Translations under genes and position numbers: made by a program
In this document: positions 1-64,000 of the stretch, piece by piece
Position numbering within the stretch: the first letter of the stretch is position 1
How the letters are laid out: every line of letters begins with the position of its first letter
Source: Candidatus Doudnabacteria bacterium
Lineage (GTDB): Bacteria; Patescibacteriota; Doudnabacteria; UBA920
Assembly (NCBI GenBank): GCA_963837465.1
Contig: CAWINB010000001.1
Location: 297,036-361,035 of the forward strand
Length of the DNA stretch: 64,000 bases
Reading direction: 5' to 3'
Notes under the pieces: generated by a model
What the model saw: the letters and a program-made list of their open reading frames with translations, nothing else
What the model was told of the DNA's origin: nothing
Databases searched by the model: none

Positions 1-8067: not shown

Positions 8068-9997
8068 GCCTTCGCTAAAGCTACGGCCGGCTTACGCCAA
8101 AAGTAGATTTGTCGAAGTTTGGGAAAATATAAATCCAATCGTAAAAAAGGCTGCGCGCCAAAGTCAGACTAAGGCGGGCCAAAAAAAATTAACCGCCGAA
8201 AGGCGGTTTTAATATTTTAAAACGGATGGAGGGAATCGCCGTGATTAAAACTACAAGTTTTAAATCAACAACGATTCCGCTCCGATAAGCTACACACAGG
8301 TAATTTCACATTTACCGCTTGCACCTGCAGTAGAAAAAACCCCAGATGCGGGAGGATAAACGGGTGGATGAGAGCGTTACCTTTTTGGCTCCTGGAATTA
8401 AACTTTTAAGACACCATTAAGACAAAAAATCGCGGTTTAACCGGTTAATTTGCTTCAAGGTATACGTGTGTGTTGAAATTAAAATTTCAAACCACGCGTA
8501 TTACTTGAATGTTCCGATTTTGATTGGATTTTTTTTCAAAAAATCGCCGGTTAAAAAGAGCCAAAAAGGTAACGCTTGCCGGGTGGATTGTCCCTAGTAA
8601 AAATCTGGAAGGCCTGTTGGCGGAAGTGCAATCTGACTAATTGAGCCCTGGCATTTTTACTACGTTTTGGGTTCCTCTGCAGGCCTTGAAGCCTTGCAGC
8701 GGCTCGTTTTACCGCGAGACGCAATTGCGTCCTTGTTTGAGTTCTCTTGCGTTTGTTTTGGGTTGGCATTAATCCCTCCTTGGATCTGCATGCACCGGAT
8801 AAATAATCAGAGTGCTTATTTATCCACTGAATACAGAAAACCCCGCTCTTTGGGCGGGGAGGAATTTTCCAGTTTGTTGATATCCTAATTTCTAAATTTC
8901 CAACCCGCCCTTTTTGGCAATATTAATAACTACTCCGATAACGGAGATGTTAATTTTAATAATTTGGGCGGTTAAAGCATTCATAAAAAAGTTGGAAACA
9001 GCGGCCGGAGAGAAATCGTCGCTGTGAAATTAACATCCAATTATCTATAAAAAGGTGATGATGTATTTCACAGACGAAGCGACTTCTCCCGGCCTAAAGC
9101 TTGTGGCTATGCTTGGCGTACCCGGACGGGCACGCTTTACTGCAACTTGCAACATTGCAGCAATACAAAGCCGTTGGGGCTAAAGTTCAGAACTACCGGG
9201 ATTTTCCGTCAATACGGCGTTATCTCCTCTGAACATTAGCCAGGTTATTATGCTGACAAAGTAGGGCTGGTAAGCCCTCTAACCTTAAATGGTGAGCCAC
9301 TTTCAGGCCTTTGCCAGAAGAACCCCCGCTAGCCCATCATCAGGGTGAGGGTGCAAAGTTCGGCCTCTACAGCCATTCTCTTTACCCCTCCGGATAAACT
9401 AGGCTTCTTTAGGAGACGAAGACGCCTCCTGCGTATCGCCGCCCGTAGGTAGCGATAAGGGCTCCTCTTACGCATCTTTATTGTCCTCCATGGACTGGTT
9501 TATAGGGATCGTCGAATTGTCGACGGGCAGCTCTTACTTATCCCCTTACTGCTTGAGCTACAAATTTAGTCTAAGCAAGCTCTTTAGTCTATTTCTATTT
9601 TTTAGAGCGTAGTCCACCATAGCCTTCGGCGATGGTGGAATTTTTTAGGCTGAATTTGCAACCAACCAGCAGAGTAATTCTATCCGCCTGCGCCAAGGCT
9701 TCGGCGGATCATAACTATAAAAATAAAGTATTGTTTATGAAAAATACCCCTTACTCTAGGGGTATTTGGTATATCTTTAAAATCTTACTTGTTACCAACT
9801 ACCCCTTGTTTGAGCAATCCAAACTGCGCTCTTAGTAATTAAGAGCGGGCTAATAACTACGACGGGATTTTGATGGGAGTTGATCATTTATGACATGAAC
9901 CTACTTATTACTTACAGTATAAAGACTTTACAAGATCTGTCAAACAGAGTTTTCCACAAAAGGTAGGGTTATAGGGGTTAGGTTTTAGGGTTGGAGG
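8068..9997. other. About 1.9 kb without credible ORFs, rich in long hairpins; function unassigned
   Basis: Only three ORFs of at most 73 aa in six frames. Hairpins: 8372-8390 with 8557-8575 (19 nt), 8998-9095 (about 30-bp stem), two gccTTCGgc tetraloop hairpins at 9620-9700. No rRNA, RNase P or SRP signature found. Confidence 0.4.
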
Positions 9998-10138
9998 TCA
10001 AGATTTCTGTTCAAGGTTTTTTATCAAAACATAAAGCATTTTTTGGACTTCGGTTAGCAAACTTTCTGCTTTAGAGTATTCAGTATTATTATATAGATCT
10101 TTACTTATAACAATAAGTTGTTTAAAACCTTTCTCCAT
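9998..10138 (-). CDS. Mini-ORF (47 aa) with strong SD, flanked by about 45-bp imperfect inverted repeats
   Basis: ggaggtacaactATG; MEKGFKQLIVISKDLYNNTEYSKAESLLTEVQKMLYVLIKNLEQKS; inverted repeats 9961-10003 and 10141-10186 (ggtagggttatagg / cctataaccctacc). Confidence 0.3.
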   Translation of the reverse strand: MEKGFKQLIVISKDLYNNTEYSKAESLLTEVQKMLYVLIKNLEQKS

Positions 10139-10182
10139 AGTTGTACCTCCTATAACCCTACCACCCTAAAGCCCTACAACCC

Positions 10183-11151
10183 TTATACGGTTAAATAACC
10201 CCCATCCGCGGCGGCGCGTTCAGTTGCCATCTTGTGGACGATTTCGCTTAGTTCTTCTTCGCTGAAAAATTCTATGGTAATTTTGCCGCCCTGGCCCTGG
10301 CGCTGGATTTTTACCTGGGTGCCGAGTTTACCGCGCAGTTCGCTTTCCATAGCCAAAAGTTTTGGGTCGGGCGCGGCCGAATCCATTTGCCGTTTTTGGG
10401 TAAGTTCCCTAACTTTGGCTTCCACCTGGCGCACGTTTAAACCCTGCTCCATAACAATTTTGTACATCAACCTTATTTTTTCCGGGTCGTTCAAACCAAG
10501 CAGGGCCCGGGCGTGGCCCTCCATAATTTTACCCTCAATAACACCGCGCTGGATTTCCGCCGGCAAATTTAAAAGCCGCACGGTATTGGCCACGGCCGGA
10601 CGGCTCTTGCCGACTTTTTTGGCCACCTGGTCCTGCGTCAGGTTAAACGTTTTCATCAACCGATCGTAGGCTTGGGCTTCTTCAATGGGGTTTAATTCCT
10701 GCCGCTGGATATTTTCTATAAGCGCCACTTCCAGCTTGGTCTGGTCTACCATTGTCTGCTTGATGATGGCCGGGACTTTTTCCATCCCCGCCAGTTGCGA
10801 GGCGCGAAAGCGCCGCTCGCCGACAACCAATTCGTAGCCGACAGGCGTTACCGTAACAACCAAAGGTTGGATAACCCCGTGCTCTTTTATGGAATCAGCC
10901 AGCTCTTTTAAGGCGGAAGGATCAAAAGTTTTTCTGGGCTGGAACGGGTTGGGTGATATTTTGGCAACTTCTATTTCCTGAATCTGAGCGCCTTCGTAAG
11001 ACAGTTTTTCCGGCTGCGGCTCCTCGTCGGCGGCGGGTGGCGCGGACGGCGCCGCCGGCAAAAAAGTAAAAGCCGCCGTGCCTATTTGGGGTAAAGCTTC
11101 ACCATTTAAGGGCTGAATAGTAATGTTGGGTTGTTGGTTTGTTTCGTCCAT
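10183..11151 (-). CDS. parB: ParB/Spo0J-family partition protein (no parA adjacent)
   Basis: IQPLVVTVTPVGYELVVGERRFRASQLAG (ParB box); HTH KVGKSRPAVANTVRLL. Confidence 0.85.
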   Translation of the reverse strand: MDETNQQPNITIQPLNGEALPQIGTAAFTFLPAAPSAPPAADEEPQPEKLSYEGAQIQEIEVAKISPNPFQPRKTFDPSALKELADSIKEHGVIQPLVVTVTPVGYELVVGERRFRASQLAGMEKVPAIIKQTMVDQTKLEVALIENIQRQELNPIEEAQAYDRLMKTFNLTQDQVAKKVGKSRPAVANTVRLLNLPAEIQRGVIEGKIMEGHARALLGLNDPEKIRLMYKIVMEQGLNVRQVEAKVRELTQKRQMDSAAPDPKLLAMESELRGKLGTQVKIQRQGQGGKITIEFFSEEELSEIVHKMATERAAADGGYLTV

Positions 11152-11237
11152 CTTATGTTTTTTCAGGTTTTACTAAGTCTAAAAATTTTTTAACATCTTT
11201 TGAAATTCTTACATGGTAAACTTTTTGGCTATTAAAT

Positions 11238-11585
11238 CTATTTTATTGAATACACCTTATTATTCTTTATCCAGCCGGGTACATCAACTTCTTGGAAATA
11301 CTTGGTTCCTCCGACTTTCCAGCCTATGATTTCCGGCCAAAAATTAGAATAACAACTTACGTCTACACAATTATATTTTCTTTTAACTAAACCGACTTTA
11401 CTATTGGGAAATAAAGCTTGTAAAGAATTTTTAATTTTAATTATTAAATTGGGGTATTTAGTATCGCAGCTAATCCTTAACCTAACCGCTCTGCCGTTAG
11501 GATTGGAAAGGTTACCATCTCCTAAAGCTAAGCCAATCACATAAGCCTGTAATTTTTTATTTTTTATAAAACCCATCCTGATCAT
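11238..11585 (-). CDS. LAGLIDADG-family homing endonuclease (single-motif type, 115 aa)
   Basis: YVIGLALGDGNLS motif; small basic protein; starts 10 nt after the tRNA-Leu 3' end. Confidence 0.75.
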   Translation of the reverse strand: MIRMGFIKNKKLQAYVIGLALGDGNLSNPNGRAVRLRISCDTKYPNLIIKIKNSLQALFPNSKVGLVKRKYNCVDVSCYSNFWPEIIGWKVGGTKYFQEVDVPGWIKNNKVYSIK

Positions 11586-11594
11586 AAAAACTTA

Positions 11595-11679
11595 TGGTGC
11601 CGGAGGTGGGACTTGAACCCACAAGCCTTTCGGCGCGCGCTCTTGAGGCGCGTATGTTTGCCAATTTCATCACTCCGGC
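11595..11679 (-). tRNA. tRNA-Leu(CAA), class II, CCA encoded
   Basis: Acceptor gccggag/ctccggc; anticodon arm cgcgc-cuCAAga-gcgcg; variable arm ccgaaaggc; T tgggttcaagtccca; a-cca. Confidence 0.85.
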
Positions 11680-11704
11680 TTAGTTATTAAATTTATAACC
11701 TATT

Positions 11705-12262
11705 CTAAATTCTAACAAAATTCCATAAACGGGTAAAGAGCAAAGGACTAAGCCAAAAAACAACAATCAAAGCGGAAGCTATCCCAATAAACCAGCCTGC
11801 CAGAATATCGCTTACGTGGTGGTAACCTAAGACAATCCTGGCCGCGCCGTTTAGGACGGTGGCGACAATAGCCAAAATTCCCAGCAAGGGGAAAAATATA
11901 AAGCAGACTATGCTGATGGCCGAAAGCGCCGCGGCGTGGCCGGAAGGCATGGAATCGCGCTTTTTATGCAGCCAGGAAATAAACAATCTGGAGGCATAAG
12001 GGGAAAACTCCAGGCGCTGGTAGGGGCGGACAGTCTGAAAAAAATAATAAACGGCCTGGCAAAATACAAACCTTGCCAGCAAAAAAGCGGCAAAGGCTAA
12101 AATTGCCATTAGCCTAAAACCGGGGATAAAGAAAAAGACAATTCCGGCGTAAAAAAACGCCACGCAATAAATTCCCCAAAAAATCCAAAACCTGCGGAAA
12201 AATATTTTTTCCGCCAAACGTTTTTGCCAGGCTAAATAGTTTTGGTCCGATACCAGCATCAA
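11705..12262 (-). CDS. PAP2-family phosphatase (undecaprenyl-diphosphatase-like) membrane protein
   Basis: RPYQR, PSGHAA and GYHHVSD motifs (PAP2 KxxxxxxRP / PSGH / SRxxxxxHxxxD). Confidence 0.7.
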   Translation of the reverse strand: MMLVSDQNYLAWQKRLAEKIFFRRFWIFWGIYCVAFFYAGIVFFFIPGFRLMAILAFAAFLLARFVFCQAVYYFFQTVRPYQRLEFSPYASRLFISWLHKKRDSMPSGHAAALSAISIVCFIFFPLLGILAIVATVLNGAARIVLGYHHVSDILAGWFIGIASALIVVFWLSPLLFTRLWNFVRI

Positions 12263-12266
12263 AAAT

Positions 12267-13517
12267 TTATTCTATCCCGGGAACTGGAAACCCCAAAGAA
12301 AATTGCTTAACTTTTTCCTTTACTGCCCGCAGCTTAAACTCATCTCCACGGTTCATTAACGCCTCGTCAATTAAATCAGCGACTGTTCGCATATCCGCTT
12401 CTTTGCAGCCGCGGGTTGTCAGCGCGGGAGTTCCCAAGCGGATCCCGGAAGGATCCATGGGCTTTCGGGGATCAAAAGGAATCATATTTTTGTTGATGGA
12501 AATTCCGACATGTTCCAGAGTTTTTTCCGCCTCTTTGCCGGTAATTTGCTTGCTGCCGAACAAGTCCACAAGCATAAGATGATTATCGGTACCGCCGGAA
12601 ATAATCCTGTAGCCCTTGCTTTGCAAAGCGCCGGCCAAGCCTCGGGCGTTTTTTATAACTTGCCTGGAATAGTCAGCAAATTCCGGTTTTAAGGCTTCGG
12701 CAAAAGCAATTGCTTTTGCCGCGTTAATATGATCATGGGGACCGCCCTGGACTCCGGGAAAAACCGCTTTGTCAATTTGTGAAGCGAATTTTTGCTTGCA
12801 CATAATGACAGCGCCCCGGGGGCCGCGCAAAGTTTTGTGGGTAGTGGTTGAAACGACATCGCAGTAAGGCACCGGATTCTCCAGTTGTTTTCCGGCAATT
12901 AATCCGGCAATATGAGCGATGTCCGCGAATAAAAACGCGCCTGTCTTATCGGCGATTTCCCTAAACCTTTTCCATTCCAAATTCCGGCTGTAGGCCGAAA
13001 AACCGGCCAGAATCATTTTTGGTTTTTCACGCAAGGCAATTTCTTCCACCTCATCCATATCTATAATTTCTGTTTCCTTTTTTACAAAATAGGGAATTAT
13101 GGCGTAAAGCTTGCCCGAAAAATTTAAAGGATGCCCGTGCGACAAATGGCCTCCCTGGTCCAGGGAAAATCCCAAAACTTTATCGCCCGGGTTTAAAAGC
13201 CCCATATAAACGGCTAAATTAGCCGGGGAGCCGGAAAGCGGCTGGACATTTACGTGTTCGGCTCCAAATAACTCCTTGGCCCGGTTAACGGCTAATGTTT
13301 CAGCTTGGTCAATAATCTCGTTGCCGCCGTAGTATCTTTTGCCGGGATAGCCTTCAGAATATTTATTCGTCAAAATTGAGCCCATAGCCTCCAGCACGGG
13401 AACAGAAACGTAATTTTCCGAAGCTATCAACTCTATCCCCTCTTTTTGCCGTTGCTCTTCGCGTTTTATGATATCGTAAATTTTCGGGTCGTTTTTTTGA
13501 ATTTCTGGATAATTCAT
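12267..13517 (-). CDS. glyA: Serine hydroxymethyltransferase
   Basis: ENYVSVPVLEAMGS..., HLSHGHP...; PLP lysine context THKTLRGPRG; start probably MNYPEIQ (the track ORF extends to 13568). Confidence 0.9.
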   Translation of the reverse strand: MNYPEIQKNDPKIYDIIKREEQRQKEGIELIASENYVSVPVLEAMGSILTNKYSEGYPGKRYYGGNEIIDQAETLAVNRAKELFGAEHVNVQPLSGSPANLAVYMGLLNPGDKVLGFSLDQGGHLSHGHPLNFSGKLYAIIPYFVKKETEIIDMDEVEEIALREKPKMILAGFSAYSRNLEWKRFREIADKTGAFLFADIAHIAGLIAGKQLENPVPYCDVVSTTTHKTLRGPRGAVIMCKQKFASQIDKAVFPGVQGGPHDHINAAKAIAFAEALKPEFADYSRQVIKNARGLAGALQSKGYRIISGGTDNHLMLVDLFGSKQITGKEAEKTLEHVGISINKNMIPFDPRKPMDPSGIRLGTPALTTRGCKEADMRTVADLIDEALMNRGDEFKLRAVKEKVKQFSLGFPVPGIE

Positions 13518-13620
13518 TTTTAAATAAATTAATAATGTTGGAAAAAATGCGGTCGCGCTTTTTATCAACAGCGAAAGTTTTGAAACTTAATTTGTAATTT
13601 GGATTTCAGCATAATATTTG

Positions 13621-14130
13621 TTAAGCGAATTTATAAACGGAGAGCTCGCCGATTTTTTGCACAGGTTTGATATCCGGTAAAACAATCCTGTTGGTAATAA
13701 CCACGGCTCCCGGTTTTAATTCTTTTTGTAATTTGGCCCGCAGTTCCGGCATCAGTTCTTTGGGCAGATAAACATAAACAATATCGGCGGATGAAACATT
13801 GGCCTTAAAAATATTCTCTTTTTTAAAAACAACATTTTTTAAAAATACTCCGCTGGATTTTGCCAGGAAAGTCCTAAATCGGCTGTCATCTATGCCAAAA
13901 ATTTTCATAGTCGGCAACTCTTTGGCAATTTTTAAGGCAAAACCGCCGCGGCAACTGCCCAGATCGTAAAAAACCCCGCCGCGCAAACCAGTATCCTTTA
14001 CAATTTTAACGACTTGGTTAGCGGCCTCCCGGCTGGAACCCATATCATATTTACCCAAAGCCGAATCCAGCAGGAAAAACAAAAAAGCCGCTACTGCCAG
14101 GCCAATTACAATTGTAAACAATAAAAACAT
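13621..14130 (-). CDS. Membrane-anchored class I SAM-dependent methyltransferase-like protein
   Basis: N-terminal transmembrane helix; motif I VFYDLGSCRGGFAL. Confidence 0.5.
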   Translation of the reverse strand: MFLLFTIVIGLAVAAFLFFLLDSALGKYDMGSSREAANQVVKIVKDTGLRGGVFYDLGSCRGGFALKIAKELPTMKIFGIDDSRFRTFLAKSSGVFLKNVVFKKENIFKANVSSADIVYVYLPKELMPELRAKLQKELKPGAVVITNRIVLPDIKPVQKIGELSVYKFA

Positions 14131-14134
14131 CAGG

Positions 14135-15328
14135 CTATAAAAACATATACAACAGACTAAAACACGCCGCTAACATAAATAGTACCATAAAGGCGGAAGT
14201 TAGGCTAAAACCCAAGGCCAGAGCCAGGTTAAACAAAAACGAGCCGATTATTACGGATAAAATTTTGCCCACGGCCAGGGACTGTTCGTAAAAAACCACG
14301 TAGCGCATAATATGGGTTTCCTGGGCGCGCTGGTAGGTCAGGGTGGTCAGCGGGATGGAAACCAGGTCTTTGCCGGTGCGCGACAGCGAGTCGGCCGCGA
14401 ACACAGTATAAGGAGTCAGAGCTACGAGGCGGAACAGCCAGAATAAAAAATAAAAAAATGAGCCGACCTTGAGCAAAAAACGCTTATTATACATATCCGC
14501 CACTTTGCCAATATAAACCGCCAGGACCGTGGCAATAAAAGTCGCGATGGTTACAAGCAGGCCGCTCTTTTCGTAACTTCCCACAATAATAAAAATAAAT
14601 ACCGGCCAAACATTGAGCAAAATCATCTCCTCGCCAAAACCCAAATAACCCAAAAACTTTTTGGGGAAAGTTTTAAACAATTCCCAGGTGTGCCGGTAAT
14701 GGTAAGGCTTGGGCAAAAAAACTTCCTTTTGCAAAAACAGCGGCACAAAAGAGCAGGTGTAAATGGCCGAGGCAATTACAAAGGTAAGGCGGATGCCAAA
14801 ATGCTGGGACAACAGGCCGCCAAAAAACGGACCCGCGATGCTGGCCAAATTTATGATGGCGTAAAGCACGGAGTATTCGCGACCTCGTTGCTGGTTTTGG
14901 GCGAAACGGGAAACCGAGGCGTCAAAGGCCGGCCAGTAAAGGCTTTTGTTGATGCCGTAAAAAATCGGCGCCACCCACAGCAAGTGGTGATTATCCTGCC
15001 CGGCGTATAAAAAAACCCAGTAAAGGATTTGCGGGGGGATGGAAAACAAAATCCCGTGGGAATAGCCAAAGCGCGCGGCAATTTTTCCGCCAAAGACAAT
15101 ACCGACAAGGTAGACCAAATAGACAATGCCGTTAAACCACAAAATTTGCGGAATGGTTAAATGAATAACCGCGTACAGAAAAATCGGCTCAAAAATACTG
15201 ACAATGGTCAGGGCGAAATTGGCTATCCCCACCGAAGCGTAAAGCTCGCCGATTTCCCGGCGGAGCTTGGTGGTGAAGTAATGGCGAAAGTGGAAATCCG
15301 GGGACATAAATCGCGGTTTCGTATGCAC
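14135..15328 (-). CDS. MFS-type transporter
   Basis: About 12 predicted transmembrane helices, 397 aa. Confidence 0.6.
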   Translation of the reverse strand: MHTKPRFMSPDFHFRHYFTTKLRREIGELYASVGIANFALTIVSIFEPIFLYAVIHLTIPQILWFNGIVYLVYLVGIVFGGKIAARFGYSHGILFSIPPQILYWVFLYAGQDNHHLLWVAPIFYGINKSLYWPAFDASVSRFAQNQQRGREYSVLYAIINLASIAGPFFGGLLSQHFGIRLTFVIASAIYTCSFVPLFLQKEVFLPKPYHYRHTWELFKTFPKKFLGYLGFGEEMILLNVWPVFIFIIVGSYEKSGLLVTIATFIATVLAVYIGKVADMYNKRFLLKVGSFFYFLFWLFRLVALTPYTVFAADSLSRTGKDLVSIPLTTLTYQRAQETHIMRYVVFYEQSLAVGKILSVIIGSFLFNLALALGFSLTSAFMVLFMLAACFSLLYMFL

Positions 15329-15355
15329 TAGTGTACTAGTACACTAGTGCATACG
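15320..15355. repeat. 36-bp perfect palindrome, family C (core GTACTAGTAC)
   Basis: cgtatgcactagtgtactagtacactagtgcatacg; intergenic. Confidence 0.9.
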
Positions 15356-15364
15356 ATAAAGGAA

Positions 15365-16060
15365 TTATTTCAAAATTTTTATTATTTGTTTTTCGGATAT
15401 CGGCCCGGGACGTAAAATTTCAACCATCCGATCCTTTACCCGCAAAACCGTGGACGGTTTGTTTTTTGGCAATTTTCCCGCGTCAATAATTATGTCGGGT
15501 TTGAATTTTTTGTTCCCGAACTGGGTAACAATATCATTTGCGGAATAGCTATCGTAACCGCCGGATAAATGCAGCGATGGATTAGCGCTCGTTGCGGTTA
15601 TGGGCTGTTTTAAAAACTTTGCCAAGTCCATCGCAATTTGGTTATTTGGCATCCTCAGGCCGATCGAATTTGTACCGGCGGATAATTGTCGCGACGGCAC
15701 GCCCCGGCGTGCCGCTACCGGCAGCACTAACGTTAATGCCCCGGGCCAAAACTTTTTTGCCAGTTTACCGGCTGCCGAATTCCATCGCGCGATAGTTTTA
15801 GCATAAGCAACCGACGGCACGACAATATGCACAGGCTTGGTACTCTGTCGTTCCTTAATTTTATAAAGTTTTTTTATTGCCGCGGTGTTTGTGGCATCTG
15901 CCGCCAAGCCGTAACTGGTATCCGTAGGATAGGCCACAACCTTACCTTGTTTTAGCGCGGCCACGCAGGCATGGATAATTTTTTTATGGTATTTTTTTTC
16001 GTAATCAATAATAATCATTGGAGTAAGGGTGTGATTATGCCATCCCGGGATCCAAAACAT
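15365..16060 (-). CDS. tsaC: L-threonylcarbamoyladenylate synthase (YrdC/Sua5 domain)
   Basis: VVAYPTDTSYGLAADATN...KPVHIVVPS...; YrdC fold signature. Confidence 0.75.
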   Translation of the reverse strand: MFWIPGWHNHTLTPMIIIDYEKKYHKKIIHACVAALKQGKVVAYPTDTSYGLAADATNTAAIKKLYKIKERQSTKPVHIVVPSVAYAKTIARWNSAAGKLAKKFWPGALTLVLPVAARRGVPSRQLSAGTNSIGLRMPNNQIAMDLAKFLKQPITATSANPSLHLSGGYDSYSANDIVTQFGNKKFKPDIIIDAGKLPKNKPSTVLRVKDRMVEILRPGPISEKQIIKILK

Positions 16061-16124
16061 ATGCTCATGGCTGGATCCCGGATATTTCTCGGACGCACTC
16101 GAAATTCCGGGATGACACTAAAAC

Positions 16125-19100
16125 CTATATAACAAAATTTATCAACCTATGTTTGACGTAAATAGTCCTTTTCGGTTGCTGACCAGATAATACAGATTTA
16201 ATCGCGCTCAAATTCAAGGCCTGCCGTGTGATTTCTTGCTCATCGGTAAAAGTCGGCACATTTATTTTTCCCTTAACCTTGCCATTGATTTGAATGACGA
16301 TATCTACCGTTTCATCAATAACAAACTTAGCATCCCATTCCGGCCACTGTTCCAATTGAAGCGATTTTTTGCCGCCCAGCAGCTGGTTTAACTCTTCGCT
16401 AATATGGGGCGCGAAAGGATAAAGCAAAACTAAGAACTTTTTAAAGTTTTCCTTGCTTATATTTCTATGATAACTCATTATCCCTGGCCGCTCTGCCATT
16501 CTTTTGTGGCCAGAATCGCCGGAACCAGCCATTTCCTCGCGCGTGGAATAAATCTGGTTGACTAAAATCATAAAAGCCGGTACGCAGGTATTAAAACGGA
16601 AGTTTTCAATATCCTCGGTAACTTTTTTTATTGTCTTATGCAAAAGTTTATAAGTTTCGCCGCTTGTAAATTCCGGTCGTCCGCTGTTTTTTGCCTGGGA
16701 TATCTCTACTCCTATTTTATAAACTTTTTCTAAAAATCTCTTAACTCCCGCGACTCCTTTGTCGTTCCAGGAAACCATAGCTTCGTGGGGTCCCAAAAAC
16801 AATTCATACATACGTAAAGTATCGGCTCCGTCAGATTTAACTATATCATCCGGGTTCACTACGTTGCCGCGGCTTTTGCTCATTTTTTCCCCGTCAGAGC
16901 CTAAGATTATACCGTGAGGCTTGCGCAAAACATAAGGTTCTTTAACCGTAACCAAACCCTGGTCGTATAAAAATAAATTCCAAAAACGGCTGTACAATAA
17001 ATGCAAAGTCGTGTGCTCCATGCCTCCAAAGTAAATATCCACCGGCGTCCAATGCTTTTGGTTTTTTAAGGCGGCGAATTCTTTTTTATTTTTTGGGTCG
17101 GTATACCTAAGCCAGTACCATGAGCTTCCCGCCCACTGTGGCATGGTATTGGTCTCGCGCTTAGCCGGCCCTTTGCAAACCGGGCATTTGACGTTTACCC
17201 ATTTGGTAATGGAAGCCAAAGGCGATTCCCCTGTCCCGGTTGGTTCGTATTTTTTAACAGGCGGCAGTTTAACCGGCAAATCTTTGTCCGGTACGGGAAT
17301 CCATCCAACGTCGCGTTTTAGAGATATAAAACTTAGAGATTGATTAAGGACTTCGGGTTCTTTTTTGGCCGTAAAATGTGACTTTACCGTGCCGGTTTTT
17401 ACAACATCGACCCCCAACGCCGACGCAAAAGACTCGCCGTCGGAAACTGGCACCGCATAATCGCTTATATCGTACAGGCAAACAAATTTTTTACAATTGT
17501 TTTTTATAGTTTTAAAGTCAAAGCCTTTTTTTAACGCCGCTGTTACTGTCGCTCTTTGTTTGCCGTCCAAAAATTCACCGGAAAATGGGGTACCGGCCAA
17601 AATTAAAGCGTTTATTTTTATTCCCCTCTCTAAAAGCCGCAATGCCACCACACCCCCGAAAGAATGACCGACTACAACTGTACTGTCGTCAAATTTAAGT
17701 TTTTTTATCGCAAATTCTGCCTGCTCTTCATCACTGGGATTTTTACTGTGCGGTAAATTGGCCGCCTGTACTTCAAAGCCTCGGTTTTCTAGCTCCTTTT
17801 TTAACCAGGGAATAAAAGCATCTTTTGTTGTTTCGCCTTTACCATGCAAAATCACAAAACGTTTTATATTTGAATCTTTTAAAGCGCACTTGGCGCAATG
17901 AACCAAGGGAATCGGCTCGCCCCAATACCTTTGCCTGCTAAATACCCAATCGCGGAGTTTATAGTTAGTAACGTATTTACCGGCGCCTTGAACTACGCTA
18001 AAATCAGCAATTGCTTTTCTGGCTTTAAGCGTGTCCATACCCGTGAATTGGCTGGCGTTAAGCATTACGCCTTCGCCCGTATAAGCTTCGGCCATTTCCT
18101 CAACTTTAATTTGTTTATCTTTTGGCTGGATAACGAGCTTAAACGGCAGGCCGTATTTTTTGGCAAACTCAAAATCGCGCTGGTCGTGAGTTGGAGTGCA
18201 TTTTACAATACCGGTTCCGTAATCCATAATGGCAAAATTAGCAATATACAGAGGCATTTTCCAGCCGCCAAAATGGTTTATAACGTACTTGCCCAAAAAA
18301 TATCCGGATTTTTCTTTTTCAATGTTCAGAGGGTCTTTTATTTTTTCCTCAATGCACTTTTTTATAAACTCATTGGCTCCTTGTTCGTATTTTGTACCTT
18401 TAACCAATTTTTCTATTATAGGATGTTCCGGCGCGATGACCATAAAAGTCGCGCCCCAGGTCGTATGCGGCCAAGTGGTAAATGTAGCGAGCTTGATATC
18501 CATCCCGTCAACCTGCCAATATTCTTCCAGTCCTTCCGATTTTCCAATCCAGTTTTGCTGCTGCTGCTTTACGGCTTCGGGCCACGCGGGAAGGTTTTTT
18601 AGCCCTTCCAATAATTTTTCCGCGTAGGCCGTAATCTTTAAATACCATTGGCGCAATTCTTTTTTTTCCACAAGCGTGCCGCAACGTTCGCAACGGCCGT
18701 CTATGACTTCCTCATTGGCAAGGCCGGTTTTGTCTTTTGGACACCAGTTAATCAGACCCGTAGCCTCGTAGGCTAAACCCGCTTTGTAGAATTGCAAAAA
18801 CAACCACTGCGTCCATTTATAATAATTTGGGTCAGTGGTGTTTACTTCGCGCGACCAGTCAAAGCTCATTCCCCAGCTTCGCAATTGCCGCTTGGCATTT
18901 TTTACATTTTTTGCCGTTGAAATGGCCGGGTTAACGCCGGTCTTAATGGCATAATTTTCCGCCGGCAAACCGAACGCGTCCCAACCCATTGGAAAAATAG
19001 TTTCAAAGCCTTTTAGGCGATTGAACCTGGCCGTAACATCACCGGCAACATATGGCCGCAAATGTCCCATGTGCAAACCCTGGCCCGAAGGATACGGAAA

Positions 19101-19217
19101 TTCCGTTAAAATATACTTCTTGGGTTTTTTGGAAAAATCCTTAGCCAAAAAACTCTTATGGCTCTGCCAGTATGCCTGCCACTTTTTTTCTATTTTGGAG
19201 TGATTGTACTTTGACAT
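16125..19217 (-). CDS. leuS: Leucyl-tRNA synthetase (1030 aa) with an inserted alpha/beta serine-hydrolase-fold domain
   Basis: HMGH, CP1 editing motifs (TTWPHTTWG, CTPTHDQRDFEFA), KMSKS. Between CAKC and WIPVPDKDLPV an ~175-aa insert carries GHSFGG plus Asp and His (PF06821/YdeN-like triad). Confidence 0.9.
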   Translation of the reverse strand: MSKYNHSKIEKKWQAYWQSHKSFLAKDFSKKPKKYILTEFPYPSGQGLHMGHLRPYVAGDVTARFNRLKGFETIFPMGWDAFGLPAENYAIKTGVNPAISTAKNVKNAKRQLRSWGMSFDWSREVNTTDPNYYKWTQWLFLQFYKAGLAYEATGLINWCPKDKTGLANEEVIDGRCERCGTLVEKKELRQWYLKITAYAEKLLEGLKNLPAWPEAVKQQQQNWIGKSEGLEEYWQVDGMDIKLATFTTWPHTTWGATFMVIAPEHPIIEKLVKGTKYEQGANEFIKKCIEEKIKDPLNIEKEKSGYFLGKYVINHFGGWKMPLYIANFAIMDYGTGIVKCTPTHDQRDFEFAKKYGLPFKLVIQPKDKQIKVEEMAEAYTGEGVMLNASQFTGMDTLKARKAIADFSVVQGAGKYVTNYKLRDWVFSRQRYWGEPIPLVHCAKCALKDSNIKRFVILHGKGETTKDAFIPWLKKELENRGFEVQAANLPHSKNPSDEEQAEFAIKKLKFDDSTVVVGHSFGGVVALRLLERGIKINALILAGTPFSGEFLDGKQRATVTAALKKGFDFKTIKNNCKKFVCLYDISDYAVPVSDGESFASALGVDVVKTGTVKSHFTAKKEPEVLNQSLSFISLKRDVGWIPVPDKDLPVKLPPVKKYEPTGTGESPLASITKWVNVKCPVCKGPAKRETNTMPQWAGSSWYWLRYTDPKNKKEFAALKNQKHWTPVDIYFGGMEHTTLHLLYSRFWNLFLYDQGLVTVKEPYVLRKPHGIILGSDGEKMSKSRGNVVNPDDIVKSDGADTLRMYELFLGPHEAMVSWNDKGVAGVKRFLEKVYKIGVEISQAKNSGRPEFTSGETYKLLHKTIKKVTEDIENFRFNTCVPAFMILVNQIYSTREEMAGSGDSGHKRMAERPGIMSYHRNISKENFKKFLVLLYPFAPHISEELNQLLGGKKSLQLEQWPEWDAKFVIDETVDIVIQINGKVKGKINVPTFTDEQEITRQALNLSAIKSVLSGQQPKRTIYVKHRLINFVI
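17334..17864 (-). other. Ser-hydrolase (YdeN/RBBP9-like) domain inserted in LeuS (residues about 452-628)
   Basis: VILHGKGETTKDAFIPWL...VVVGHSFGGVVALRL...LYDISDYAVP...KSHF. Confidence 0.6.
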
Positions 19218-19224
19218 AATTTTA

Positions 19225-19470
19225 TTAAGCGGCTTTAGACAATTCAGTATCCTGTTCTTCGTTGCTATCTTTTTTCCTTCTTAAATCATTTGTCATTTTT
19301 AAAACTTCGTCCAAATCCATATCAGAAAATTCATGCCTTTCGGTAAGACGCCGAAAATTTATACCCTTACCTTGTTCATAATCAAATTTTCTTTCTCGCG
19401 TAAATTTATGAGAATTAAATACTAAATAATTTTTTTGCGTTTTGGGTTGTAATTTTTTCAATTTCATCAA
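19225..19470 (-). CDS. Hypothetical small protein (81 aa)
   Basis: ORF overlapping the tatD 3' end by 56 nt. Confidence 0.3.
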   Translation of the reverse strand: MMKLKKLQPKTQKNYLVFNSHKFTRERKFDYEQGKGINFRRLTERHEFSDMDLDEVLKMTNDLRRKKDSNEEQDTELSKAA

Positions 19471-20293
19471 CAGATAAATTTTTTATCTGCGCCGCTTTTT
19501 CAGCCACGAATTTAACATAGGAGGGTTCGTTTCTTTTTCCGCGCATTGGGACCGGGGTTAAGTAGGGGCAGTCGGTTTCCAGGACAAAGCGATCGTTAGG
19601 CGTGTTTTTTACCAGCTTTTCCATATTTCCGGTCTTATCAAAGGTGATTATACCATTAAAGGAAACATAGCCGCCAAGGGCTAAAAACTGGTCCAAGACT
19701 TCCCAGGAGCCGGTGTAGGAGTGCAATACAAAACGCGGTAGATCTGATTTAAGGGATTCCTCGCTGCGCTCGGAACGGTTCCAGAGATGAGGATTTTTTA
19801 AAATGTCCAAAATGTCCAAGCACGCATCGTCCGTGCCTTTGGAAGAACGCGAATGGATGACCAAGGTTTTATTTAATTCTTTGGCCAGTTTAAGCTGTTC
19901 TATAAATGCCTCGGCCTGCGGTTTTTTTACGGCTGAAAGGTCTCCAGCTTCAGGCAAGCGGAAATAATCCAACCCGCACTCCCCTATTCCCACAACTTTG
20001 GGGCGCGAAGCCAATTTTTTATATTCTTCGTAATTAAATTTTTCCTCACGCGTTTTAAAATGCGTTTCCTCTTCATCCAGCTCCTGGGAATAAGTATGCA
20101 CCGGATGGATGCCAACCACGGCGTAAACATCTTTTTCAAACTTCTCCGCCATAGCTACCGCCTGCCGCGAAGTATCCGCTTGCGTGCCCACATTAACAAC
20201 ACTCACGCCCTCACTCAAGGCGCGCCTAACAACCCCTTCCGCGTCCTCCTTAAACGCGGCAAAATTTACGTGTGCGTGGGTGTCTGTCAGCAT
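19415..20293 (-). CDS. tatD: TatD-family metal-dependent hydrolase/DNase
   Basis: MLTDTHAHVNF...; TatD H-x-H start and conserved acidic residues. Confidence 0.8.
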   Translation of the reverse strand: MLTDTHAHVNFAAFKEDAEGVVRRALSEGVSVVNVGTQADTSRQAVAMAEKFEKDVYAVVGIHPVHTYSQELDEEETHFKTREEKFNYEEYKKLASRPKVVGIGECGLDYFRLPEAGDLSAVKKPQAEAFIEQLKLAKELNKTLVIHSRSSKGTDDACLDILDILKNPHLWNRSERSEESLKSDLPRFVLHSYTGSWEVLDQFLALGGYVSFNGIITFDKTGNMEKLVKNTPNDRFVLETDCPYLTPVPMRGKRNEPSYVKFVAEKAAQIKNLSVDEIEKITTQNAKKLFSI

Positions 20294-20332
20294 GAATTTG
20301 GAAGTAAGAATTATGAATTAAGGCAAGAAATG

Positions 20333-21841
20333 TTATTCAATCCTCGGAAACAGCCTCGGAATATTTTCCAATTTTGGTTCTTTTAAAACTGCTAAAATCT
20401 TTTCGCTGGTGTGGGGAAGGAATGGCTGCAGCAAATTTGCTATACTCCAAAGATTTCTTAATAAATCCTTGATATATACTTCACCGGTTTTTTGGTCCGC
20501 TTTAATAACTTTAAAAGGCTCTTTGAGTTGAATAAATTTATCGGCCAGCTGAATATGCCGCCATATCTCATCAATAGCTTTTTGAATCTCATACTTATTT
20601 AACAGACTTTGATTTGTTTCCTGCCATTGTTCCATAATTCCTAATTCATAATTCATAATTCCCGCGTTTATCGCCATCTTCATAATCCTGCTGGTCAAAT
20701 TCCCGATTCCATTGGCAAGTCCCGCGTTGTAGCTTTCCAAAAATTTTTCCCAGGTGTAGTCGCCATCTTCAAAGGTGGAAATTTCGCGGAGTAAGTAATA
20801 GCGCAGGGCGTCTGTGGCTTGTTCTTTGTTTAGGCCTTTAGACTCGAGCAAATCTAAAAGTTGGTAAGGATCGGCAACATTGCCCAAGCTTTTGGACATC
20901 TTCTGACCATTCATTAATATATGCCCATGGATAATTATTTGCTTGGAATTGGGAAGTCCCGCGCTCATAAGCATGGCCTGCCACATGGCGGACTGCTGGC
21001 GGAGATTGTCTTTGCCGGCAATCTGTACTGCGTTAGGCTTGTCTATCGTACCCCAGAAATCTTCAAAAGAGTATCCTTTATCCTTAATCTTTAATCCTTC
21101 ACTTTCCGGCCAGTCAAGCGTAGAGACATAATTTATCAAAGCGTCAAACCACACGTACATTACATGGTTTTCGTCATCCGGCACCGGCACGCCCCAGGAC
21201 ATTTTGGATTTGAGCCTGGAGATGGAAAAATCCCGCGGGCCGGATTTTACAAATTGCTTGATTTCGTTAAAGCGGAAATCGGGCACCACAAACTCCGGAT
21301 TTTTTTCGTAAAAATCCAAAAGCGGCTGTTCGTACCTGGAAAACCTGAAAAAATAATTTTCCTCATCTATTAATTCAATTTTTAAATACGGGTGGATTAA
21401 ACACTGTCCCTGTTCGTTTAAATCGCTTTCGGTTTTTTCCAGCTCGCAGCCCACGCAATATTTAATCTTGTAAATTTTTTTGTAAATATCACCTTTATTA
21501 AAACAGCGTAACCAAAATTCCTGGGCGGCTTTTATGTGGTGGGCATCGGTAGTGCGGATAAAATGCGCTTTCGGGCTTATGCCCAATGCCGGCATTAACT
21601 GCCTGAATTTATCCGCGTATTCGTTTACATAGCCTTGGATATCTTTTCCTTCGCTTTCGGCCTTTCTCTGGATTTTAAGGCCGTGCTCGTCGGTGCCGGT
21701 GTTAAAAAATACGTCCTGCTTTAAAATTTCCCCATGGAACCGCGCGATTGCGTCCGCCTGGACAATTTCCAAAGCAAACCCCAAATGCGGTTCGGAGTTA
21801 ACGTATGGGAGAGTTGTGGTGATGTAAAATTTATCTGACAT
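20333..21841 (-). CDS. metG: Methionyl-tRNA synthetase
   Basis: LPYVNSEPHLGFA (HIGH-like), KMSKSLGN. Confidence 0.9.
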   Translation of the reverse strand: MSDKFYITTTLPYVNSEPHLGFALEIVQADAIARFHGEILKQDVFFNTGTDEHGLKIQRKAESEGKDIQGYVNEYADKFRQLMPALGISPKAHFIRTTDAHHIKAAQEFWLRCFNKGDIYKKIYKIKYCVGCELEKTESDLNEQGQCLIHPYLKIELIDEENYFFRFSRYEQPLLDFYEKNPEFVVPDFRFNEIKQFVKSGPRDFSISRLKSKMSWGVPVPDDENHVMYVWFDALINYVSTLDWPESEGLKIKDKGYSFEDFWGTIDKPNAVQIAGKDNLRQQSAMWQAMLMSAGLPNSKQIIIHGHILMNGQKMSKSLGNVADPYQLLDLLESKGLNKEQATDALRYYLLREISTFEDGDYTWEKFLESYNAGLANGIGNLTSRIMKMAINAGIMNYELGIMEQWQETNQSLLNKYEIQKAIDEIWRHIQLADKFIQLKEPFKVIKADQKTGEVYIKDLLRNLWSIANLLQPFLPHTSEKILAVLKEPKLENIPRLFPRIE

Positions 21842-22099
21842 AAAACAAAAAGGATAGGCGAGTATCCGGATCCCGGATATTTTTCACGGCCCTGAAAAAT
21901 TCCGGGATAAAACAGGGAACGCAAACTGTCTAAAAACATAAAAAGACCTTACAGGCCTTAATATTATAGCTTTTTATCGGATTCTTAACAACTCACATAA
22001 CCTGGCAGCCAAACATCGCCGTCCCGAATAAAATGAGCATTCTTTAATACCGAAACGATGAGGGGTTCCTTGCCGCCGCGCGCCGGCTCGGAATGGGGC

Positions 22100-23089
22100 T
22101 TAAGGCATTTTGGCCTGCGGCCAAAACTCGCTAATGACAACCGTGACTGCCGTAGACAAAGGCACGGCTATTAAAAGCCCCACAACCCCCGCCAGTTTAA
22201 AACCAACCAGCAGCGCCACCAAAACCAACAGCGGCGAAGTCCCCACGGCCTTTTGCATAATTTTTGGCACAATCACGTAGCCTTCCAAAAAATGCATCAA
22301 AATAAATAAAATAGCCACCGGCACCACAAGAATCGGCCTTTGGATAAAAGCAAAAAACATAGCGGGCAGCGACGAAAGGATTGGCCCAATGTACGGCATA
22401 ACCTCAAACAGCCCGACCAGCAAAGCCAAAAACAGCGCGTACTGGATTTTTAAAATACTCAGGCCCACAAAAGCCACTATAAAAACGCTCAAACTGGCGC
22501 TAAGCTGGCCTAAAATCCATCTACCCATTTTATTCTGGATTTTTTCCAAAAGATTAACGGTAAATTCCTGCTGATGGTCGGGCAAAAAGGCGGCCACAAA
22601 ACTTTTCATGCCTTTTTCCTCGGCCACAAGGTAAAAAGATATTACCAAAATCGCGATTACGGAAAAGAAGCCGCTAAAGATACCGAACGTGCTGGTTATA
22701 ATGTTACCGCTATCTCCTCCGTTAATCAGACTGTTCCAAAAATCCAGGACGCTGAAGTTGGCGCCCAGGCGCGACTGCAAAGCCTGCCCGTATTCGGGCA
22801 GGTGAGCCTGCAAATATTTATACTGGTCAATAACCGTAGGGATAATAAGCGAAAGCACCAGGACAACGACTCCCAAAACCACCAGATAAACCAAAAAAAC
22901 CGAAACCACGCGCGGTATCTTTTTGCCGTTTAAATAGTCGGCCAGCGGCTCCATAGCCGAGGCCAAAATAAGCGACAGCAATAAAATAGCCACAATATCC
23001 CTTACCAGCCACAAAAAAGCCAAAACCAAAAAGGCAAAAACTACCTTTAAAATAATTTTGGTTGATTGCTCCAAATCGTCGTACTTCAT
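22100..23089 (-). CDS. AI-2E (PerM/UPF0118) family transporter
   Basis: 329-aa multi-pass membrane protein with AI-2E topology. Confidence 0.55.
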   Translation of the reverse strand: MKYDDLEQSTKIILKVVFAFLVLAFLWLVRDIVAILLLSLILASAMEPLADYLNGKKIPRVVSVFLVYLVVLGVVVLVLSLIIPTVIDQYKYLQAHLPEYGQALQSRLGANFSVLDFWNSLINGGDSGNIITSTFGIFSGFFSVIAILVISFYLVAEEKGMKSFVAAFLPDHQQEFTVNLLEKIQNKMGRWILGQLSASLSVFIVAFVGLSILKIQYALFLALLVGLFEVMPYIGPILSSLPAMFFAFIQRPILVVPVAILFILMHFLEGYVIVPKIMQKAVGTSPLLVLVALLVGFKLAGVVGLLIAVPLSTAVTVVISEFWPQAKMP

Positions 23090-23129
23090 ATGGCTTTATT
23101 ATAGCATGTCAAAAATAAAAATCCAGCCT

Positions 23130-23354
23130 TTAAGCCGGATTTTTATTTGTCGATTTTTCTTCCAAAGCTGCGACAGCTTCCTTTTCAGCATCATCTAAAT
23201 TTTTCAGCCCTTCAAAGCAATAAGCCTTGATTTGTTCTCTTAAAAAATCAGTCAGGCCTTCGCTTTGCAAATCTCTGATTAAGATATTCTTTATAGTCTG
23301 ATCCAAAGGCGAGCTTTGTATCAAAGTAATGATTTTTTCAATTTTTTGATCCAT
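23130..23354 (-). CDS. Hypothetical small protein (74 aa)
   Basis: ORF only. Confidence 0.3.
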   Translation of the reverse strand: MDQKIEKIITLIQSSPLDQTIKNILIRDLQSEGLTDFLREQIKAYCFEGLKNLDDAEKEAVAALEEKSTNKNPA

Positions 23355-23355
23355 A

Positions 23356-23541
23356 CTAAAGCCCTATTTCCTTTAAAAGATTTTTTAGACCCCTCTCATA
23401 ATCAGCTTTAACAGTGTGTGCTCTTTCGGCAGATGGCTGGGTTTTAATAATCCTACAAATTTTATCATCAAGAGCGCGGGGTGAATTACCCTCATGACTC
23501 TCTCGGTATGCATCATATGACCCAAACTTTGTAGTCTCCAT
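23356..23541 (-). CDS. Hypothetical small protein (61 aa)
   Basis: ORF only; abuts the 23130-23354 ORF. Confidence 0.3.
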   Translation of the reverse strand: METTKFGSYDAYRESHEGNSPRALDDKICRIIKTQPSAERAHTVKADYERGLKNLLKEIGL

Positions 23542-23559
23542 AGCTTTCCTTTCTAAATT

Positions 23560-24594
23560 TTATTTCTTAATTTTGTCGCGCAAACCTTTTAAAATTTTAA
23601 TATCTATTTTGACTTTATCATGCTCCGTTTCCAAAATCAAGGGGAATGGGGATAACAATTGACCTTTGACAATTAACGATTGACAAAAGGTCATAATCGC
23701 GGCAAAACCTTTTTGGCCGATTTTTCCGTCGCCAATGTGGTCGTGTCGGTCTTTGCGGCCGCCCAAATCAATTTTGGAGTCGTTAATATGCGACATTTTT
23801 AGCCATTTTAGGCCGATTACTTTATCAAATTTTTTAAAGGTTTCGGCCACCGCCTCACCATCGCGAAGATCATAGCCGGATGAAAAGGCGTGCTGGGTGT
23901 CAAAACAAATGCCGCCAAAGGTTTTAAATTTTACCAAAGGTTCCATAAGGTCAGCCAAATCCTCAAAACTATGGCCAATGACTTCGCCGGCTCCGGCCGC
24001 TATTTCCAGCAAAAATGCCGCTGAACCCGTGTAGCCGCTTAAAACTTTTGCCAAACCTTTTTTGGTCTGCTCAAAAGCTATTTCGTGGCCGAGATCTTTT
24101 GCCGAACCTAAATGCGTCATTACGTATTTGGCGCCAATTAAGCTCGCGCGTTCCAATTCCTCGCGCACTACGGACGATGAACCGTGGAATATGCGCGGCT
24201 GGGCCGAGCCGAAATTTATAAAATAGGGGCAATGGACGACAAAAACTCCTCCAACCGCCTCCCCCGCTTCGCGGGTACCCCTCCTTTTCAAGGAGGAGAG
24301 GCTCCGCGGAGCTGCGGTCAACCCCTCCTTGTCAAGGAGGGGTGTCCCGCCTTTGCGGGACGGGGTGACTGGAGTTAATGGATAATATTTTTCCATTTCT
24401 CGTTTAAATCGCTGCACAATTTCCGGCGTCAGCTCCGGAGCTTTGCCGCCCATGGGCGGCCGGGTAAAAATCTGGAACGTCTCGCAACCTAAATCCGCGG
24501 CATTTTTCGGCGCGTTAAAAACCCCTCCCGCGGCACTGACGTGGCAACCTATTTTAAGCATGTGACGTTGAGTGTCAAGGGTCACCCTTGACAC
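23560..24594 (-). CDS. nfo: Endonuclease IV with an ~45-aa in-frame insertion encoded by a palindromic element
   Basis: LKIGCHVSAAGG...; TIM-barrel Nfo motifs; insert PLTPVTPSRKGGTPLLDKEGLTAAPRSLSSLKRRGTREAGEAVGG coincides with repeat family A copy 2. Confidence 0.8.
   Translation of the reverse strand: MSRVTLDTQRHMLKIGCHVSAAGGVFNAPKNAADLGCETFQIFTRPPMGGKAPELTPEIVQRFKREMEKYYPLTPVTPSRKGGTPLLDKEGLTAAPRSLSSLKRRGTREAGEAVGGVFVVHCPYFINFGSAQPRIFHGSSSVVREELERASLIGAKYVMTHLGSAKDLGHEIAFEQTKKGLAKVLSGYTGSAAFLLEIAAGAGEVIGHSFEDLADLMEPLVKFKTFGGICFDTQHAFSSGYDLRDGEAVAETFKKFDKVIGLKWLKMSHINDSKIDLGGRKDRHDHIGDGKIGQKGFAAIMTFCQSLIVKGQLLSPFPLILETEHDKVKIDIKILKGLRDKIKK
24262..24361. repeat. Palindromic mini-element family A, copy 2, inside nfo
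   Basis: cccgc-ttc-gcggg; ctcctt-ttca-aggagg; ag-GCTCCGCGGAGC; cccctccttg-tc-aaggagggg; gtcccgc-cttt-gcgggac. Confidence 0.75.
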
Positions 24595-24608
24595 TGGCTA
24601 GGTTCTAA

Positions 24609-25877
24609 TTAAACTTGTAAAATCTTTTTAAATTGGGCTTCGTCTTTGTACGGGCCGATTACGGCCAGGGTCATGTTTTTATTTTGGAACAAATCGCGCG
24701 CGGTTTTTTGCACGTCGGCCTCGGTTACGGCGTCAATTTTTTTAAAAACTTCCACGGGGGTTTCTATTTTGGGATAAAAAGCGCAGTGCTCCAAAAACCA
24801 ATCCAGGCGGACCTGGTTGTCTTCCAGCGCCAAAATGGTTTTGCCCTTTAAGTATTCTTTGGCTTTTTGCGTTTCCTTTTCGCCAACCGGAGCATCCTTG
24901 ATTTTTTTCAGTTCCGCCAAAATTACCTTTAAGGCTTCCTCGATTTTTGCCACCTGCACGCCGCTGCCGATGTTGAACACGCCCGTATCCTGGTAATTGC
25001 CGCCGCCCGCGCGCACGTAATAAGCCAAGCCCCGGCGTTCCCGCACTTCCATAAACAAACGCGAACTCATACCCCCGCCCAAAATCGCGGACAAAACAGA
25101 CTGCGCCGCGTTACGCTTGTCGCCATAATCAAAGCCCTTAAAGCCGATGGATAAATGCGCCTGTTCGGTTTGCTTGTACTGGAGTTTTAGCCTGGACGAA
25201 GCTTGCTTATCCAAAGCTTTCCGCCAGCCGTAATATCTCTTTTTTGGATATTTCAGCCAGTGTTGTTTTACCAGATTATTAAACACGCCCGGCTCATACT
25301 TGCCGGAAATTCCCAAAACCATATTCGGCGCCTGGTAATGGCGGTTAATGTAATCCAAAAACATCTCCCGGTTAAACTTGGTTACCGATTGTTTGGTGCC
25401 GGCAATATCCCGCCCCAGCGCGTCTTTGGGCCACATGGCGCCCTCCAGCACGTTTTCTATTTCATACATCGGCGTGTCCTTGTACATATTTATTTCTTCC
25501 ACAATCACGCCTTTTTCGCGTTCCAGCTCTACCGGATCCAAAAGCGGATTCTGGACCATATCCGTAAGAATTTCAAAAATAAGCGGCAGATGTTTGGATG
25601 CCGCTTTGATATAATACTGGGTGTGTTCCTTGCCGGTGTTGGCGTTCATTTCCCCGCCAATGCTGTCCACCAGTTCGGAAATAGCCAAAGCCGACGGGTA
25701 CTTTTTGGTGCCCTTAAACAAAAAGTGCTCCAAAAAATGCGAAATGCCGTTCTCCTTTTCCGTCTCGCTCCTACTCCCCGTCTTTACAAAGAAATCCACC
25801 ACCACGCTTTCGGCGTCATGGCTAGGAACTTCTATAATGGTAAGGCCGTTGGGTAGGGTTTTTTTGGTGTATTTCAA
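24609..25877 (-). CDS. M16-family zinc peptidase (insulinase-like)
   Basis: HFLEHFLFKGT (HxxEH). Confidence 0.8.
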   Translation of the reverse strand: MKYTKKTLPNGLTIIEVPSHDAESVVVDFFVKTGSRSETEKENGISHFLEHFLFKGTKKYPSALAISELVDSIGGEMNANTGKEHTQYYIKAASKHLPLIFEILTDMVQNPLLDPVELEREKGVIVEEINMYKDTPMYEIENVLEGAMWPKDALGRDIAGTKQSVTKFNREMFLDYINRHYQAPNMVLGISGKYEPGVFNNLVKQHWLKYPKKRYYGWRKALDKQASSRLKLQYKQTEQAHLSIGFKGFDYGDKRNAAQSVLSAILGGGMSSRLFMEVRERRGLAYYVRAGGGNYQDTGVFNIGSGVQVAKIEEALKVILAELKKIKDAPVGEKETQKAKEYLKGKTILALEDNQVRLDWFLEHCAFYPKIETPVEVFKKIDAVTEADVQKTARDLFQNKNMTLAVIGPYKDEAQFKKILQV

Positions 25878-26029
25878 AATTTTAATCCTTTAGACTGAGC
25901 TTTCATTAGTTAAAAAGTTCTCTAAAGCTTTTAGAGCATTATCTGTGTAGACTTGTAGAGACTCAAGCCCACTAGGATCTGTGGCTATTATGGGTTGTGT
26001 TGCCTCTGGTCTTCGTTTCCCATATTATT

Positions 26030-27136
26030 TTAAATTATATTATTTTTTAAACTGGTTGGCACATTGATAAATTTTTTGCATTCACCCTTTTCCATGTACA
26101 CCAAATCCTCTATGCGTATGCCGCCTAAGTTTGGGAAGTAGACGCCGGGTTCTATGCTAAAAACCATGCCGTCTTTTAAAATATCTTTTGACCCGGGCGA
26201 TAAATTCGGCAGTTCGTGGATTTCCAGGCCGGTGCCGTGTCCCAGGGAATGGATAAAATACTTTTCCAGATGTTTTTCGGCAAGGATATTTACGGCGGTT
26301 TGATAAATGCCGTTTCCTGTAACATCACTGTCATTGCGGGGGAACGCACCCGACCGAAGCAATCTATTGTTTCTAAGATTAGATTGCTTCGGCCGCGCTC
26401 GCAATGACACACATTCATTATAAGCCTTCTCCACCTGATTATAAGCCATTTCCAGTTTTTTTGGAACTGTTTTTAAAAATACCGTACGGGTAAAATCACT
26501 GCAGTAATTTTTGTGCTTGAACCCGAAATCTAAAATAATAGACTCCCCGGCTTTTAATTTTTTACCCGACGGAATGTGATGGGGAACAGCCGCGTTGGCG
26601 CCGGCGGCCACAATGGCCGGAAAGGACACAGTCTCAGCGCCCATTTTTAACCCGCTGGATTCTATAAATTTTGCCAATTTTATTTCCGTCATCCCCGGCT
26701 TTTTTATTTCCTCGCGCGCCAGGCCAAAAACCCGCTCCACAATCTGCATGGATTTTTTAACCAGCGCGATTTCCCCGGACTCCTTGATTTGCCGCATAAC
26801 ATCCACGGCACTCCTAACCGGCTTAACCCTGACCCCTTTCCCCTTAGCCCTAATGTACTTGGCCTCGCCAAAAGTAAAATCGTAACCGACTTCCAAAGCC
26901 GAATCGGGCTTTAGGTATTGGCCGATGTTTTTTAAGCGGTCAACTTTGGCCACGCCGGTGATTTTTTCCAGGCCTGAGCCAAAAAAAACAACATCATTTT
27001 TCTTAACCAGCAAAAACCCGTCCGACCTTGAAAAATCCTCCCCTGTTAAGTAAAGGAGGTTTTCTTTTTTCTTGATTAAAAGGGGGTTAGTTAATTTTTC
27101 CCTCAACTTTCGGATTATAGCTTGATTTATAGCCAT
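26030..27136 (-). CDS. pepP: M24-family Xaa-Pro aminopeptidase with an in-frame palindromic-element insertion
   Basis: HGTGLEIHE..., pita-bread fold motifs; insert ARPKQSNLRNNRLLRSGAFPRNDSDVTG encoded by repeat family B copy 1. Confidence 0.8.
   Translation of the reverse strand: MAINQAIIRKLREKLTNPLLIKKKENLLYLTGEDFSRSDGFLLVKKNDVVFFGSGLEKITGVAKVDRLKNIGQYLKPDSALEVGYDFTFGEAKYIRAKGKGVRVKPVRSAVDVMRQIKESGEIALVKKSMQIVERVFGLAREEIKKPGMTEIKLAKFIESSGLKMGAETVSFPAIVAAGANAAVPHHIPSGKKLKAGESIILDFGFKHKNYCSDFTRTVFLKTVPKKLEMAYNQVEKAYNECVSLRARPKQSNLRNNRLLRSGAFPRNDSDVTGNGIYQTAVNILAEKHLEKYFIHSLGHGTGLEIHELPNLSPGSKDILKDGMVFSIEPGVYFPNLGGIRIEDLVYMEKGECKKFINVPTSLKNNII
26330..26408. repeat. Palindromic mini-element family B, copy 1, inside pepP
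   Basis: gtcattgcg ggggaacgcacccgaccgaagcaatct ... agattgcttcggccgcgct cgcaatgac (nested inverted repeats). Confidence 0.8.
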
Positions 27137-27256
27137 GACTTACGGCCTGGGTGTAAATTTGTTGTAAAAGTTCCGCGGCTTTATCAACCAAATCTCGCAA
27201 ACCCGCATCCGTTAAAGAATAAATATCCGTAGCTTTTGATTGTATTTGTTGTAATA
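27091..27256 (-). pseudogene. C-terminal fragment of a small gene split by the IS630 insertion
   Basis: Removing the IS and one TA restores the frame: ...FKGQLDI-LQQIQSKATDIYSLTDAGLRDLVDKAAELLQQIYTQAVSHGYKSSYNPKVEGKIN*. Confidence 0.55.
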
Positions 27257-27283
27257 TATACTCTCTTGCTAAATTAATTCCGA

Positions 27284-27859
27284 TTATATAATTTCAAAAT
27301 TAAGAGTTAATAGTGTTTTAAGCTCCGCTTTGTACTGAGATATGTTTTTAAAGAAATCATGTATGGCGATTGTAAACTCCTGAAAGGTTTTGTAGTACTT
27401 GTTGGCTTTAACTTTCTTTTTCATGAATTTCCAGAGGCGTTCAATCAAGTTTAAGTTGGGAGAATACGGCGGCAGGAACAACAGCTCAATGCCCAGATGT
27501 TTCGCTTCCTCGTTGGCCTGCTTGCTATGGTTGTACTTGGCGTTATCCAGGAAAATGTATATGGTTTTAGCTTTAGGATAATCTTTTCTGACTTCCCCTA
27601 AGAATATTGTCATCATTTGCCCGTCACAGTTATCTTCGGTCGTCAAAATAGTGGGTTTAAAAGCTACGGGGTTGATAGCGCCAATAACAGTTAATCTTTC
27701 CCGGCCGCTGTTTGAAGGAACCTTTTTAGTTTCACTTTTACCTTTAAGTTGCCAGCAGTAGCTATTGTCAGCATTATGGACCAGGTGAGCGGGGTCTAAA
27801 AACAGCACGATGCCTTTGTCTTTATCAGCTTTCTTTATGGTTTTAAAGATTAATTTCAC
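27284..27859 (-). CDS. IS630 transposase, DDE catalytic part (orfB)
   Basis: ...IFLDNAKYNHS...LPPYSPNLNLIERLW... (DD(34)E region). Confidence 0.85.
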   Translation of the reverse strand: MKLIFKTIKKADKDKGIVLFLDPAHLVHNADNSYCWQLKGKSETKKVPSNSGRERLTVIGAINPVAFKPTILTTEDNCDGQMMTIFLGEVRKDYPKAKTIYIFLDNAKYNHSKQANEEAKHLGIELLFLPPYSPNLNLIERLWKFMKKKVKANKYYKTFQEFTIAIHDFFKNISQYKAELKTLLTLNFEII

Positions 27860-27900
27860 AAAATCTTCCTGGGTCTCTCTGTCAGGCGCGCCGCTGGGAA

Positions 27901-28320
27901 CTATATGGGTTTTTTTGTAAGATAAATTGAGTTTTTTTTACAGCAGCGAAACAGCCAGCTTTGTTCCATCTCAATTGAATATTTTTCCTTAATCCAGGCC
28001 TGCATTTCAGCTAAAGTCGTAATAGTGTTGTCTTTTACATCTTGTTTGATTTGGTCTACATAATCATTAATTTTTGACTTCCGTTTATCTTTAAATTGTA
28101 GCTTGCGTAGTCCCTGTAGTTTCTCGGATTGATAGATTTTTATCCAGTCTGTAATCGTATCCACGCAGACATTAAACGCTTCCGCGATCTCCTGATGGTT
28201 TTGCCCCTGGTTCAGTAACTTTATGGCCTCCAGACGGCGCAGAACTCTGACATTTTTTTCCTGTTCCTGAAGTTGTTTAATCTTTTTAAGCTCACTGACG
28301 GACAGTTTTATTTGGTACAT
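27901..28320 (-). CDS. IS630 transposase, N-terminal HTH part (orfA); probably joined to orfB by a programmed frameshift
   Basis: HTH-like QGQNHQEIAEAFNVCVDTITDWIK; slippery T-runs at 27905-27950. Confidence 0.75.
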   Translation of the reverse strand: MYQIKLSVSELKKIKQLQEQEKNVRVLRRLEAIKLLNQGQNHQEIAEAFNVCVDTITDWIKIYQSEKLQGLRKLQFKDKRKSKINDYVDQIKQDVKDNTITTLAEMQAWIKEKYSIEMEQSWLFRCCKKNSIYLTKKPI

Positions 28321-28387
28321 TTTGTTAGGGTTAAGGCTCTTGGCCTTATTCTAACATTTCGGAATTAATTTAGCAAGAGAGTATATC

Positions 28388-28555
28388 AAGCTGACCTTTA
28401 AAAAGACTCTCAAGGTTTTTTTGTTCCTCGCGGCCTGGAATATCATATCCCGCGAATGCTTGGGTAATTTCTTTAAGAAAAAACTCCAGGCTGGCTTTAA
28501 GTTTTTGTCGTTCTGATGATTCTCCCGCATTACCGGCTTCTGGGGGCTTATTCAT
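28388..28555 (-). pseudogene. N-terminal fragment of the gene split by IS630
   Basis: MNKPPEAGNAGESSERQKLKASLEFFLKEITQAFAGYDIPGREEQKNLESLFKGQL; the track ORF 28370-28555 ends inside the right inverted repeat. Confidence 0.55.
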
Positions 28556-28565
28556 AGAATATTAT

Positions 28566-28796
28566 TTACAACAGCATATCTTCCGGCACCTGCAAATTGC
28601 GCAGTATCCCGTTATGCCTGTCGCGGTCTTTGGCGGTCATTATTTCCTGTTGCGACAAGTTGTCCAGTTCCATAATTTCCGCCTCTGCCGCGGTTTTATC
28701 CGTATTATATTCGGGCAGTCCGAGCATATAATGGCTTAAAAAAGAGGTGATTGTTTGGACTTTGGCCCTGTCAACGGGGAGTTCATTGGTATCCAT
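28566..28796 (-). CDS. Hypothetical small protein (76 aa)
   Basis: ORF only. Confidence 0.35.
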   Translation of the reverse strand: MDTNELPVDRAKVQTITSFLSHYMLGLPEYNTDKTAAEAEIMELDNLSQQEIMTAKDRDRHNGILRNLQVPEDMLL

Positions 28797-28807
28797 AAAA
28801 GTTATGG

Positions 28808-30241
28808 TTAACTTATCTTTTCTTTAAGATAGCCGCTGATTTTATTTATGTCAACCCGCGGCTGCTCCTTGGTATCGCGGTCGCGGATGGTAACGGTATT
28901 GTCTTCCAAGGATTGGAAATCCACGGTCACGCAATACGGCGTGCCGATTTCGTCCTGGGAGTAATATCTTTTGCCGACATTCCCCCGCTCGTCCCAGGCA
29001 ACACTAAAATGTTTTTTAAGTTCATTATAAATTTCCCTGGCTTTAACCACCAATTCCGGTTTGTTTTTAAGCAGCGGAAAAACCGCGACTTTGTATGGCG
29101 CTAAATGCGGAGGCAGCGCCAGGTATACGCGCTTGTCGTTTCCTTGAGAATCTTCGCGATAAAATTCAAACAATGTTGCCAAAAACAGCCGTCCAAAACC
29201 GCCCGAACATTCTACAATATAGGGATTAAATTTTTCATTGGTTTCCGCGTCATAATATCTAAGGTCTTGTCCGGAAAATTTTGAATGCTGGTCCAAATCG
29301 TAACTACCGCGGTCGTGCACGCCCTCTATTTCTTTAAAACCCAACTCGGCAAACTTAAATTCCACATCCCAGGCGTCTGTAGCGTAAAAAGCTTTTTCAT
29401 CTTTTTCATGCTGGCGCCAACGGAGATGCTCGGAGTTAAACCGCATCATTTTAGTGTAAAAATCCCAACGATTTTGTTTCCATTCCTGGTAATATTTTGG
29501 CGCGTCTGCGGGACGGCAAAAATACTGGAGATCCATTTGTTCAAATTCCCTGGTACGGAATAAAAAATTCTTAACGGTAATCTCATTCCTGAACGCTTTG
29601 CCGATTTGCGCTATGCCAAAGGGCAATTTGCGCCGGGTGGTTTCTAAAACACTTTTCCAGTCTACGTAAATATTTTGACAGCTTTCGCCTTTCAAATAAA
29701 CTAAAGTAGACTCATCCTCCACGGCGCCCAAATGGGTTTTAACTAATTGGTTAAACTTTTTTGCTTTAGTAAGCGGATTGCCGTCCGGACTTTTAAGCTT
29801 CTGCCCAACGATTATTTCATCAATTTGCTCCAAGCTTAAACCTCCGGCATTTGCCATAATCCCGGCTTCTTCAATAAGATGGTCGGCGCGATACCGTTTA
29901 TGGGTAACCATATCTTCTACCAAAGTGTCCGCAAAGCCGCCAATATGACCCGAAGCTTCCCAAACTTTTGGATGCATAAAAATAGCGCCTTCAATTTCCA
30001 CGACATCGTCGCGCATTTCCACATTCCATTTACGCCAGGCAAATTCAATATTTTTTTTGAGCAAAAACCCTAAAGGGCCAAAATCGTAAGTAGCGGCAAA
30101 ACCGCCGTAAATTTCCGAGCTTGGATACACAAACCCCCGGCGCTTGCACAAACTGACAATTTTTTCCATCAAATCGTTATTTTCCATATGGTTTATTATA
30201 GCAAAAGTGGGGTTTTTAGACAAAAGAAAACCGCCGACCAA
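28808..30241 (-). CDS. glyQS: Glycyl-tRNA synthetase, alpha2 (GlyQS) type
   Basis: ...YPSSEIYGGFAATYDFGPLGFLLKKNI...; class II motifs; probable start MENNDLMEK. Confidence 0.85.
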   Translation of the reverse strand: MVGGFLLSKNPTFAIINHMENNDLMEKIVSLCKRRGFVYPSSEIYGGFAATYDFGPLGFLLKKNIEFAWRKWNVEMRDDVVEIEGAIFMHPKVWEASGHIGGFADTLVEDMVTHKRYRADHLIEEAGIMANAGGLSLEQIDEIIVGQKLKSPDGNPLTKAKKFNQLVKTHLGAVEDESTLVYLKGESCQNIYVDWKSVLETTRRKLPFGIAQIGKAFRNEITVKNFLFRTREFEQMDLQYFCRPADAPKYYQEWKQNRWDFYTKMMRFNSEHLRWRQHEKDEKAFYATDAWDVEFKFAELGFKEIEGVHDRGSYDLDQHSKFSGQDLRYYDAETNEKFNPYIVECSGGFGRLFLATLFEFYREDSQGNDKRVYLALPPHLAPYKVAVFPLLKNKPELVVKAREIYNELKKHFSVAWDERGNVGKRYYSQDEIGTPYCVTVDFQSLEDNTVTIRDRDTKEQPRVDINKISGYLKEKIS

Positions 30242-30273
30242 CTGTCAGATGACAGCCGGCGGCGGCCCTTGGA

Positions 30274-30504
30274 CTATTTGGGGGGCTTGCTCTTGCGGCG
30301 GGCCGCCCAGTATTTTTTCATTCTCGCCGAGACTTCCTCGCGCTCAGCGGAGCTCATGGACTTTCGTCCACGGCGCTTTTCGCTTTTCGGCTTCGGCGGC
30401 ATGCCGCCGCCCGCCGCGCGTTGCAAGCCCTCAAGGGCGGCAATAACGCGCTCTATTTTTTCTTTTTCGGCGTATAAGTCCTGAATCGCTTTATATAGAT
30501 TCAT
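30274..30504 (-). CDS. Hypothetical small basic protein (76 aa)
   Basis: Lys/Arg-rich C-terminus; ORF only. Confidence 0.35.
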   Translation of the reverse strand: MNLYKAIQDLYAEKEKIERVIAALEGLQRAAGGGMPPKPKSEKRRGRKSMSSAEREEVSARMKKYWAARRKSKPPK

Positions 30505-30673
30505 TTTATATTCTCCCTCCTGCTAATTTTTGCATACTACGCAAATTGCAGGTCGTTCATTGTTTCACAAAACGGCCAAAATGTAAAGGGCCCGCTTTGG
30601 CGCGGGCCCTAATAAAAAACACGGCTGTCCGGATGAAGTCCGCCTGGAATTTGCAGAGCCTTTACATTTGGGG

Positions 30674-30713
30674 TCCGTAACAACTAGCGTACTAGTACGC
30701 TAATACGTTACGG
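30674..30713. repeat. 40-bp near-perfect palindrome, family C (inner 16-bp perfect AGCGTACTAGTACGCT)
   Basis: tccgtaac aact agcgtactagtacgct aata cgttacgga. Confidence 0.85.
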
Positions 30714-30781
30714 ATCGATGGATTTGAATTTGGTATGATCGCGGCAGTTTTTTACCGCTCAACTTCGTTCGTGACAAAAAA

Positions 30782-32023
30782 TCAATTTTCCCCATATTCC
30801 CTGTAATTTTTTACCATGTCATCAAAATAGTCGTACTGTATAGCATCGCGGATTTTTTGCATTAGGTTTAGGTAAAAACGCAGGTTGTGCATTGTGGCCA
30901 GGCGAATGGCCAGGGGTTCGCCGCTGGCAAACAGGTGGCGGAGGTAACTTTTGGTGTGGTTGAGGCAAAGGTAGCAATTGCAGGTGTTATCTATGGTAGT
31001 AAAGTCTTCTTTGTATTTTTCAAGCCCGATGTCGATAGTTGAGTAACCTTCAACTAGTTGACGGCTATGGTCTTTATTAAAATTTTGATTTTCGCCATCG
31101 GGCGCGGCCCGCCGAAGCCTTGGCGAAGGCGGGCCGCCCTGCTCTCCCTTGTAACTAACATACAACTTCCCATGCCGTGCTTCCCTTGTCGGAATTACGC
31201 AGTCAAAAGTATCACACCCCCGGCTTACCGCCTGCACAATATCAAAAGGCGTACCCACTCCCAATAAATGCTTTGGCGCGGCTTCGGGCAGAAACGGCAC
31301 GGATGCTTCCACGGCCAGCATCATTTCCTTACGCGGCTCGCCCACAGCCACGCCGCCAATGGCAAAGGCCTCAAAGCCAAGCGAGACCATATCTGCCGCT
31401 GATTGCTGGCGCAAATCCGGGAAACTGGCGCCCTGGACAATCCCCCACAGCCTTTGTCCGGGGTTAATCGGGTCGCCATTGCGTAAAATATTTATAAATT
31501 CCTTTTGCGCGCGTTCTGCCCATCTTTTTGTAAGGGCTATGGATTCCTTGGAGCGTTCATGGGTAAAAGGATAGCCGGGAAAATCATCCAAAATCAGCGC
31601 TATATCACTGCCCAAATTGGCCTGGATTTGCACGGACTTTTCGGGTGACAAAACCTCACTGCGGCCGTCCAAATCGAACTGAAATAAAACTCCGGCTTCC
31701 ATAACTTTACGCATTTTAGCCAAACTAAAAACCTGGAATCCCCCGCTGTCCGTAAAAATCGGCCCTTTCCAGTTCATAAACTTATGCAGGCCCCCGGCTT
31801 TGTAAATGAGCGGGTCCCCCGGCCGCTGCCACAAATGGTAAGTATTGGCCAAAATAATTTCCGCTCCCCAAAACTTTAACTCCTCGCTCGTAACCGCCTT
31901 AACCGTCCCCTTAGTCCCGATAGCCAAAAACGCCGGCGTATTCACATCGCCATGCGCGGTATGAATTACCCCGTTGCGGGCTTTGGATTGTTCGTCTTTT
32001 TTTAGGATATCGAAGTAAGGCAT
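30782..32023 (-). CDS. tgt: Queuine tRNA-ribosyltransferase with an ~45-aa in-frame insertion
   Basis: Tgt motifs (GVIHTAHGDVNTPAF..., Zn-site CxCxxC...H: CNCYLCLNHTKSYLRH); insert encoded around the GC hairpin 31100-31139. Confidence 0.85.
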   Translation of the reverse strand: MPYFDILKKDEQSKARNGVIHTAHGDVNTPAFLAIGTKGTVKAVTSEELKFWGAEIILANTYHLWQRPGDPLIYKAGGLHKFMNWKGPIFTDSGGFQVFSLAKMRKVMEAGVLFQFDLDGRSEVLSPEKSVQIQANLGSDIALILDDFPGYPFTHERSKESIALTKRWAERAQKEFINILRNGDPINPGQRLWGIVQGASFPDLRQQSAADMVSLGFEAFAIGGVAVGEPRKEMMLAVEASVPFLPEAAPKHLLGVGTPFDIVQAVSRGCDTFDCVIPTREARHGKLYVSYKGEQGGPPSPRLRRAAPDGENQNFNKDHSRQLVEGYSTIDIGLEKYKEDFTTIDNTCNCYLCLNHTKSYLRHLFASGEPLAIRLATMHNLRFYLNLMQKIRDAIQYDYFDDMVKNYREYGEN

Positions 32024-32030
32024 AATGATT

Positions 32031-32101
32031 TGTCATTGCGAGGAGTGCGGCCGACGAAGCAATCTGTGATAAAAATATCGCTTCGGATGCACTCGCGATG
32101 A
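32031..32101. repeat. Palindromic mini-element family B, copy 2 (intergenic)
   Basis: gtcattgcg aggagtgcggccgacgaagcaatct ... atcgcttcggatgcact cgcgatgac. Confidence 0.8.
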
Positions 32102-32171
32102 CAGCTTAGGGTAGTATAAAGTAAAAAGTGGAAAGTAAAACAGCGTCCAAACCAGGGCGCTGTTTTACTAA

Positions 32172-32543
32172 CTAATTTGCTTTAGGCACTTGGTTACGAA
32201 TTTTTTCTAAGACTATTTTCCAATCATCTGAACCTTCCACTACTTCGGCCACGATTATGCTAACTTGAGACTGGTTTCTAAAGAACTCTGCAATCTCTTT
32301 TCTGGGCGCCCCAGAATCAATAAACTTCTTTATTTGTTCACCTACAACTTTAGCCGTAGTTGGATCGCGTTTTGCCAACTCCAAAAACTTAGCTACACTA
32401 ATCCCCGCGTCTGACATTTGTTTTTCAAAACTCGGAGATTTACCCACTCCGCCTTTATTATCAGGGCGATTATGAGGCCGTAGACCAGGAGGCAAATCAC
32501 CAAAGCTAGATGGATGGCTTCTCCTAGATGTATAGTTTGGCAT
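32172..32543 (-). CDS. Hypothetical protein (start probably internal, near 32417)
   Basis: N-terminal 42 residues are low-complexity; a conserved-looking core begins at MSDAGISVAKFLELAKR. Confidence 0.35.
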   Translation of the reverse strand: MPNYTSRRSHPSSFGDLPPGLRPHNRPDNKGGVGKSPSFEKQMSDAGISVAKFLELAKRDPTTAKVVGEQIKKFIDSGAPRKEIAEFFRNQSQVSIIVAEVVEGSDDWKIVLEKIRNQVPKAN

Positions 32544-32570
32544 ATATTTTTATTAACTTTAAATTATGAT

Positions 32571-34808
32571 CTATCTGTCAAAATTCCTTCTCGGGGGTCT
32601 GGAGCCGCTGTGGCCGCCGGAAGATGGACGGCGGGGAGGACCGTCGAAGCCGCGGTCATTGGCCGAGGCGAGTTGCTCGGGGGTTGGGGCCGAGGCAAAA
32701 GGTTTGTGGGTTAGGTTAATGCGGCCTTGGTCGTCTATTTCACTGACCTGGACTTTTAAAGTGTCGCCAATATGGACTACATCTTCCACTTTGTTGACGC
32801 GGTAGTTGGCCAGTTGGGAAATGTGGACCAGGCCGTCTTTGCCGGGCAGGACTTCCACAAACGCGCCAAAATCCATAATGCGCACGACTTTGCCTTCGTA
32901 AATTTCACCGGGCTCAACTTCGCGCACAATATCCTGAATCCACTTCACGGCCTTGGCCGAACTTTCGGCATCGGTGGAAGTAACCATCACCAAGCCGTCG
33001 TCTTCTATATCTATTTTCACGCCAGGACATTTGGCTATAATTTCATTGATAATTTTGCCGCCGCTGCCAATAACTTCGCGGATTTTATCCGGCTTAATCT
33101 TAAAGCTGGTAATGCGCGGCGCGTACGGGGAGAGTTCATGGCGCGGCGCGGCCAGGGTTTCTGTCATTTTGGAAAGGATGTGGACGCGCGCCGGTTTGGC
33201 CTGCTGCAGAGCTTTGTCCAAAATATCCGCGCTCAAACCTTTAACTTTCATGTCCAGCTGCAAAGCGGTAACGCCCTGGTCTGAACCGGTAACTTTAAAA
33301 TCCATATGGCCGTTAAAATCTTCTATACCGGCAATGTCGGTAAGCACTTTAAAGTTGGAAGGGTTGGTTTCATCCATAACCAAACCCATGGCGCAGCCGC
33401 CGATAATGTGTTTAATGGGAACTCCCGCGTCCATTAAAGCCAAAGTTGAGCCGCAGGTGGATGCCATGGAGGTGGAACCGTTGGACGAAAGCACTTCACT
33501 GACCAGGCGCATAGTGTAAGGAAAAGATTCCTGGTCGGGCAGCACCACTTCCACGGCGCGTTCGGCCAGCATGCCGTGGCCGATTTCGCGGCGGCCGGCG
33601 CCTCTTAAAGGCGCGACTTCGCCAACGGAATAGCCGGGCATATTGTAGTGGTGGATATAGCGCTTGGCGCGACCGTCAGCCGGGTCTTCCATGCCATCTA
33701 ACAACTGTTCGTCACCTTTACTGCCAAGAGTAACTGTAGTTAAAGCCTGGGTTTCGCCGCGGGTAAACAAAGCGCTGCCGTGGGTGCGCGGCAAAATGCC
33801 GACTTCGCAGGAAATAGGACGCGTCTCAGTAAGCGAACGTCCGTCTACCCGGCGTTCGTGCTCCAGAATCTGCTTCTGCTGGTATTTTTTTAAAACTTTA
33901 TCCACAGCCCCGGCCGCTTCCTTGGCAACATCCACGCCCTGAATTTCCCCCAACGCCAAAACCGCGGCGTCGGAAATTTCTTTGGTCAGAACGCTGACGT
34001 TTATATCGCGCTGGGCTTTTATCTTAACGTAAACCGCCGCTTCAATTTTATCGGCCGTTAAAAGTTCCTTGACTTTGGCCATAACGGCATCGTGCGGCTT
34101 TATAATTACAGGCTCGGCTTTGGGAATGTTGATTTGCTTGGCAAACTCAATTTGCGTTTTTACCAGAACATCCAGATATTGCTGGGCGAATTTTATGCCT
34201 TCCACGATTTCCGCTTCCGTAACCAGCATGGCGCCCATTTCAACCATAATAATGTGGTCGCCGGTGCCGCAGACGATTAAATCCATAGTGGATGCTACCT
34301 GCCGCTCGCGCGTGGGGTTTACCACATATTGTCCGTCTATTTTCCCCACCCGCACGCCGGCAACCGGGCCGTCGTAGGGAATTCTGGAAATGGCAAGGGC
34401 CATGGAAGCCGCGGTGACGGATAAAATGTCCGGCTCGTTGACGCCGTCGTAAGAAAGGATGGTGGCGATAATCTGCACGTCGTTGCGCATGCCGTCGGGA
34501 AACATGGGCCGAAGCGTGCGGTCTATAACCCGTCCTTTTAAGACGGCATCATCGGTAGCGCGGCCTTCGCGCTTGACCCAGCGCGAGCCTTTTATTTTTC
34601 CGGCCGCGTAGAGTTTTTCTTCGTAATCAACCAGCAGCGGGAAATAATCTATGTTGCTTCTCACGCCTTTGCTCATCATGGCCGTGGCCAGAACCACGGT
34701 ATCGCCCACGCGCGCCAAAACCGCGCCGTCGGCCTGCCCGGCCAGCTTGCCGGTCTCAAACACAAAATCGGCTTCGCCTATTTTGCACGAAATCTTTTTA
34801 CTTTCCAT
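32571..34808 (-). CDS. pnp: Polyribonucleotide nucleotidyltransferase (PNPase)
   Basis: Two RNase PH domains, KH, S1, RG-rich tail; 745 aa. Confidence 0.95.
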
Positions 34809-34896
34809 TTATTATCCCTTTTGTTCCGGGATGATGCGTGTGTTGACGATGACTTTCAAAAAGCCGTCGCTGTACCCACCCACCATCTTTTGGAAC

Positions 34897-35295
34897 TTAA
34901 TTATTACGTTTTTCCAAAACTTCCTTAATTTTAGCTAATATATCGTCCGGTGTAAAGTAGGCTTTGACCATGTATTCGTCGGCCCTAAGGGACTGCGTCC
35001 TTAAAATATCCTTGTTGCTCCAAAGATTGCTCAGGACAATAACCGGCAGGTCGGAAATTTTTTTGTCCGGATTATCGCGGATTTTTTCCAAAACTTCGAA
35101 ACCGTCCACTTCGGGCATCATTAAGTCCAGTAAAATTATGTCCGGCAGCTCCTGGAACACCATTTCCAGGCCCTGTTTGCCGTCCGGGGCATGGCGGACG
35201 ACAAAACCGGCGGCTTGCAGCTTATGCGCCACAATATCGGCCATAGCCGCGTCATCCTCCATAATAATTACATTTTTGTTTGTTTGTTTAAGCAT
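34897..35295 (-). CDS. Single-domain response regulator (CheY-like receiver)
   Basis: ...IIMEDD...DIILLDLMMPEVDGFEVLEKIR...; the phospho-acceptor Asp is the first D of LLDLMMP. Confidence 0.8.
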   Translation of the reverse strand: MLKQTNKNVIIMEDDAAMADIVAHKLQAAGFVVRHAPDGKQGLEMVFQELPDIILLDLMMPEVDGFEVLEKIRDNPDKKISDLPVIVLSNLWSNKDILRTQSLRADEYMVKAYFTPDDILAKIKEVLEKRNN

Positions 35296-35423
35296 TATTT
35301 TTAACTAACCAGCCAATATTATAGCATAAATTGGTAAAATATGGAAAATGTGATATAATTCTGGCTACAATAAGAAAAAATTAAAATTACTTGCGGAAAT
35401 TAAAATTAACATAAAAAATCAAA

Positions 35424-37994
35424 GTGGGAGAAGTAACTAGTTTTGCCAAAAATTTAGCGGAATTTGATAATCATAAAGAAGTTATCCGCCTGGAAAATGA
35501 AGGCTTGGGCGTTGTCGGATTTATCGCCATCCACACCCTTAAAAATTCTTATCCTTCTTTGGGCGCGACCAGGGTCTGGAATTATAAAACGGAAACCGAG
35601 GCGCTTAGTGACGCTTTGAGGCTTTCGCGGCTGATGTCCAACAAATCCCTTTACGCGGACTTGCCTTACGGAGGAGCAAAAGCGGCTCTAATGGTTTCCA
35701 AAGACAACCCTCCCGACCGCGAAGAACTTTTTTCCTGGTACGCGGGTGAGATAAATAAATTAGACGGGAGGTTTATTACCGGTTCCGATGTGGGAATTCA
35801 GGAACAAGACGTGGTTTTAATGAGCGGCCTGAGCAAATTTGTTATAGGAGGCAATGTCCCCGCCGGATACTATACCGCTCTTGGCGTGTTAAATGGCATT
35901 GAAACCGCCCTGGAAATTATTTACGGTTCGCCGGAAATTTCCGGAAAAACTTTCGCGGTGCAGGGTCTGGGAAAAACGGGACTGGAATTAGTCAAGCTGC
36001 TTTACGGCAAAGGCGGAAAAATTACAGTCACGGACGCTGACTCTAAAAAAATTGCCCAGGTTCTGGAAATGTTTCCCGGCGTTTCGGCCGTGAATGTTTA
36101 CGGCATATACAGCCAGAAAGTTGATATCTTCTGTCCTTGCGCCCTCCACAACAGCATTGATTCCCTAAGCGCGCCGCTGTTGCGGTGCGCCGCCATTGTC
36201 GGCAGCGCGAACAATCAAATGGAAAGCCCTGAGGTTGAACTATTGGTGCGTAATCGGGGAATTTTATACGCCATAGACTACATTGTAAACAACGGCGGCT
36301 TTATTAGCGTGGTAGACCAATATCAAAACGGAACCCATGACGATGCCCGGATAAAACAAAAGCTGCTGATAGTAAAAAATAAATTAAAAAAAATATTAAC
36401 CGGGGAAGAGCCCAAACCAAGCCCCGCCGCGACGACCGATGGTTCCGGAGTTTCCGTGTCCGGCGATACCGCGTTGTTCCCAAAAAAAACCCTTCCTGGC
36501 GACATTGCGGAACTTATTGGTTCTTTTAAAACTCAAAAGGAAGCTGTTTGGATTGAGCGCGGGGAAAGGCAAGCGCTAAAATTATTCGGCGAAATGTCCA
36601 GGCGGGTACCGGCTTACCGGGATTTCCTTAAAAAAAACGGGGTGAACGCGGAAACTGTAAACAGCATCGACGATTTTAAACATCTGCCGCTGACCAATAA
36701 GGAAAATTACCTGCTTTCGTACCCGTTGGAAAGCTTATGCTGGGACGGCAAATTCAAAGGGCAAAAGTGGACCATCTCATCCACATCCGGCTCAACCGGC
36801 GAACCTTTTTATTTCCCCAGAACCGGTTTTCAGGATGAGCAATTCGGACTTACGGCCGGGGCCTGCTTGGTCGATTTTTTCGAAATTGACAAAAAAACCA
36901 CCCTTTTTCTGGATTGCTTTGCCTTAGGAGTCTGGATTGGAGGAGTATTTATGTACCAGGCAATAAAGTATTTAATTGACCAAGGACGTTATCCCCTTTC
37001 TGTTATTACCCCGGGCGCGGACAAAGCCGAAGCCATAAAAGCTATAAAAAATTTGGCGCCGAAATTCGACCAGATAATTATAGGCGGCTACGCTCCGTTG
37101 GTTAAAGATTTAATAGATGTGGGCGGGGCCCAGGGCCTAAGGTGGAACGATTACAGCGTAAAATATTTTTTCGCGGCCGAAGGCTTCACCGAAGGCTACC
37201 GCGACTATATTGTAAAAAACGGCGGGGCGAAAAATATTTTTACCGATACCATTAACCACTACGGCACAGCTGACTTGGGGACAATGGCGCACGAAACCCC
37301 GGTAAGCATTTTAATCAGGCGCCTGGCCGCGGCCGACCAAAATCTGGCCCAGGCTTTATTTTCCCAGACCCACAAACAACCCACTTTAACCCAGTACATT
37401 CCGGAGCTTTATTATTTTGAACAGGCGGACAACCGGGTAGTCTGCTCATCTTCCGGGGGAATGCCGTTAATAAGGTATGATTTAAAAGACCGCGGCGGGG
37501 TTAAAAAACTGGAGCAAATTAAGCAAATTCTTAAAGAGCGAAATATTGACATCGAGCGGGAAATAAAAAAATCCGGTTTGGAAAAATTTTTATGGCAATT
37601 GCCTTTTGTCTATCTTTTTGAAAGGGATGATCTTACCGCCAGCATCTACAGCGTAAACATTTATCCCCAAAGCATCCGCAAAGTTCTGGAAAAGCGGGAA
37701 TTTGAAAAATTTTTGACAGGTAAATTCAGTATGCTGGTGGACTATGACCAGGGACAGAACCAGTTCCTGCAAATTAACCTGGAGTTGAAGAGCAATGTTG
37801 ATTCCGGGGAAGGTCTGGAAAAAAACCTTCTTGGCTCCGTTGTGGATCAGCTGCTTTTGGAAAATTCGGAGTGGAGGGATTTTTACGCCGACCAGGGCAT
37901 ACGCCATAAAATAATACCCCAATTGCTGTTTTGGCCCTATCAGGACCCTAAATATTTTAAGCCGGGCGCGAAACAAAAATGGGTGAAAAAATAA
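35424..37994 (+). CDS. Fusion protein: Glu/Leu/Phe/Val-type amino-acid dehydrogenase (N-terminal ~330 aa) plus PaaK/F390-synthetase-like adenylate-forming enzyme (C-terminal ~500 aa)
   Basis: N-terminal LPYGGAKAAL (dehydrogenase lysine motif) and Rossmann VQGLGKTG; C-terminal PaaK-family TSGSTGEP P-loop with the characteristic N-terminal VPAYRDFL...DFKHLPLTNKENY; GTG start. Confidence 0.7.
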   Translation: MGEVTSFAKNLAEFDNHKEVIRLENEGLGVVGFIAIHTLKNSYPSLGATRVWNYKTETEALSDALRLSRLMSNKSLYADLPYGGAKAALMVSKDNPPDREELFSWYAGEINKLDGRFITGSDVGIQEQDVVLMSGLSKFVIGGNVPAGYYTALGVLNGIETALEIIYGSPEISGKTFAVQGLGKTGLELVKLLYGKGGKITVTDADSKKIAQVLEMFPGVSAVNVYGIYSQKVDIFCPCALHNSIDSLSAPLLRCAAIVGSANNQMESPEVELLVRNRGILYAIDYIVNNGGFISVVDQYQNGTHDDARIKQKLLIVKNKLKKILTGEEPKPSPAATTDGSGVSVSGDTALFPKKTLPGDIAELIGSFKTQKEAVWIERGERQALKLFGEMSRRVPAYRDFLKKNGVNAETVNSIDDFKHLPLTNKENYLLSYPLESLCWDGKFKGQKWTISSTSGSTGEPFYFPRTGFQDEQFGLTAGACLVDFFEIDKKTTLFLDCFALGVWIGGVFMYQAIKYLIDQGRYPLSVITPGADKAEAIKAIKNLAPKFDQIIIGGYAPLVKDLIDVGGAQGLRWNDYSVKYFFAAEGFTEGYRDYIVKNGGAKNIFTDTINHYGTADLGTMAHETPVSILIRRLAAADQNLAQALFSQTHKQPTLTQYIPELYYFEQADNRVVCSSSGGMPLIRYDLKDRGGVKKLEQIKQILKERNIDIEREIKKSGLEKFLWQLPFVYLFERDDLTASIYSVNIYPQSIRKVLEKREFEKFLTGKFSMLVDYDQGQNQFLQINLELKSNVDSGEGLEKNLLGSVVDQLLLENSEWRDFYADQGIRHKIIPQLLFWPYQDPKYFKPGAKQKWVKK

Positions 37995-39145
37995 CAACTA
38001 TGCGAGAAACTTTCAACAGCCAATCTTGGCAACCTGTAAAAAAAACTTTTGAAGAAACAAGCGACTTGATAAAAAACGAGCCCGGTGTTTTTGTGACCGA
38101 CCAGTATAAAAAAAATTTGGAAGAACTTTTTTTGCTTCGCAACCCCAAGTACCGGTTCAACAAAAACTACGCGGAGGATTTTAAAAAGTTCGCGGGGCGG
38201 CAATTTGGAGATGAGCCGGATAAGGCCGGAACCTGGTTTTACTATCCCTGGTCAAAGCGTTTAGTCCGCTTTTTGCCTGATGACACGCACCAGGAACTGC
38301 GCACCGGCAGGAACCGCAACTTAATCACCCAGGAGGAGCAAAAAAACTACTACAACTCAAAAATTGCCGTTTTGGGTATGAGCGTTGGCAGCCATGTGGC
38401 CGCTACAATCGCGATGATTGGCGGTTCAAAAAATATGAAGCTGGCGGATCCGGACAGTTATTCCGGGGACAACCTCAACAGAGTGCGCACGGGGTTTGGG
38501 GATGTCGGTTTAAAAAAAGCAGTGGTCGTCGCCAGAAAATTATTTGAAGTTGACCCCTACGCCAACCACAGTATTTACACGGAAGGGCTTAATGAAAACA
38601 ACGCGGAAGAAATTCTCGAGCACAGCGAAATTATAATAGAGGAAATGGACAATCTCTACTGGAAACTTAAAATCCGGGAACTGGCGCGCGCCAGGGGAAT
38701 TCCCGTAATAATGGGTACCGACAACGGGGACGGTATGATAGTTGATATTGAACGCTTTGACCTTGATAAATCTTATCCCATCCTCCATGGCAGTATCGGA
38801 GATTTAACCGCGGAAAAATGCAAACAGGTTGCTCCGGAAGACCTGCCGGCAGTTTACGCCAAAGTCGCGGGCGCCGAACTGGCTGTTCCCCGGATGCTGG
38901 AATCGGTCGCCCAAGTCGGCAAGACGCTTTATTCCTGGCCCCAGCTGGGCACGGCGGCCAACCTTTGCGGCACAGTCGTGGCCTATCTGACGCGGCGGAT
39001 AATATTAAAGTCTCCCAATATTAAATCGGGGCGCTATGAAGTAAATTTGGACTCCATTTTTGAATCGGACTATAATTCCCCCCAAACAGCCCGGACTCGC
39101 GAGGAACAAAAAAACAATTTTTTAAAGGAAATCGGTTTTAAATAA
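37979..39145 (+). CDS. E1-like (ThiF/MoeB/MccB-family) adenylyltransferase with ~110-aa N-terminal extension
   Basis: IAVLGMSVGSHVAATIAMIGG...LADPDSYSGDNLNR (Rossmann plus ThiF motif); the N-terminal extension resembles a peptide-clamp or RRE-type add-on. Confidence 0.65.
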   Translation: MGEKITTMRETFNSQSWQPVKKTFEETSDLIKNEPGVFVTDQYKKNLEELFLLRNPKYRFNKNYAEDFKKFAGRQFGDEPDKAGTWFYYPWSKRLVRFLPDDTHQELRTGRNRNLITQEEQKNYYNSKIAVLGMSVGSHVAATIAMIGGSKNMKLADPDSYSGDNLNRVRTGFGDVGLKKAVVVARKLFEVDPYANHSIYTEGLNENNAEEILEHSEIIIEEMDNLYWKLKIRELARARGIPVIMGTDNGDGMIVDIERFDLDKSYPILHGSIGDLTAEKCKQVAPEDLPAVYAKVAGAELAVPRMLESVAQVGKTLYSWPQLGTAANLCGTVVAYLTRRIILKSPNIKSGRYEVNLDSIFESDYNSPQTARTREEQKNNFLKEIGFK

Positions 39146-39151
39146 AAAGTT

Positions 39152-40174
39152 ATGAAACAAAATTATCAGGCGTGGGAAATTAATCCCGGCGACTTCCAGA
39201 AACAAAAAACCATTACGGACCAATTGTGGTTTTTGGCCGGCTTTGCGGTGCTGGCCCCGTCCGGGCACAACAGCCAACCGTGGCAATTTGACGCGCGCGA
39301 TAACATAATAGATATCCGCGCGGATATGTCCCGGGCTCTGCCGGCCAGCGACCCCAATTGCCGCCAGCTTTATATCAGCCTTGGTTGCGCCATGGAAAAT
39401 TTGTTGATTGCCGCGGAAGGTTATCGGTTTCACTATGATATAGCTTATTTCCCCAAAGATGGGGTTGCCGCCAGTATAACTTTTTCAGGAAGCGGCGAGC
39501 AGGGGGTTATTGAACCCAAAAGCGATATAATTGCCGTGACAAAACGCCATACCAACCGCAATCCCTATACCACTAAAATGCCCGAGCAAACTTTTTTACA
39601 AAAAATAAAAAGCCTGGGAACCGGCAATGTACAGATAACTCTGGTCAGCCAACAAACACAGAGAGAAAAAATTTCCGACATTGTGAGCGAAGCTTTAATT
39701 ACGACTATGGACAATAAAAGTTTCCGTATGGAGCTTTCGCGTTATCTTAAGCCAAATAACACCAACTCCCCCATTGGTATGACCGGAGCAGGCTTTTTAA
39801 TGCCGACCGCGGTTTCTTTTATCGCGCCCGTGCTGATAAAATTTGTAAATGTCAATAAATTAAGTAAAAAAGAAGATGTCGCTTTGCTTAAAGAACATAC
39901 GCCTGTTTTTGGTGTTATTTCCACCTTGGCGGACGAACCAAAAGCCTGGCTAAAAGCAGGCCAACTGTACGAACGCGTTGCTGTTGAGGCGGAAAAAGGA
40001 AATATCAAAACCCATCCTTTGGCCGCGGCTATTGAAACCGGAAAATACTGCGGGCAATTACAAAATGCTTTGGAAATTCCTTCCCGCCCCCAGGTTTTTT
40101 TTAGATTGGGATATACCGATAAACTTGTTCCATATGCCCCAAGATTACCAATCAGTAAATGCAGGGTTATATGA
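39152..40174 (+). CDS. Tandem nitroreductase-fold FMN oxidoreductase (SagB/McbC/Acg-like), 340 aa
   Basis: LAPSGHNSQPWQF nitroreductase signature in the N-terminal half; second degenerate half. Confidence 0.6.
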   Translation: MKQNYQAWEINPGDFQKQKTITDQLWFLAGFAVLAPSGHNSQPWQFDARDNIIDIRADMSRALPASDPNCRQLYISLGCAMENLLIAAEGYRFHYDIAYFPKDGVAASITFSGSGEQGVIEPKSDIIAVTKRHTNRNPYTTKMPEQTFLQKIKSLGTGNVQITLVSQQTQREKISDIVSEALITTMDNKSFRMELSRYLKPNNTNSPIGMTGAGFLMPTAVSFIAPVLIKFVNVNKLSKKEDVALLKEHTPVFGVISTLADEPKAWLKAGQLYERVAVEAEKGNIKTHPLAAAIETGKYCGQLQNALEIPSRPQVFFRLGYTDKLVPYAPRLPISKCRVI

Positions 40175-41040
40175 ATAAAGAGGATAATTTAGCCAAATCG
40201 CTTGGGCTGCCCGTACACATTGGGCAAATGCCTATTAACGGCCATACTATAAATTACTGCGTTGCCGGAAAAGGGCCGCCCATCTTACTTATTCACGGTG
40301 CCAATTTCGGCTGGGGAGTTTGGTATCCCAATATCGCCGAATTAGCCAAGCGCTTTACTGTTTACGCCATAGATTTGCCCGGCGCGGGACGCTCAACCCG
40401 AATTGACTATGCCAAAATGGATCCGGAAAAAGATTTATTAGTTGTTGTGGAAAAATTTGTTGATAATTTAGAGCTTCAAAATTTTGATATAATAGGCTGC
40501 TCAATCGGCGGTTGGATAGCTTTACAGCTGGCATTAAGGAAACCTGACAGGGTTAATAGAATAATAATCGAAAATGGAGTCGGGTTTGCCGATTTTATGG
40601 GTATTTCCGATAAAATAATCGGCTTTTACCCTTTGGCAAAATTAGTTTCCAAAACTCTGATAAACCCGGCAAACAAAAAAAGGGTGGAAAAATTTTTGCG
40701 CGGAACTTTTTATTATAAGAACCTGTCCTTATCGAAAGAATTCCTCGAATATTTTTTGGAAACAATGGAAACCTCTCACGGGCTTCTGCTGATTAGCCGT
40801 TTAACTTCACTGCATAGCCAATTAAATCTAGAAAAAAAACTTCCTATTATTACTCACAAAACTTTAGTCATTTGGGGGAGAGACGATAAAATTATGCCTT
40901 TAAAAAAAAATGCGCGTAATTTTAAATTACTGTCCAAAGCGACAATCAAGATAATCAGCAATACGGGCCACACCCCTTCGTTGGAAAATCCTCAAGAATT
41001 TAACAGGCTTGTTAATGATTTTTTAGTTAATTATGAATAG
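40159..41040 (+). CDS. Alpha/beta-fold hydrolase
   Basis: PILLIHGANFGWGVW... nucleophile elbow GCSIGGW; 293 aa. Confidence 0.7.
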   Translation: MQGYMNKEDNLAKSLGLPVHIGQMPINGHTINYCVAGKGPPILLIHGANFGWGVWYPNIAELAKRFTVYAIDLPGAGRSTRIDYAKMDPEKDLLVVVEKFVDNLELQNFDIIGCSIGGWIALQLALRKPDRVNRIIIENGVGFADFMGISDKIIGFYPLAKLVSKTLINPANKKRVEKFLRGTFYYKNLSLSKEFLEYFLETMETSHGLLLISRLTSLHSQLNLEKKLPIITHKTLVIWGRDDKIMPLKKNARNFKLLSKATIKIISNTGHTPSLENPQEFNRLVNDFLVNYE

Positions 41041-42688
41041 CATTATCTCAAACTTTACCCAACTCCTGCTCATTATAGTATTGGTTATCAATATCCTATT
41101 GGCTTTTATCGTGTACAGAAGCAACAGGCATAGCGCCACCAATATTATTTTTATACTTCTTAGTATTGTTATTTCAATATGGCTGGTAATTATAAATGAA
41201 GCCGCGATACTATCATCCCCATTAATAATTTTGGTTTATACCAGGTTTGCCGTATTTTTTGCGGTACCTTTAAGTGTCTTATTTTTCCTTCTCGCCCATA
41301 CGCTCCCCAGCCCCACGCTATTATTAAGCAAAAAACGTTTACGATGGTTGCTGATTGGCACTCTTTTAATGATGGCATTTACCTTGTCGCCTTACGTTTT
41401 TAAAGCCGTAGAAATACAGGGCCAAAACATAAAAAGTATCCCTGGAGCAGGAATACCTTTCTTCGCCATTTTTACAAGCTTTTTCAGTTTGGCTGCTATT
41501 TATGTCCTGGTAAAAAAAGTTAAAAATTCCACTGGCGAAGTCAAACAACAAACGGCATTAATGATGCGGGGCATCCTGTTAATGCTGGGCCTGATTATTA
41601 CCACAATAATGCTTCCGGTTATTTTCTTTCAGAATCAGGCATTTATTCCTTTATCACCTGCCTATGTACTTATTTTTCTAGGAATGACAGCTTATGCCGT
41701 TGTTAAAAATCATCTATTCAACCTAAAGGTCATTGCTACTGAGGCATTCACCTTGGTTTTATTGACCGTTCTGTTCTCACAGATGATTATTGTCGCCACA
41801 ATCGGACAAAAAATTCTGGATTTTTTTGTTTTCATTATCACCGCTATTTTCGCCGGATTACTTATCCAGAGCGTCAAGCGTGAAATACAGCAGCGTGAAC
41901 AGTTGGAAATCTTGACCGGGCAATTGGAGGATGCCAATTACAAGCTTAAAAATCTGGACCAGGCCAGGGCCGAGTTTATTACCATTGCTTCGCATCAGTT
42001 GCGCACGCCTCCGGCTACCATTAAGTGGTATCTGGCTTCCATTTTGGGTGGCGATTACGGAAAGGTCCCGGCAAAAATACTGGAGCAATTGATAAAAACC
42101 GAAAACACCAACAACCACCAGATTTCCCTTATTGAAGATATGCTGAACGTTTCGCGCATTGAACGGGGCAAAATGGAATTTTTATTTGAACCGGTTAACG
42201 TGGAAGAACTGGCGCGTTTTTCCTACGAACAACTTTTGCCCATTGCCGGGGACAAAAAACTTAAACTGAGCTATCAGCCGCCGGCAAAACCGCTGCCGGA
42301 AATTATGGCCGACAAAGAAAAACTCCGGCAGGTTATGAATAATTTAATAGACAACGCCCTGAAATACACCAGAAAAGGCACCGTGGACGTTAGCCTGTTT
42401 TTAGAAGGCGATGAAATAAAATTCCAGGTCAAAGACAGCGGCAAGGGCATAAGCAAACAAGACGCCGACTCTATTTTCCAAAAATACAGCCGCGGCAAGG
42501 AATCGGTCAAGCAAAGCGCCGGCCTTGGCCTTGGGCTTTACGTGGCCAAAATTATTATTGACCAGCATAAAGGAAAAATTTGGGCCGAAAGCCGGGGGGA
42601 AGGCCAGGGTTCCATATTCGCTTTCAGCCTGCCTGTTAACAGCGGGCTTAAACAAACCACGCTGGTAGATTTGTCAAAAACGAATTAA
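41033..42688 (+). CDS. Membrane sensor histidine kinase
   Basis: About 7 N-terminal transmembrane helices; HisKA ASHQLRTPPATI; HATPase_c N/G boxes (LIDNALKYT, GLGLGLYVAK). Confidence 0.85.
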   Translation: MNSIISNFTQLLLIIVLVINILLAFIVYRSNRHSATNIIFILLSIVISIWLVIINEAAILSSPLIILVYTRFAVFFAVPLSVLFFLLAHTLPSPTLLLSKKRLRWLLIGTLLMMAFTLSPYVFKAVEIQGQNIKSIPGAGIPFFAIFTSFFSLAAIYVLVKKVKNSTGEVKQQTALMMRGILLMLGLIITTIMLPVIFFQNQAFIPLSPAYVLIFLGMTAYAVVKNHLFNLKVIATEAFTLVLLTVLFSQMIIVATIGQKILDFFVFIITAIFAGLLIQSVKREIQQREQLEILTGQLEDANYKLKNLDQARAEFITIASHQLRTPPATIKWYLASILGGDYGKVPAKILEQLIKTENTNNHQISLIEDMLNVSRIERGKMEFLFEPVNVEELARFSYEQLLPIAGDKKLKLSYQPPAKPLPEIMADKEKLRQVMNNLIDNALKYTRKGTVDVSLFLEGDEIKFQVKDSGKGISKQDADSIFQKYSRGKESVKQSAGLGLGLYVAKIIIDQHKGKIWAESRGEGQGSIFAFSLPVNSGLKQTTLVDLSKTN

Positions 42689-42693
42689 TACTC

Positions 42694-42730
42694 AAAAAAC
42701 ACCCTGGCTTGATTCAAGGGTGTTTTTGTT
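42694..42730. terminator. Bidirectional Rho-independent terminator
   Basis: aaaaacaccctggcttgattcaagggtgtttttgtt; T-runs on both strands. Confidence 0.65.
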
Positions 42731-42757
42731 GTAACTTTCAGTTCAGAACTGATTTGA

Positions 42758-43165
42758 TTATTTTTGCCCGGGCTTTATGCTTCCCAAAATTTCTTCTTCA
42801 AAATGGAGCAAAAACTGGATTGGATCCGGAGTGCTGCCGAATAAAATATGTTCGACGCTGTTGCGCTGGCCGCGGTTTTGGGCGCTGCCCACGCCTTTTT
42901 TCTGGAACCAGTCTTCCCAGGCCTTACTGAATTTTTTATAGCCTTCGCTGTGCTCGCCGCCGTATTTTTTATAAATTTGCCGGTACTTGGTTTCGTCGCA
43001 AATGTTGATAAAATCGCTTTTTTGTTCCAAGGTTAAAAAACCATTTTTTTGCAAAGAGTGTTTTATGGTCTGAATCTCTTTATTTACGTAGACAGCCTGA
43101 CAAATTTCCTTGCCTAATTGCGTCCACTCTTTATCAAATTCGTCAAAATTGGAATTATTAGGCAT
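42758..43165 (-). CDS. Hypothetical protein (135 aa)
   Basis: ORF only. Confidence 0.4.
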   Translation of the reverse strand: MPNNSNFDEFDKEWTQLGKEICQAVYVNKEIQTIKHSLQKNGFLTLEQKSDFINICDETKYRQIYKKYGGEHSEGYKKFSKAWEDWFQKKGVGSAQNRGQRNSVEHILFGSTPDPIQFLLHFEEEILGSIKPGQK

Positions 43166-43174
43166 TAAGAGATG

Positions 43175-43447
43175 CTATTCGGTAATTTTAAGCTTAAGCT
43201 TTTCTGCCAGCTTTTCGTAACGCTTCTGGTCTTCGCTCTTTAGATAGCGCAGCAGGCGGCGGCGGTTGCCGACCATCTTAAGCAAGCCGCGGCGGCTGTG
43301 GTTGTCTTTGCGGTGGATTTTTAAGTGCTCGCTGACCTGTTCGATTTCCCTGGTCAAAATGGCAATCTGAACCTCCGGACTGCCGGTATCGTCTTTATGC
43401 GTCTGAAACTTTTTAATTATATTGTTCTTCTCTTTGGGAGTAAGCAT
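43175..43447 (-). CDS. rpsO: 30S ribosomal protein S15
   Basis: [35 protein letters not shown]...[17 protein letters not shown]. Confidence 0.95.
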
Positions 43448-43624
43448 TTACTTTTTTCGCCCCAAGCTTAAACTCGGAACGCCTTTCAGCACGCAAGCAG
43501 GCAGTAAATTCCCGCGCGTGGGATTAAAAATTGTATAGTGATTATACATAAAGCCGCCAAATTAAGCAAATTTGACTTATTTAGAGGGTCTTTACTGTTG
43601 CTTGACCAAAAAATAAATCTTGTG

Positions 43625-46171
43625 TTAGTAGCGTGTATTGCTTGCCAACTTCTCCTGCATAGTCTTTAAATCACTTTGCAGTTGTTGCCAACGTTGATAA
43701 ACTTGGGCTTGCGGTTCTGTCAGCTGTTGATCGCGCAAGACCTGTAGCTCTGCCCGTAAATTTTCTAAAAATTGGTCGACGTTTTGGCTTTTTGACATTA
43801 TTTCCAATTGCCGCGAGTCAAACCGCAGACCGTTTTTGACTTTTTCGGCAAGCAAAGTTGCCAATTCCCCGACTCTATCCAAGTCCGCTTTTGCTTGGTC
43901 TTGTTTTTGAACTTTAGCATCCCAAGCATTTAAGTCCATTTCCATAGCGGCCACATCTTTACGGGCCTGGGCTATTTTTCCAGTTAAGTCAACTCTGATT
44001 TTCCTGCTTTCAAAATCGCTTATTTTTTTATTTAAAGCATCGCGCCGTTGTATTAAATCGCTTCTTGAGAGATACTTTTGTTTAAAACCCTCTATTGGCT
44101 GTTCGCCGCTGTCTCTTTGGGGTTGATAGCCCTCTATGGCACGGGTGGCGTTTGTATAATTTTCCCGGGCCATCGCATCTTCAATATAAATTTGGCTGGA
44201 ATTTGTACCGGCGCTGTCGTAAATCCTGATTGTCGCGGCGTGATTGGCAACGCGAGCCAAACTTCTTTCGATATCGCTCATACTGCCAAAACTGCGGGCC
44301 ACTTCATTATTGGCCTTAACCTGTCGGGCTTGCCGGAGCAAGTCTCGTGTCCGGGGTCCGTTTTCCAAACTACGCAAGTCGAGTTTGGCCCAGCCAGCGT
44401 CCATTCCCACACCAACTTTTTCCAAAACTTGTTGGGTTTTTGTCTGAGCATCCATTACCGCTCGGTTAATAATCCCTCTGACATTGCTTAAATGACCGGC
44501 TTTGGCAAAAACCTGGTAAACAGATCTTGGCATTGTCAGGTATTGATTATCTATGTAAGAAGGTTCCAAATGCCGCTGCCGCATTTCCGCCGGGATATGG
44601 GCATTAATCTGGCCAATAGCGACATAGTTTCGACTACCTGACAAAAAAGCTTTTTTATCTGGAACCTCTTCTAAAGCCTGATAAAAAGCATTGAGCAGCG
44701 CCTGCCACGCTTCCAGCTGCTGCTTAACGTAGCCAGGCTGGATTATGTCTGTCTTTATTGGTTGGCTTTCGATCCCCCTATCTGAATAAGAAATTTTTTC
44801 CATCCCAAAAGCTGTGACTCCGCCCCAACTATTTTCCACGCCTTGCGAAATAACGTCAAACTTGCCGACTATGCCAGTATTATCCAATGACTGATGGGCT
44901 CCGCGGTTCGCGAACATATCGCGGGCACTTGCCACACCCATTTCCCGCCCCACATTATCTAAAAGGTCATTCAAATTTCGGCTAAACAGGGGAGGACCCG
45001 CTTGCTGCGAATACTGATCTTGAAAATTTTCAGTCCACTTTTTATCAGTTTCATGAATTTTATCTATAACTCCACTGAGTTGCGATCTTAGCTTTCGCTC
45101 CAAATCTTCCTCGGCTTTTTTTGCCGCTTTTACCTGGTTGCGACCGGGTTCAAAAACCGTATCAAAATACCGGATTTGATCTTTTACTTCCTGTAAATTC
45201 ACAACTCCAAGCCTGGCAGCTTCCCTTTCTTCGTATTCGCCGCTTATCTTATTTCCCAAAGCTTCCAAAAACGACTTTTTTACTTCGGCTCGTCCAATAA
45301 CTTTTTCGCCTTCCAAAACATTGTGGGACAAAAAATCCACACGCCCCAATGAAGCGAAATTTATAACTTCATTTTTGTAAGAACGCCATAAATGTTCTGT
45401 ATCCTGACTCACAAGCTTTTTAGCTGCCGCCTGCCTTTTGCCTTCGGTGGAATTGGGAAAAAGCTCTTCGTACTGTTTACGAAAAGCCGCCTGTCTAGCT
45501 TCCAAAGCGGAAATTAAAGTATCAAAGGTTATTGCCCGCCTGCCACTTGGAGTTTCAGGAATATCCGCCCCCGCTCTGGCGGCAACGGCGGCATCCGCCT
45601 TAGTCCTGGGTCCACCGTGGTCAAGGTTGTGCCGTTTTGGGACGCGAGGCTGTTCTTGTCCGGGCTCGCCGCTGGGATGGGCTTTTAAAAATTCCAAAGC
45701 CTGATGCTTGGACCCTAAACCTTTTTCTGTTTGAGGATTCAGCTCTGCGGCGCTTTCGGCCATTCCCTTTTCCGCCTCCAAGTAAGCCTGGGCTTCTTCA
45801 CCTTGGGGAAGCTTCGCGACCAGACTTTCTACGGAACTAATACCCTGCTCACTTAAAAATTGTTCAGGGTCTAAGCCGACATCTCTTAAGATACGCTTAA
45901 AAGCGGAATCCGGACTATTTAGTTGTTCTTTCAGAATTCTTTCATGGTCAGCAAAGCTGGTTTTGTGTCCGCGGCGTTTTTGCAGGATTCGTTTTTTTGC
46001 TTCGCGTACTTCCCGTAACCCTTCTACAATTTCCCCTACCTTTATGATGCTCGATTTTAGCTCGTCAATCCTTTGGTCTGCCTGTTCCTGAACAGACCTT
46101 TCTTTTTCCTCTGTAGCAACATTGGCGCGTTCCCGGGCCATCGCGGCTAAACGTTGTTCTATTGAACCCAT
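43625..46171 (-). CDS. Large coiled-coil-rich hypothetical protein (848 aa)
   Basis: Long Glu/Lys/Arg-rich heptad-like segments; no enzymatic motif recognised. Confidence 0.5.
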   Translation of the reverse strand: MGSIEQRLAAMARERANVATEEKERSVQEQADQRIDELKSSIIKVGEIVEGLREVREAKKRILQKRRGHKTSFADHERILKEQLNSPDSAFKRILRDVGLDPEQFLSEQGISSVESLVAKLPQGEEAQAYLEAEKGMAESAAELNPQTEKGLGSKHQALEFLKAHPSGEPGQEQPRVPKRHNLDHGGPRTKADAAVAARAGADIPETPSGRRAITFDTLISALEARQAAFRKQYEELFPNSTEGKRQAAAKKLVSQDTEHLWRSYKNEVINFASLGRVDFLSHNVLEGEKVIGRAEVKKSFLEALGNKISGEYEEREAARLGVVNLQEVKDQIRYFDTVFEPGRNQVKAAKKAEEDLERKLRSQLSGVIDKIHETDKKWTENFQDQYSQQAGPPLFSRNLNDLLDNVGREMGVASARDMFANRGAHQSLDNTGIVGKFDVISQGVENSWGGVTAFGMEKISYSDRGIESQPIKTDIIQPGYVKQQLEAWQALLNAFYQALEEVPDKKAFLSGSRNYVAIGQINAHIPAEMRQRHLEPSYIDNQYLTMPRSVYQVFAKAGHLSNVRGIINRAVMDAQTKTQQVLEKVGVGMDAGWAKLDLRSLENGPRTRDLLRQARQVKANNEVARSFGSMSDIERSLARVANHAATIRIYDSAGTNSSQIYIEDAMARENYTNATRAIEGYQPQRDSGEQPIEGFKQKYLSRSDLIQRRDALNKKISDFESRKIRVDLTGKIAQARKDVAAMEMDLNAWDAKVQKQDQAKADLDRVGELATLLAEKVKNGLRFDSRQLEIMSKSQNVDQFLENLRAELQVLRDQQLTEPQAQVYQRWQQLQSDLKTMQEKLASNTRY

Positions 46172-46353
46172 ATATTTATTTATAATTTTATATTAAAGCC
46201 AATTTTAACAATAGTCATTATATTATAACAAAACTTTAATTTTTTGCCAGTAACCCAGGCAAAAACCCCAAATAAAGAGAGATTTAGGGAATTTTAGCCG
46301 CACTTAAGATAAAAACGCTCCCGGTTTAAGGAAGCGTTTTTGTAAAGGCTTTT

Positions 46354-47907
46354 TTATAGTTGCGTACCGGTAGTATAGCCGGAGATGTCCGCGGCTATGA
46401 CATTGCTTAAGCTGTAGCCCAGGGAGCTGAATATTGTTATAGAGGAAAACGGCAACTTTTGGCCGTCGGAAATAATGTAGGTTACGCCGTTTTGCGAAAC
46501 CAGGGTGCCGTCCCTGAATTTGACCAAAGAACCCGCTGGCAAAGCCATATCCGCGGCATTGGCAGGAACTACGCGGTCAAAGGTAAAACCATAACTGGTA
46601 AACACGGTTAAGGATTCAAAACCATCTCTCTGTCCGTCTAAAATCCACCACACAGTGCCGCTGTTGTCTCTGACCAAGGCGCCTTCCGGATGCGCGTCGG
46701 CAGCGGAAGTAATAGGCGTACCGGACGGATAATCGCTCAGGTTAATTTTGAACAAGCCGCTAATTGGCGCGGGGGAAGTACTGGAGCCTTTAACATAACC
46801 CAATCCCTGGAAAACCGCGTAAGAACTAAAGCCGCGCTTGGTGTAATTTTGACCGACCATATATACGGTACGATTATCGGATGTGTCGAGCGCCAAGGTG
46901 CCAACCATGGCTTTCATAATATCACCTTGCGGCAAAAGCTTGTCCGCGTCGCTTATGGGTACATCCTGGCTGAATTTATAGCCATAGGAAGCAAACTCCT
47001 GCGGATCGCGGAAGCCGTGCAACTGTCCGCCGGCAATTAAGTAAACCGTGCCGCCATCAAGCACCAAGGTCCCGTCGGGATGAGTTCCCCTGATGGTATT
47101 AAGACCCAAAACTTGACCTCGCGGGTTGTTGCCAAAATTTAAATTGCTGGCAGAGGTTGATGTGCTGGTTAGTGTTATCGTGTAAGCGTGATTGTCGGAG
47201 GAAGCAGACGGCTGGGTCTGGCCCCAGGGGGTGCTGGTGCTGTTTTGCAATACTTCGCGCACCGTGTAAGAACCAAGAGGAACGTTAAAAGAATAGTTGC
47301 CGCTGGAATTGCTAAGAGTGGATGTTTCCCCGCTATCTAAGCTGTCGTTGTTGTTGCTGTCCAAATAAACTGTCCAGCCGGGTAAGACATTATCCGTAGT
47401 AGTACTATAAAGCCCTGTGTCATTGTTATCTGAATAAACCAAACCGGAAATTGTACCGCTGGTTACTCCCCCGCCGCCGCCGCCGGATGAGCCGCTGCTG
47501 CTTCCCCCGGATGATCCGCCGCCGTTACCGCCCGGAGTATTAATAACATAAGCAAAGCTGGCTACGGTTGAAGAAGCGTTATTGGCGTAGCAGGATACGG
47601 CTTGTATGGTTTCGGATGATGCTACTGAAATAGCCGAAGTATAAAGCGTGCCGGTGCCGCAACCGGGAACAGTAACGCCGTCCGTGGTGTAATAAATAGC
47701 CGTGGTCGCGTTGTCACCGGTAAGCGCCACGCTTTGGGCGGAGCTATAAGTTCCGGCCGCCGGAGTGGCCACGGGCGGACTGGTTACCACCACCTGCGGG
47801 CCGCTGGATAAACCGGTAGACAGGGTTCCGGAAACAACGGACGCCCGAGCCGTAAATCCCGCGCCAAATCCCAAAACTATCAGCAAAGAACAAATATAAA
47901 TTTTCAT
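46354..47907 (-). CDS. Secreted surface protein with Gly/Ser linker and SdrD-B/Cna-B-like domain
   Basis: Signal peptide MKIYICSLLIVLGFGAGFTARA; GGGSSGGSSSGSSGGGGGG; LDSNNNDSLDSGE. Confidence 0.6.
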   Translation of the reverse strand: MKIYICSLLIVLGFGAGFTARASVVSGTLSTGLSSGPQVVVTSPPVATPAAGTYSSAQSVALTGDNATTAIYYTTDGVTVPGCGTGTLYTSAISVASSETIQAVSCYANNASSTVASFAYVINTPGGNGGGSSGGSSSGSSGGGGGGVTSGTISGLVYSDNNDTGLYSTTTDNVLPGWTVYLDSNNNDSLDSGETSTLSNSSGNYSFNVPLGSYTVREVLQNSTSTPWGQTQPSASSDNHAYTITLTSTSTSASNLNFGNNPRGQVLGLNTIRGTHPDGTLVLDGGTVYLIAGGQLHGFRDPQEFASYGYKFSQDVPISDADKLLPQGDIMKAMVGTLALDTSDNRTVYMVGQNYTKRGFSSYAVFQGLGYVKGSSTSPAPISGLFKINLSDYPSGTPITSAADAHPEGALVRDNSGTVWWILDGQRDGFESLTVFTSYGFTFDRVVPANAADMALPAGSLVKFRDGTLVSQNGVTYIISDGQKLPFSSITIFSSLGYSLSNVIAADISGYTTGTQL

Positions 47908-47940
47908 AATGGCTGTTGCTTAGTTAGTTTGATTGGTTAA

Positions 47941-50900
47941 TTATGGCGTGGTTTCAATGGCGTAGCTGTCGGAATAGGAACCCCCGGGAGTCCCAACCGG
48001 GACCCTGACTTCCACAATAACCTGGAACTGCCTGCCCTGGGAAACAGGGTCTAAGTCGGAATTTAGGTCAATCAGCGGCAGGCTGAACCCGTTGCTGTCG
48101 AGCGAAGAACTCTGAAATACCACGGCGTGGGCTTCGTCAGCGTGATCGGAAGATTGAGGCGAATAAAATTCAATGTTGGAATTAGCCGGGATGGTGGTAG
48201 TGCTGCTGCCCAGGAAATCCGTAAACTTCATTTGTAACTTGGTTTCCGCGGTCGGCGCGGTGGCGCTTAACTGCCATTTCCAGCCATCGGCAAAAGTGTT
48301 GTCCGGGGTAGCAAAGCTTTGGGTTAACGAAGTGCCGGTTACGGCCAAAACCGTACTGTCAGCCGCGGTATTAAAGGAGGTCGTAAAGTAATTACTGGAA
48401 AGGTGATTTCCGGATAAATCGGCAACGGCCGTAGTAACGGAAATATAATAACCAGTGCTGACAGCCAACGGGGCCGCAGGCTCAATAACGGCCCGGGTGC
48501 CGCCATTGGCCACAACAACGGTTGCCGGAACCACGCTGTTATCGGAAGTTTTGATAAGCTCAACATTGGTATTAGTCAAAGTTGTGGCATCCATAGCTTC
48601 GGAAAAATCTACGTAAGGCTGAACCGCCGGTGAAGCTGTGCTGGTAGCGGGAAGCGGATATTGGTCAATAACTGTAGGCAATACCGGAACAAGAGTTGTA
48701 AACGAACCGCCGGTGTATTGGCTTACTAAAGCATTACCGGCTAAATCCGTAACTGCTGTGGTTACAATCACGTGATAATTTGTATTCGCGCTTAACGCAC
48801 CAGTAGGCTCGATAATCGCCGTAGTGCCGCCATTAGCCACTACAACGGTTGCCGGGATAGCTGTGGCCGGAGCGGAATCGGCCACCAAATATACATTAGC
48901 CGGAATTAACGTTGCCACATTCATAGCTTCGGAGAAAGCCACGGTCGGCTGGACAGTTACAGCTACGCCGGTTGCGGCTGCAAGCGGAAATTGATTCTCA
49001 ACAGTCGGCGGAGTGACGTCGGCAGTGTTGGCCGCGGTGGTAAAGGAATTGGCCAGCGAAGAATAAGGCGCGGACATTGAAATGCCAAAGGATGACACCA
49101 CTCCATTCACAACGAAGTAGTAAGAGGTGCTGTAAAGCAAAGGCGACGTCGGAATTAGTTCCACTTGCGTGCCGCCGGAAACCAGGGAAATAGTCGCGGG
49201 TACGGAAACATCAGAAGTATTAGTGGAGGTGGAAACCTGCTGCATTAACTGAATATTTGCCGGGGTAATGCTGGTTGACAGTAAGGTTTTATTAAAGTTC
49301 ATGAATAACGGAGCGGTAACGGCCACCCCGGTAGCGCCCGAAGCCGGCACAGTAGTGGTTACAGTCGGCGGGTTGGGATCAACCGGAGTAAAGGTTACGG
49401 TTGTGGAACCCGGGGTTAAACTGCCGCTAATGGCGGATACATGTACCAACACGGCCGAGGTATCGGTTAAGCCAACAGTCGCTACGCCGGAAGACAAAGT
49501 CAAATTCGGCGAACCGGAGAACGCGCCGCCATTATCCGCGGAAACCGTAACAACACTGGCGCTGTTATTGGTCACAACATTATTATACTGGTCTTCACCC
49601 GTCACCGTAACAGTGCTGGATTGATTAGTCGGCAAAGAAACCGGATTGGCGGTAACAATTAACTGGCTGATGGGCGCGGGGTTAACAGTAACAGTAAAGC
49701 TGGTTGATGCAGCTTTGTTGCCCGCTTTGTCTTGGGAATTACAGGTTACAGTATTAACTCCAAGCGGGAAAAAGGAGCCGGAGGCCAACGAGCAGGTTAC
49801 CGGATCGGTAACATCTACTATGTCCGTAGCGGTTGGTAAAGTATATGTTACCGCGCTGGCGCCGCCTGTGGCATTGGCTACCACGACCATATTACCCGGG
49901 GTGCCGTTAATGGTTGGCGGAGTTGTGTCTACAACTGTGACGGCAAAAGTGGATGTGGCGGTATTGCTGTGGGCATCGGTAGATGTACAGGTTACGGTGT
50001 TGGCGCCAAAGTTAAAGGCGGAACCGGAAGCCGGATTGCAAATTACTGTAGTAGTTCCGTCAACTAAATCGGTGGCTGTGGGGTTGGTGTAAGTTACTAC
50101 CGTGGTAGTAGGCGAAGTAGCTTCGGCCGTTACGTCGTTGTGATGGGCAATAACCGGCGGGGTGGTATCAACTACAGTTACGGTAAAGGTTGTTGACGTG
50201 GCTACGTTATTGTGGTTGTCATGAGAAGCGCAGGTTACAGTAGTCGGGCCGAGGGGAAACGTAGAACCGGAAACCGGGCCGCAGGTTACGGGGTCGGTAA
50301 CATCAACCAAGTCTGTGGCTACCGGATTGGTATAGGTAACAACCGCGCCCACGGCGGAAGTGGCTTCGGCCGTTATGTCAGCTGTGGCGGCAATAACCGG
50401 AGGCGTATTGTCGGTAATGGTTACCAAAGAAGTTATAGTTGAAGTGTTGTGGGAAGCGTCCGTAGCTGTCCAGGTTACAACTTGGTTGGCTCCGACCGCA
50501 AAGCTGTGGGGAGCGTAGGTCACAACCGGCGCCGGGTCGACAAGGTCAACGGCAGTAGCCGGAACCAAGGTTGGTGTTGTCATTGGACCAGTGGCTTCAA
50601 AAGTTTGGTCCACAGGAGCGGTAATAACCGGCGGGGTGGTATCTACAACAGTAATAGTAAAAGTAACCGGAGTAGCGACGTTGCCGGCTAAATCGGTTTT
50701 GGTACAGGTTACTGTAGCTGTTCCCAAGGCAAAGGTGGAGCCGGAAGCTGGAGAACAAATTGACGGCAATGTGCCATCGTGGGCATCGGTAGAATTTGGC
50801 GCTGTGTAAGTTACAACCGCGCCACTGGGCGATGTGGCTTCAACTGCCGAGATATTTGCCATAGAAGCAATTACCGGAGCTACTGTGTCTTTAGTGGATG

Positions 50901-53247
50901 CAGCTGTTCCGGCAGGGCCGACGTTGCCCGCGGCATCGGTTAAAGTAGCGGAAACAGTTACGGGACCATCGGCAAGAGAAGTTAAATCCGCCGTAACATT
51001 AATATTACCCGAACCATCTACTGTGCTGGTACCGGTTACGTGGTTTGTGCCGTCGGTAAAATCATAACTAATTAAAGCATTGGCTTCGCCGCTGCCGGTT
51101 AAGTTTACGCTTGTTTGGCCGGCTTGGTTAATGTAGGTCGGCAAAATCAAAGTTGGCGCTACAGGCGGAGTTTTGTCAAAAGTTACGCTTGAGCCGTCGG
51201 TTACCGCCGAGACGTTTGCTCCCGTGTTACCGGCCAAATCGGCATACTTAATCAAGAACGGCACCAAGCCCGAGTGGTCATGACTTTGCATTACATAGCT
51301 GGCTGTCCATGATGTACCGCTGCCGGAAATGGTAGCGGAGCGGAAAGCAATTCCGGCAAAACCTGGCGTAATTGGCTCGCTGGAGGTAAAAGTTACAGTT
51401 ACGGTATCGCCGACTTTGGCCCAAACAGGGTTCGCGTTACTGGATTGAATGTGGACGGAAGTTAAAACTGGCCGCGTGGCATTTATGGTTTTTACAATAT
51501 CCATGCCGCCGTTTGGCGCGCTCACGTTACCCGCTTCATCTGTCATTGTGACGTTGGAAATTTGCAGGGAAGATGTCTGGTCGGCATTACCTTCGACGAC
51601 CGTATAGGTCGCGGTGTAAGTTACGCCTCCGTTGCTGGTTGACCAGGTTAAAGGAACGCTATTGTAAGAGCCTGTTACGGTATCGTAAGGTTCGGTAGTT
51701 GACGGCGTCAAAACAAAATGGATTTGGTCGCCAATTTTTAAAGCGCCGGGCGCTGTCGCGTCGGAAGTTATGGAAGAAATAACCGGAGCCGTGGTATCAA
51801 CTACATTGACTGTCCTTGTAACCTGGGTTGCGGGATTGCCGGAACTGTCGGAAACATTGTAAGTTACCGTGTAAGTGCCGACAATTTGTCCGGGTTCTTG
51901 AGCTGGGTGAAAAACAATAGTGTTGGTGTCTACCGGATTAACTGTGACAATACTGCCCGTAATATTGCCGTCTATATTATCATTGGCCGTGGCGCCGGCA
52001 TCGGTATAAGGAGTCCGGAATTCCACACTCGCGGTACCGGAACCGGCGAGGGTGATAACCGGATGGGTGGTATCTACAAAATGAATAACGTTGTCACCAG
52101 TTGTAGATAAATCACCGGGGCTGTCTGCCGTCAAAGTAATATCGCCTTTATAGTTATAAGTGAGGGTACAAGAAGCCACGTTCCCAACTGTCCGCGATGG
52201 AGCGTTGCTGGTACAACTAACAATCGGGGTACCAGTGGCAGAAGAACTTGAGAAGGACAGCCAAACTGGAGTATTATTTGCCACCGGATTTCCGTACTGG
52301 TCTGTTACACTTACGGCCAAATTTACCGTAGCGCCGCCCAGGCTTGCTTCTTGGGGATTTGGGTTGGCAACTATTGTAGCTTTGGTCGGAATACTGCCAT
52401 AAAATTGAACGGTCTGTGTGGGCAGTGTAATAGGACTGCCGTCTCCCGCAGTACCGATTGTCGCCGTAACTGTTTTTTCTTCCGCGAAACCTGATTCCAA
52501 AGTTATGGCAGTTTTGCCATTGGGATCGGTAAAAGATGAGTTTGTGCTAAAATGGTTATCGCTACCGGTAGCGGACAAAGAAACAGAATCATTGGGAACC
52601 GGATTGCCGAACCGGTCTTTGACTGTAATATCACAGGTAGATATGCCGCCCGCGGTTTGTGCATTTGGCTGGCAGGTAAAGCTTGAATTTCCTGCGTTTG
52701 GCGCGCCGGCGGTTTCGGTTAATAAAACCGGGTTGGTAACAGAGTAATCGGAGGGATTAGTTATGGAAGTTCCGTCGATGGTAATGCTTCCGGATGCCAA
52801 AGAAGTGCCGGCGGTGGGCAATACTTTAATATTTGACCAGGTTAAGGTATCGGCCTGCGCACTCATGGAAGAAACAACAAAAGTAATTTGGCTTTCTGTG
52901 GTCGTGGCATTTACCAGGTTGCCATTGGTTATACCGTTAATGTTTAAAACATGGAGATCGCTACCAGCAATATTTACCTGGACTTGGCTAGCTGTATCAA
53001 AAACAAAACCTTTGGGGGCATTTAGTGTGATAGTACCTTTTTGAAAAGTGTCCGCGCTGTTTTCTGCCATCTGAATTGTTCCAACATCCACACTTGTCCC
53101 GCTAACGAAATTATCCGCGGAAACCTGGACTGGCAGAGTTGGGGCGGAAACTAAAATTGTTCCGCTGGCATAGGCGGGAGCCGCTGTTAGCAAACCCGCG
53201 ACAATCACCGCTGCTGATAAAGTCAGGTTTATAAATTTGTTTCTCAT
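47941..53247 (-). CDS. Giant secreted surface protein (1768 aa) with repeated HYR/Ig-like domains
   Basis: Signal peptide ...AAPAYASG; at least 5 tandem about 85-aa repeats containing VVDTTPPVI...; Thr/Ser/Val-rich. Confidence 0.75.
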   Translation of the reverse strand: MRNKFINLTLSAAVIVAGLLTAAPAYASGTILVSAPTLPVQVSADNFVSGTSVDVGTIQMAENSADTFQKGTITLNAPKGFVFDTASQVQVNIAGSDLHVLNINGITNGNLVNATTTESQITFVVSSMSAQADTLTWSNIKVLPTAGTSLASGSITIDGTSITNPSDYSVTNPVLLTETAGAPNAGNSSFTCQPNAQTAGGISTCDITVKDRFGNPVPNDSVSLSATGSDNHFSTNSSFTDPNGKTAITLESGFAEEKTVTATIGTAGDGSPITLPTQTVQFYGSIPTKATIVANPNPQEASLGGATVNLAVSVTDQYGNPVANNTPVWLSFSSSSATGTPIVSCTSNAPSRTVGNVASCTLTYNYKGDITLTADSPGDLSTTGDNVIHFVDTTHPVITLAGSGTASVEFRTPYTDAGATANDNIDGNITGSIVTVNPVDTNTIVFHPAQEPGQIVGTYTVTYNVSDSSGNPATQVTRTVNVVDTTAPVISSITSDATAPGALKIGDQIHFVLTPSTTEPYDTVTGSYNSVPLTWSTSNGGVTYTATYTVVEGNADQTSSLQISNVTMTDEAGNVSAPNGGMDIVKTINATRPVLTSVHIQSSNANPVWAKVGDTVTVTFTSSEPITPGFAGIAFRSATISGSGTSWTASYVMQSHDHSGLVPFLIKYADLAGNTGANVSAVTDGSSVTFDKTPPVAPTLILPTYINQAGQTSVNLTGSGEANALISYDFTDGTNHVTGTSTVDGSGNINVTADLTSLADGPVTVSATLTDAAGNVGPAGTAASTKDTVAPVIASMANISAVEATSPSGAVVTYTAPNSTDAHDGTLPSICSPASGSTFALGTATVTCTKTDLAGNVATPVTFTITVVDTTPPVITAPVDQTFEATGPMTTPTLVPATAVDLVDPAPVVTYAPHSFAVGANQVVTWTATDASHNTSTITSLVTITDNTPPVIAATADITAEATSAVGAVVTYTNPVATDLVDVTDPVTCGPVSGSTFPLGPTTVTCASHDNHNNVATSTTFTVTVVDTTPPVIAHHNDVTAEATSPTTTVVTYTNPTATDLVDGTTTVICNPASGSAFNFGANTVTCTSTDAHSNTATSTFAVTVVDTTPPTINGTPGNMVVVANATGGASAVTYTLPTATDIVDVTDPVTCSLASGSFFPLGVNTVTCNSQDKAGNKAASTSFTVTVNPAPISQLIVTANPVSLPTNQSSTVTVTGEDQYNNVVTNNSASVVTVSADNGGAFSGSPNLTLSSGVATVGLTDTSAVLVHVSAISGSLTPGSTTVTFTPVDPNPPTVTTTVPASGATGVAVTAPLFMNFNKTLLSTSITPANIQLMQQVSTSTNTSDVSVPATISLVSGGTQVELIPTSPLLYSTSYYFVVNGVVSSFGISMSAPYSSLANSFTTAANTADVTPPTVENQFPLAAATGVAVTVQPTVAFSEAMNVATLIPANVYLVADSAPATAIPATVVVANGGTTAIIEPTGALSANTNYHVIVTTAVTDLAGNALVSQYTGGSFTTLVPVLPTVIDQYPLPATSTASPAVQPYVDFSEAMDATTLTNTNVELIKTSDNSVVPATVVVANGGTRAVIEPAAPLAVSTGYYISVTTAVADLSGNHLSSNYFTTSFNTAADSTVLAVTGTSLTQSFATPDNTFADGWKWQLSATAPTAETKLQMKFTDFLGSSTTTIPANSNIEFYSPQSSDHADEAHAVVFQSSSLDSNGFSLPLIDLNSDLDPVSQGRQFQVIVEVRVPVGTPGGSYSDSYAIETTP

Positions 53248-53479
53248 ATAATATTTTTCTCGGCGAATTTTTTACGCCTTAATTAAATTATTTTAAAAAT
53301 TAAAAACAAAAGCCGGGCTAAAAATTATTTAGGCTGGCTTTTGGTTTTAAGAAATTGTTTCCGGCTGGCATAATTAAAGAAAAACAAAAATTATACGCGT
53401 AAAAATAAACTATTTGGGAAATTTTTATTTTTCTTTTATTTTGAAATGTATTTTGATTATAGGCCATAGTTATAAGTTG

Positions 53480-54328
53480 TCAAGCAATTTTTCCTGTATT
53501 TTTGGAATTTTTTAAAAAATACCGCAAAAACTCTTTAGTTACGTTAAATTTTGTCAGTTTTTCAAAGCTTTCCAGCCCCGGGAAGCGGTTAACTTCCAAT
53601 ATATAGAGGCGGTTGTTTTTTTGCAGAATATCCACTTTGGCCAGTTCGCGGCCAAGGGTTTTGGAGGCGGCTTGGGCCAAGGCGGCTACTTTTGGGACGA
53701 CTGATGATTTAACGGCTTTGTAACTCTGAAAGTCAATCTTAAATCCCAAATCCGCAATCTTAAATCCCAGGATTACCGGCAACGTTTTATAGCCAACCGT
53801 TATAACTTTGTATTCATAATCCGCTTTTATAAATTCCTGGACCAGCCATTCTTTTTTAGGATGCGGGGGCAGCACTTTTTTAAATTCATCTCCGTTTTTT
53901 ATTATAAAAACATTCCTGGCCTTAAAACCATAATCCCATTTTAAAATGAGCGGAAACTCGTACTGCACTAATCCGCGGCCGCGGATTAGTGCAGTAGGCG
54001 GAATCGGCAGACCGGTTTTTTTTAATTTTTGGTAATCCGCCCATTTGCCCCGGCCTAAAATCCCGTCCGCGATGTTTGAGTCTACAACTTTTTTCCCCGC
54101 GGCTTTAAACTGTTTTGCCAGCTTTATAATTTGCGGCAAGTATTTGGCGCTGCCGTTTATGTAAGGGTTGCGGATGTATAAAGCTTTATAATCGGAAATA
54201 TTGACTTTAAATTTTTGCCTCCTAAAATCATCGGCGCTGATTATTTTGACGCCAACCCCCAAAGCTACGGCTTCTTTAAGCAGTCTTTTAGTGGCGTAAC
54301 TATTGCTTGAGGAAACAATTAAAATCAT
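53480..54328 (-). CDS. ATP-grasp fold protein (RimK/GshB-like ligase)
   Basis: LYILEVNRFPGLE; 282 aa; contains an in-frame 36-bp perfect palindrome at 53961-53996. Confidence 0.6.
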   Translation of the reverse strand: MILIVSSSNSYATKRLLKEAVALGVGVKIISADDFRRQKFKVNISDYKALYIRNPYINGSAKYLPQIIKLAKQFKAAGKKVVDSNIADGILGRGKWADYQKLKKTGLPIPPTALIRGRGLVQYEFPLILKWDYGFKARNVFIIKNGDEFKKVLPPHPKKEWLVQEFIKADYEYKVITVGYKTLPVILGFKIADLGFKIDFQSYKAVKSSVVPKVAALAQAASKTLGRELAKVDILQKNNRLYILEVNRFPGLESFEKLTKFNVTKEFLRYFLKNSKNTGKIA

Positions 54329-54644
54329 AAAAAGTTATCTTAAAATTCCAACCATACCATTCCGAGCGCAAGCGACTTGTCCGCCGTAGCTTTAGCGAAG
54401 GCGGAGGAATCCCTTTCCATAAAGAATTATCCTTGGATAAGGGATCCCTCACTCGGATGCTACTGTTCGGGATGATAAAAAATAGCGTTTCGCAATTCAA
54501 AGCCTCAAATGTCCGCCATAGGGGGATCGACCTTCGGTGGACATTCCGGATGGCTCAGCATAAATCCAACGCGTTACTAAACTTTAGCTTATTTTACCAC
54601 AAATCTCAATGTCGCAAAACGTTAAATCAAACTGTTGATATGTT

Positions 54645-64000: not shown

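What the first reader, a model, noticed from the sequence alone, without database searches (positions are those of the whole stretch)
17334..17864. Leucyl-tRNA synthetase carries an apparently intact serine-hydrolase-fold domain inserted in its zinc-knuckle region
LeuS here is 1030 aa, about 170-200 aa longer than typical. An ~175-aa block sits between CAKC and WIPVPDKDLPV. It contains GHSFGG (nucleophile elbow), a downstream Asp (DISDYAVP) and His (KSHF), matching the YdeN/RBBP9 serine hydrolase fold. The canonical CP1 editing domain is also present (TTWPHTTWG, CTPTHDQRDFEFA), so this is an additional esterase-like module. Aminoacyl-tRNA editing is ester hydrolysis, so an accessory hydrolase fused into an aaRS could be a second proofreading or deacylation activity or a moonlighting function.
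Basis: partly seen in the sequence, partly recalled or inferred. Interest (0 to 1): 0.65.

Follow-up and report, generated by a model that had tools for sequence, protein, structure and literature searches.

The report
Serine hydrolase nested inside leucyl-tRNA synthetase
An essential protein-synthesis enzyme (leucyl-tRNA synthetase) of a tiny candidate-phyla-radiation bacterium carries a complete, apparently active RBBP9/YdeN-type serine hydrolase folded into one of its surface loops. The same module recurs in most related LeuRS at several different loops and in other housekeeping proteins, which I found described in no paper.

Summary
LeuRS (window 16125-19217, minus strand, 1030 aa) has a 194-aa in-frame block (aa 445-638, window 17304-17885). 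It sits between the first CxxC of the second zinc knuckle and the conserved G-(I/V)VPVP strand.

The block is a full RBBP9/YdeN-family alpha/beta hydrolase. AF2 gives pLDDT 88.8, and TM to RBBP9 and YdeN is 0.81-0.87. The triad is S519/D586/H614. HMGH, KMSKS, both zinc knuckles and the CP1 editing residues of LeuRS are intact.

It is not a one-off. 95 of the 120 closest LeuRS (Patescibacteria) carry the module, at four different loops. The triad is essentially invariant although modules are only about 43% identical. Two LeuRS that are 96% identical differ cleanly by its presence. One relative encodes it as a separate gene 2 nt upstream of leuS.

The module is also nested in ValRS, IleRS, AlaRS, Fmt, TsaD, Der, UvrB and SecA.

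Best reading: an autonomous, tethered accessory hydrolase, probably an alpha-aminoacyl ester/amide hydrolase, that uses LeuRS as its carrier. The evidence does not favour a geometrically integrated second editing site, but a tethered aa-tRNA deacylase role is not excluded. No literature was found.

The parts
16125..19217 (-). leuS coding sequence, 1030 aa including the nested module
   Evidence: ORF. Pfam tRNA-synt_1, tRNA-synt_1_2 (E 4e-56) and Anticodon_1. Full-length AF2 model pLDDT 86.1, pTM 0.76. That model matches T. thermophilus and E. coli LeuRS structures with TMt 0.82-0.86.
17304..17885 (-). Nested block, LeuRS aa 445-638: N-linker, RBBP9/YdeN-type alpha/beta hydrolase, C-linker
   Evidence: Absent from insert-less relatives, which read HCxxC-G-(I/V)VPVP. 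Family and fold assignment.
17316..17876 (-). Hydrolase domain proper (aa 448-634, HMM envelope)
   Evidence: Custom HMM of the module, 223.9 bits. pLDDT 80-96 in the full-length model, with the C-linker at 632-635 below 50.
17841..17846 (-). H458-G459, the conserved 'HG' motif after strand 1 (the usual oxyanion-hole position in alpha/beta hydrolases)
   Evidence: H in 91% and G in 96% of nested copies, 100% in free-standing copies. The oxyanion-hole role is inferred from family knowledge.
17661..17663 (-). Ser519, nucleophile in G-H-S-F-G-G
   Evidence: Ser in 97 of 97 embedded copies. Aligns with RBBP9 S75.
17460..17462 (-). Asp586, catalytic acid (second D of DISD)
   Evidence: D in 86 and E in 9 of 97 embedded copies, D in 20 of 20 free-standing copies. 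Aligns with RBBP9 D138.
17376..17378 (-). His614, catalytic base (KSHF)
   Evidence: H in 96 of 97 embedded copies (the exception is a truncated sequence) and in 20 of 20 free-standing copies.
17886..17897 (-). First CxxC (CAKC, aa 441-444) of the second zinc knuckle, immediately upstream of the insert
   Evidence: C441 invariant in all 120. C444 is C in 114 of 120 relatives.
17175..17186 (-). Second CxxC (CPVC, aa 678-681) of the same knuckle
   Evidence: Both Cys invariant in 120 of 120.
18003..18557 (-). Canonical CP1 editing domain (aa 221-405), intact
   Evidence: PF13603 E 4.4e-56. The residues aligned to T252, H344, D345, R347 and D348 (window numbering) are invariant in all 120 relatives, with or without the hydrolase.
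19062..19073 (-). HMGH (HIGH) signature
16872..16886 (-). KMSKS signature

Best explanation
Window 17304-17885 (minus strand) encodes a complete, self-folding RBBP9/YdeN-family (PF06821) minimal alpha/beta serine hydrolase. It has the triad Ser519-Asp586-His614 and the HG motif H458-G459. It is nested through short flexible linkers in the one-residue loop between the first CxxC of the second zinc knuckle and the G-(I/V)VPVP strand of an otherwise complete, functional-looking LeuRS. (Shown.)

It is one instance of a widespread and evolutionarily fluid association in Patescibacteria. The module is gained, lost, replaced and moved between at least four LeuRS loops. It can sit as a separate gene just upstream of leuS. 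It also occurs inside other housekeeping proteins. (Shown.)

I infer that it works as an autonomous accessory enzyme tethered to LeuRS, not as a structurally integrated part of the synthetase. By analogy with RBBP9, Ser519 would attack the carbonyl of a small acyl substrate, most likely an alpha-aminoacyl ester or amide with a free amine. This forms an acyl-enzyme that water, activated by His614/Asp586, then releases. (Inferred.)

What nesting in LeuRS provides is obligatory co-expression and physical proximity to the charging machinery, not a shared active site. (Inferred.) The physiological substrate is unknown.

Confidence is about 0.9 for what the block is and about 0.5 for the autonomous-tethered mechanism. 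The number given is for the mechanism.
For: Identity and integrity:
- Pfam, PDB sequence and fold matches.
- Triad invariant in 97 embedded copies whose mean pairwise identity is only 0.43 for site A and 0.29 for site C, which implies selection on catalysis.
- In the full-length AF2 model both the LeuRS body and the module are confident, and the C-terminal linker is of low confidence.
- LeuRS motifs, zinc ligands and CP1 residues are intact.

Autonomy and fluidity:
- 95 of the 120 closest LeuRS carry the module: 85 at site A in the CP1 hairpin, 8 at site C (this one), and the rest at site B and site D.
- L002 and P0089 show site D.
- P0035 and P0115 are 96% identical in amino acids and 91% in nucleotides, are syntenic, and differ by a clean module-for-hairpin-loop replacement.
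- The window's module is closer to a site-A copy (54% identity), a site-D copy (58%) and a free-standing copy (49%) than to the same-site copy of its closest LeuRS relative P0024 (40%). The two LeuRS cores are 78% identical.
- A free-standing copy lies 2 nt upstream of an insert-less leuS in the same synteny.
- The module is nested in ValRS at the homologous loop, and in IleRS, AlaRS, Fmt, TsaD, Der, UvrB and SecA. It is fused terminally to Adk, LspA, Smr, Ham1, methyltransferase, glyoxalase and peptidases.
- Other small enzyme modules (NUDIX, His_Phos_1, HAD, methyltransferase) occupy the same aaRS loops.

Chemistry:
- RBBP9 forms aminoacyl-enzyme intermediates and needs a free alpha-amine (PMC8866121).
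- RBBP9 activates the L-valyl ester valacyclovir (Shenoy 2020, cited in PMC7730578).
Against: - No activity was measured.
- The RBBP9 residue that anchors the alpha-amine (E108) is not demonstrably conserved, because the lid region aligns poorly. The substrate class is therefore an analogy.
- About 95% of the nested instances I saw are in aaRS that have editing domains (LeuRS, ValRS, IleRS, AlaRS), and one free copy is operonic with leuS. This could mean a real mechanistic link to aa-tRNA rather than mere tethering. The sample is biased, because hits were ranked by similarity to a LeuRS-derived query.
- Nested copies are more basic than free-standing ones. This would fit proximity to nucleic acid, but the comparison is not phylogenetically controlled.
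- The tools return no coordinates, so the position of Ser519 relative to the tRNA 3' end path is unknown.
Confidence: 0.5

Rival explanations
1. Tethered deacylase. The module hydrolyses the aminoacyl ester of mischarged or unwanted aa-tRNA, or of released aminoacyl esters, as they leave LeuRS. It would act like a trans-editing factor that has been tied to the synthetase, complementing CP1.
For: - Most nested hosts found are aaRS with hydrolytic editing: LeuRS 41 of 62 long representatives and 41 of 46 long genome loci (2 of them site C), ValRS, IleRS and AlaRS, plus Fmt, which binds aa-tRNA.
- Capture is repeated at four LeuRS loops and at the homologous ValRS loop.
- One free-standing copy is operonic with leuS.
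- RBBP9 hydrolyses free-amine aminoacyl substrates, including an aminoacyl ester of a nucleoside analogue.
- Nested copies are more basic than free ones.
- A tethered trans-factor does not need fixed geometry, so multiple insertion sites do not refute this reading.
Against: - CP1 is fully intact, and its key residues are invariant with or without the module.
- The module is dispensable between LeuRS that are 96% identical.
- The same module is nested in UvrB, SecA, Der and TsaD and fused to Adk, LspA and others.
- Unrelated enzyme modules sit in the same loops.
- Free-standing copies have no conserved translation-related neighbourhood.
- No known aa-tRNA deacylase uses this fold (from my own knowledge).
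Confidence: 0.22
2. Amino-acid supply. The module is an aminopeptidase that releases hydrophobic N-terminal residues from scavenged peptides next to the synthetases that use them. This would help an organism that cannot make amino acids.
For: - RBBP9 is an aminopeptidase for hydrophobic and aromatic residues.
- The aaRS hosts are all for aliphatic amino acids: Leu, Val, Ile, Ala.
- Family members are fused to Peptidase_S51 and to an S9-type peptidase.
- That CPR bacteria lack amino-acid biosynthesis is established knowledge, not tested here.
Against: - No host-specific pocket differences were shown.
- Non-aaRS hosts exist.
- Free diffusion of amino acids makes channelling over a flexible tether doubtful.
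- The RBBP9 pocket residues are not demonstrably conserved.
Confidence: 0.1
3. Selfish or neutral passenger. The module is a cassette that spreads between surface loops of essential genes by recombination. It persists because precise loss is rare, with no benefit tied to LeuRS.
For: - Distribution is patchy and polyphyletic, and the module tree disagrees with the host tree.
- There is presence/absence polymorphism.
- There are many hosts, all conserved housekeeping genes.
- Junctions fall inside very conserved host motifs.
- The L053 ValRS has three tandem modules with near-identical DNA boundaries but interiors that are about 45% identical by eye.
- LeuRS genes are mosaic.
Against: - There are no target-site duplications or terminal inverted repeats at the window junctions.
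- There is no nuclease or intein motif: the insert starts with Ala or Lys, ends with Gly, and the next residue is Trp or Ile.
- The catalytic triad and HG motif are maintained across deep divergence, which a pure passenger would not require.
Confidence: 0.1
4. Assembly or annotation artefact: a chimeric contig or a mis-joined gene.
For: None beyond the general risk in metagenome assemblies. The related contig L001 is full of frameshifts.
Against: - The window ORF is a single uninterrupted 1030-aa reading frame.
- The identical protein is on a 700-kb contig.
- The same junction occurs in seven other LeuRS clusters among the 120 closest, plus P0246, and in L001, L029 and L044.
- Both halves of LeuRS flank the module in register, and the full-length model folds confidently.
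Confidence: 0.01

Closest known systems
RBBP9 (human; PDB 2QS9, 7OEX, 9FCR) and YdeN (B. subtilis; PDB 1UXO), Pfam PF06821 Ser_hydrolase
   Same: - Same minimal alpha/beta-hydrolase fold of about 185 aa (TM 0.81-0.87, rmsd 2.2-2.4 A).
- Same GHSxG nucleophile elbow, the same Asp and, by homologous position, the His.
- Best sequence matches in the PDB.
   Different: - Those proteins are free-standing. This one is nested inside a LeuRS loop.
- Sequence identity is only 23-25%.
- The lid region (aa about 545-565) differs, and the RBBP9 alpha-amine anchor E108 is not demonstrably conserved.
- Nested copies conserve extra residues (E498, Q499, D551, D583, E620) that free-standing copies do not.
Hydrolytic editing domains inserted in aaRS catalytic cores: CP1 of LeuRS/IleRS/ValRS and the INS (YbaK-like) domain of ProRS
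   Same: A hydrolase-type domain inserted into the Rossmann-fold body of a synthetase. CP1 is present in this same protein.
   Different: - Different folds, and no Ser-Asp-His triad (from my own knowledge).
- CP1 is universal and fixed in position. This module is patchy, moves between loops and is dispensable.
Free-standing trans-editing factors (AlaX, YbaK/ProXp, Dtd)
   Same: Accessory proteins, patchily distributed, sometimes fused to or encoded near their synthetase. The free-standing copy upstream of leuS in L086 resembles this arrangement.
   Different: Unrelated folds. No Pfam hit of the module to any of these families. No deacylase activity is shown for PF06821 proteins.
Inteins
   Same: - Nested in frame in conserved motifs of essential housekeeping proteins.
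- Patchy presence or absence among close relatives.
- Many host proteins, including aaRS, SecA and UvrB-type ATPases.
   Different: - No splicing residues at either junction and no homing endonuclease.
- The module is a conserved enzyme and is predicted to stay in the mature protein.
Bacterial LeuRS with a zinc-binding ZN-2 region (T. thermophilus 2BTE/1H3N) and E. coli LeuRS (4AQ7)
   Same: The LeuRS body is canonical, with TMt 0.82-0.86. HMGH, KMSKS, CP1 and the four Cys of the knuckle are conserved.
   Different: None of the solved LeuRS (760-876 residues) has a domain in this loop.

Membership tests
RBBP9/YdeN serine hydrolases (Pfam PF06821) | Sequence match to the family profile | tested here: met
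   - The isolated insert scores 21.9 bits against a gathering cut-off of 22 (E 1.8e-4) but matches over the whole profile, 1-157 of 172.
- phmmer against RBBP9 gives 1.2e-11 and against YdeN 7.5e-7.
- Homologous nested copies score up to 1e-24 on PF06821.
- The result is borderline on Pfam alone and clear overall.
RBBP9/YdeN serine hydrolases (Pfam PF06821) | Minimal alpha/beta-hydrolase fold of about 185 aa | tested here: met
   AF2 pLDDT 88.8. Foldseek ranks 1-7 are RBBP9 and YdeN, TM 0.81-0.87.
RBBP9/YdeN serine hydrolases (Pfam PF06821) | Ser-Asp-His triad with the Ser in GxSxG | tested here: met
   S519, D586 and H614 are present, and the columns are essentially invariant in 97 nested and 20 free-standing copies.
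RBBP9/YdeN serine hydrolases (Pfam PF06821) | Hydrolase activity, and free-alpha-amine aminoacyl specificity as in RBBP9 | not testable with these tools
   This needs enzyme assays. The pocket residues of RBBP9 (E108, Y99) could not be aligned reliably.
Bacterial leucyl-tRNA synthetase (class Ia) | HIGH and KMSKS signatures, Rossmann core, anticodon-binding domain | tested here: met
   HMGH at 49-52 and KMSKS at 778-782. Pfam families. Fold match to LeuRS structures.
Bacterial leucyl-tRNA synthetase (class Ia) | CP1 editing domain with the Thr-rich and HDxRD motifs | tested here: met
   PF13603 E 4e-56. T247, T248, T252, H344, D345, R347 and D348 are present. The window's lineage reads TTWPHT instead of TTRPDT.
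Inteins | N-terminal Cys/Ser nucleophile, C-terminal His-Asn, downstream Cys/Ser/Thr, HINT fold | tested here: not met
   The insert begins with Ala (Lys in some relatives), ends with Gly, and is followed by Trp or Ile. Its fold is alpha/beta hydrolase.
Transposable element / insertion sequence | Target-site duplication, terminal inverted repeats, transposase | tested here: not met
   No boundary repeats at 17304 or 17885. The whole insert is taken up by the hydrolase.
Known aa-tRNA trans-editing families (AlaX, YbaK/ProX, Dtd) | Membership by sequence or fold | tested here: not met
   No Pfam hit to these families. The structural neighbours are alpha/beta hydrolases only.

The most novel reading that the evidence does not exclude
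The RBBP9/YdeN module is a non-splicing, intein-like mobile protein cassette. It is a self-folding enzyme domain that colonises permissive loops inside conserved motifs of essential genes (LeuRS, ValRS, IleRS, AlaRS, UvrB, SecA, Der, TsaD and others) in ultra-small bacteria, and in MAGs labelled as DPANN archaea. It would spread by recombination at conserved boundaries and be swapped like an allele. Its catalytic activity would provide the selective benefit that keeps it in place.
Probability: 0.08. Interest if true: 0.9.

Novelty: new variant of a known kind. Interest (0 to 1): 0.62.

Why it matters
aaRS are among the best-studied enzymes, and their extra domains usually report extra functions such as editing, regulation or signalling.

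Here about four fifths of the closest LeuRS in a very large, uncultured bacterial radiation carry a catalytically intact serine hydrolase. This fold is not known to take part in tRNA biology. The position of the module shifts between loops, and its presence varies between near-identical genes.

If the module acts on aminoacyl esters, it would be a new class of translational quality-control or clean-up enzyme. If it is an autonomous passenger, it documents an unusual way for tiny genomes to package accessory enzymes inside essential proteins, alongside nested NUDIX, histidine-phosphatase, HAD and methyltransferase modules.

Either way it gives the orphan RBBP9/YdeN family a concrete, testable bacterial context. 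It is also a caution for annotation and phylogenomics that rely on LeuRS length and alignment.

Tried and rejected
1. The first homology search used the insert alone. It found only two LeuRS-linked fragments and suggested the insert was rare. This was a sensitivity limit of the word index. The full-length search and the exhaustive phmmer overturned it.

2. L002/P0001 first looked like a LeuRS with a 234-aa deletion. It is better explained as a fourth insertion site (D), between the catalytic core and the anticodon domain, as in P0089.

3. Intein: rejected, because there are no splice-junction residues.

4. Transposon or MITE: rejected, because there are no boundary repeats.

5. Compensation for a degenerate CP1: rejected, because CP1 residues are invariant with and without the module.

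6. A conserved gene neighbourhood for free-standing copies: not found. The 71 neighbours were diverse: HD x5, UvrD x2, class I aaRS x2, class II aaRS x1, Dtd x1. Class I aaRS genes lie within 3.5 kb in 5 of 37 loci, too few to argue from.

7. Mapping RBBP9 substrate-binding residues onto the module: inconclusive, because the lid aligns poorly.

8. A second copy of the module elsewhere in the window: none.

9. Literature searches for LeuRS/aaRS plus hydrolase or CPR, for PF06821, and for CPR plus domain insertion found nothing relevant.

10. The geometry of the active site relative to the tRNA path could not be obtained, because the structure tool returns no coordinates.
Full report
**What is there**

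The minus-strand ORF 16125-19217 encodes a 1030-aa LeuRS.

The extra block is 194 aa (aa 445-638, window 17304-17885). It lies between CAKC (441-444) and WIPVPDKDLPV (639-649). The partner CxxC of the knuckle is CPVC at 678-681. In insert-less relatives the sequence runs HCxxC-G-(I/V)VPVP, so the block is inserted at a single peptide bond of a one-residue loop.

**What the block is**

- Pfam gives alpha/beta-hydrolase families and a full-length, borderline match to Ser_hydrolase PF06821 (21.9 bits against a cut-off of 22).
- phmmer against PDB sequences gives human RBBP9 (E 1.2e-11) and B. subtilis YdeN (7.5e-7) as the only strong hits.
- An AF2 model of the block, aligned with 20 free-standing homologues, has pLDDT 88.8 and pTM 0.88.
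- Its seven best Foldseek matches in the PDB are RBBP9 and YdeN (TM 0.81-0.87, rmsd 2.2-2.4 A). Other alpha/beta hydrolases are far behind.
- The triad is Ser519 (GHSFGG), Asp586 (the second D of DISD, aligned to RBBP9 D138) and His614 (KSHF).

**Is LeuRS itself intact?**

HMGH, KMSKS, both CxxC pairs and the ZN-1 cysteines are conserved. So are the CP1 residues that align with the Thr-rich and HDxRD editing motifs. In 120 relatives these columns are invariant whether or not the hydrolase is present.

The full-length AF2 model has pLDDT 86.1 and pTM 0.76. It folds both the LeuRS body and the module confidently, with a low-confidence C-linker at 632-635. The body superposes on T. thermophilus and E. 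coli LeuRS with TMt 0.82-0.86, and no solved LeuRS has a domain at this loop.

**How widespread it is**

The first search with the insert alone was misleadingly sparse. The full-length search found the window's own protein on a 699,532-bp contig, and many LeuRS of 950-1200 aa from Patescibacteria such as Doudnabacteria and Paceibacterota.

A custom HMM of the module hits 95 of the 120 closest LeuRS. The positions fall into four sites:

- Site A: the first hairpin of CP1, between IGKSxG and TTRPDT. 85 proteins.
- Site C: this window's position. 8 proteins.
- Site B: inside CP1. A few proteins.
- Site D: between the catalytic core and the anticodon domain. P0089 and contig L002.

A scan of GTDB species representatives found at least 515 relatives. 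Of the best 80 loci:

- 41 are nested in LeuRS (39 at site A, 2 at site C).
- 5 are nested in ValRS, at the loop homologous to LeuRS site C.
- 37 carry a free-standing gene. Locus L026 carries both a nested LeuRS copy and a free-standing gene and is counted in both groups.

**Selection on catalysis**

Across 97 embedded copies:

- The nucleophile Ser is 97 of 97.
- The acid is D in 86 and E in 9.
- The His is 96 of 97, the exception being a truncated sequence.
- The HG motif is above 90%.

Meanwhile mean pairwise identity of the modules is only 0.43 (A-A) and 0.29 (C-C).

**Evolutionary behaviour**

- P0035 (site A) and P0115 (no module) are 96% identical in protein and 91% in DNA, and are syntenic. 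The module, a net 531 nt, is replaced by a native hairpin loop.
- Other close pairs also differ in state, such as P0069 and P0138 at 92% and P0033 (A) and P0074 (C) at 83%.
- Module and host trees disagree, and site-C copies are polyphyletic.
- The window's module is 54% identical to a site-A copy, 58% to a site-D copy and 49% to a free-standing protein. It is only 40% identical to the same-site module of P0024, whose LeuRS core is 78% identical.
- That free-standing protein (P0144) is encoded 2 nt upstream of an insert-less leuS in the same TatD-x-leuS synteny as the window.
- LeuRS genes themselves are mosaic.
- There are no boundary repeats in the window and no intein residues.

**Other hosts**

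The exhaustive phmmer search found 1129 hits at E <= 1e-3. Followed by Pfam, it shows the same module nested in:

- UvrB, AlaRS, IleRS, ValRS, Der, Fmt, TsaD and SecA.

It is fused terminally to:

- adenylate kinase, LspA, Smr, Ham1, methyltransferases, glyoxalase and peptidases.

NUDIX, histidine-phosphatase, HAD and methyltransferase modules occupy the same aaRS loops. Neighbours of free-standing copies are diverse.

**Interpretation**

Shown:
- A complete, conserved, independently folding RBBP9/YdeN hydrolase is nested in an intact LeuRS.
- The association is common, old and fluid.

Inferred:
- The module is an autonomous accessory enzyme tethered to LeuRS.
- By analogy with RBBP9 it is an alpha-aminoacyl ester/amide hydrolase. 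RBBP9 forms an aminoacyl-enzyme, requires a free alpha-amine and activates valacyclovir.

The attachment points are multiple, the module is dispensable, CP1 is intact, and there are non-tRNA hosts.

A relaxed form, a tethered trans-like deacylase, is still viable at about 0.2. It is favoured by the dominance of editing-type aaRS among hosts, the leuS adjacency, and the more basic charge of nested copies (uncontrolled).

An amino-acid-supply role and a selfish-cassette reading are each about 0.1.

**Novelty**

Annotation pipelines already label some of these proteins as LeuRS/esterase. Six literature searches found no description. I rate it a new variant of a known kind, namely an aaRS with an inserted accessory domain. 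Interest 0.62.

Noticed in passing
window 58699-58820 (-): LOOT RNA (Rfam RF03000), 84.9 bits against a gathering score of 46.4.
   Followed up: no
window 55925-57473: A 504-aa large serine recombinase (Resolvase + Recombinase domains, minus strand 55959-57473) overlaps the end of tRNA-Arg(TCT) at 55925-55999 (+). This may be the edge of an integrated element.
   Followed up: no
window 35424-37994 (+): An 856-aa ORF in which only the first ~315 aa match Glu/Leu/Phe/Val dehydrogenase. The C-terminal ~540 aa have no Pfam assignment.
   Followed up: no
window 16467-16538 (-), LeuRS aa 894-917: A second, small lineage-specific insertion in the anticodon-binding domain of the same LeuRS. It is predicted to be disordered, with pLDDT below 50.
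   Followed up: no
window 14135-21841; loci L001, L003, L005, L086: The gene order MetRS - TatD - small ORF - LeuRS - Sua5/YrdC - MFS transporter is shared with Doudnabacteria-type contigs L001, L003 and L005. L086 is cut inside leuS and shows only the upstream TatD - small ORF - hydrolase - leuS part. The small ORF upstream of leuS is variable: 81 aa here, 231 aa in L003, and a DUF559 endonuclease-like gene in L005.
   Followed up: partly
P0026, P0037, P0051, P0062, P0077, P0082 etc. (LeuRS site B); P0268 (IleRS); L053, L070 (ValRS): Other small enzyme modules are nested in the same aaRS loops in CPR bacteria: NUDIX, methyltransferase, HAD and histidine phosphatase. Sometimes they occur together with the hydrolase.
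   Followed up: partly
L053: ORF from 972, aa 647-1209: This ValRS has three tandem hydrolase modules plus a histidine-phosphatase module. The 63-nt junction segments differ at 2 nt, and the 23-nt module starts are identical. The module interiors are only about 45% identical in amino acids, judged by eye. This suggests recombination or gene conversion at module boundaries.
   Followed up: partly
L013, L015, L016, L020, L022, L023, L025, L026, L030, L031: Genome bins labelled Pacearchaeota, Woesearchaeota or Nanoarchaeota carry a bacterial-type LeuRS (about 40-50% identical to the window's) with the hydrolase at site A. This is either CPR-DPANN gene transfer or mislabelled bins.
   Followed up: no
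P0074 vs P0065 and P0023 vs P0089 (LeuRS alignment, ref positions ~211-420): LeuRS genes are mosaic. Pairs that are about 90% identical outside CP1 are only about 25-35% identical inside it. At least three variants of the Thr-rich motif occur: TTRPDT, TTWPHT and DSVPQT.
   Followed up: partly
window 11595-11679 (-): tRNA-Leu(CAA), the substrate of this LeuRS, is encoded 4.5 kb away. tRNA-Pro(GGG) and two tRNA-Arg genes are also in the window.
   Followed up: no

What the first reader, a model, noticed from the sequence alone, without database searches (positions are those of the whole stretch)
24262..24361. Palindromic mini-element family A: one intergenic copy and one copy inserted in-frame in endonuclease IV
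Two copies at 1249-1283 and 24262-24361 share one architecture: a GC hairpin with a TTC loop, a pyrimidine-rich hairpin (ccttccctt-aaaa-agggaagg or ctcctt-ttca-aggagg), then (a)ag and the 12-bp palindrome GCTCCGCGGAGC. The second copy lies inside nfo, keeps the frame, and adds ~45 residues, so Nfo is 344 aa rather than ~285. In-frame colonisation of housekeeping genes by hairpin repeats is the hallmark of Rickettsia palindromic elements. Finding the same behaviour here suggests an undescribed RPE-like mobile repeat in this lineage.
Basis: seen in the sequence. Interest (0 to 1): 0.7.

Follow-up and report, generated by a model that had tools for sequence, protein, structure and literature searches.

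The report
Triplex-motif DNA repeat inside nfo gene
A 127-base multi-hairpin repeat sits in-frame inside the endonuclease IV gene of a Doudnabacteria-like (CPR) bacterium; it belongs to the already described BoxC / intrastrand-triplex-motif class, reported in E. coli K-12 as always between genes, but here and in related genomes it lies inside many housekeeping genes.

Summary
GCTCCGCGGAGC occurs exactly twice (0.13 expected), each time beside a GC mini-hairpin and a pyrimidine-arm/purine-arm hairpin. The true extents are 1217-1283 and 24249-24375. The nfo copy adds 43 codons in-frame, in a disordered alpha-to-beta loop on the face of the TIM barrel opposite the active site.

Related CPR genomes carry such repeats in-frame in Nfo, TatD, MetRS/LeuRS, Map, TGT, GrpE, GatB, S7, ATP synthase gamma and others. 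The same hairpin is read in different frames in different orthologues, so conservation is at the nucleic-acid level.

The repeat is not a new kind, however. Its "terminal inverted repeats" are G/T-rich third strands that mirror the purine arm (G*G, T*A, A*A). That is the BoxC / PIT / TMECO intrastrand triplex motif (Holder et al. 2015). Of 124 such hairpins, 95 have a matching third strand (5.8 expected), and it covaries with its own hairpin.

The nfo copy is an inverted doublet of two units; the intergenic copy is a singlet. New here are the in-frame intragenic location and a variant with a mini-hairpin in loop 2. Mobility is plausible (a clean 180-nt presence/absence indel at 89% identity) but unproven: no target-site duplication and no transposase were found.

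The parts
23560..24561 (-). nfo (endonuclease IV), 333 aa from the ATG at 24561; host gene of the element
   Evidence: ORF list. Pfam AP_endonuc_2, E = 1.8e-28. 2287 homologues, the best annotated as deoxyribonuclease IV of Doudnabacteria/Patescibacteria. PDB Nfo matches.
24249..24375 (-). Complete composite element: an inverted doublet of two triplex-motif units, 127 nt. It encodes residues ~60-106 of Nfo (YPLTPVTPSRKGGTPLLDKEGLTAAPRSLSSLKRRGTREAGEAVGGV).
   Evidence: AF2 pLDDT is about 40 for residues 68-101, which lie between helix 46-59 and strand 107-110.
24249..24262 (+). C-rich box CTCCAACCGCCTCC. Its complement GGAGGCGGTTGGAG, on the gene-sense strand, is the third strand of unit b.
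   Evidence: 6/7 triads with purine arm AAGGAGG. In orthologues this box covaries with the H3 allele.
24263..24275 (.). H4 mini-hairpin CCCGC-ttc-GCGGG (gaa loop on the gene-sense strand). It forms loop 2 of unit b.
   Evidence: The stem covaries across orthologues: CCCGC, CCCCAC, CCACCC, CCGCC, CCGCCC.
24278..24298 (.). H3 pyrimidine-arm/purine-arm hairpin (7 perfect pairs, 24280-24296). It contains the 3-nt CTC indel that distinguishes the window from strain L081.
24301..24312 (.). GCTCCGCGGAGC. This is the central hairpin of the doublet collapsed to zero loop. Other copies have GCTCCGCGG...(4-60 nt)...CCGCGGAGC.
   Evidence: The same collapsed centre is present in L148.
24321..24343 (.). 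H2 hairpin ACCCCTCCTT-gtc-AAGGAGGGGT (10 bp)
24344..24361 (.). H1 mini-hairpin GTCCCGC-cttt-GCGGGAC. It forms loop 2 of unit a.
24362..24374 (+). G/T-rich third strand GGGGTGACTGGAG of unit a (consensus GGGGTGGTTGGAG). Read on the gene strand it encodes TPVTP.
   Evidence: unit a scores 7/10 triads on the 10-nt arm and 6/7 on a 7-nt core, so it is slightly degenerate. The consensus GGGGTGGTT gives 9/9 triads in L001.
1217..1283 (-). Singlet unit in the rpsG-fusA spacer, starting 32 nt downstream of the rpsG stop. Parts: box ACTCCAACCCTTCC (1217-1230), H1 (1231-1246), H2 CCTTCCCTT-aaa-AAGGGAAGG (1249-1269), tail AAGCTCCGCGGAGC (1270-1283).
   Evidence: The third strand GGAAGGGTT gives 9/9 triads with purine arm AAGGGAAGG. 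This is three-way covariation relative to the nfo copy.

Best explanation
The two loci are members of the G/C-rich intrastrand triplex-motif repeat class (BoxC = PIT = TM/TMECO). A unit consists of a C-rich box, an optional GC mini-hairpin, a hairpin with a homopyrimidine 5' arm and a homopurine 3' arm, and a GCTCCGCGG tail. On the opposite strand this reads pyrimidine arm - loop 1 - purine arm - loop 2 - G/T third strand.

When that strand is single-stranded (replication, repair, a transcription bubble or a transfer intermediate), the third strand can fold back on the hairpin. It then forms an antiparallel purine-motif triplex with G*G.C, T*A.T and A*A.T triads. The copy at 1217-1283 is one unit. 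The nfo copy is two units tail to tail, one triplex motif on each strand, with their tails forming the central palindrome.

Shown:
- the architecture;
- the three-way covariation;
- dispersal to non-homologous sites;
- in-frame residence in a disordered alpha-to-beta loop away from the active site.

Inferred:
- The element spreads or is retained as DNA, because the fold itself is what is recognised or tolerated.
- It is selfish or near-neutral for Nfo.
- In compact CPR genomes with little intergenic space and probably weak selection, copies survive inside genes only where they keep the frame and encode P/T/S/G/E/K-rich flexible loops.

The means of spread is not known.
For: 1. Triplex rule. 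Of 124 distinct pyrimidine-first hairpins in 1.46 Mb, 95 have an adjacent third strand with at least k-1 correct triads, and 53 are perfect. Random windows of the same loci predict 5.8 and 0.4. Swapping flanks between hairpins gives 34.7 +/- 4.4 (maximum 49) and 6.4 perfect, with 68 distinct purine arms. The third strand therefore covaries with its own hairpin.

2. Covariation within the family.
- H3 allele AAGGAGGAG goes with GGAGGTGGTT.
- H3 allele AGGGGGAG goes with GGAGGGGGT.
- Window copy 1 pairs AAGGGAAGG with GGAAGGGTT.

3. Polarity. There are 127 pyrimidine-first hairpins against 12 purine-first and about 6 expected. This is the polarity the motif requires.

4. Published class. The consensus is CCCTCNCCC N3-6 GGGNGAGGG N3 GGGNGAGGG. 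It forms a triplex in vitro, is multi-copy, and occurs as inverted pairs. The L008 nfo insert and many others fit this consensus with a 3-nt loop 2, the commonest loop-2 length (36 cases). E. coli carries a relative of the unit.

5. Dispersal.
- Full doublets lie in TatD, TGT and LeuRS of L006 and in GrpE, ADH, M50, GatB, ABC transporter and ATP synthase gamma of metagenome contigs.
- At least 120 metagenome stretches match the pattern.

6. Nucleic-acid rather than protein constraint. H3 is read as SLSSLKRRG, SPPYKGG, SPPDKGE or SLSSFSRRS in orthologous Nfo proteins.

7. Tolerated site. The insert has pLDDT about 40 while the barrel has pLDDT above 90. All three Nfo hot spots are alpha-to-beta loops.

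8. Not an mRNA feature. The third strand is on the sense strand in 38 in-ORF copies and on the antisense strand in 30.
Against: - Triplex formation is inferred from sequence rules only. Holder et al. found no stable triplex in double-stranded DNA or in vivo.
- The window's nfo copy has slightly imperfect third strands: 7/10 triads on the 10-nt arm of unit a and 6/7 for unit b.
- Loop 2 is 13-20 nt with its own hairpin. That is outside the published 1-6 nt loops, so this variant has never been tested biophysically.
- The same G tracts could instead form a G-quadruplex.
- Covariation could partly reflect amplification of a few internally consistent master copies rather than selection on each copy.
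- Nothing here shows how copies move.
- The 'in ORF' calls rest on stop-free stretches. They are backed by Pfam for 9 hosts and by public gene calls for the nfo neighbourhood.
Confidence: 0.62

Rival explanations
1. It is an RPE-like or MITE-like non-autonomous transposon. The outer boxes are true terminal inverted repeats bound by a transposase supplied in trans. Copies in genes are survivors of random insertion.
For: - Copies lie at non-homologous sites, as singlets and doublets, with a nested insertion in L006 4320-4480.
- Occupancy of the Nfo sites is patchy on the Nfo tree.
- L023 and L087 nfo are 89.2% identical with a single clean 180-nt indel at site 1.
Against: - No target-site duplication is visible at any junction.
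- Singlets keep the box without any partner repeat, and the box covaries with the hairpin arm. The triplex rule predicts this; a terminal-repeat model does not.
- No box pairs lie at IS-like spacing in 1.5 Mb.
- Copies within one genome (L006) differ clearly in their stems and are not near-identical.
- Holder et al. found no link of TMECO to transposons.
- Occupied nfo alleles of different subfamilies share a Y(Y/F)P junction, which hints at one old occupied allele followed by turnover.
Confidence: 0.2
2. The hairpins act in the mRNA. They would pause ribosomes, mask Shine-Dalgarno-like GGAGG purine arms with an anti-SD-like CCUCC arm, or set mRNA stability. They would be kept for that reason.
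For: - The purine arms (AAGGAGG) are SD-like and are always paired with their complement.
- Some copies sit immediately upstream of start codons, for example upstream of nfo in L019, L024, L046 and L055.
Against: - The third strand covaries with the hairpin, and purine-motif triplexes are reported not to form in RNA (PMC4666352 introduction).
- The motif is on the antisense strand in 30 of 68 in-ORF cases.
- PIT elements showed no promoter or terminator activity in E. coli.
Confidence: 0.07
3. The segment is a functional protein insertion in Nfo, a lineage-specific linker or interaction loop. The hairpins are incidental to its codon content.
For: An insert at the same site is present in many orthologues. 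It is hydrophilic and does not disturb the predicted barrel.
Against: - The reading frame of the same DNA module differs between orthologues.
- The same DNA occurs between genes and in unrelated proteins.
- Length ranges from 10 to 60 residues, and close relatives lack the insert altogether.
- pLDDT is about 40.
Confidence: 0.03
4. The palindromes arise locally and repeatedly by replication slippage or template switching at fragile sites. There would be no common descent between copies.
For: - The element is a mutational hot spot. One of only two differences in 12 kb between two strains is a 3-nt slip inside H3.
- The central loop varies from 0 to 60 nt.
- Holder et al. link the motifs to local instability.
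Against: - Template switching makes inverted repeats. It does not make mirror-type G/T third strands with T opposite A.
- The ordered multi-module architecture and the box sequence are shared by unlinked loci and by contigs of very different GC content.
Confidence: 0.04
5. The class is the same, but the relevant non-B structure is a G-quadruplex (or an i-motif on the C strand) formed by the purine arm plus the G-rich box, not a triplex.
For: TMECO reads G3N3G3N3G3N3G3, a canonical quadruplex pattern (consensus). The window's units contain GG/GGGG tracts.
Against: - A quadruplex does not need the complementary pyrimidine arm. It also does not predict that A positions of the purine arm are mirrored by T or A in the box, as observed (53 perfect cases).
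- CD and NMR of TMECO oligonucleotides indicated a triplex.
Confidence: 0.04

Closest known systems
BoxC / PIT elements / TM-TMECO intrastrand triplex motifs (Bachellier-Hofnung 1990s; Hoyne and Maher 2000; Holder et al. 2015, PMC4666352)
   Same: - Order pyrimidine arm - purine arm - G/T third strand with mirror symmetry.
- G/C-rich.
- Multi-copy and dispersed.
- Loops vary more than stems.
- Pairs occur in inverted (palindromic) configuration.
- Associated with local indels.
- No linked transposase.

Sister-genome copies fit the published consensus exactly.
   Different: - In E. coli K-12 the motif is 'always located intergenically'. Here 69% of hairpins lie inside long ORFs, as do 20 of 23 low-GC metagenome copies, all in-frame.
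- The window's variant uses AAGGAGGGG-type arms and a 13-20-nt loop 2 that is itself a GC mini-hairpin.
- It also has a GCTCCGCGG tail that forms a central hairpin in doublets.
- The host lineage is CPR/Patescibacteria, which is not discussed in the parts of that study I read.
Rickettsia palindromic elements (RPE; from my own knowledge: Ogata et al. 2000, Claverie and Ogata 2003)
   Same: Roughly 100-150-nt hairpin-forming repeats inserted in-frame into housekeeping genes of a reduced-genome, host-dependent bacterium. They add surface peptide segments without destroying the fold.
   Different: - No sequence relationship was shown.
- RPEs are not described as triplex motifs.
- The unit here also occurs in free-living high-GC bacteria, and a relative occurs in E. 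coli.
- The architecture here is modular (singlet or doublet).
REP / REPIN elements with RAYT transposases (from my own knowledge: Bertels and Rainey 2011)
   Same: Short palindromic singlets occur, and inverted doublets form a longer hairpin. The doublet resembles the replicative unit.
   Different: - REPs are extragenic.
- REPs begin with a conserved GTAG-type tetranucleotide.
- REPs are tied to a RAYT gene.

None of these three features was seen here.
GC-cluster and double-hairpin elements in mitochondrial genes (from my own knowledge: yeast GC clusters, Allomyces DHEs)
   Same: GC-rich palindromic modules invade AT-richer genomes, including coding regions.
   Different: They occur in organelles, no triplex rule has been described for them, and the sequences are unrelated.

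Membership tests
BoxC / PIT / TM intrastrand triplex motif | Watson-Crick hairpin with a homopyrimidine 5' arm and a homopurine 3' arm, G/C-rich | tested here: met
   Window hairpins at 1249-1269, 24280-24296 and 24321-24343. In 1.46 Mb there are 127 pyrimidine-first hairpins against 12 purine-first and about 6 expected.
BoxC / PIT / TM intrastrand triplex motif | A third G/T(A) segment on the same strand, 3' of the purine arm and antiparallel to it, giving G*G, T*A and A*A triads (class II purine motif) | tested here: met
   - Window copy 1: 9/9 triads.
- nfo unit a: 7/10 triads on the 10-nt arm, 6/7 on a 7-nt core.
- nfo unit b: 6/7 triads.
- Family-wide: 95 of 124 against 5.8 expected, and 34.7 after swapping flanks.
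BoxC / PIT / TM intrastrand triplex motif | Published TMECO geometry: 9-nt stems, loop 1 of 3-6 nt, loop 2 of 3 nt | tested here: not met
   The window units have loop 1 of 3 nt, but loop 2 is 13-20 nt and forms a mini-hairpin. Sister-genome copies such as the L008, L026 and L024 inserts do meet it. Loop 2 of 3 nt is the commonest length, with 36 cases. The window's copies are therefore a variant.
BoxC / PIT / TM intrastrand triplex motif | Many dispersed copies per genome; pairs in inverted configuration on opposite strands | tested here: met
   - Five family members lie in 21 kb of L006.
- At least 120 metagenome stretches match.
- The nfo copy is an inverted doublet.

The copy number in the window's own genome is unknown beyond 2 loci in 64 kb.
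BoxC / PIT / TM intrastrand triplex motif | Intergenic location (as reported for E. coli K-12) | tested here: not met
   The nfo copy is intragenic. 88 of 127 hairpins lie in long ORFs. 20 of 23 low-GC copies are in ORFs, against 8 of 22 high-GC copies.
BoxC / PIT / TM intrastrand triplex motif | The single strand actually folds into a triplex (CD, NMR) | not testable with these tools
   Shown only for TMECO oligonucleotides by Holder et al.. ViennaRNA does not model triplexes.
Rickettsia palindromic elements | In-frame insertion of a hairpin repeat into conserved protein genes, in surface loops | tested here: met
Rickettsia palindromic elements | Sequence membership in RPE-1 to RPE-8 families; restriction to Rickettsia | tested here: not met
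   The restriction part fails: the host is Doudnabacteria-like Patescibacteria. The sequence-membership part was not tested, because no RPE consensus was available to compare against.
MITE (non-autonomous DDE transposon) | Terminal inverted repeats plus a target-site duplication | tested here: not met
   The ends are complementary in doublets, but singlets carry one box only. No duplication is present at junctions in W, L001, L006, L082 and L087.
MITE (non-autonomous DDE transposon) | A partner IS with the same ends | tested here: inconclusive
   No box pairs at IS-like distance in 1.5 Mb of loci. Whole genomes were not available.
REP / REPIN-RAYT | An associated RAYT (Y1 transposase) gene flanked by the repeats; a conserved 5' GTAG-type tetranucleotide | not tested
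   No search for Y1 transposases was possible across whole genomes. By inspection the units start CTCCAACC rather than GTAG.

The most novel reading that the evidence does not exclude
In Doudnabacteria-like CPR bacteria, intrastrand triplex motifs, including a previously unsearched subclass with a structured loop 2, are a genome-wide in-frame coloniser of essential genes: aminoacyl-tRNA synthetases, S7, GrpE, ATP synthase, Nfo.

Their three-way covariation, maintained inside coding sequence against codon constraints, would be the first comparative-genomic evidence that the triplex (or another three-strand fold) is selected in vivo. The selection could act on propagation of a structure-specified mobile DNA or on a host function at single-stranded DNA. 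That would turn the 25-year-old question of whether BoxC/PIT triplexes matter in cells into one answerable by covariation analysis on thousands of CPR copies.
Probability: 0.3. Interest if true: 0.75.

Novelty: new variant of a known kind. Interest (0 to 1): 0.6.

Why it matters
BoxC/PIT/TM repeats have been known since the 1990s. They form triplexes in vitro, but they have no demonstrated function, no known means of spread and no evidence of folding in vivo. In E. coli K-12 they were reported as always intergenic.

This window and its relatives show the same kind of motif living inside essential genes, translated as disordered loops. Its three strands covary over deep divergence.

- This gives a natural experiment on selection for a non-B DNA fold.
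- It is a second, independent case (after Rickettsia RPEs) of repeat-driven loop insertion in proteins of reduced genomes.
- It is a practical warning: CPR protein-length variation, odd P/T/S/G/E/K-rich segments and split Pfam hits can come from these repeats.

Tried and rejected
- **Peptide profile search.** A profile of the insert (alignment A2) against 5.8 billion proteins gave no hit at E <= 0.01, probably because of composition bias and database size. It could not be used to count host families.
- **Rfam.** Nothing came near threshold for the element. The best match was MIR1858 at 28.7 bits against a gathering score of 137.
- **Covariance model.** The MAFFT alignment of nine full elements (A3) was not consistent in register across hairpins, so I did not build a covariance model or use the count of structure pairs. 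I parsed modules and counted pairs and triads with my own scripts instead.
- **Plasmid search.** BLAST of the hairpin-loop unit against plasmids gave only chance partial hits.
- **Autonomous partner.** A search for box pairs at IS-like spacing found none.
- **S7 insert.** I tested whether the window's S7 insert is a decayed copy. It contains no recognisable motif.
- **Considered and rejected.**
  - An intein or intron: the segment is too short, in-frame, and has no catalytic motifs.
  - An uptake signal sequence: the stems are not constant.
  - An assembly artefact: an independent assembly agrees.
- **Literature.** Searches for CPR together with palindromic, in-frame or triplex terms found nothing relevant.
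Full report
**Observation**

The window is about 44% G+C. At 24249-24375 it holds a G+C-rich block made of four perfect short hairpins and the 12-nt palindrome GCTCCGCGGAGC. The same palindrome, preceded by the same kind of GC mini-hairpin (TTC loop) and a pyrimidine-arm/purine-arm hairpin, lies at 1217-1283.

The palindrome occurs exactly twice. With up to 1 mismatch, 0.13 matches are expected and none of 100 shuffles reach the observed 3.

The second locus lies inside nfo (23560-24561, minus strand; Pfam AP_endonuc_2) and keeps the frame. A second, independent assembly (L081, Logan) is 99.97% identical over 11,956 bp and contains the element. The only differences are one SNP and a 3-nt CTC slip inside hairpin H3 of the element.

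**The insert in Nfo**

The closest Nfo proteins come from Doudnabacteria and other Patescibacteria. They range from 282 to 401 aa. Insert-free orthologues read EMxKY-x(F/L)xD-FVVHCPY at this point. The window has 47 residues there instead of 4.

T. maritima Nfo (2x7v) aligns as two blocks, query 1-59 and 109-295. An AlphaFold2 model (mean pLDDT 85.8, pTM 0.83) gives a confident TIM barrel. Residues 68-101 have pLDDT below 50 and lie between helix 46-59 and strand 107-110.

Two further variable sites in orthologues also fall in alpha-to-beta loops. One is before PLILE(T) and one is after KYEG. By general TIM-barrel knowledge, these loops are on the face opposite the catalytic C-terminal ends of the strands.

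**DNA rather than protein**

At all these sites, the extra DNA in every orthologue examined consists of one to five perfect hairpins. Nearly all have a pyrimidine 5' arm and a purine 3' arm. The encoded peptide is not conserved, and the same hairpin is read in different frames: SLSSLKRRG, SPPYKGG, SPPDKGE, SLSSFSRRS.

Across 80 related loci plus the window (1.46 Mb), I counted perfect hairpins with at least 7 bp and at least 50% G+C:

| Hairpin class | Observed | First-order Markov control |
|---|---|---|
| Pyrimidine arm first | 127 | about 6 |
| Purine arm first | 12 | about 4 |

Eighty-eight of the 127 lie in stop-free stretches of at least 120 codons, with at least 15 codons on each side. 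The hosts near nfo are Nfo (16 genomes), class I aminoacyl-tRNA synthetases (11), TatD (11), an M24 peptidase (9), TGT (6), Sua5 and a GGDEF protein (gene calls).

**Anatomy of the family**

I compared the window's nfo insert with copies in other genes of L006 (TatD at 14994-15133, LeuRS region at 17134-17272, TGT at 4250-4483) and with eight orthologous nfo copies. This gives a fixed order:

- outer box ACTCCAACCACCCC;
- mini-hairpin H1;
- hairpin H2 (CCCCTCCTT nnn AAGGAGGGG);
- AAGCTCCGCGG, then a loop of 0-60 nt, then CCGCGGAGC;
- hairpin H3;
- mini-hairpin H4;
- outer box GGAGG(T/G)GGTTGGAG

.

Stems differ between copies but remain paired. H4, for example, appears as CCCGC, CCCCAC, CCACCC, CCGCC and CCGCCC, each with its complement.

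The window's 12-nt palindrome is the central hairpin with its loop lost. Both arms contain CCGCGG, so a deletion between them gives GCTCCGCGGAGC. The same form occurs in L148.

Copy 1 of the window is a single left unit ending in that tail. Identical singlets ending GCTCCGC(GG) occur in L090, L127, L150, L152 and L164. The family therefore consists of a unit and of tail-to-tail inverted doublets of that unit.

**What the unit is**

Of 84 matches read, 52 had a complete H2 hairpin:

- 25 were in low-GC, CPR-like contigs;
- 27 were in contigs of 54-71% G+C, where only the single unit is present.

Excluding matches within 150 nt of a contig end, 20 of 23 low-GC copies lie in long ORFs, against 8 of 22 high-GC copies.

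Simpler neighbours in those contigs read CCCTCACCC nn CCCTCTCCC nnn GGGAGAGGG. BLAST of that form hits 4270 of 5426 complete E. coli genomes in unannotated spacers such as deoB-deoD. It also hits plasmids of Klebsiella, Aeromonas, Pseudanabaena and Azospirillum.

A full-text search for these strings led to Holder et al. 2015 (PMC4666352). That paper describes the BoxC / PIT / TMECO intrastrand triplex motif:

- consensus CCCTCNCCC N3-6 GGGNGAGGG N3 GGGNGAGGG;
- 23 copies in E. coli K-12, always intergenic;
- five pairs in inverted configuration;
- triplex shown in vitro but not in vivo;
- no promoter or terminator activity;
- no link to transposons;
- association with local instability.

**Testing the triplex rule here**

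The 'terminal inverted repeats' of the window's family are exactly the third strands that this motif requires:

- purine arm AAGGAGGAG is mirrored by GGAGGTGGTT (T*A, T*A, G*G, G*G, T*A, G*G, G*G, A*A, G*G);
- arm AGGGGGAG is mirrored by GGAGGGGGT;
- on the other strand, AAGGAGGGG is mirrored by GGGGTGGTT;
- in window copy 1 the unusual arm AAGGGAAGG is matched by GGAAGGGTT, 9 of 9 triads.

Results for the 124 distinct hairpins:

| Measure | Observed | Random windows, same loci | Flanks swapped between hairpins |
|---|---|---|---|
| Third strand with at least k-1 correct triads within 25 nt | 95 | 5.8 | 34.7 +/- 4.4 (max 49) |
| All triads correct | 53 | 0.4 | 6.4 (max 13) |

There are 68 distinct purine arms, so the third strand covaries with its own hairpin.

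Loop 2 is 3 nt in 36 cases, as in TMECO. A second mode lies at 18-20 nt, where the loop is the GC mini-hairpin. Its GCGAAGC/GCTTCGC core is, from my own knowledge, a notably stable DNA mini-hairpin.

In the window only these three units pass a relaxed scan, beyond two chance-level candidates; the chance level is about 0.9. The nfo copy's third strands are slightly degenerate (7/10 on the 10-nt arm of unit a, 6/7 for unit b).

**Mechanism**

What is conserved is the ability of one DNA strand to form a hairpin plus a third strand. The introduction of the cited paper states that purine-motif triplexes do not form in RNA. The motif is on the antisense strand in 30 of 68 in-ORF copies. An mRNA role is therefore unlikely, and the fold can matter only while DNA is single-stranded.

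I infer that the repeat is a DNA-level, selfish or near-neutral element. Its propagation or retention depends on that fold. It persists in nfo because the insert is in-frame, hydrophilic, disordered and far from the active site.

**Is it mobile?**

Evidence for:

- The family occupies non-homologous sites in many genes. Pfam confirms GrpE, Zn-ADH, M50, reverse transcriptase, GatB, ABC transporter, S7, ATP synthase gamma and DUF6580 as hosts, several with the domain match split in two by the insert.
- Occupancy of the three Nfo sites is patchy on a crude NJ tree.
- L023 and L087 nfo are 89.2% identical, with one clean 180-nt indel at site 1.

Evidence against a classical transposon:

- There is no target-site duplication.
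- Singlets have a single box.
- No box pairs lie at IS-like spacing.
- Copies within a genome are diverged.
- Occupied nfo alleles of different subfamilies share a Y(Y/F)P junction. This fits an old occupied allele with later turnover.

The mode of spread stays open.

**Novelty**

The class is known. Within the searchable library, two things appear undescribed.

- The first is systematic in-frame residence of these motifs inside housekeeping genes of a CPR lineage, behaviour otherwise known from Rickettsia RPEs.
- The second is a subclass with a structured loop 2 and a tail that builds a five-hairpin doublet. The published finder, limited to loops of 1-6 nt, would have missed it.

I rate it a new variant of a known kind, with moderate to good interest.

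**Limits**

- No whole genome of the source organism was available, so its copy number is unknown.
- 'In gene' is based on stop-free stretches, supported by Pfam and public gene calls for a subset.
- The tree is a simple NJ on identities.
- Triplex formation is inferred from sequence rules.

Noticed in passing
window 58699-58820 (-): Full-length match to LOOT RNA (Rfam RF03000): 84.9 bits against a gathering score of 46.4. Four tRNAs lie at 7994-8064, 11598-11679, 55925-55996 and 62300-62373.
   Followed up: no
window 1315-1905 (-), insert at about 1630-1750: Ribosomal protein S7 is 196 aa and carries a ~40-residue A/K/P/D-rich insert (AMAATAPVANKPADDKTAAAKPSDKDKLPAPKK). An orthologue in metagenome locus L154 has a triplex-motif unit (TPTTPARQTGHPSLEKEG) at the start of the same insert. 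The window's insert has no recognisable motif.
   Followed up: partly
window 511-1314: The rpsG-fusA spacer is unusually long, about 800 bp. It holds a perfect 30+30-nt palindrome (561-621) and a small plus-strand ORF with an SD-like leader that looks like a two-helix membrane protein (about 745-969).
   Followed up: no
window 24571-24595: A perfect 11-bp hairpin (AGTGTCAAGGG-tca-CCCTTGACACT) lies between the M16 peptidase stop (24609) and the nfo ATG (24561). In L019, L024, L046 and L055 the same position holds pyrimidine-arm/purine-arm hairpins.
   Followed up: partly
L006 4260-4320 and 4385-4435; L094 nfo; C-termini of P0005 and P0042: A second repeat module (TCATTCGGCT...GCTCAGGG...GAGCGGAGTCGA, peptide ...FGYRSGSPRAESRGD...) is nested inside the loops of H1 and H3 of triplex-motif doublets. 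It also occurs at the Nfo C-terminus of some orthologues.
   Followed up: no
window 24296-24298 versus L081: Over 12 kb the two strains differ only by one SNP (window 19828) and a 3-nt CTC slip inside hairpin H3. This fits the local instability reported for these motifs.
   Followed up: yes
L002 and L062, nfo site 1: A different insert: a 19-bp perfect hairpin (GACAGAGGTGTCCCCTCTGC...) that is not a triplex motif. It is identical in both arms between the two genomes, although the flanking codons differ at several synonymous sites.
   Followed up: no
window 15319-15356, 53961-53996, 62473-62511, 63535-63568: Four other long perfect palindromes (15-19-bp arms). None of them fits the triplex rule. 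The one at 62473-62511 lies about 100 nt from a tRNA gene.
   Followed up: no
L088, L091, L093, L101, L103, L107, L110, L112, L113, L117, L120, L121 and others: Contigs of 54-71% G+C carry the same box + GC mini-hairpin + CCCCTCCTT/AAGGAGGGG unit, mostly outside ORFs. Some subfamilies share upstream sequence (CCGAAACG...), and L121 has a tandem pair. The host organisms were not identified.
   Followed up: partly

What the first reader, a model, noticed from the sequence alone, without database searches (positions are those of the whole stretch)
26330..26408. Palindromic mini-element family B (GTCATTGCG...CGCAATGAC): one copy in-frame in pepP, one intergenic
Copies at 26330-26408, inside the M24 aminopeptidase adding ARPKQSNLRNNRLLRSGAFPRNDSDVTG, and at 32031-32101, between tgt and the next gene. 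They share about 9-bp terminal inverted repeats and an inner CGAAGCAATCT / AGATTGCTTCG hairpin. This is a second, distinct family from A showing the same in-frame tolerance.
Basis: seen in the sequence. Interest (0 to 1): 0.65.

Follow-up and report, generated by a model that had tools for sequence, protein, structure and literature searches.

The report
CGTC-tagged palindromic repeat inside peptidase gene
An 81-bp hairpin-forming selfish DNA repeat, from a family found across bacterial phyla, sits in frame in a peptidase gene of a tiny-genome (CPR) bacterium and adds a floppy 27-residue surface loop. This is a known kind of repeat, but its DNA is conserved more strongly than the gene's own silent sites.

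Summary
Copy 1 (26329-26409, 81 bp) lies in frame in an M24 peptidase. Copy 2 (32031-32103, partly decayed) ends 7 nt upstream of the tgt start codon. Neither is a classical MITE: there is no target-site duplication, and the neighbouring IS630-like element has unrelated ends.

Each copy is an inverted dimer of two REP-like units carrying a (C/T)GTC tag, an AT-starting stem (ATTGC/GCAAT) and a CCA-like tail. This matches the CGTC-tagged REP superfamily of Di Nocera et al. 2013, which includes Rickettsia RPE-4 and RPE-6. It is none of that paper's four families and is absent from Rfam.

Of 120 Doudnabacteria-type orthologues, 31 lack any insert at this loop and 89 carry palindromes of several families, often nested. 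AlphaFold2 models the encoded segment as a low-confidence coil between two helices.

One result was unexpected. Six orthologues share the insertion at the same nucleotide. Their element codons are far more conserved than silent sites elsewhere in the gene (5/8 versus 2/77 columns), and one reads the motif in another frame. So the DNA, not the peptide, is maintained. The mobilising enzyme remains unknown.

The parts
26329..26409 (.). Copy 1 of the element. It is 81 bp, made of two inverted TGTC-tagged REP-like arms around a 13-nt loop, and is translated on the minus strand as part of the M24 peptidase (residues about 244-270).
   Evidence: It is a multiple of 3 and stop-free in the frame used.
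26329..26340 (+). Left terminal repeat of copy 1 (TGTCATTGCGGG), consisting of the TGTC tag plus the start of the arm stem ATTGC.
   Evidence: The termini are invariant in six orthologous copies.
26398..26409 (+). Right terminal repeat of copy 1 (CTCGCAATGACA). It is the reverse complement of TGTCATTGCGAG.
   Evidence: helix 1: 10 of 11 pairs never vary.
26353..26392 (+). Inner stem-loop of copy 1: ACCGAAGCAATCTA (26353-26366), a 13-nt loop (26367-26379), and TAGATTGCTTCGG (26380-26392).
   Evidence: I21.
26341..26352 (+). Variable core of the longer arm (GGGAACGCACCC, a weak GGG/CCC mini-hairpin). It corresponds to the modular mini-hairpin position of the family.
   Evidence: In orthologues this position has a covarying stem: CCCC/GGGG, CCCT/AGGG or GTCTT/AAGAC.
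32031..32103 (.). Copy 2 of the element, 73 bp and partly decayed. It is intergenic, ends 7 nt upstream of the tgt ATG, and follows a TATACT box at 32113-32118 (read on the minus strand).
   Evidence: The relative L128 has no element at this place.
26030..27136 (-). Host gene: an M24 (Xaa-Pro) peptidase of 368 aa. It is intact, and the conserved D203, D214, H300, E329 and E343 are invariant across 34 orthologues.
30782..32023 (-). tgt (queuine tRNA-ribosyltransferase), the gene whose 5' leader holds copy 2.

Best explanation
The feature is a non-autonomous palindromic repeat. It is an inverted dimer (REPIN- or RPE-like) of two REP-like units.

**Unit anatomy.** Each unit is built as (C/T)GTC tag, then a 5-bp AT-starting stem ATTGC, then GAG, a variable mini-hairpin (often with a GNA loop), CGA(A), then GCAAT and a C(C/T)N tail. 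It is an undescribed family of the CGTC-tagged REP superfamily and occurs across bacterial phyla.

**What is shown.**
- One copy entered a permissive surface loop of the M24 peptidase in an ancestor of a Doudnabacteria subclade.
- It is 3n long and stop-free in that frame, so the gene stays intact. The 27 extra residues are modelled as a disordered loop between two helices.
- The other copy sits in the tgt leader, where a close relative has nothing.
- Insertion leaves no target duplication.
- The same loop in orthologues has been hit repeatedly by several palindrome families, often nested inside one another.
- The termini are held constant at the DNA level, independent of codon choice and reading frame. 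The mini-hairpin is kept by compensatory change.

**What is inferred.**
- Copies spread through a single-strand hairpin intermediate, handled in trans by an enzyme that recognises the tagged arm. By analogy with REP/RAYT and IS200/IS605, this would be an HUH-type enzyme.
- Resident hairpin loops are preferred landing sites, which together with selection creates the hot spot.
- The enzyme for CGTC-type units is unknown.
For: **Family identity and distribution**
- 126 of 126 pattern matches in genome contigs carry the inner GCAATC/GATTGC motif. They come from Alpha-, Gamma- and Deltaproteobacteria, Bacteroidota, Cyanobacteria, Chloroflexota, Planctomycetota, Nitrospirota and Patescibacteria.
- 98 of 137 matches on viral contigs are true members.
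- Copies on megaplasmids are never annotated.

**Match to the CGTC-tagged superfamily**
- The base before GTC is C in 82 and T in 34 of 125 copies.
- The tail is CCA in 116 of 228 arms, and there are 132 dimers against 20 unpaired arms.
- These are the features Di Nocera et al. list for CGTC REPs, including TGTC variants, HH dimers, intragenic copies and no transposase (PMC3733652).
- Sister families show a covarying arm stem: ATTGC/GCAAT, ATTCT/AGAAT, ATCCT/AGGAT, ATCCC/GGGAT and ATTCC/GGAAT.
- Mini-hairpins with a stem of at least 4 bp occur in 23 of 87 long cores, against 5.5 expected.

**Insertion and tolerance**
- Orthologues without an insert have 18 codons at the site, and 89 of 120 carry inserts.
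- Only a few loops of the protein accept inserts: after reference residue 243 in 80 of 120 and after residue 41 in 47 of 120.
- The AlphaFold2 model (pLDDT 84.4) has helix 226-243, then coil 244-272 with pLDDT of about 46-48, then helix 274-286.
- Length mod 3 is unbiased over all copies (49/44/33), and one of three frames ends in TGA. In-frame copies are therefore a selected subset.
- Nested composites are seen in L127, L124 and L131.
- L128 provides an empty tgt leader.

**DNA-level maintenance**
- Six orthologues carry the element at the same nucleotide.
- At invariant columns with 4- or 6-fold-degenerate residues, codon pairs are identical in 84% of comparisons inside the element and 35% outside.
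- All six codons are identical in 5 of 8 columns inside against 2 of 77 outside (Fisher p = 3e-5).
- The conserved codons are not preferred ones (CGA is 6% of Arg codons).
- L322 reads CGAAGCAATCT in another frame (RSN instead of KQS).
- Three of four mini-hairpin pairs change on both sides and stay paired.
Against: - No mobilising enzyme was identified. No Y1/RAYT-like ORF was found in the window or in L321-L324. The RAYT-like gene found in relatives (L140) is flanked by a GTAG-type hairpin, not a CGTC-type one.
- Recent movement in this genome is not shown. There are only two copies in 64 kb, and there are no close strains for comparison (P0001 is a singleton cluster).
- A purely selfish, neutral relic should decay, as copy 2 is doing. 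The pepP copy and its orthologues instead keep perfect termini past synonymous saturation. This needs selection, conversion or re-insertion.
- Single arms do not fold significantly under nearest-neighbour energy rules (z about 0).
- The two arms of a dimer do not co-vary with each other: 61 concordant against 59.7 expected.
- The insert-free comparators for pepP are only 60-65% identical, and about 5 native codons are missing next to the element. It is therefore not a clean empty-site comparison.
Confidence: 0.75

Rival explanations
1. The hairpin is a functional nucleic-acid module kept by selection at these loci. It could be an mRNA-stabilising or translation-modulating structure, or a binding or recombination site for a conserved protein. 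On this view it is not merely a tolerated parasite.
For: - Conservation is independent of codon choice and reading frame in six orthologues.
- The mini-hairpin shows compensatory changes.
- A CGTC-type dimer occupies the same position in the tgt leader in the window, L130 and L323, just after a -10-like box.
- The termini are conserved across phyla.
Against: - 31 of 120 orthologues have no insert, and others carry unrelated palindrome families at the same loop.
- Insertion points differ by several codons.
- Relatives such as L128 and L131 have an empty tgt leader.
- Copies occur in every context and on both strands, and the two arms do not co-vary.
- There is no Rfam family.
- Copy 2 is decaying.
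Confidence: 0.2
2. The six 'orthologous' pepP copies are not one old insertion. They result from repeated site-specific re-insertion, or from copy-correction (gene conversion) from other genomic copies, and this keeps the termini looking young.
For: - The nucleotide position is identical, yet arm subtypes differ: 12-nt versus 18-20-nt left arms, and the window's right arm has a different mini-hairpin.
- The termini are perfectly conserved while the loops are completely diverged.
- Families are swapped at the same place in the tgt leader.
Against: - The arms of the six copies are clearly homologous: they share a TGCAKCCGA core and the same orientation.
- No conserved target sequence is seen beyond GARTGY.
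- Within the window, copy 1 is no more similar to copy 2 than to orthologous copies in other genomes. For example AGCGCGGCCGAA in copy 1 compares with AGTGCATCCGAA in copy 2, so there is no sign of intragenomic homogenisation.
Confidence: 0.2
3. It is a classical MITE derived from, and mobilised by, a DDE transposase such as the IS630-like element 120 bp from pepP.
For: - It has terminal inverted repeats of 10-12 bp and is of small size.
- An IS630-like element (HTH + DDE_3 ORFs) lies at 27256-28386.
Against: - There is no TA or any other target duplication in 125 copies.
- The 28-bp IS ends (ATATACTCTCTTGCTAAATTAATTCCGA) are unrelated to TGTCATTGCGAG.
- The family spans many phyla, which no single IS does.
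Confidence: 0.03
4. The segment is ordinary lineage-specific coding sequence, or an assembly artefact, and is palindromic by chance.
For: None beyond the fact that the ORF is intact.
Against: - A second copy lies in non-coding DNA, and the pattern is found 0 times in 100 shuffles.
- The same sequence occurs in hundreds of independent assemblies.
Confidence: 0.01

Closest known systems
CGTC-tagged REP superfamily (Di Nocera, De Gregorio, Rocco 2013, BMC Genomics 14:522; PMC3733652)
   Same: - Unpaired terminal CGTC tag, often TGTC.
- Stem starting with A-T pairs.
- Short tail fitting CCA.
- Units mostly paired as inverted dimers that can fold into one long hairpin, with heterodimers common.
- In-frame intragenic copies.
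- Spread over several phyla with most in Alphaproteobacteria.
- No dedicated transposase known.

   Different: - It is none of the four published families. Their encoded peptides are VIPAKAGIQ/DSRLRGND, VMPGLDPGIH/DGRVKPGHD, VIPVLDTGI and VILDGRNIEF. This family gives SLR..KQS, VIASEAKQS or RHCE..EAI, ending in ..ARND or ..LAMT.
- The unit is not a plain stem of 8-9 bp with a 4-5-nt loop. It has a 5-bp stem, GAG/CGA(A) (possible tandem G.A pairs) and a modular mini-hairpin of 2-8 bp.
- Patescibacteria hosts were not covered in that study.
Rickettsia palindromic elements (RPE; Ogata et al. 2000, 2002, recalled from my own knowledge; RPE-4 and RPE-6 are equated with CGTC-4 and CGTC-1 in PMC3733652)
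   Same: Palindromic repeats inserted in frame in housekeeping genes of a small-genome bacterium. They are translated and located in surface-exposed regions without destroying the protein.
   Different: - The host lineage differs: CPR rather than Rickettsia.
- The sequence family differs.
- This element is about 80 bp, whereas RPE-1 is 100-150 bp.
- Here the same loop is hit by many families, and an orthologous copy shows DNA-level conservation beyond silent sites. To my knowledge this has not been reported for RPEs.
- Sequence similarity to RPE-1 to RPE-8 could not be tested.
REPIN-RAYT systems (Bertels and Rainey 2011; RAYT of Nunvar et al. 2010)
   Same: - Two inverted REP units with a short spacer form a hairpin.
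- Non-autonomous, with no target duplication.
- Long vertical persistence.
- This is the likely model for a single-strand, HUH-type mechanism.
   Different: - REPINs carry GTAG-type tags and flank a single-copy RAYT gene.
- Here the tag is CGTC/TGTC and no RAYT was found in the window.
- The RAYT-like gene of relatives (L140) is next to a GTAG-type hairpin.
Bacterial MITEs derived from DDE insertion sequences (for example Correia/NEMIS, Nezha, IS630-derived MITEs)
   Same: Small, with terminal inverted repeats, non-coding in origin, able to fold, and sometimes found inside genes.
   Different: - No target-site duplication.
- No parent IS with matching ends.
- The distribution across phyla is unlike any IS-derived MITE.
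Integron attC sites
   Same: Imperfect palindromes recognised as folded single strands, with conserved outer boxes and a variable terminal structure. This is a possible functional analogy for 'constant ends, modular interior'.
   Different: - The sequence is unrelated (attC R boxes are RYYYAAC/GTTRRRY).
- There are no cassettes and no integrase context.
- This is an analogy only.

Membership tests
CGTC-tagged REP superfamily (Di Nocera 2013) | Unpaired terminal tetranucleotide CGTC (TGTC or CCTC variants allowed) | tested here: met
   The base before GTC is C in 82 and T in 34 of 125 copies. Both window copies have TGTC at each end.
CGTC-tagged REP superfamily (Di Nocera 2013) | Stem begins with complementary A-T pairs at positions 1 and 2 | tested here: met
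   The arm stem is ATTGC...GCAAT. Sister families ATTCT/AGAAT, ATCCT/AGGAT, ATCCC/GGGAT and ATTCC/GGAAT all start with AT.
CGTC-tagged REP superfamily (Di Nocera 2013) | Each unit is a stem-loop with a stem of 8-9 bp and a loop of 4-5 nt | tested here: inconclusive
   - Only 5 Watson-Crick pairs flank an 11-20-nt interior.
- Single arms fold no better than shuffles (z about 0), whereas a CGTC-1 unit gives z = -4.6.
- However, the 5-bp stem covaries between sister families.
- The interior contains GCGAAGC-type mini-hairpins and possible tandem G.A pairs, which the energy model does not score.
CGTC-tagged REP superfamily (Di Nocera 2013) | Short unpaired tail, mostly CCA | tested here: met
   The tail is CCA in 116 of 228 arms, and the rest are CTC, CCC, CTT and similar. 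The window copies have CTA, CTG or, in the decayed arm, TAT.
CGTC-tagged REP superfamily (Di Nocera 2013) | Units mostly arranged as inverted dimers, with heterodimers frequent | tested here: met
   There are 132 dimers against 20 unpaired arms. Arm cores of 17/11 or 11/17 nt occur in 31 dimers and 11/11 in 15.
CGTC-tagged REP superfamily (Di Nocera 2013) | Belongs to one of the described families CGTC-1 to CGTC-4 | tested here: not met
   The peptides encoded by the four families (supplement 3 of PMC3733652) differ from those of this family. ATTGCGAG and related strings are absent from the paper and its supplements. Figure 2 of the paper could not be read.
CGTC-tagged REP superfamily (Di Nocera 2013) | No dedicated flanking transposase | not testable with these tools
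   No Y1/RAYT-like ORF is present in the 64-kb window, but the rest of the 699,532-bp contig was not available.
Rickettsia palindromic elements (RPE) | Palindromic repeat inserted in frame in protein genes, translated, at the protein surface | tested here: met
   The ORF is intact with 27 extra codons. The segment is modelled as low-confidence coil between two helices. Translation itself was not tested.
Rickettsia palindromic elements (RPE) | Sequence similarity to RPE-1 to RPE-8 consensus sequences | not tested
One uncultured Rickettsiales genome (L031) carries the ATTGC family.
REPIN-RAYT system | Two inverted REPs with a short spacer forming a hairpin | tested here: met
REPIN-RAYT system | GTAG-type tag and association with a single-copy RAYT gene flanked by the same REPs | tested here: not met
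   The tag is CGTC/TGTC. No RAYT was found in the window. The RAYT-like gene in L140 is preceded by a GTAG-tagged hairpin, not by this family.
DDE-type MITE | Target-site duplication flanking the terminal inverted repeats | tested here: not met
   Direct repeats of 2-5 bp at the flanks occur at or below chance in 125 copies.
DDE-type MITE | Termini matching those of an autonomous IS in the genome | tested here: not met
   The only IS in the window (IS630-like, 27256-28386) has unrelated 28-bp ends.
Any Rfam RNA family | Match to a curated covariance model | tested here: not met
   There is no hit at gathering score in the window. Only chance-level hits appear at E up to 5 on the element and on five loci from other phyla.

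The most novel reading that the evidence does not exclude
CGTC-type palindromic units may not be decaying junk once inside genes. Their ends, (C/T)GTCATTGCGAG, are actively maintained at the DNA level over long vertical descent, independent of codon choice and reading frame. They can also be swapped for sister families at the same site, as seen in the pepP loop and the tgt leader. This would imply a still-unknown enzyme, present across bacterial phyla, that recognises the tagged arm and repairs, replaces or re-inserts these units. Because Doudnabacteria genomes hold well under a thousand genes, they could be the system in which the long-missing mobiliser of CGTC REPs and RPEs is identified.
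Probability: 0.25. Interest if true: 0.75.

Novelty: new member of a known kind. Interest (0 to 1): 0.5.

Why it matters
- It extends the CGTC-tagged REP/RPE phenomenon (in-frame, translated palindromic repeats) to Candidate Phyla Radiation bacteria.
- It defines an apparently uncatalogued family that is among the most widespread short repeats in bacteria. The family is unannotated in RefSeq-type records and absent from Rfam.
- There are practical consequences. These inserts inflate and distort protein alignments: at a single loop, insert length ranges from 0 to about 70 aa. They also create spurious 'hypothetical' peptides (…ARND, …LAMT, …RSQ*) and may break metagenome contigs at the insertion site.
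- Hot-spot loops mark naturally permissive insertion sites in enzymes.
- The DNA-level conservation of an old in-gene copy sharpens an open question, namely what propagates or maintains CGTC-type repeats. The tiny gene complement of the host makes phylogenetic profiling for the responsible enzyme realistic.

Tried and rejected
- **Literature by sequence string.** Searching full text for GTCATTGCGAG, CGAAGCAATCC and similar strings returned only unrelated primers. Word searches combining CPR/Patescibacteria with palindromic, MITE or intragenic terms found nothing specific.
- **Rfam.** No match at gathering or permissive thresholds.
- **Target-site duplications.** None found.
- **Link to the adjacent IS630-like element.** Rejected because the ends are unrelated.
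- **Folding of single arms.** Not significant.
- **Co-variation between the two arms of a dimer.** None: 61 concordant against 59.7 expected. The dimer hairpin as a whole is therefore not the conserved unit.
- **'Designed' openness in all reading frames.** Rejected. One frame always ends in TGA, and open frames are only modestly enriched over shuffles (2.9 versus 2.0 of 6).
- **RAYT/Y1 transposase search.** Using E. coli RayT as query, there was no hit in the window. The hits in L140 and L121 are associated with a GTAG-type hairpin.
- **GenBank phages.** Only partial matches. The many IMG/VR hits may therefore be prophage or host DNA.
- **NJ tree of pepP.** It is star-like and weakly resolved. 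It was used only to show that insert states are interleaved.
- **Cluster look-up of P0001.** The Doudnabacteria assignment rests on names attached to homologues.
Full report
**Observation**

The sequence at 26330-26408 reads GTCATTGCG...CGCAATGAC, with a perfect inner hairpin CGAAGCAATCT / AGATTGCTTCG. Including the flanking T and A, which are conserved in both copies and both orientations, the element is 81 bp (26329-26409).

It lies inside ORF 26030..27136 on the minus strand. That ORF encodes a 368-aa protein matching Pfam Peptidase_M24 at E = 1.5e-53. There it is read as ...YNECV-SLRARPKQSNLRNNRLLRSGAFPRND-SDVTGNGIYQ....

The second copy lies at 32031-32103. It has one mismatch in the right terminus and two in the right inner arm. 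It ends 7 nt upstream of the tgt ATG and begins 68 nt after the stop codon of the preceding ORF.

The gapped pattern finds only these two places and none in 100 shuffles. Copy 1 folds with z about -6.3 to -6.9 as RNA or DNA, and copy 2 with z about -3.4 to -4.0. Mismatch-tolerant searches found no further copy in the window.

**The host and the insertion**

The closest pepP homologues carry names of Candidatus Doudnabacteria (Patescibacteria/CPR). The identical protein comes from a 699,532-bp contig.

In an alignment of 120 orthologues, the stretch between the invariant Tyr239 and Tyr278 is 18 codons in 31 proteins. In the other 89 it holds inserts of up to about 70 residues. At the DNA level these inserts are strong hairpins of several unrelated families, and some are nested inside one another:
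- L127 has a single CGTC unit inside the loop of a family-B element.
- L124 and L131 have an outer hairpin enclosing three or four inner ones.
- GTAG-tagged dimers occur there too (L123, L139).

Insertion points differ by a few codons within the loop. Across the whole protein, inserts of 8 aa or more concentrate at two places, after reference residue 243 (80 of 120) and after residue 41 (47 of 120), with a few minor sites.

An AlphaFold2 model (mean pLDDT 84.4) places the element-encoded residues in a coil with pLDDT of about 46-48, between helix 226-243 and helix 274-286. The conserved D203, D214, H300, E329 and E343 are invariant across 34 orthologues.

Together this describes an insertion tolerated in a permissive surface loop of an intact enzyme.

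**What the element is**

By my own estimate, about 270 chance matches would be expected in the whole collection. Yet all 126 matches retrieved carry the inner GCAATC/GATTGC motif.

The hosts include:
- Bradyrhizobium, Sphingomonadales, Micavibrio and Rickettsiales;
- Gamma- and Deltaproteobacteria and Nitrospirota;
- Bacteroidota (Pedobacter, Mucilaginibacter, Flavobacterium);
- Cyanobacteria, Chloroflexota and Planctomycetota;
- three Patescibacteria.

The same scan of IMG/VR also hit its limit, with 98 of 137 matches being true members. Megaplasmids carry the element without any annotation, while GenBank phages give only partial hits.

The features of the family are as follows.
- The base preceding GTC is C in 82 and T in 34 of 125 copies.
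- There is no target-site duplication.
- The 3 nt after GCAAT are CCA in 116 of 228 arms.
- Arms occur as inverted pairs 132 times and alone 20 times.

These are the features by which Di Nocera, De Gregorio and Rocco (2013; PMC3733652) defined the CGTC-tagged REP superfamily:
- a CGTC tag, often TGTC;
- stems starting with AT;
- a CCA tail;
- mostly HH dimers, with frequent heterodimers;
- in-frame intragenic copies;
- no dedicated transposase.

In that paper, Rickettsia RPE-4 and RPE-6 and Neisseria dRS3 are listed as members. Their four families encode other peptides, and the ATTGCGAG string appears nowhere in the paper or its supplements. This is therefore a further family. Rfam has no model for it, and I found no paper printing its sequence.

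**Anatomy of the unit**

Each arm reads, from the outside: (C/T)GTC, ATTGC, GAG, a variable core, CGA(A) (sometimes CGTG or CGCG), GCAAT, then C(C/T)N.
- Cores come in short forms (11 nt, AGCGNAGCGAA, containing a GCGNAGC mini-hairpin) and long forms (17-26 nt).
- Dimers that pair a long arm with a short arm are the commonest arrangement.
- Among 87 distinct long cores, 23 have a perfect stem of at least 4 bp, against 5.5 expected from shuffles. There are more than 20 different stem sequences, and the loops are mostly GAA, GCA or AAA.
- Sister families keep the same frame but change the 5-bp stem on both sides: ATTCT/AGAAT, ATCCT/AGGAT, ATCCC/GGGAT and ATTCC/GGAAT. This argues that each arm folds on its own.
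- Nearest-neighbour energies do not show that fold (z about 0, against -4.6 for a CGTC-1 unit).
- The two arms of a dimer do not co-vary with each other at the variable inner triplet: 61 concordant against 59.7 expected.

The unit of identity is therefore the arm, and the long hairpin is a consequence of pairing two arms.

**Rejected links**

The IS630-like element next to pepP (27256-28386, with HTH and DDE_3 ORFs) has perfect 28-bp ends unrelated to the repeat.

The element is not built to be open in every frame. One frame on each strand ends in TGA (...CAA TGA C). Open frames are only modestly enriched over shuffles, and length mod 3 over all copies is 49/44/33. In-frame genic copies are therefore what selection leaves behind.

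**Age and conservation of the pepP copy**

I obtained DNA of five further orthologues that share the 'YNEC' context: L321, L322, L323, L324 and L127. All show the element at the same nucleotide position (xTG TCA TTG CGA ... CGC AAT GAC), in the same orientation and with homologous arm cores.

These proteins are on average 67% identical outside the element, and third codon positions are 44% identical. The comparison at invariant columns whose residue is 4- or 6-fold degenerate gives:

| Measure | Inside element | Outside element |
|---|---|---|
| Codon pairs identical | 101 of 120 | 404 of 1155 |
| Columns with all six codons identical | 5 of 8 | 2 of 77 |

The column comparison gives Fisher p = 3e-5. 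The conserved codons (TCA, TTG, CGA, CGC, GAC) are not the preferred ones; CGA, for example, makes up 6% of Arg codons.

L322 carries small indels that shift the frame across the left arm. The DNA motif CGAAGCAATCT is kept there while the peptide changes from KQS to RSN. The loops between the arms are completely diverged.

The mini-hairpin stem of the right arm changes on both sides while staying paired: CCCC/GGGG, CCCT/AGGG and GTCTT/AAGAC. That is 3 of 4 pairs compensatory and 100% paired.

The nucleic acid, not the peptide, is therefore what is conserved. A neutral relic would not behave this way, and copy 2 shows that decay does occur. The cause could be selection on the DNA or RNA, correction from other copies, or repeated re-insertion. 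These cannot be separated here. Within the window, copy 1 is no closer to copy 2 than to orthologous copies elsewhere, which gives no support to intragenomic homogenisation.

**The intergenic copy**

The tgt leader behaves like the pepP loop.
- L130 and L323 have a sister CGTC dimer (ATCCT/ATTCT arms) at the same place, just after an extended -10-like box.
- L141, L122 and L133 have other palindromes there.
- L128 has none. Its sequence ...CGTTATACTACCCCC-ATGCCTTATTTTGAT aligns with the window's ...CTTTATACTACCCTAAGC-[73 bp]-AATCATT-ATGCCTTACTTCGAT.

This is the best empty-site evidence available. No promoter was called by the consensus scan, so a regulatory effect is only a possibility.

**Mechanism**

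Shown:
- non-autonomous palindromic dimers with constant tagged ends and no target duplication;
- recurrent, nested occupation of a few permissive sites;
- an intact host gene, with the segment modelled as a disordered loop.

Inferred:
- movement through a single-strand hairpin intermediate, handled in trans by an enzyme recognising the tagged arm, by analogy with REP/RAYT and IS200/IS605;
- a preference for landing in resident hairpin loops, which together with selection would explain the hot spots and the Russian-doll composites.

A RAYT-like gene does exist in relatives.
- It is 154 aa and matches Pfam Y1_Tnp at 33 bits.
- It has the motifs HIH, WQPNYYEHVIR and EYIINNP.
- It lies between ProRS and pepP in L140, with a partial copy in L121.
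- It is preceded by a GTAG-tagged hairpin.
- No RAYT-like ORF is found in the window.

The mobiliser of the CGTC-type family therefore remains unknown, as it was in 2013.

**Verdict**

The finding is a new family member of a known kind of repeat (CGTC-tagged REP / RPE-like), newly seen in CPR bacteria. Two aspects deserve follow-up: multi-family turnover at fixed permissive sites, and conservation of an old in-gene copy that is independent of codon choice.

Noticed in passing
L140 3543-4007 (and L121 2-199): A RAYT-like Y1 transposase gene lies between ProRS and pepP in two Doudnabacteria-like metagenome contigs and overlaps the pepP start by 4 nt. It is 154 aa, matches Pfam PF01797 at 33 bits, and has the motifs HIH, WQPNYYEHVIR and EYIINNP. 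A GTAG-tagged hairpin (GTAG-CTT-GCCCAT-TT-ATGGGC) sits directly upstream.
   Followed up: partly
window 24271-24360, 31061-31150, 6881-6970, 63535-63568: Other strong palindromes of different families lie inside long ORFs. ACCCCTCCTT..AAGGAGGGGT is in the AP_endonuc_2 gene. GGCCCGCCGAAGCCTTGGCGAAGGCGGGCC is in tgt and encodes ..GGPPSPRLRRAAPDG... TTCCGCCAGAGGCGGA-type hairpins are in ORF 6715-7203 and at 63535.
   Followed up: no
window 27256-28386: An IS630-like insertion sequence with perfect 28-bp terminal inverted repeats and two ORFs (HTH 27901-28320, DDE_3 27284-27859) is inserted between pepP and the ProRS side of the cluster. Relatives (L322, L323) lack it.
   Followed up: partly
window 58699-58820 (-): A full-length match to the Rfam LOOT RNA (RF03000), scoring 84.9 bits against a gathering score of 46.4.
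   Followed up: no
pepP orthologues, after reference residue 41 (alignment): A second insertion hot spot in the N-terminal domain is occupied in 47 of 120 orthologues by diverse low-complexity or palindrome-like peptides.
   Followed up: no
L123 747-845, L139 435-539: GTAG-tagged REP dimers (GTAGGGCAGGCCCGTGGCCTGC...GCAGGCCGAGGGCCTGCCCTAC, peptide VGQARGL..AGRGPAL) occupy the same pepP loop in other lineages. Both REP superfamilies therefore use this site.
   Followed up: partly
L323 about 6700-6800 and L130 about 100-210: Upstream of tgt, a sister CGTC dimer follows an extended -10-like box (TGGTATAAT or TGATATAAT). In L323 the called tgt start codon is the ATG inside the element terminus (..CAGA ATG ACG..).
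   Followed up: partly
L150, L153 (contig ends) and L152: The pepP matches stop at about residue 243-245, exactly at the insertion loop. In L150 and L153 this is within tens of bases of the contig end, which suggests these repeats break metagenome assemblies. L152 may carry a frame-disrupting insert.
   Followed up: no
window 15718 (-) and window 561-621: A GTAG-tagged 8-bp hairpin (GTAGCGGCACGCCGGGGCGTGCCG) lies at 15718. A perfect 30+30-nt palindrome (CTGATTTTACAGATACCTACAGATTCTAAA / complement) lies in non-coding DNA at 561-621.
   Followed up: no
window 26030-27136 versus L126 and L133: Next to the element, the window's pepP lacks about 5 native loop codons that are present in insert-free 'NEC' alleles (YNEC-IALISSQK-TTGDQAY). 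The insertion site has therefore also suffered a deletion or earlier turnover.
   Followed up: partly

What the first reader, a model, noticed from the sequence alone, without database searches (positions are those of the whole stretch)
34897..43165. An ~8-kb accessory block splits the normally contiguous rpsO-pnp pair
rpsO (43175-43447) and pnp (32571-34808) are both on the minus strand and in the conserved order. Between them lie a response regulator, a tightly packed plus-strand five-gene operon with overlapping starts and stops (35424-42688) that ends in a bidirectional terminator, and a 135-aa hypothetical. In most bacteria rpsO and pnp are adjacent and co-transcribed. This arrangement marks the block as an insertion or lineage-specific island and frames the operon as one functional unit.
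Basis: partly seen in the sequence, partly recalled or inferred. Interest (0 to 1): 0.85.

Follow-up and report, generated by a model that had tools for sequence, protein, structure and literature searches.

The report
Oxazolone-type signalling cassette splitting rpsO-pnp
A 7.8-kb gene cassette inserted between rpsO and pnp of a Doudnabacteria (candidate phyla radiation) genome is one copy of a widespread, apparently undescribed module that couples oxazolone-type small-molecule enzymes to a membrane sensor kinase, and sister species carry swapped versions of it, as quorum-sensing loci do.

Summary
The window comes from a Candidatus Doudnabacteria genome. In 70 of 72 other loci holding both genes, rpsO and pnp lie at most 1.9 kb apart; here they are 8.4 kb apart. 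Six related Doudnabacteria species have rpsO-hyp135-pnp contiguous, so the 135-aa gene is ancestral. The insertion is the response regulator plus the plus-strand operon (34897-42688), placed upstream of a conserved pnp leader hairpin. It has no integrase, flanking repeats or deviant composition.

The operon is a conserved Patescibacteria module. It contains an amino-acid-deaminating enzyme, a PaaK-fold adenylating ligase, a ThiF-like cyclase of the Rv1355c/TrzS (oxazolone synthetase) type, a flavin oxidase and a 7TM histidine kinase. The hydrolase and a receiver-only regulator are optional. In 26 full-context metagenomic loci, ThiF accompanies the ligase in 26 and the kinase in 23.

Sister species carry divergent, mosaic variants in the same slot. 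The kinase core and regulator are conserved (63-80%). The sensor half and the enzymes are swapped (20-51%, including a tyrosine ammonia-lyase in place of the dehydrogenase).

My best reading is synthesis and sensing of an amino-acid-derived oxazolone-type signal. The chemistry and the signalling role are inferred, not shown. I rate it a new variant of a known kind.

The parts
32571..34808 (-). pnp (polynucleotide phosphorylase), the conserved downstream flank
   Evidence: NCBIfam PRK11824 908 bits, TIGR03591 907.9 bits. 82-83% identical to L007 and L002.
34823..34896 (-). pnp leader hairpin, which marks the pnp-side boundary of the insertion
   Evidence: Free energy -30 kcal/mol, z -4.84 against shuffles. 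Conserved in L007, L002, L001, L003 and in island-free L012, with both-sided changes in 8 of 22 pairs. The RR stop codon abuts it.
34897..35295 (-). Receiver-only response regulator (132 aa), divergent from the operon and directly upstream of the pnp leader
   Evidence: PF00072 76.5 bits with no output domain. Acidic pocket EDD and LDLMMP phospho-acceptor context present. 63-72% identical to the RR next to pnp in L007 and L002, and also present in L001 and L003.
35296..35423 (.). Divergent control region with back-to-back promoter-like sites
   Evidence: Plus strand 35331-35359, TTGGTA-17-TATAAT with TG. Minus strand 35347-35318, TTTCCA-18-TATAAT with TG. These are consensus matches only.
35424..36413 (+). 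g1 N-terminal domain: ELFV-family amino-acid dehydrogenase, closest to tryptophan dehydrogenase ScyB
   Evidence: PF02812 and PF00208. NF035922 ScyB 218 bits, below the 600-bit cutoff. A separate gene in L007 and L081. Replaced by a tyrosine ammonia-lyase in L002 and by an aminotransferase in L085 and others.
36504..37994 (+). g1 C-terminal domain: PaaK-fold adenylate-forming ligase (LIG), fused to the dehydrogenase by a low-complexity linker
   Evidence: Motifs STSGSTGEP, YGTAD, RYDLKD and C-terminal GAKQK. AF2 pLDDT 87. Foldseek best match is PaaK1 2y27, TM 0.67/0.78, with ClxA 9s45 also matched. The family has 513 clusters at E<=1e-30.
37979..39145 (+). g2: ThiF/E1-like adenylating cyclase of the Rv1355c (TrzS) type
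   Evidence: NF005901 Rv1355c family 300.8 bits over its N-terminal half, against about 56 bits for ordinary ThiF. 37% identical over 296 aa to an annotated Rv1355c family protein. Shared motifs GxSVG, LADxD, NLNR, EExD, ERFD, PILHG, WPQL.
39152..40174 (+). [quoted passage not shown]
   Evidence: NF047509 222 bits, above the 199-bit cutoff. Rv1355c C-terminal half 66 bits. PDB best match Acg 2ymv. APSGHNSQPW and RHTNR motifs present.
40159..41040 (+). g4: alpha/beta-fold hydrolase (ABH), an optional module component
   Evidence: PF00561 97 bits. GCSIG nucleophile elbow. Present in 7 of 26 full-context loci, in L081 (60% identical) and in L083, but absent from L007 and L002.
41033..41932 (+). 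g5 sensor half: 7TM input domain of the histidine kinase, the swapped part
   Evidence: PF16927 HisKA_7TM. 22-26% identical to L007 over aa 1-200, but 68% to L081 and 46% to the Liptonbacteria locus L083.
41933..42688 (+). g5 catalytic half: HisKA and HATPase_c kinase core, the conserved part
   Evidence: PF00512 and PF02518. H-box SHQLRTP. 74-80% identical to L007 and 62-72% to L002 from about aa 300 onward.
42694..42727 (.). A-run/hairpin/T-run between the convergent g5 and hyp135 stop codons; a candidate bidirectional terminator and the rpsO-side boundary
   Evidence: Read directly from the sequence. The minus-strand reading was found by the scan at 42719-42702.
42758..43165 (-). hyp135: a conserved Doudnabacteria gene between rpsO and pnp; ancestral flank, not part of the island
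   Evidence: tblastn finds it (32-77% identical) directly between rpsO and pnp in island-free L004, L005, L006, L010, L012 and L013. No Pfam or NCBIfam hit.
43175..43447 (-). rpsO (ribosomal protein S15), the conserved upstream flank
   Evidence: TIGR00952 119.6 bits.

Best explanation
The block 34897-42688 is a lineage-specific insertion into the hyp135-pnp spacer of a Doudnabacteria chromosome. It is one copy of a conserved, recombining Patescibacteria module.

**Proposed pathway.**
1. A deaminating enzyme converts an amino acid, probably aromatic, into a carboxylic acid. Here it is a ScyB-like dehydrogenase. Elsewhere it is an aminotransferase or a tyrosine ammonia-lyase.
2. The PaaK-fold ligase, fused to the dehydrogenase here, adenylates that acid and joins it to an amino acid. 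This takes the place of the acyl-CoA-dependent N-acyltransferase of known oxazolone pathways.
3. The ThiF-like enzyme (g2) adenylates the resulting N-acyl amino acid and cyclises it to an oxazolone.
4. The flavin oxidase (g3) desaturates it. These two steps follow OxzB, TyzBC and TrzS.
5. The optional hydrolase (g4) tailors or opens the product.

**Proposed sensing.** The 7TM kinase encoded at the end of the operon senses this molecule or a close relative of it. It signals through the receiver-only regulator, which shares the divergent promoter region and now lies immediately upstream of the pnp leader.

**Shown.** The insertion, the conservation of the module, the family assignments and the domain-level cassette swapping.

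**Inferred.** The substrates, amide formation by the ligase, the oxazolone product, and that the kinase's ligand is the pathway product.
For: **Insertion.**
- rpsO-pnp gaps are at most 1.9 kb in 70 of 72 loci.
- rpsO-hyp135-pnp is contiguous in six related species.
- The species with an RR next to pnp are monophyletic.
- The pnp leader hairpin is retained on the pnp side.

**Module.**
- L081/L082, L083/L084 and L085 contain the same genes in other contexts.
- Among 26 metagenomic loci with full flanks, counts next to the ligase are ThiF 26, 7TM kinase 23, a deaminating enzyme 22, FDO 20, and all four in 17.
- Fusions DH-LIG, LIG-ThiF, ThiF-LIG and DH-LIG-ThiF exist.

**Chemistry.**
- g2 scores 300.8 bits on the Rv1355c-family model, against about 56 bits for ordinary ThiF. 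It shares motifs beyond the ATP site with an annotated Rv1355c family protein.
- g3 is an FDO sitting 6 nt downstream of g2.
- ThiF-plus-FDO pairs or fusions are experimentally shown oxazolone synthetases (PMC10404671, PMC12856293, bioRxiv 10.1101/2020.06.11.147165).
- The ligase has the PaaK fold and intact adenylation motifs. Among its weaker structural matches is ClxA, solved with 3-amino-4-hydroxybenzoic acid and its adenylate.
- The three alternative first enzymes (ScyB-like dehydrogenase, FlxA-like tyrosine ammonia-lyase at 623 bits, class I/II aminotransferase) would each yield an amino-acid-derived acid.

**Coupling to sensing.**
- The kinase is co-oriented and next to the enzymes in 23 of 26 loci.
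- In the same chromosomal slot of sister species, the RR (63-72%) and the kinase core (62-80%) are conserved. The sensor half (20-44%) and the enzymes (23-51%) are replaced, with a breakpoint near aa 300.
- The sensor halves are closer to those of other lineages than to those of sister species.
Against: - No product, substrate or ligand is known.
- The GNAT/AHL-synthase-like N-acyltransferase that defines known oxazolone clusters is absent. Amide formation by the ligase is an inference.
- g3 scores as Acg/Rv3131-type (222 bits), not as the Rv1355c-type oxidase domain (66 bits). It is only 28% identical over 115 aa to a TrzS-like oxidase domain.
- No protein reaches an NCBIfam equivalog cutoff except the Acg subfamily model.
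- The characterised oxidases use O2, and many Patescibacteria are thought to be anaerobic fermenters (my own knowledge).
- Sensor and enzymes do not co-vary strictly. Against L081, the sensor (68%), ligase (73%) and hydrolase (60%) travel together, while DH, ThiF and FDO are only 35-36% identical.
- A kinase that senses the pathway's substrate rather than its product would give the same genetic pattern.
- The regulator has no output domain, so the response is unknown.
- FDO was detected in only 20 of 26 loci and the RR in only 12 of 26. This was by single-query tblastn, which probably undercounts.
Confidence: 0.5

Rival explanations
1. Substrate-sensing conversion or detoxification operon. The 7TM kinase detects an external aromatic acid or amino acid, for example from a host cell. 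The enzymes activate and transform that compound for salvage or detoxification. No self-made signal is involved.
For: - PaaK-family enzymes are classically catabolic CoA ligases.
- The best hydrolase hits are meta-cleavage-product hydrolases such as HsaD and BphD.
- Co-replacement of the sensor domain and the enzymes is equally expected if the sensor recognises the substrate.
- A TrmB-type regulator sits next to some copies.
Against: - None of the contexts examined show a downstream catabolic pathway such as paa genes, ring cleavage or beta-oxidation.
- ThiF-plus-FDO pairs are known only from biosynthesis (PMC10404671, PMC12856293).
- The pathway starts from proteinogenic-type amino acids through three interchangeable deaminating enzymes. 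That looks like precursor supply rather than uptake of a xenobiotic.
Confidence: 0.2
2. Biosynthesis of an oxazolone-type metabolite with a non-signalling role, such as a membrane, stress-protective or antimicrobial compound. The adjacent two-component system merely regulates the operon in response to an unrelated cue.
For: - The roles proposed for the known tyrazolones and tryptazolones are lipid or stress-related and remain unresolved (PMC10404671; PMC12856293, discussion).
- N-acyl tyrosine derivatives can be antimicrobial (PMC12856293).
- The oxazolone ring is an electrophile, which could acylate targets (my own knowledge).
Against: - An unrelated cue does not explain why the sensor half of the kinase is exchanged together with the enzymes while the kinase core stays.
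- It also does not explain why the kinase is a near-obligate member of the module across lineages, in 23 of 26 loci.
Confidence: 0.2
3. Peptide or protein modification system. The E1-like g2 adenylates the C-terminus of a peptide or protein, as MccB, PaaA and ThiF/MoeB do. The oxidase acts as a SagB-like dehydrogenase and the ligase adds a cap.
For: - Most characterised ThiF-like enzymes act on proteins, peptides or tRNA (PMC12596934).
- E1-like plus nitroreductase-fold pairs occur in azoline peptide pathways (my own knowledge).
Against: - The gene junctions are -16, +6, -16 and -8 nt, and the only spacers are 128 and 69 nt. This leaves no room for a precursor gene in the window.
- No YcaO protein and no ubiquitin-like carrier lies in or beside the block.
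- g2 scores 300.8 bits on the small-molecule Rv1355c model, against 27-57 bits for ThiS-, MoaD- or tRNA-acting families.
Confidence: 0.05
4. Not an island. The block is ancestral to Doudnabacteria and was lost from some lineages, or the arrangement is an assembly artefact.
For: - Composition, GC3, codon usage and tetranucleotide profile do not differ from the rest of the window.
- There is no integrase, tRNA or flanking repeat at the ends.
Against: - Outgroups at three depths lack the block: L012; L004, L005, L006, L010 and L013; and L008, L009, L011 plus other phyla. The carriers form a single derived clade.
- Independent assemblies of sister species (L002, L007) show the same junctions.
- The window's fused protein exists as a public record on a 699,532-bp contig.
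Confidence: 0.04

Closest known systems
N-acyl oxazolone biosynthetic clusters: OxzAB (Pseudoalteromonas rubra), TyzACB (Rv2336-Rv2338c) and TrzAS (Rv1356c/Rv1355c) of Mycobacterium tuberculosis
   Same: - A ThiF-like ATP-dependent cyclase of the Rv1355c type sits next to a nitroreductase-superfamily flavin oxidase (g2 and g3, 6 nt apart).
- Aromatic amino-acid chemistry is implied by the ScyB-like dehydrogenase and, in L002, a tyrosine ammonia-lyase.
- In TyzBC the two enzymes are separate proteins, as they are here.
   Different: - There is no GNAT/AHL-synthase-like acyl-CoA N-acyltransferase. A PaaK-fold adenylating ligase and a deaminating enzyme stand in its place.
- The oxidase scores as Acg/Rv3131-type rather than as the Rv1355c-type domain.
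- A 7TM histidine kinase is a near-constant member of the module.
- The host is Patescibacteria, not Proteobacteria or Actinomycetota.
- The product is unknown.
Polymorphic quorum-sensing loci with specificity groups: agrBDCA of Staphylococcus and comQXPA of Bacillus (my own knowledge)
   Same: - Signal-production genes, a membrane sensor kinase and a response regulator are clustered.
- Between close relatives, the segment covering the production genes and the sensor half of the kinase is replaced. The kinase core and the regulator stay conserved.
   Different: - There is no peptide pheromone precursor. The putative signal is a small molecule made by soluble enzymes.
- The regulator has no DNA-binding domain.
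- Autoinduction and cross-inhibition are untested.
- The comparison is between species, not between strains of one species.
PaaK-family adenylate-forming enzymes: phenylacetate-CoA ligase PaaK1/2, BT_0428, and ClxA of closoxazole biosynthesis
   Same: - Same fold (TM 0.67-0.78 to 2y27 and 4rvo).
- P-loop STSGSTGEP, YGTAD and a C-terminal lysine motif.
- ClxA, solved with an aryl acid and its adenylate, is among the weaker structural matches (TM 0.55/0.67).
   Different: - Only 14-17% identical.
- About 60-70 residues longer.
- 31 bits on the PaaK equivalog models, against cutoffs of 646-700 bits.
- No Pfam family matches.
- Fused in this or other genomes to an ELFV dehydrogenase and/or a ThiF domain.
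The rpsO-pnp operon of E. coli and most bacteria
   Same: - Gene order and orientation are kept.
- pnp keeps a long leader hairpin. In E. coli such a hairpin is the RNase III site used for autoregulation (my own knowledge).
   Different: - The two genes are separated by 8.4 kb that includes an oppositely oriented operon and a terminator.
- Read-through from rpsO into pnp is therefore implausible.
- pnp now follows the response-regulator gene.

Membership tests
N-acyl oxazolone synthetase clusters (OxzAB/TyzACB/TrzAS) | ThiF-like ATP-dependent cyclase of the TrzS/TyzB/OxzB clade | tested here: met
   - g2 scores 300.8 bits (E 1.9e-89) on NF005901 positions 22-354, against at most 57 bits for other ThiF families.
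- The only plasmid tblastn hits are actinobacterial proteins annotated as Rv1355c family or ThiF family adenylyltransferase.
- g2 is 37% identical over 296 aa to one of them, with shared motifs LADxD, NLNR, EExD, ERFD, PILHG and WPQL.
N-acyl oxazolone synthetase clusters (OxzAB/TyzACB/TrzAS) | Flavin-dependent oxidase of the nitroreductase superfamily fused or adjacent to the ThiF gene | tested here: met
   - g3 starts 6 nt after g2.
- NF047509 222 bits, above the 199-bit cutoff.
- Caveat: it scores only 66 bits on the Rv1355c oxidase half, so it is Acg/Rv3131-like rather than the fused type.
N-acyl oxazolone synthetase clusters (OxzAB/TyzACB/TrzAS) | Adjacent GNAT/AHL-synthase-like acyl-CoA:amino acid N-acyltransferase (OxzA/TyzA/TrzA) | tested here: not met
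   - No gene between 34.8 and 43.2 kb has an acyltransferase domain.
- None was called in L081-L085.
- A PaaK-fold ligase occupies this role by inference.
N-acyl oxazolone synthetase clusters (OxzAB/TyzACB/TrzAS) | The product is a 4-arylidene N-acyl oxazolone | not testable with these tools
   Needs expression and LC-MS.
Phenylacetate-CoA ligase (PaaK) | PaaK fold and adenylation motifs | tested here: met
   - AF2 model pLDDT 87.
- Foldseek best match 2y27 at E 1.4e-22, TM 0.67/0.78.
- Adenylation motifs present.
Phenylacetate-CoA ligase (PaaK) | Equivalog-level sequence match | tested here: not met
   - TIGR02155 30.6 bits against a 646-bit cutoff.
- NF041878 31.6 bits against a 700-bit cutoff.
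- Only the N-terminal ~130 residues match.
Tryptophan dehydrogenase ScyB | Equivalog-level match to NF035922 | tested here: not met
   - 218 bits against a 600-bit cutoff.
- It is nevertheless the best-scoring model by a wide margin (next best 44.7 bits), and ELFV family membership is met.
Genomic island or integrative mobile element | Presence/absence polymorphism among close relatives at a fixed chromosomal site | tested here: met
   The block is absent from L004, L005, L006, L010, L012 and L013. It is present in variant form in L002 and L007.
Genomic island or integrative mobile element | Integrase, flanking direct repeats, or a tRNA target | tested here: not met
   - No meaningful flanking repeats.
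- No tRNA within 12 kb.
- The nearest tyrosine recombinase (54645-55814) is conserved next to RimK/rpsO in all relatives, including island-free ones.
Genomic island or integrative mobile element | Deviant base composition or codon usage | tested here: not met
   - GC3 z from -1.35 to +0.63.
- Synonymous-codon likelihood z from -0.92 to +1.39.
- Tetranucleotide distance z about -0.5.
Specificity-group (pherotype) quorum-sensing loci (agr/comQXP type) | A variable segment covers the signal-production genes and the sensor half of the kinase, while the kinase core and the regulator are conserved | tested here: met
   - Window against L007, per 50 aa of the kinase: 26, 22, 24, 24, 42, 40, then 76, 74, 76, 78, 80.
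- Enzymes 35-51% identical, RR 72%, pnp 83%.
- Sensor halves group with those of other lineages.
Specificity-group (pherotype) quorum-sensing loci (agr/comQXP type) | A secreted signal that activates the cognate kinase (autoinduction) | not testable with these tools
   No experimental data. The organism is uncultured.
Specificity-group (pherotype) quorum-sensing loci (agr/comQXP type) | A peptide pheromone precursor gene | tested here: not met
   The genes overlap or are 6 nt apart, and the spacers of 128 and 69 nt hold no ORF.
rpsO-pnp operon | rpsO immediately upstream of pnp and co-oriented | tested here: not met
   The gap is 8,366 nt, against at most 1.9 kb in 70 of 72 other loci.

The most novel reading that the evidence does not exclude
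Patescibacteria, for which I know of no dedicated cell-cell signalling system, carry a widespread, self-contained quorum-sensing-like cassette. Its autoinducer would be an amino-acid-derived oxazolone-type molecule made without acyl-CoA. The cassette would diversify into specificity groups by swapping the synthase genes together with the 7TM sensor domain. That would also give oxazolones, whose physiological role is an open question, a receptor and a function.
Probability: 0.3. Interest if true: 0.9.

Novelty: new variant of a known kind. Interest (0 to 1): 0.72.

Why it matters
**1. Oxazolones.**
- The physiological role of bacterial N-acyl oxazolones is described in the literature as a major unresolved question (PMC12856293).
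- Here the core oxazolone enzymes are hard-wired to a membrane sensor kinase across hundreds of protein clusters.
- The natural domain swaps pair sensor variants with enzyme variants. The "oxazolones are signals" idea therefore becomes testable with a defined candidate receptor.

**2. Patescibacteria.**
- These organisms have tiny genomes and are thought to live attached to hosts.
- A conserved, frequently exchanged biosynthesis-plus-sensing cassette is a concrete handle on how they communicate or sense partners.

**3. Enzymology.**
- A PaaK-fold ligase, fed by a dehydrogenase, aminotransferase or ammonia-lyase, would replace the acyl-CoA N-acyltransferase.
- This suggests a CoA-independent route to N-acyl amino acids.

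**4. Local effect on pnp.**
- The insertion uncouples pnp from rpsO.
- It places pnp behind the response-regulator gene while the leader hairpin is kept.

Tried and rejected
- **Mobile-element signatures.** The repeat search over 34-44 kb gave only short chance matches. No tRNA lies nearby.
- **The tyrosine recombinase at 54645-55814.** I considered it as the island's integrase. I rejected this because it is conserved next to RimK/rpsO in all relatives, with or without the island.
- **Composition, GC3, codon-usage and tetranucleotide tests.** They gave no signal for the block, so recent foreign origin cannot be argued from composition.
- **Rfam.** It found nothing in or beside the block.
- **Sequence search of the PDB.** It gave only weak, generic hits for g2, g3 and the ligase. 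A fold search was needed for the ligase.
- **Exact TrzS residue numbering (D217, R540).** A plasmid-borne Rv1355c family protein served as a proxy.
- **Literature searches.** Searches for the module (oxazolone + ThiF + nitroreductase; Patescibacteria + quorum sensing + histidine kinase; HisKA_7TM; candidate phyla radiation + biosynthetic gene cluster + ThiF) found no description of it. The library is incomplete.
- **RiPP or ubiquitin-like reading.** I rejected it for lack of any precursor gene, carrier protein or YcaO.
- **Fast divergence as the cause of the sensor/core identity break.** I rejected it because the sensor halves have closer relatives in other lineages than in sister species, and because gene content and order differ.
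- **One failed call.** I repeated it with an allowed alignment.

Full report
**1. What is in the sequence**

- pnp 32571-34808(-)
- a 132-aa response regulator (RR) 34897-35295(-)
- five plus-strand genes 35424-42688
- a 135-aa ORF, hyp135, 42758-43165(-)
- rpsO 43175-43447(-)

The plus-strand genes are joined by -16, +6, -16 and -8 nt. Pfam and NCBIfam confirm PNPase (908 bits) and S15 (119.6 bits).

Other local features:
- An A-run/hairpin/T-run at 42694-42727 lies between the convergent stop codons of the last operon gene and hyp135.
- The 128-nt RR/g1 spacer holds back-to-back promoter-like sites with an extended -10. These are consensus matches only.
- Nearly all other genes in the 64-kb window are on the minus strand.

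**2. Is it an insertion?**

The PNPase search places the window in Candidatus Doudnabacteria, within Patescibacteria, also called the candidate phyla radiation.

Evidence from relatives:
- Among 72 other loci with both genes, the rpsO-pnp gap is at most 1.9 kb in 70. The two exceptions, at 7.5 and 7.8 kb, are sister species L007 and L002.
- Six Doudnabacteria species with PNPase 70-77% identical (L004, L005, L006, L010, L012, L013) have rpsO-hyp135-pnp contiguous. hyp135 is therefore an ancestral resident and not part of the block.
- In a PNPase neighbour-joining tree, the five genomes with an RR abutting pnp (window, L001, L003, L007, L002) form one clade. Island-free L012 is its sister.

The pnp-side boundary is sharp. 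The RR stop codon abuts an approximately 74-nt leader hairpin (free energy -30 kcal/mol, z -4.84). That hairpin is conserved, with compensatory changes in 8 of 22 pairs, in island-bearing genomes and in island-free L012.

The block shows no signs of a mobile element:
- no flanking repeats
- no nearby tRNA
- no deviant GC3, codon usage or tetranucleotide profile
- the tyrosine recombinase at 54645-55814 is conserved beside RimK/rpsO in all relatives, so it is not the island's integrase

I conclude that this is a lineage-specific insertion of 34897-42688, either old or acquired from a donor of similar composition.

**3. What the genes are**

| Gene | Assignment | Key evidence |
|---|---|---|
| g1 (856 aa), N-terminal domain | ELFV amino-acid dehydrogenase (DH), closest to tryptophan dehydrogenase ScyB | 218 bits, below the cutoff |
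| g1, C-terminal ~490 aa | PaaK-fold adenylating ligase (LIG), joined to DH by a low-complexity linker | No Pfam hit; intact adenylation motifs; AF2 pLDDT 87; PaaK fold, TM 0.67-0.78; weaker match to the aryl-acid-adenylating ClxA, TM 0.55/0.67 |
| g2 | ThiF/E1-like enzyme | 300.8 bits on the N-terminal half of the Rv1355c family model, against at most 57 bits for ordinary ThiF, MoeB or TcdA models |
| g4 | Alpha/beta hydrolase (ABH) | PF00561, 97 bits |
| g5 | Kinase with a 7TM input domain (PF16927), HisKA and HATPase_c | |
| RR | Receiver domain only | PF00072, no output domain |

**4. The key lead from the literature**

[quoted passage not shown] It converts N-acyl tryptophan into an N-acyl tryptazolone. 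TyzB/TyzC and OxzB do the same for tyrosine or phenylalanine derivatives. (Sources: PMC12856293, PMC10404671, bioRxiv 10.1101/2020.06.11.147165, review PMC12596934.)

In those systems a GNAT/AHL-synthase-like acyltransferase makes the N-acyl amino acid from acyl-CoA.

g2 and g3 are a split version of this pair:
- g2 is 37% identical over 296 aa to an annotated Rv1355c family protein on a Mycolicibacterium plasmid.
- It shares the ATP-site motifs GxSVG, LADxD, NLNR and EExD.
- It also shares ERFD, PILHG and WPQL, which lie outside that set.

g3 is a more distant, Acg-type oxidase, 28% identical over 115 aa. No acyltransferase is present.

**5. The operon is a conserved module**

Homologues of the ligase are numerous. 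There are 2,156 hits in the word-indexed search and 513 clusters at 50% identity with E<=1e-30. The named ones are almost all Patescibacteria.

Their gene contexts repeat the set:
- A second Doudnabacteria-like genome (L081/L082) has TrmB, DH, FDO, LIG, ThiF, ABH, 7TM kinase, HIT, hyp138 and rpsO.
- A Liptonbacteria genome (L083/L084) has RR, RR, FDO, DH, LIG, ThiF, ABH and 7TM kinase, between prfA and rpmE.
- L085 has an aminotransferase, LIG, ThiF, FDO and 7TM kinase.

Among 26 metagenomic loci with enough flank, the partners found next to the ligase are:

| Partner | Loci (of 26) |
|---|---|
| ThiF | 26 |
| 7TM kinase | 23 |
| A deaminating enzyme | 22 (18 dehydrogenase, 4 aminotransferase) |
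| FDO | 20 |
| RR | 12 |
| Hydrolase | 7 |
| All four core partners | 17 |

A few of these loci are near-duplicates. Single-query tblastn probably undercounts the oxidase.

Gene order is shuffled between variants. Fusions DH-LIG, LIG-ThiF, ThiF-LIG and DH-LIG-ThiF exist.

In sister species L002 the first gene is an aromatic ammonia-lyase. It is closest to the flexirubin tyrosine ammonia-lyase FlxA (623 bits, against 482 for histidine ammonia-lyase). So three different enzymes, each of which would turn an amino acid into a carboxylic acid, occupy the same role.

**6. Cassette swapping in the same chromosomal slot**

Percent identity of window proteins to their counterparts in sister species:

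| Protein | L007 | L002 |
|---|---|---|
| pnp | 83 | 82 |
| rpsO | 90 | 81 |
| hyp135 | 75 | 65 |
| RR | 72 | 63 |
| DH | 40 | replaced by a lyase |
| LIG | 45 | 33 |
| ThiF | 51 | 37 |
| FDO | 35 | 23 |

Neither sister species has the hydrolase, and L002 has a different gene order.

Within the kinase, identity per 50 aa breaks sharply at the start of HisKA:
- Against L007: 26, 22, 24, 24, 42, 40, then 76, 74, 76, 78, 80.
- Against L002: 40, 20, 26, 24, 34, 44, then 72, 70, 62, 62, 66.

The two halves of the kinase have different relatives:
- The catalytic halves of the window, L007, L002 and L081 are 66-77% identical to one another.
- The window's sensor half is 68% identical to L081 and 46% to the Liptonbacteria copy, but under 30% to L007.
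- The L007 and L002 sensor halves have their best matches (41-52%) in unrelated metagenomic contigs.
- The enzymes are also mosaic. The window's ligase is closest to L081 (73%), while its ThiF is closest to L140, L099 and L100 (61-62%).

This is recombinational replacement of enzymes together with the sensor domain, on a conserved kinase-core and regulator chassis. From my own knowledge, this is the pattern of agr and comQXP specificity groups.

One caveat applies. Against L081, the sensor, ligase and hydrolase travel together (60-73%), while DH, ThiF and FDO do not (35-36%). The co-variation is therefore not all-or-none.

**7. Mechanism proposed**

1. An amino acid is deaminated to a 2-oxo or cinnamate-type acid.
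2. The ligase adenylates that acid and forms an amide with an amino acid.
3. g2 adenylates the N-acyl amino acid and cyclises it to an oxazolone.
4. g3 desaturates it.
5. g4 optionally tailors the product.
6. The 7TM kinase senses the product and phosphorylates the receiver-only regulator.

Steps 3 and 4 rest on homology to characterised enzymes. Steps 1, 2, 5 and 6 are inference from gene content, fusions and the swapping pattern.

Because many Patescibacteria are thought to lack CoA and fatty-acid metabolism (my own knowledge), a CoA-independent ligase fed by amino acids would be a sensible substitute for the acyl-CoA transferase.

A local consequence follows. Read-through from rpsO into pnp is blocked by the oppositely oriented operon and the terminator. 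pnp, with its retained leader hairpin, now follows the regulator gene with no terminator-like site between them.

**8. Rivals**

- A substrate-sensing conversion operon.
- A non-signalling metabolite whose operon is regulated by an unrelated cue.
- A peptide or protein modification system.
- Not an island at all.

The first two cannot be excluded with sequence data alone. The last two are contradicted by the data (see the rival entries).

**9. Novelty and verdict**

The searchable literature describes ThiF-FDO oxazolone synthetases with acyltransferases in Proteobacteria and Actinomycetota. It calls their role unresolved. I found no description of the ligase- and kinase-coupled Patescibacteria module.

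Every component belongs to a known family, so I rate this a new variant of a known kind.

- hyp135 is ancestral.
- The regulator belongs with the block.
- Composition is uninformative.

Noticed in passing
window 43625-53247: A second lineage-specific block lies on the other side of rpsO. It holds three large genes: 848 aa with no Pfam hit; 517 aa with a chitobiase C-terminal/Fn3-associated domain; and a 1768-aa surface protein with HYR and Ig-like domains. In relatives the order is recombinase-RimK-rpsO with nothing between. The 46-52 kb stretch is the only strong tetranucleotide outlier in the window (z 2.4-3.9). rpsO-hyp135 is thus an islet between two accessory blocks.
   Followed up: partly
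window 58699-58820 (-): A full-length match to the LOOT RNA family (RF03000), 84.9 bits against a gathering score of 46.4. It overlaps the 5' end of the ORF at 58287-58790.
   Followed up: no
window 42758-43165 (-): hyp135 is a gene without any Pfam or NCBIfam match. It is conserved (32-77% identical) directly between rpsO and pnp in one Doudnabacteria subclade. It is absent from more distant Doudnabacteria (L008, L009, L011). Its function is unknown, and its position suggests co-expression with rpsO.
   Followed up: partly
window 34823-34896 (-): The pnp leader forms a long hairpin (-30 kcal/mol, z -4.84) with covariation across six genomes. It resembles the RNase III-processed autoregulatory leader known from E. 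coli pnp (my own knowledge). No Rfam family matched it.
   Followed up: partly
L001 1-6400 and L003 1-6500: Two species nearest to the window in the PNPase tree keep the response regulator next to pnp but have different genes upstream. L001 has TPR, cupredoxin-like and unknown proteins. L003 has ROK kinase, GH1 fragments, an EamA transporter, a nucleotidyltransferase and a Trp-repressor-like protein. Both contigs end before rpsO is reached, so the module may lie further away or be lost. The slot behaves as a variable region.
   Followed up: partly
L081 1-16700: In another Doudnabacteria-like genome the module again sits beside hyp135-rpsO. It has a HIT-family gene inserted after the kinase. 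About 7 kb of other genes separate it from a 131-aa response regulator at the locus edge: a 1548-aa laminin-G protein, a GGACT-family gene and a TrmB-family gene.
   Followed up: no
L090, L091, L096 (about 13.5-16.8 kb) and L112 (14.5-19 kb): Some module copies carry two tandem 7TM histidine kinases with different sensor halves (identities to the window of 44% and 38%, and of 41% and 26%). This would fit sensing of more than one ligand.
   Followed up: no
window 39152-40174; L002 4315-5373: The modules use two different oxidase types. The window and L081 have Acg/Rv3131-like oxidases (222 and 188 bits on NF047509). L002 has an Rv1355c-type oxidase (187 bits on NF005901, against 139.5 on NF047509). 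If Acg-type oxidases work with ThiF cyclases here, that may bear on the unknown function of the mycobacterial Acg family.
   Followed up: partly
window 32172-32543 (-): The 123-aa ORF downstream of pnp has unusually low GC3 (z -2.2) and atypical codon usage (z -2.1). It has no family match and was found only in L007 among relatives.
   Followed up: no
protein P0086: One close ligase homologue (52% identical, 508 aa) is attributed to a Candidatus Jordarchaeaceae (Asgard archaeon) MAG, on a 3.8-kb contig. This could be a binning error or a cross-domain transfer.
   Followed up: no

What the first reader, a model, noticed from the sequence alone, without database searches (positions are those of the whole stretch)
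35424..37994. Unusual single-polypeptide fusion of an amino-acid dehydrogenase with a PaaK-like adenylate-forming enzyme
Residues ~1-330 carry the Glu/Leu/Phe/Val dehydrogenase hallmarks: lysine motif LPYGGAKAAL and Rossmann VQGLGKTG. Residues ~360-856 carry the PaaK/coenzyme-F390-synthetase family hallmarks: TSGSTGEP P-loop and the N-terminal VPAYRDFL...LPLTNKENY segment. A covalent link suggests channelling between amino-acid to 2-oxo-acid interconversion and carboxylate adenylation, for example Phe/Leu to an aryl or alkyl acid adenylate. I do not recall such a fusion as a described family. It is the first gene of the rpsO-pnp island operon.
Basis: partly seen in the sequence, partly recalled or inferred. 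Interest (0 to 1): 0.75.

Follow-up and report, generated by a model that had tools for sequence, protein, structure and literature searches.

The report
Dehydrogenase–ligase fusion in oxazolone-like cassette
The fused amino-acid dehydrogenase / PaaK-like ligase gene is real, and it is one arrangement of a widespread, apparently undescribed gene cassette in ultrasmall (Patescibacteria/CPR) bacteria that looks like a new route to oxazolone-type small molecules and almost always sits next to a membrane sensor kinase.

Summary
Window 35424-37994 (+) is one intact 856-aa ORF. Its N-half is a Leu/Phe/Trp-type ELFV dehydrogenase with all catalytic residues. Its C-half is a PaaK-fold ANL adenylating enzyme with all adenylation motifs. 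The fusion is not an artefact: the junction is a novel disordered linker, an independent assembly gives the same 856-aa protein, and three other lineages carry DH~ligase fusions.

The fusion is rare, but it belongs to a conserved Patescibacteria cassette found in at least 298 species genomes. In 50 loci with enough flank the counts were PaaK-like ligase 50, Rv1355c/TrzS-type ThiF cyclase 50, 7TM histidine kinase 48, nitroreductase-fold flavin oxidase 40, dehydrogenase 35 and alpha/beta hydrolase 17. Neighbouring genes are fused in many combinations. A class I/II aminotransferase flanked 9 of 16 dehydrogenase-less cassettes and 0 of 40 with one.

ThiF plus flavin oxidase is the characterised oxazolone synthetase pair (OxzB, TyzBC, TrzS), but the usual N-acyltransferase is missing. 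Best reading, inferred: the dehydrogenase makes a 2-oxo acid; the ligase joins it to an amino acid without CoA; ThiF and the oxidase form an oxazolone or N-acyl-dehydroamino acid; the adjacent kinase may sense it. I rate this a new variant of a known kind.

The parts
35331..35359 (+). Promoter-like site (TTGGTA-17-TATAAT with upstream TG) in the 128-bp divergent intergenic region before the fusion gene
   Evidence: Consensus scan only, 10/12 match with an extended -10. It is not evidence of function.
35424..36425 (+). Fusion gene, N-terminal domain (aa 1-~334): Leu/Phe/Trp-type ELFV amino-acid dehydrogenase
   Evidence: Pfam PF02812 and PF00208 pass gathering. PDB LeuDH 1e-53 and TrpDH 5e-52. 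K74, K86, D122, GxGxxG, D204 and N263 are invariant in 123 clade members. The pocket is Gly120 plus Leu/Ile/Phe293, the Phe/Trp-DH state. pLDDT is above 90.
36426..36473 (+). Disordered core (aa 335-350, pLDDT <50) of the inter-domain linker; the full novel segment is aa ~326-352, TGEEPKPSPAATTDGSGVSVSGDTALF
   Evidence: pLDDT below 50 for residues 335-350. The linker has no counterpart in the unfused relative L090, where it replaces the last ~28 aa of the free dehydrogenase.
36474..37994 (+). Fusion gene, C-terminal domain (aa ~351-856): PaaK-fold ANL adenylate-forming enzyme of a Patescibacteria-specific family ('PaaKL')
37979..39145 (+). ThiF/E1-like ATP-dependent cyclase candidate, TrzS (Rv1355c) N-half type
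   Evidence: NCBIfam NF005901 'Rv1355c family' scores 300.8 bits over model positions 22-354 of 722, against no more than 57 bits for generic ThiF models. The RNR, GxGxxG, D.D..NLNR and EEMDN motifs are present.
39152..40174 (+). Nitroreductase-superfamily flavin-dependent oxidase (FDO), Acg/Rv3131 type
   Evidence: NF047509 scores 222 bits, above its cut-off of 199. It aligns over its full length with Acg 2ymv.
40159..41040 (+). Alpha/beta-fold hydrolase; candidate azlactone-opening or transfer enzyme (inference)
   Evidence: Pfam Abhydrolase_1 97 bits. The nearest NCBIfam models are C-C hydrolases and enol-lactonases (HsaD, BphD, PcaD). It is fused to ThiF or to NR in other loci.
41033..42688 (+). 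Membrane histidine kinase with an N-terminal 7TM sensor region
   Evidence: Pfam HisKA_7TM, HisKA and HATPase_c. A related kinase is adjacent in 48 of 50 loci.
34897..35295 (-). Stand-alone receiver-domain response regulator, divergent from the cassette and directly upstream of pnp
   Evidence: Pfam Response_reg 76.5 bits. A receiver gene lies near the cassette in 27 of 50 loci.

Best explanation
The gene encodes a genuine bifunctional protein: an NAD-type amino-acid dehydrogenase with a pocket for bulky or aromatic substrates, tethered by a flexible linker to a PaaK-fold adenylating ligase. It is the first gene of a five-gene operon (fusion, ThiF-like cyclase, flavin oxidase, alpha/beta hydrolase, 7TM histidine kinase). 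That operon is one arrangement of a cassette conserved across Patescibacteria. Proposed mechanism, with status of each step: (1) The dehydrogenase, or an aminotransferase in genomes lacking it, converts an L-amino acid to its 2-oxo acid. The family, the intact active site and the dehydrogenase/aminotransferase substitution are shown; the direction and the substrate are inferred. (2) The ligase adenylates a carboxylate, most simply that 2-oxo acid, and passes it to the amino group of an amino acid without CoA. It thereby replaces the acyl-CoA-dependent N-acyltransferase of known oxazolone pathways. The adenylating fold and motifs are shown; the acceptor is inferred. (3) The TrzS-type ThiF adenylates the N-acyl-amino-acid carboxylate and cyclises it to an oxazol-5(4H)-one, and the flavin oxidase desaturates C-alpha/C-beta. 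This is by homology to characterised OxzB, TyzBC and TrzS. (4) Where present, the hydrolase opens or transfers the azlactone. This is inferred. (5) The product is sensed by, or its synthesis is controlled by, the co-encoded 7TM kinase and receiver. This rests on adjacency only.
Against: No biochemistry exists for any member of this cassette. Neither the ligase's substrate nor its acceptor (amine, CoA or other) can be read from sequence. The dehydrogenase is absent from about 30% of cassettes and the oxidase from about 20%, so neither is obligatory. The flavin oxidase needs O2 in the characterised systems, whereas many Patescibacteria live in anoxic habitats. The structure model gives no fixed inter-domain interface (pTM 0.68), so only proximity coupling is supported. 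The link to the kinase rests on adjacency alone. The window's NR is Acg-like (FDO-B) rather than the FDO-A type of the characterised oxazolone enzymes (PMC10404671).
Confidence: 0.5

Rival explanations
1. The C-half is a true CoA ligase that converts the dehydrogenase's 2-oxo acid, or an aryl/alkyl acid derived from it, into an acyl-CoA. An unidentified acyltransferase or other enzyme then uses that thioester.
For: The best sequence and structure matches are CoA ligases: PaaK, BT_0428 and 2-hydroxyisobutyryl-CoA ligase. All ANL motifs, including the C-terminal lysine, are present.
Against: No acyltransferase or other CoA-dependent gene is conserved in the cassette. Equivalog scores are far below cut-off (30.6 against 646). 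The family has a ~21-residue insertion beside the hinge relative to PaaK. CoA-independent PaaK-family ligases also rank among the closest folds. From general knowledge, not tested here, Patescibacteria largely lack fatty-acid and CoA metabolism.
Confidence: 0.15
2. The cassette makes a six-membered or dipeptide-type product rather than an oxazolone. The ligase joins two amino-acid-derived units. The ThiF cyclises through N-attack to give a diketopiperazine, pyrazinone or morpholinedione. The nitroreductase-fold oxidase then acts like a cyclic-dipeptide oxidase.
For: The same genomic evidence supports this as supports the main model. Nitroreductase-fold C-alpha/C-beta dehydrogenation of cyclic dipeptides is known from albonoursin AlbA (my own knowledge, not tested here).
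Against: The ThiF proteins match the TrzS/Rv1355c oxazolone-synthetase family specifically. No characterised ThiF of this clade makes six-membered rings (PMC12596934).
Confidence: 0.15
3. The system modifies a peptide or protein, in the manner of a RiPP or an E1. The ThiF adenylates a peptide or protein C-terminus as MccB and PaaA do, the ligase acylates it, and the kinase or regulator could even be the target.
For: The ThiF has a ~110-aa N-terminal extension, and most characterised ThiF-like enzymes act on macromolecules (PMC12596934).
Against: No conserved small ORF lies in or within 1.5 kb of the cassettes, and the cassettes are tightly packed. The N-terminal extension is itself part of the Rv1355c family model, since the hit starts at model position 22, and TrzS acts on a small molecule (PMC12856293).
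Confidence: 0.05
4. The fusion is an assembly or sequencing artefact that merges two adjacent genes.
For: In close relatives the two genes are separate and overlap by 4 bp, so a frameshift could in principle fuse them.
Against: The junction is a ~27-aa novel in-frame linker that replaces the dehydrogenase C-terminus, and the other frames are full of stops. An independent assembly gives the same junction. P0241 is recorded under four accessions from separate MAGs, and P0030 comes from two assemblies.
Confidence: 0.02

Closest known systems
Oxazolone (azlactone) biosynthesis: OxzAB (Pseudoalteromonas rubra), TyzACB and TrzAS (= Rv1356c/Rv1355c) of Mycobacterium tuberculosis
   Same: A ThiF-like ATP-dependent cyclase of the Rv1355c family is paired with, or in six related loci fused to, a nitroreductase-superfamily flavin oxidase. 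In the known systems this pair cyclises and desaturates N-acyl aromatic amino acids. The cassette dehydrogenase has an aromatic-type pocket.
   Different: There is no OxzA/TyzA/TrzA-type N-acyltransferase. Instead there is an invariably present PaaK-fold ligase, usually a dedicated amino-acid dehydrogenase or aminotransferase, often an alpha/beta hydrolase, and almost always a 7TM histidine kinase. The host phylum (Patescibacteria) is not mentioned in any of the papers read. The window's oxidase is Acg-like (FDO-B) rather than FDO-A.
Leucine / phenylalanine / tryptophan dehydrogenases (ELFV family; LeuDH 3vpx/1leh, PheDH 1c1d, TrpDH/ScyB 5b37)
   Same: The alignment is full length, the catalytic Lys/Lys/Asp are present, and so are the NAD Rossmann motif and the acidic residue after beta-2.
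   Different: It is not an equivalog of ScyB (218 bits against a cut-off of 600). It forms a cassette-specific Patescibacteria clade. In the window the C-terminal ~28 residues are replaced by a linker to a second enzyme.
PaaK-family ANL ligases: PaaK1/2, BT_0428; the CoA-independent members NatL2/BomJ and ClxA of benzoxazole pathways; EhpF
   Different: Identity is only about 16-20%. The protein is about 80 residues longer, with an extra two-helix insertion next to the hinge. It fails the PaaK, F390-synthetase and FlxY equivalog cut-offs by a wide margin. Its substrate is unknown.
Signal-synthase/receptor operons (e.g. agrBDCA, comQXPA)
   Same: Biosynthetic genes for a small product are encoded in one operon with a membrane histidine kinase, with a receiver gene nearby.
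   Different: There is no homology to those systems. No evidence shows that the product is exported or sensed, and the response regulator here is a receiver domain only.

Membership tests
ELFV (Glu/Leu/Phe/Val) amino-acid dehydrogenase superfamily | N-terminal dimerisation/substrate domain (PF02812) plus NAD(P)-binding domain (PF00208), both above Pfam gathering score | tested here: met
   39.2 bits (cut-off 25.3) and 52.9 bits (cut-off 23.4).
ELFV (Glu/Leu/Phe/Val) amino-acid dehydrogenase superfamily | Catalytic Lys (LeuDH K80), carboxylate-binding Lys (K68), Asp (D115) and the GxGxxG dinucleotide motif | tested here: met
   K86, K74, D122 and G181-G186 align to LeuDH and TrpDH. All are invariant in 123 clade members.
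Tryptophan dehydrogenase ScyB (NF035922 equivalog) | Score at or above the curated cut-off of 600 bits | tested here: not met
   218 bits. It is related but not an orthologue.
ELFV dehydrogenase | NAD(P)+-dependent oxidative deamination activity and its substrate range | not testable with these tools
   Only pocket residues could be read: Gly120 and Leu/Phe293 are in the Phe/Trp-DH state.
ANL superfamily, PaaK-like subfamily | Two-domain PaaK-type fold | tested here: met
ANL superfamily, PaaK-like subfamily | Adenylation core motifs: P-loop (T)SGSTG, YGxx(D/E), ribose-binding Asp, hinge R-x-D, C-terminal catalytic Lys | tested here: met
   S110-G114, Y268/G269/D272/G274, Y340/D344/G346, E388/R389/D391 and K505 (C-half numbering) are invariant in 32 diverse members.
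Phenylacetate-CoA ligase PaaK (TIGR02155) / coenzyme F390 synthetase (TIGR03335) | Score at or above the curated equivalog cut-off | tested here: not met
   30.6 bits against 646.3, and 25.4 bits against 458.7.
Phenylacetate-CoA ligase PaaK | Thioester formation with CoA | not testable with these tools
CoA-independent PaaK-family members exist (PMC7204872, PMC9400959).
Oxazolone synthetase system (OxzAB / TyzACB / TrzAS) | ThiF-like cyclase of the TrzS/Rv1355c clade with an intact ATP site | tested here: met
   NF005901 scores 300.8 bits over the N-half of the model; the full-length cut-off of 476 cannot be reached by a split protein. Five other cassette ThiFs score 215-327 bits. The nucleotide motifs and the 'DN' Asp are present.
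Oxazolone synthetase system (OxzAB / TyzACB / TrzAS) | Adjacent or fused nitroreductase-superfamily flavin-dependent oxidase | tested here: met
   NF047509 scores 222 bits, above its cut-off of 199. The genes are adjacent with a 6-nt gap. ThiF~NR fusions occur in 6 related loci.
Oxazolone synthetase system (OxzAB / TyzACB / TrzAS) | Adjacent N-acyl amino acid synthase / acyltransferase (OxzA, TyzA, TrzA) | tested here: not met
   No such gene appears in the window operon, in the 9 loci with Pfam annotation, or among the conserved extra ORFs of 87 loci.
Oxazolone synthetase system (OxzAB / TyzACB / TrzAS) | Oxazolone product formed from an N-acyl amino acid | not testable with these tools
   This needs heterologous expression with LC-MS.
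RiPP / E1-like peptide-modifying ThiF systems (MccB, PaaA) | Co-encoded precursor peptide or ubiquitin-like substrate | tested here: not met
   No conserved small ORF lies in or within 1.5 kb of the cassettes.

The most novel reading that the evidence does not exclude
Patescibacteria make an oxazolone-type (or N-acyl-dehydroamino-acid) small molecule from amino acids by a CoA-independent route, and the co-encoded 7TM histidine kinase is its receptor. That would be a self-produced chemical signal in ultrasmall episymbiotic bacteria and the first receptor, and so the first physiological role, assigned to bacterial oxazolones.
Probability: 0.2. Interest if true: 0.85.

Novelty: new variant of a known kind. 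Interest (0 to 1): 0.66.

Why it matters
There are three reasons.

1. Oxazolone biosynthesis was discovered only in 2020-2025, and its authors call the physiological role of oxazolones 'a major unresolved question' (PMC12856293). A cassette in which the cyclase/oxidase pair is hard-wired to a sensor kinase in 48 of 50 loci gives a directly testable signalling hypothesis.

2. Patescibacteria are regarded as biosynthetically minimal. A conserved multi-enzyme small-molecule pathway present across many of their classes, and absent from the papers searched, would add to the little known about how these episymbionts communicate or regulate themselves.

3. The PaaK-like family is large: free-standing homologues fill nearly all of the top 150 library hits, and at least 298 species genomes carry one. 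It is entirely uncharacterised and is a candidate ATP-dependent, CoA-free N-acyl-amino-acid ligase. The natural fusions (DH~ligase, ligase~ThiF, ThiF~oxidase) offer ready-made multi-step biocatalysts.

Tried and rejected
- **Sequencing or assembly artefact.** Rejected from the junction anatomy and an independent assembly.
- **My first reading that the 'rpsO-pnp' statement was wrong.** Partly withdrawn. pnp and rpsO are both on the minus strand and flank the + strand cassette, so 'island between rpsO and pnp' is accurate. Co-transcription with them is not.
- **Precursor peptide (RiPP).** I clustered all unassigned ORFs of 25 aa or more in and around 87 cassettes. The only recurrent families were receiver domains, an aminotransferase, bactofilin, a DAGK-like protein, TrmB and antisense ORFs.
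- **A defined inter-domain channel.** Full-length AF2 gives no confident interface.
- **Literature on Patescibacteria** (PMC10633639, PMC11665869). Neither mentions ThiF, histidine kinases, quorum sensing or nitroreductases. The 'HisKA_7TM' search returned only two papers on archaeal and eukaryotic two-component systems, which I did not read.
- **afdb50 fold search.** The library was unavailable.
- **Homology search with the ThiF partner.** It returned only generically annotated Patescibacteria proteins and no named oxazolone enzymes. The link to TrzS therefore rests on the NCBIfam Rv1355c model.
Full report
**1. The observation**

Window 35424..37994 (+) is a single uninterrupted ORF of 856 aa with a GTG start. 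The N-half (aa 1 to ~334) passes the Pfam gathering scores for both ELFV dehydrogenase domains. It aligns end to end with solved leucine and tryptophan dehydrogenases: 3vpx at 1e-53, 5b37 at 5e-52 and 1leh at 2e-45.

**2. Is the fusion real?**

The closest unfused relative, L090, is 76% identical in the ligase and 62% identical in the dehydrogenase. There the two genes are separate and overlap by 4 bp. In the window the last ~28 residues of the free-standing dehydrogenase are replaced by a novel Pro/Ser/Gly/Thr-rich segment (TGEEPKPSPAATTDGSGVSVSGDTALF). That segment runs in frame into residue 4 of the ligase, and the other two frames are full of stop codons. A single-base error could not produce this.

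An independent read-set assembly (Logan) encodes the same 856-aa protein with one substitution (D307N) and an identical junction. DH~ligase fusions also occur in three other lineages at only 37-41% identity:
- P0017, 878 aa, Paceibacteria.
- P0241, 847 aa, recorded under four accessions from separate Parcubacteria MAGs.
- P0030, 1242 aa, which also carries the ThiF domain and was seen in two assemblies.

Among 1.84 billion representative proteins these were the only long dehydrogenase-containing hits in the top 150. The fusion is real, recurrent and rare. Close relatives at 76-80% identity are unfused, so the window's fusion is evolutionarily young.

**3. Are both halves competent?**

In an alignment of 123 members of this dehydrogenase clade, several positions are invariant or nearly so:
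- the catalytic Lys (K86, equivalent to LeuDH K80);
- the carboxylate-binding Lys (K74, equivalent to K68);
- Asp122 (equivalent to D115);
- the GxGxxG motif;
- the acidic residue after beta-2 (D204, which suggests NAD);
- Asn263.

The specificity positions are in the Phe/Trp-dehydrogenase state. Gly120 is invariant where LeuDH has Ala113. Position 293 is Leu, Ile or Phe where LeuDH has Val291. The loop reads L/F-G-A-T-R, as in TrpDH (M-G-A-T-R). The mapping of these positions to PheDH G124 and L307 is from my own knowledge of the literature. This points to bulky or aromatic substrates but does not fix one.

In the ligase family the P-loop SGSTG, YG..D.G, RYdlkD.G, the hinge E-R-x-D and a C-terminal Lys (K505 in C-half numbering, K850 in the fusion, within KPGGKQKW) are invariant across 32 diverse members.

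The full-length model has two well-folded domains (pLDDT above 90). The linker is disordered (residues 335-350, pLDDT below 50), and pTM is only 0.68. This describes two rigid enzymes on a flexible tether. It supports proximity coupling, not a structured channel.

**4. Context: a conserved cassette**

The fusion is the first of five tightly packed + strand genes, with gaps or overlaps of 16 nt or less:
- fusion;
- ThiF-like protein (37979-39145);
- nitroreductase-fold protein (39152-40174);
- alpha/beta hydrolase (40159-41040);
- 7TM histidine kinase (41033-42688).

A divergent stand-alone receiver gene sits upstream (34897-35295, -). The block lies between rpsO (43175-43447, -) and RR-pnp (-).

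Homologues of the ligase half are a large family of free-standing ~505-aa proteins found only in Patescibacteria-type genomes. A pattern scan of one genome per GTDB species found 298 genomes with a relative. I tallied neighbours in the 80 fetched loci plus 9 from other look-ups. In 50 loci with enough flank the counts were ligase 50, ThiF 50, histidine kinase 48, nitroreductase-fold protein 40, dehydrogenase 35, receiver 27 and hydrolase 17.

The commonest gene order is DH-ligase-ThiF-NR-HK. The dehydrogenase gene is immediately upstream of the ligase gene in 49 of 55 loci, and ligase followed by ThiF is the most frequent adjacent pair, with 61 cases. Neighbouring genes are fused in many combinations:
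- DH~ligase;
- DH~ligase~ThiF;
- ligase~ThiF and ThiF~ligase;
- ThiF~NR (6 loci);
- ThiF~ABH (2 loci);
- NR~ABH (2 loci);
- DH~NR.

This is a classical 'Rosetta stone' pattern for one pathway.

**5. The dehydrogenase step**

A divergently transcribed class I/II aminotransferase (Pfam PF00155, 207 bits) flanks 15 cassettes, and all 15 lack the dehydrogenase. Among loci with enough upstream sequence it is present in 9 of 16 dehydrogenase-less cassettes and 0 of 40 with a dehydrogenase (Fisher p = 1.5e-6). Two unrelated enzymes sharing only the amino-acid/2-oxo-acid interconversion thus replace each other. This is the strongest evidence that this interconversion is the step the pathway needs.

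**6. What the partners are**

The ThiF-like protein scores 300.8 bits on NCBIfam NF005901 ('Rv1355c family') over the N-terminal half of that model, against no more than 57 bits for generic ThiF/MoeB models. Five ThiFs from other cassette variants behave the same way, at 215-327 bits. The nucleotide-binding motifs and the 'DN' aspartate are present.

The nitroreductase-fold protein passes the cut-off of the Acg/Rv3131 FMN-oxidoreductase model (222 bits against 199) and aligns over its full length with Acg 2ymv. Other cassettes carry the Rv1355c-C-half type instead.

Rv1355c is TrzS. This ThiF-cyclase/flavin-oxidase fusion converts N-acyl-tryptophan into N-acyl tryptazolone (PMC12856293). OxzB and TyzB/TyzC do the same for N-acyl Tyr/Phe (bioRxiv 10.1101/2020.06.11.147165; PMC10404671). 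The Acg-type proteins belong to the same 'FDO' subgroup of the nitroreductase superfamily (PMC10404671).

In all characterised systems the substrate is supplied by an acyl-CoA- or ACP-dependent N-acyltransferase (OxzA, TyzA, TrzA, NasY; PMC12479983). No such gene is present in the window operon, in nine Pfam-annotated loci, or among the conserved extra ORFs.

**7. Proposed mechanism**

The PaaK-like ligase is invariably present, sits between the 2-oxo-acid-forming step and the ThiF in gene order, and is fused to both neighbours. The most economical reading is that it supplies the N-acyl amino acid. It would adenylate a carboxylate, most simply the 2-oxo acid made by the dehydrogenase or aminotransferase, and transfer it directly to the amino group of an amino acid.

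Relative to PaaK, the family has a ~21-residue two-helix insertion between the ribose-binding Asp motif and the hinge. The position recalls the hinge insertion that blocks CoA chemistry in fatty-acyl-AMP ligases. I did not test this.

ThiF and the oxidase would then give a 4-alkylidene or 4-arylidene oxazolone. The hydrolase's nearest models include enol-lactonases and C-C hydrolases, so it could open or transfer the azlactone. That would be consistent with the N-acyl-dehydrotyrosines found where NAS+ThiF+NR clusters occur (PMC12479983).

All chemical steps are inferred. Only families, motifs, folds and genomic linkage are shown.

**8. The kinase**

A histidine kinase lies next to the enzymes in 48 of 50 loci, in the orders tallied immediately downstream of the last enzyme gene. 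It carries a HisKA_7TM sensor region in 8 of the 9 Pfam-annotated loci and in the window. A receiver gene is nearby in about half.

The authors of the oxazolone papers speculate that oxazolones are signals and call their role unresolved (PMC12856293; bioRxiv 10.1101/2020.06.11.147165). The hard-wired kinase here makes that idea testable. Adjacency alone cannot tell whether the product is sensed or whether the kinase merely regulates the operon.

**9. Rivals**

- *True CoA ligase.* This cannot be excluded from sequence, but it leaves the N-acylation step without an enzyme.
- *Six-membered (diketopiperazine or pyrazinone) product.* This is chemically plausible, but the specific TrzS-family membership of the ThiF argues against it.
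- *Peptide or protein modification.* No conserved substrate ORF exists, which makes this unlikely.
- *Artefact.* Excluded.

**10. Novelty and verdict**

The papers on oxazolone biosynthesis and the review of ThiF-like enzymes that I searched for these terms (PMC12856293, PMC12596934) mention neither Patescibacteria nor PaaK-like ligases, and the review mentions neither amino-acid dehydrogenases nor histidine kinases. Two Patescibacteria overviews do not mention ThiF, histidine kinases or quorum sensing, and the one I also searched for nitroreductases (PMC10633639) does not mention them either. Database names for these proteins are generic: 'phenylacetate--CoA ligase family', 'ThiF family', 'leucine dehydrogenase' and 'hypothetical'.

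I therefore rate this a new variant of a known kind: the oxazolone / N-acyl-amino-acid pathway with a different, CoA-independent front end and a dedicated sensor.

Noticed in passing
Related loci L039, L040, L042, L043, L048, L055, L063, L070, L074-L077, L079, L086, L087 (divergent gene just upstream of the cassette): A class I/II aminotransferase occurs only in cassettes that lack the ELFV dehydrogenase: all 15 loci carrying it are dehydrogenase-less, and among loci with enough flank it is 9 of 16 against 0 of 40. This looks like a non-orthologous replacement.
   Followed up: yes
L007:10780-11841, L009:3928-5010 versus window 39152-40174, L004:6977-7990, L006:6959-7984: The cassette flavin oxidases come in two types: Acg/Rv3131-like, and PRK14851/Rv1355c-C-half-like. 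The two types are mixed with two ThiF sub-types across loci.
   Followed up: partly
window ~37470-37600 (fusion aa ~692-727; C-half residues 347-382): There is an insertion of about 21 residues forming two helices, between the ribose-binding Asp motif and the hinge, relative to PaaK. It sits where fatty-acyl-AMP ligases carry the insertion that blocks CoA chemistry.
   Followed up: no
window 32571-35295 (-) and 43175-43447 (-): rpsO and pnp, usually adjacent, are separated by the + strand cassette. A stand-alone receiver-domain gene sits directly upstream of pnp on the same strand. rpsO also lies just beyond the cassette in L004 and L005.
   Followed up: partly
window 47941-53247 (-), 46354-47907 (-), 43625-46171 (-): There is a 1768-aa protein with many 'VVDTTPPVI'-type repeats and a signal-like N-terminus, in a region of raised GC (0.51 against about 0.44). 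Next to it are a 517-aa Gly/Ser-rich secreted-type protein and an 848-aa coiled-coil protein.
   Followed up: no
L001:14306-15590 and 11-13 other related loci, downstream of the histidine kinase: A bactofilin gene and a DAGK_cat-like (lipid kinase) gene recur immediately after the cassette kinase in 12-14 loci. They are absent from the window.
   Followed up: no
L009:5011-5772: A 253-aa gene with no Pfam assignment occupies the position between the oxidase and the kinase where other cassettes have the alpha/beta hydrolase.
   Followed up: partly
window 30274-30504 (-): A 76-aa, highly basic small ORF lies between the glycyl-tRNA-synthetase-like gene and the tgt-like gene. I did not examine it.
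   Followed up: no
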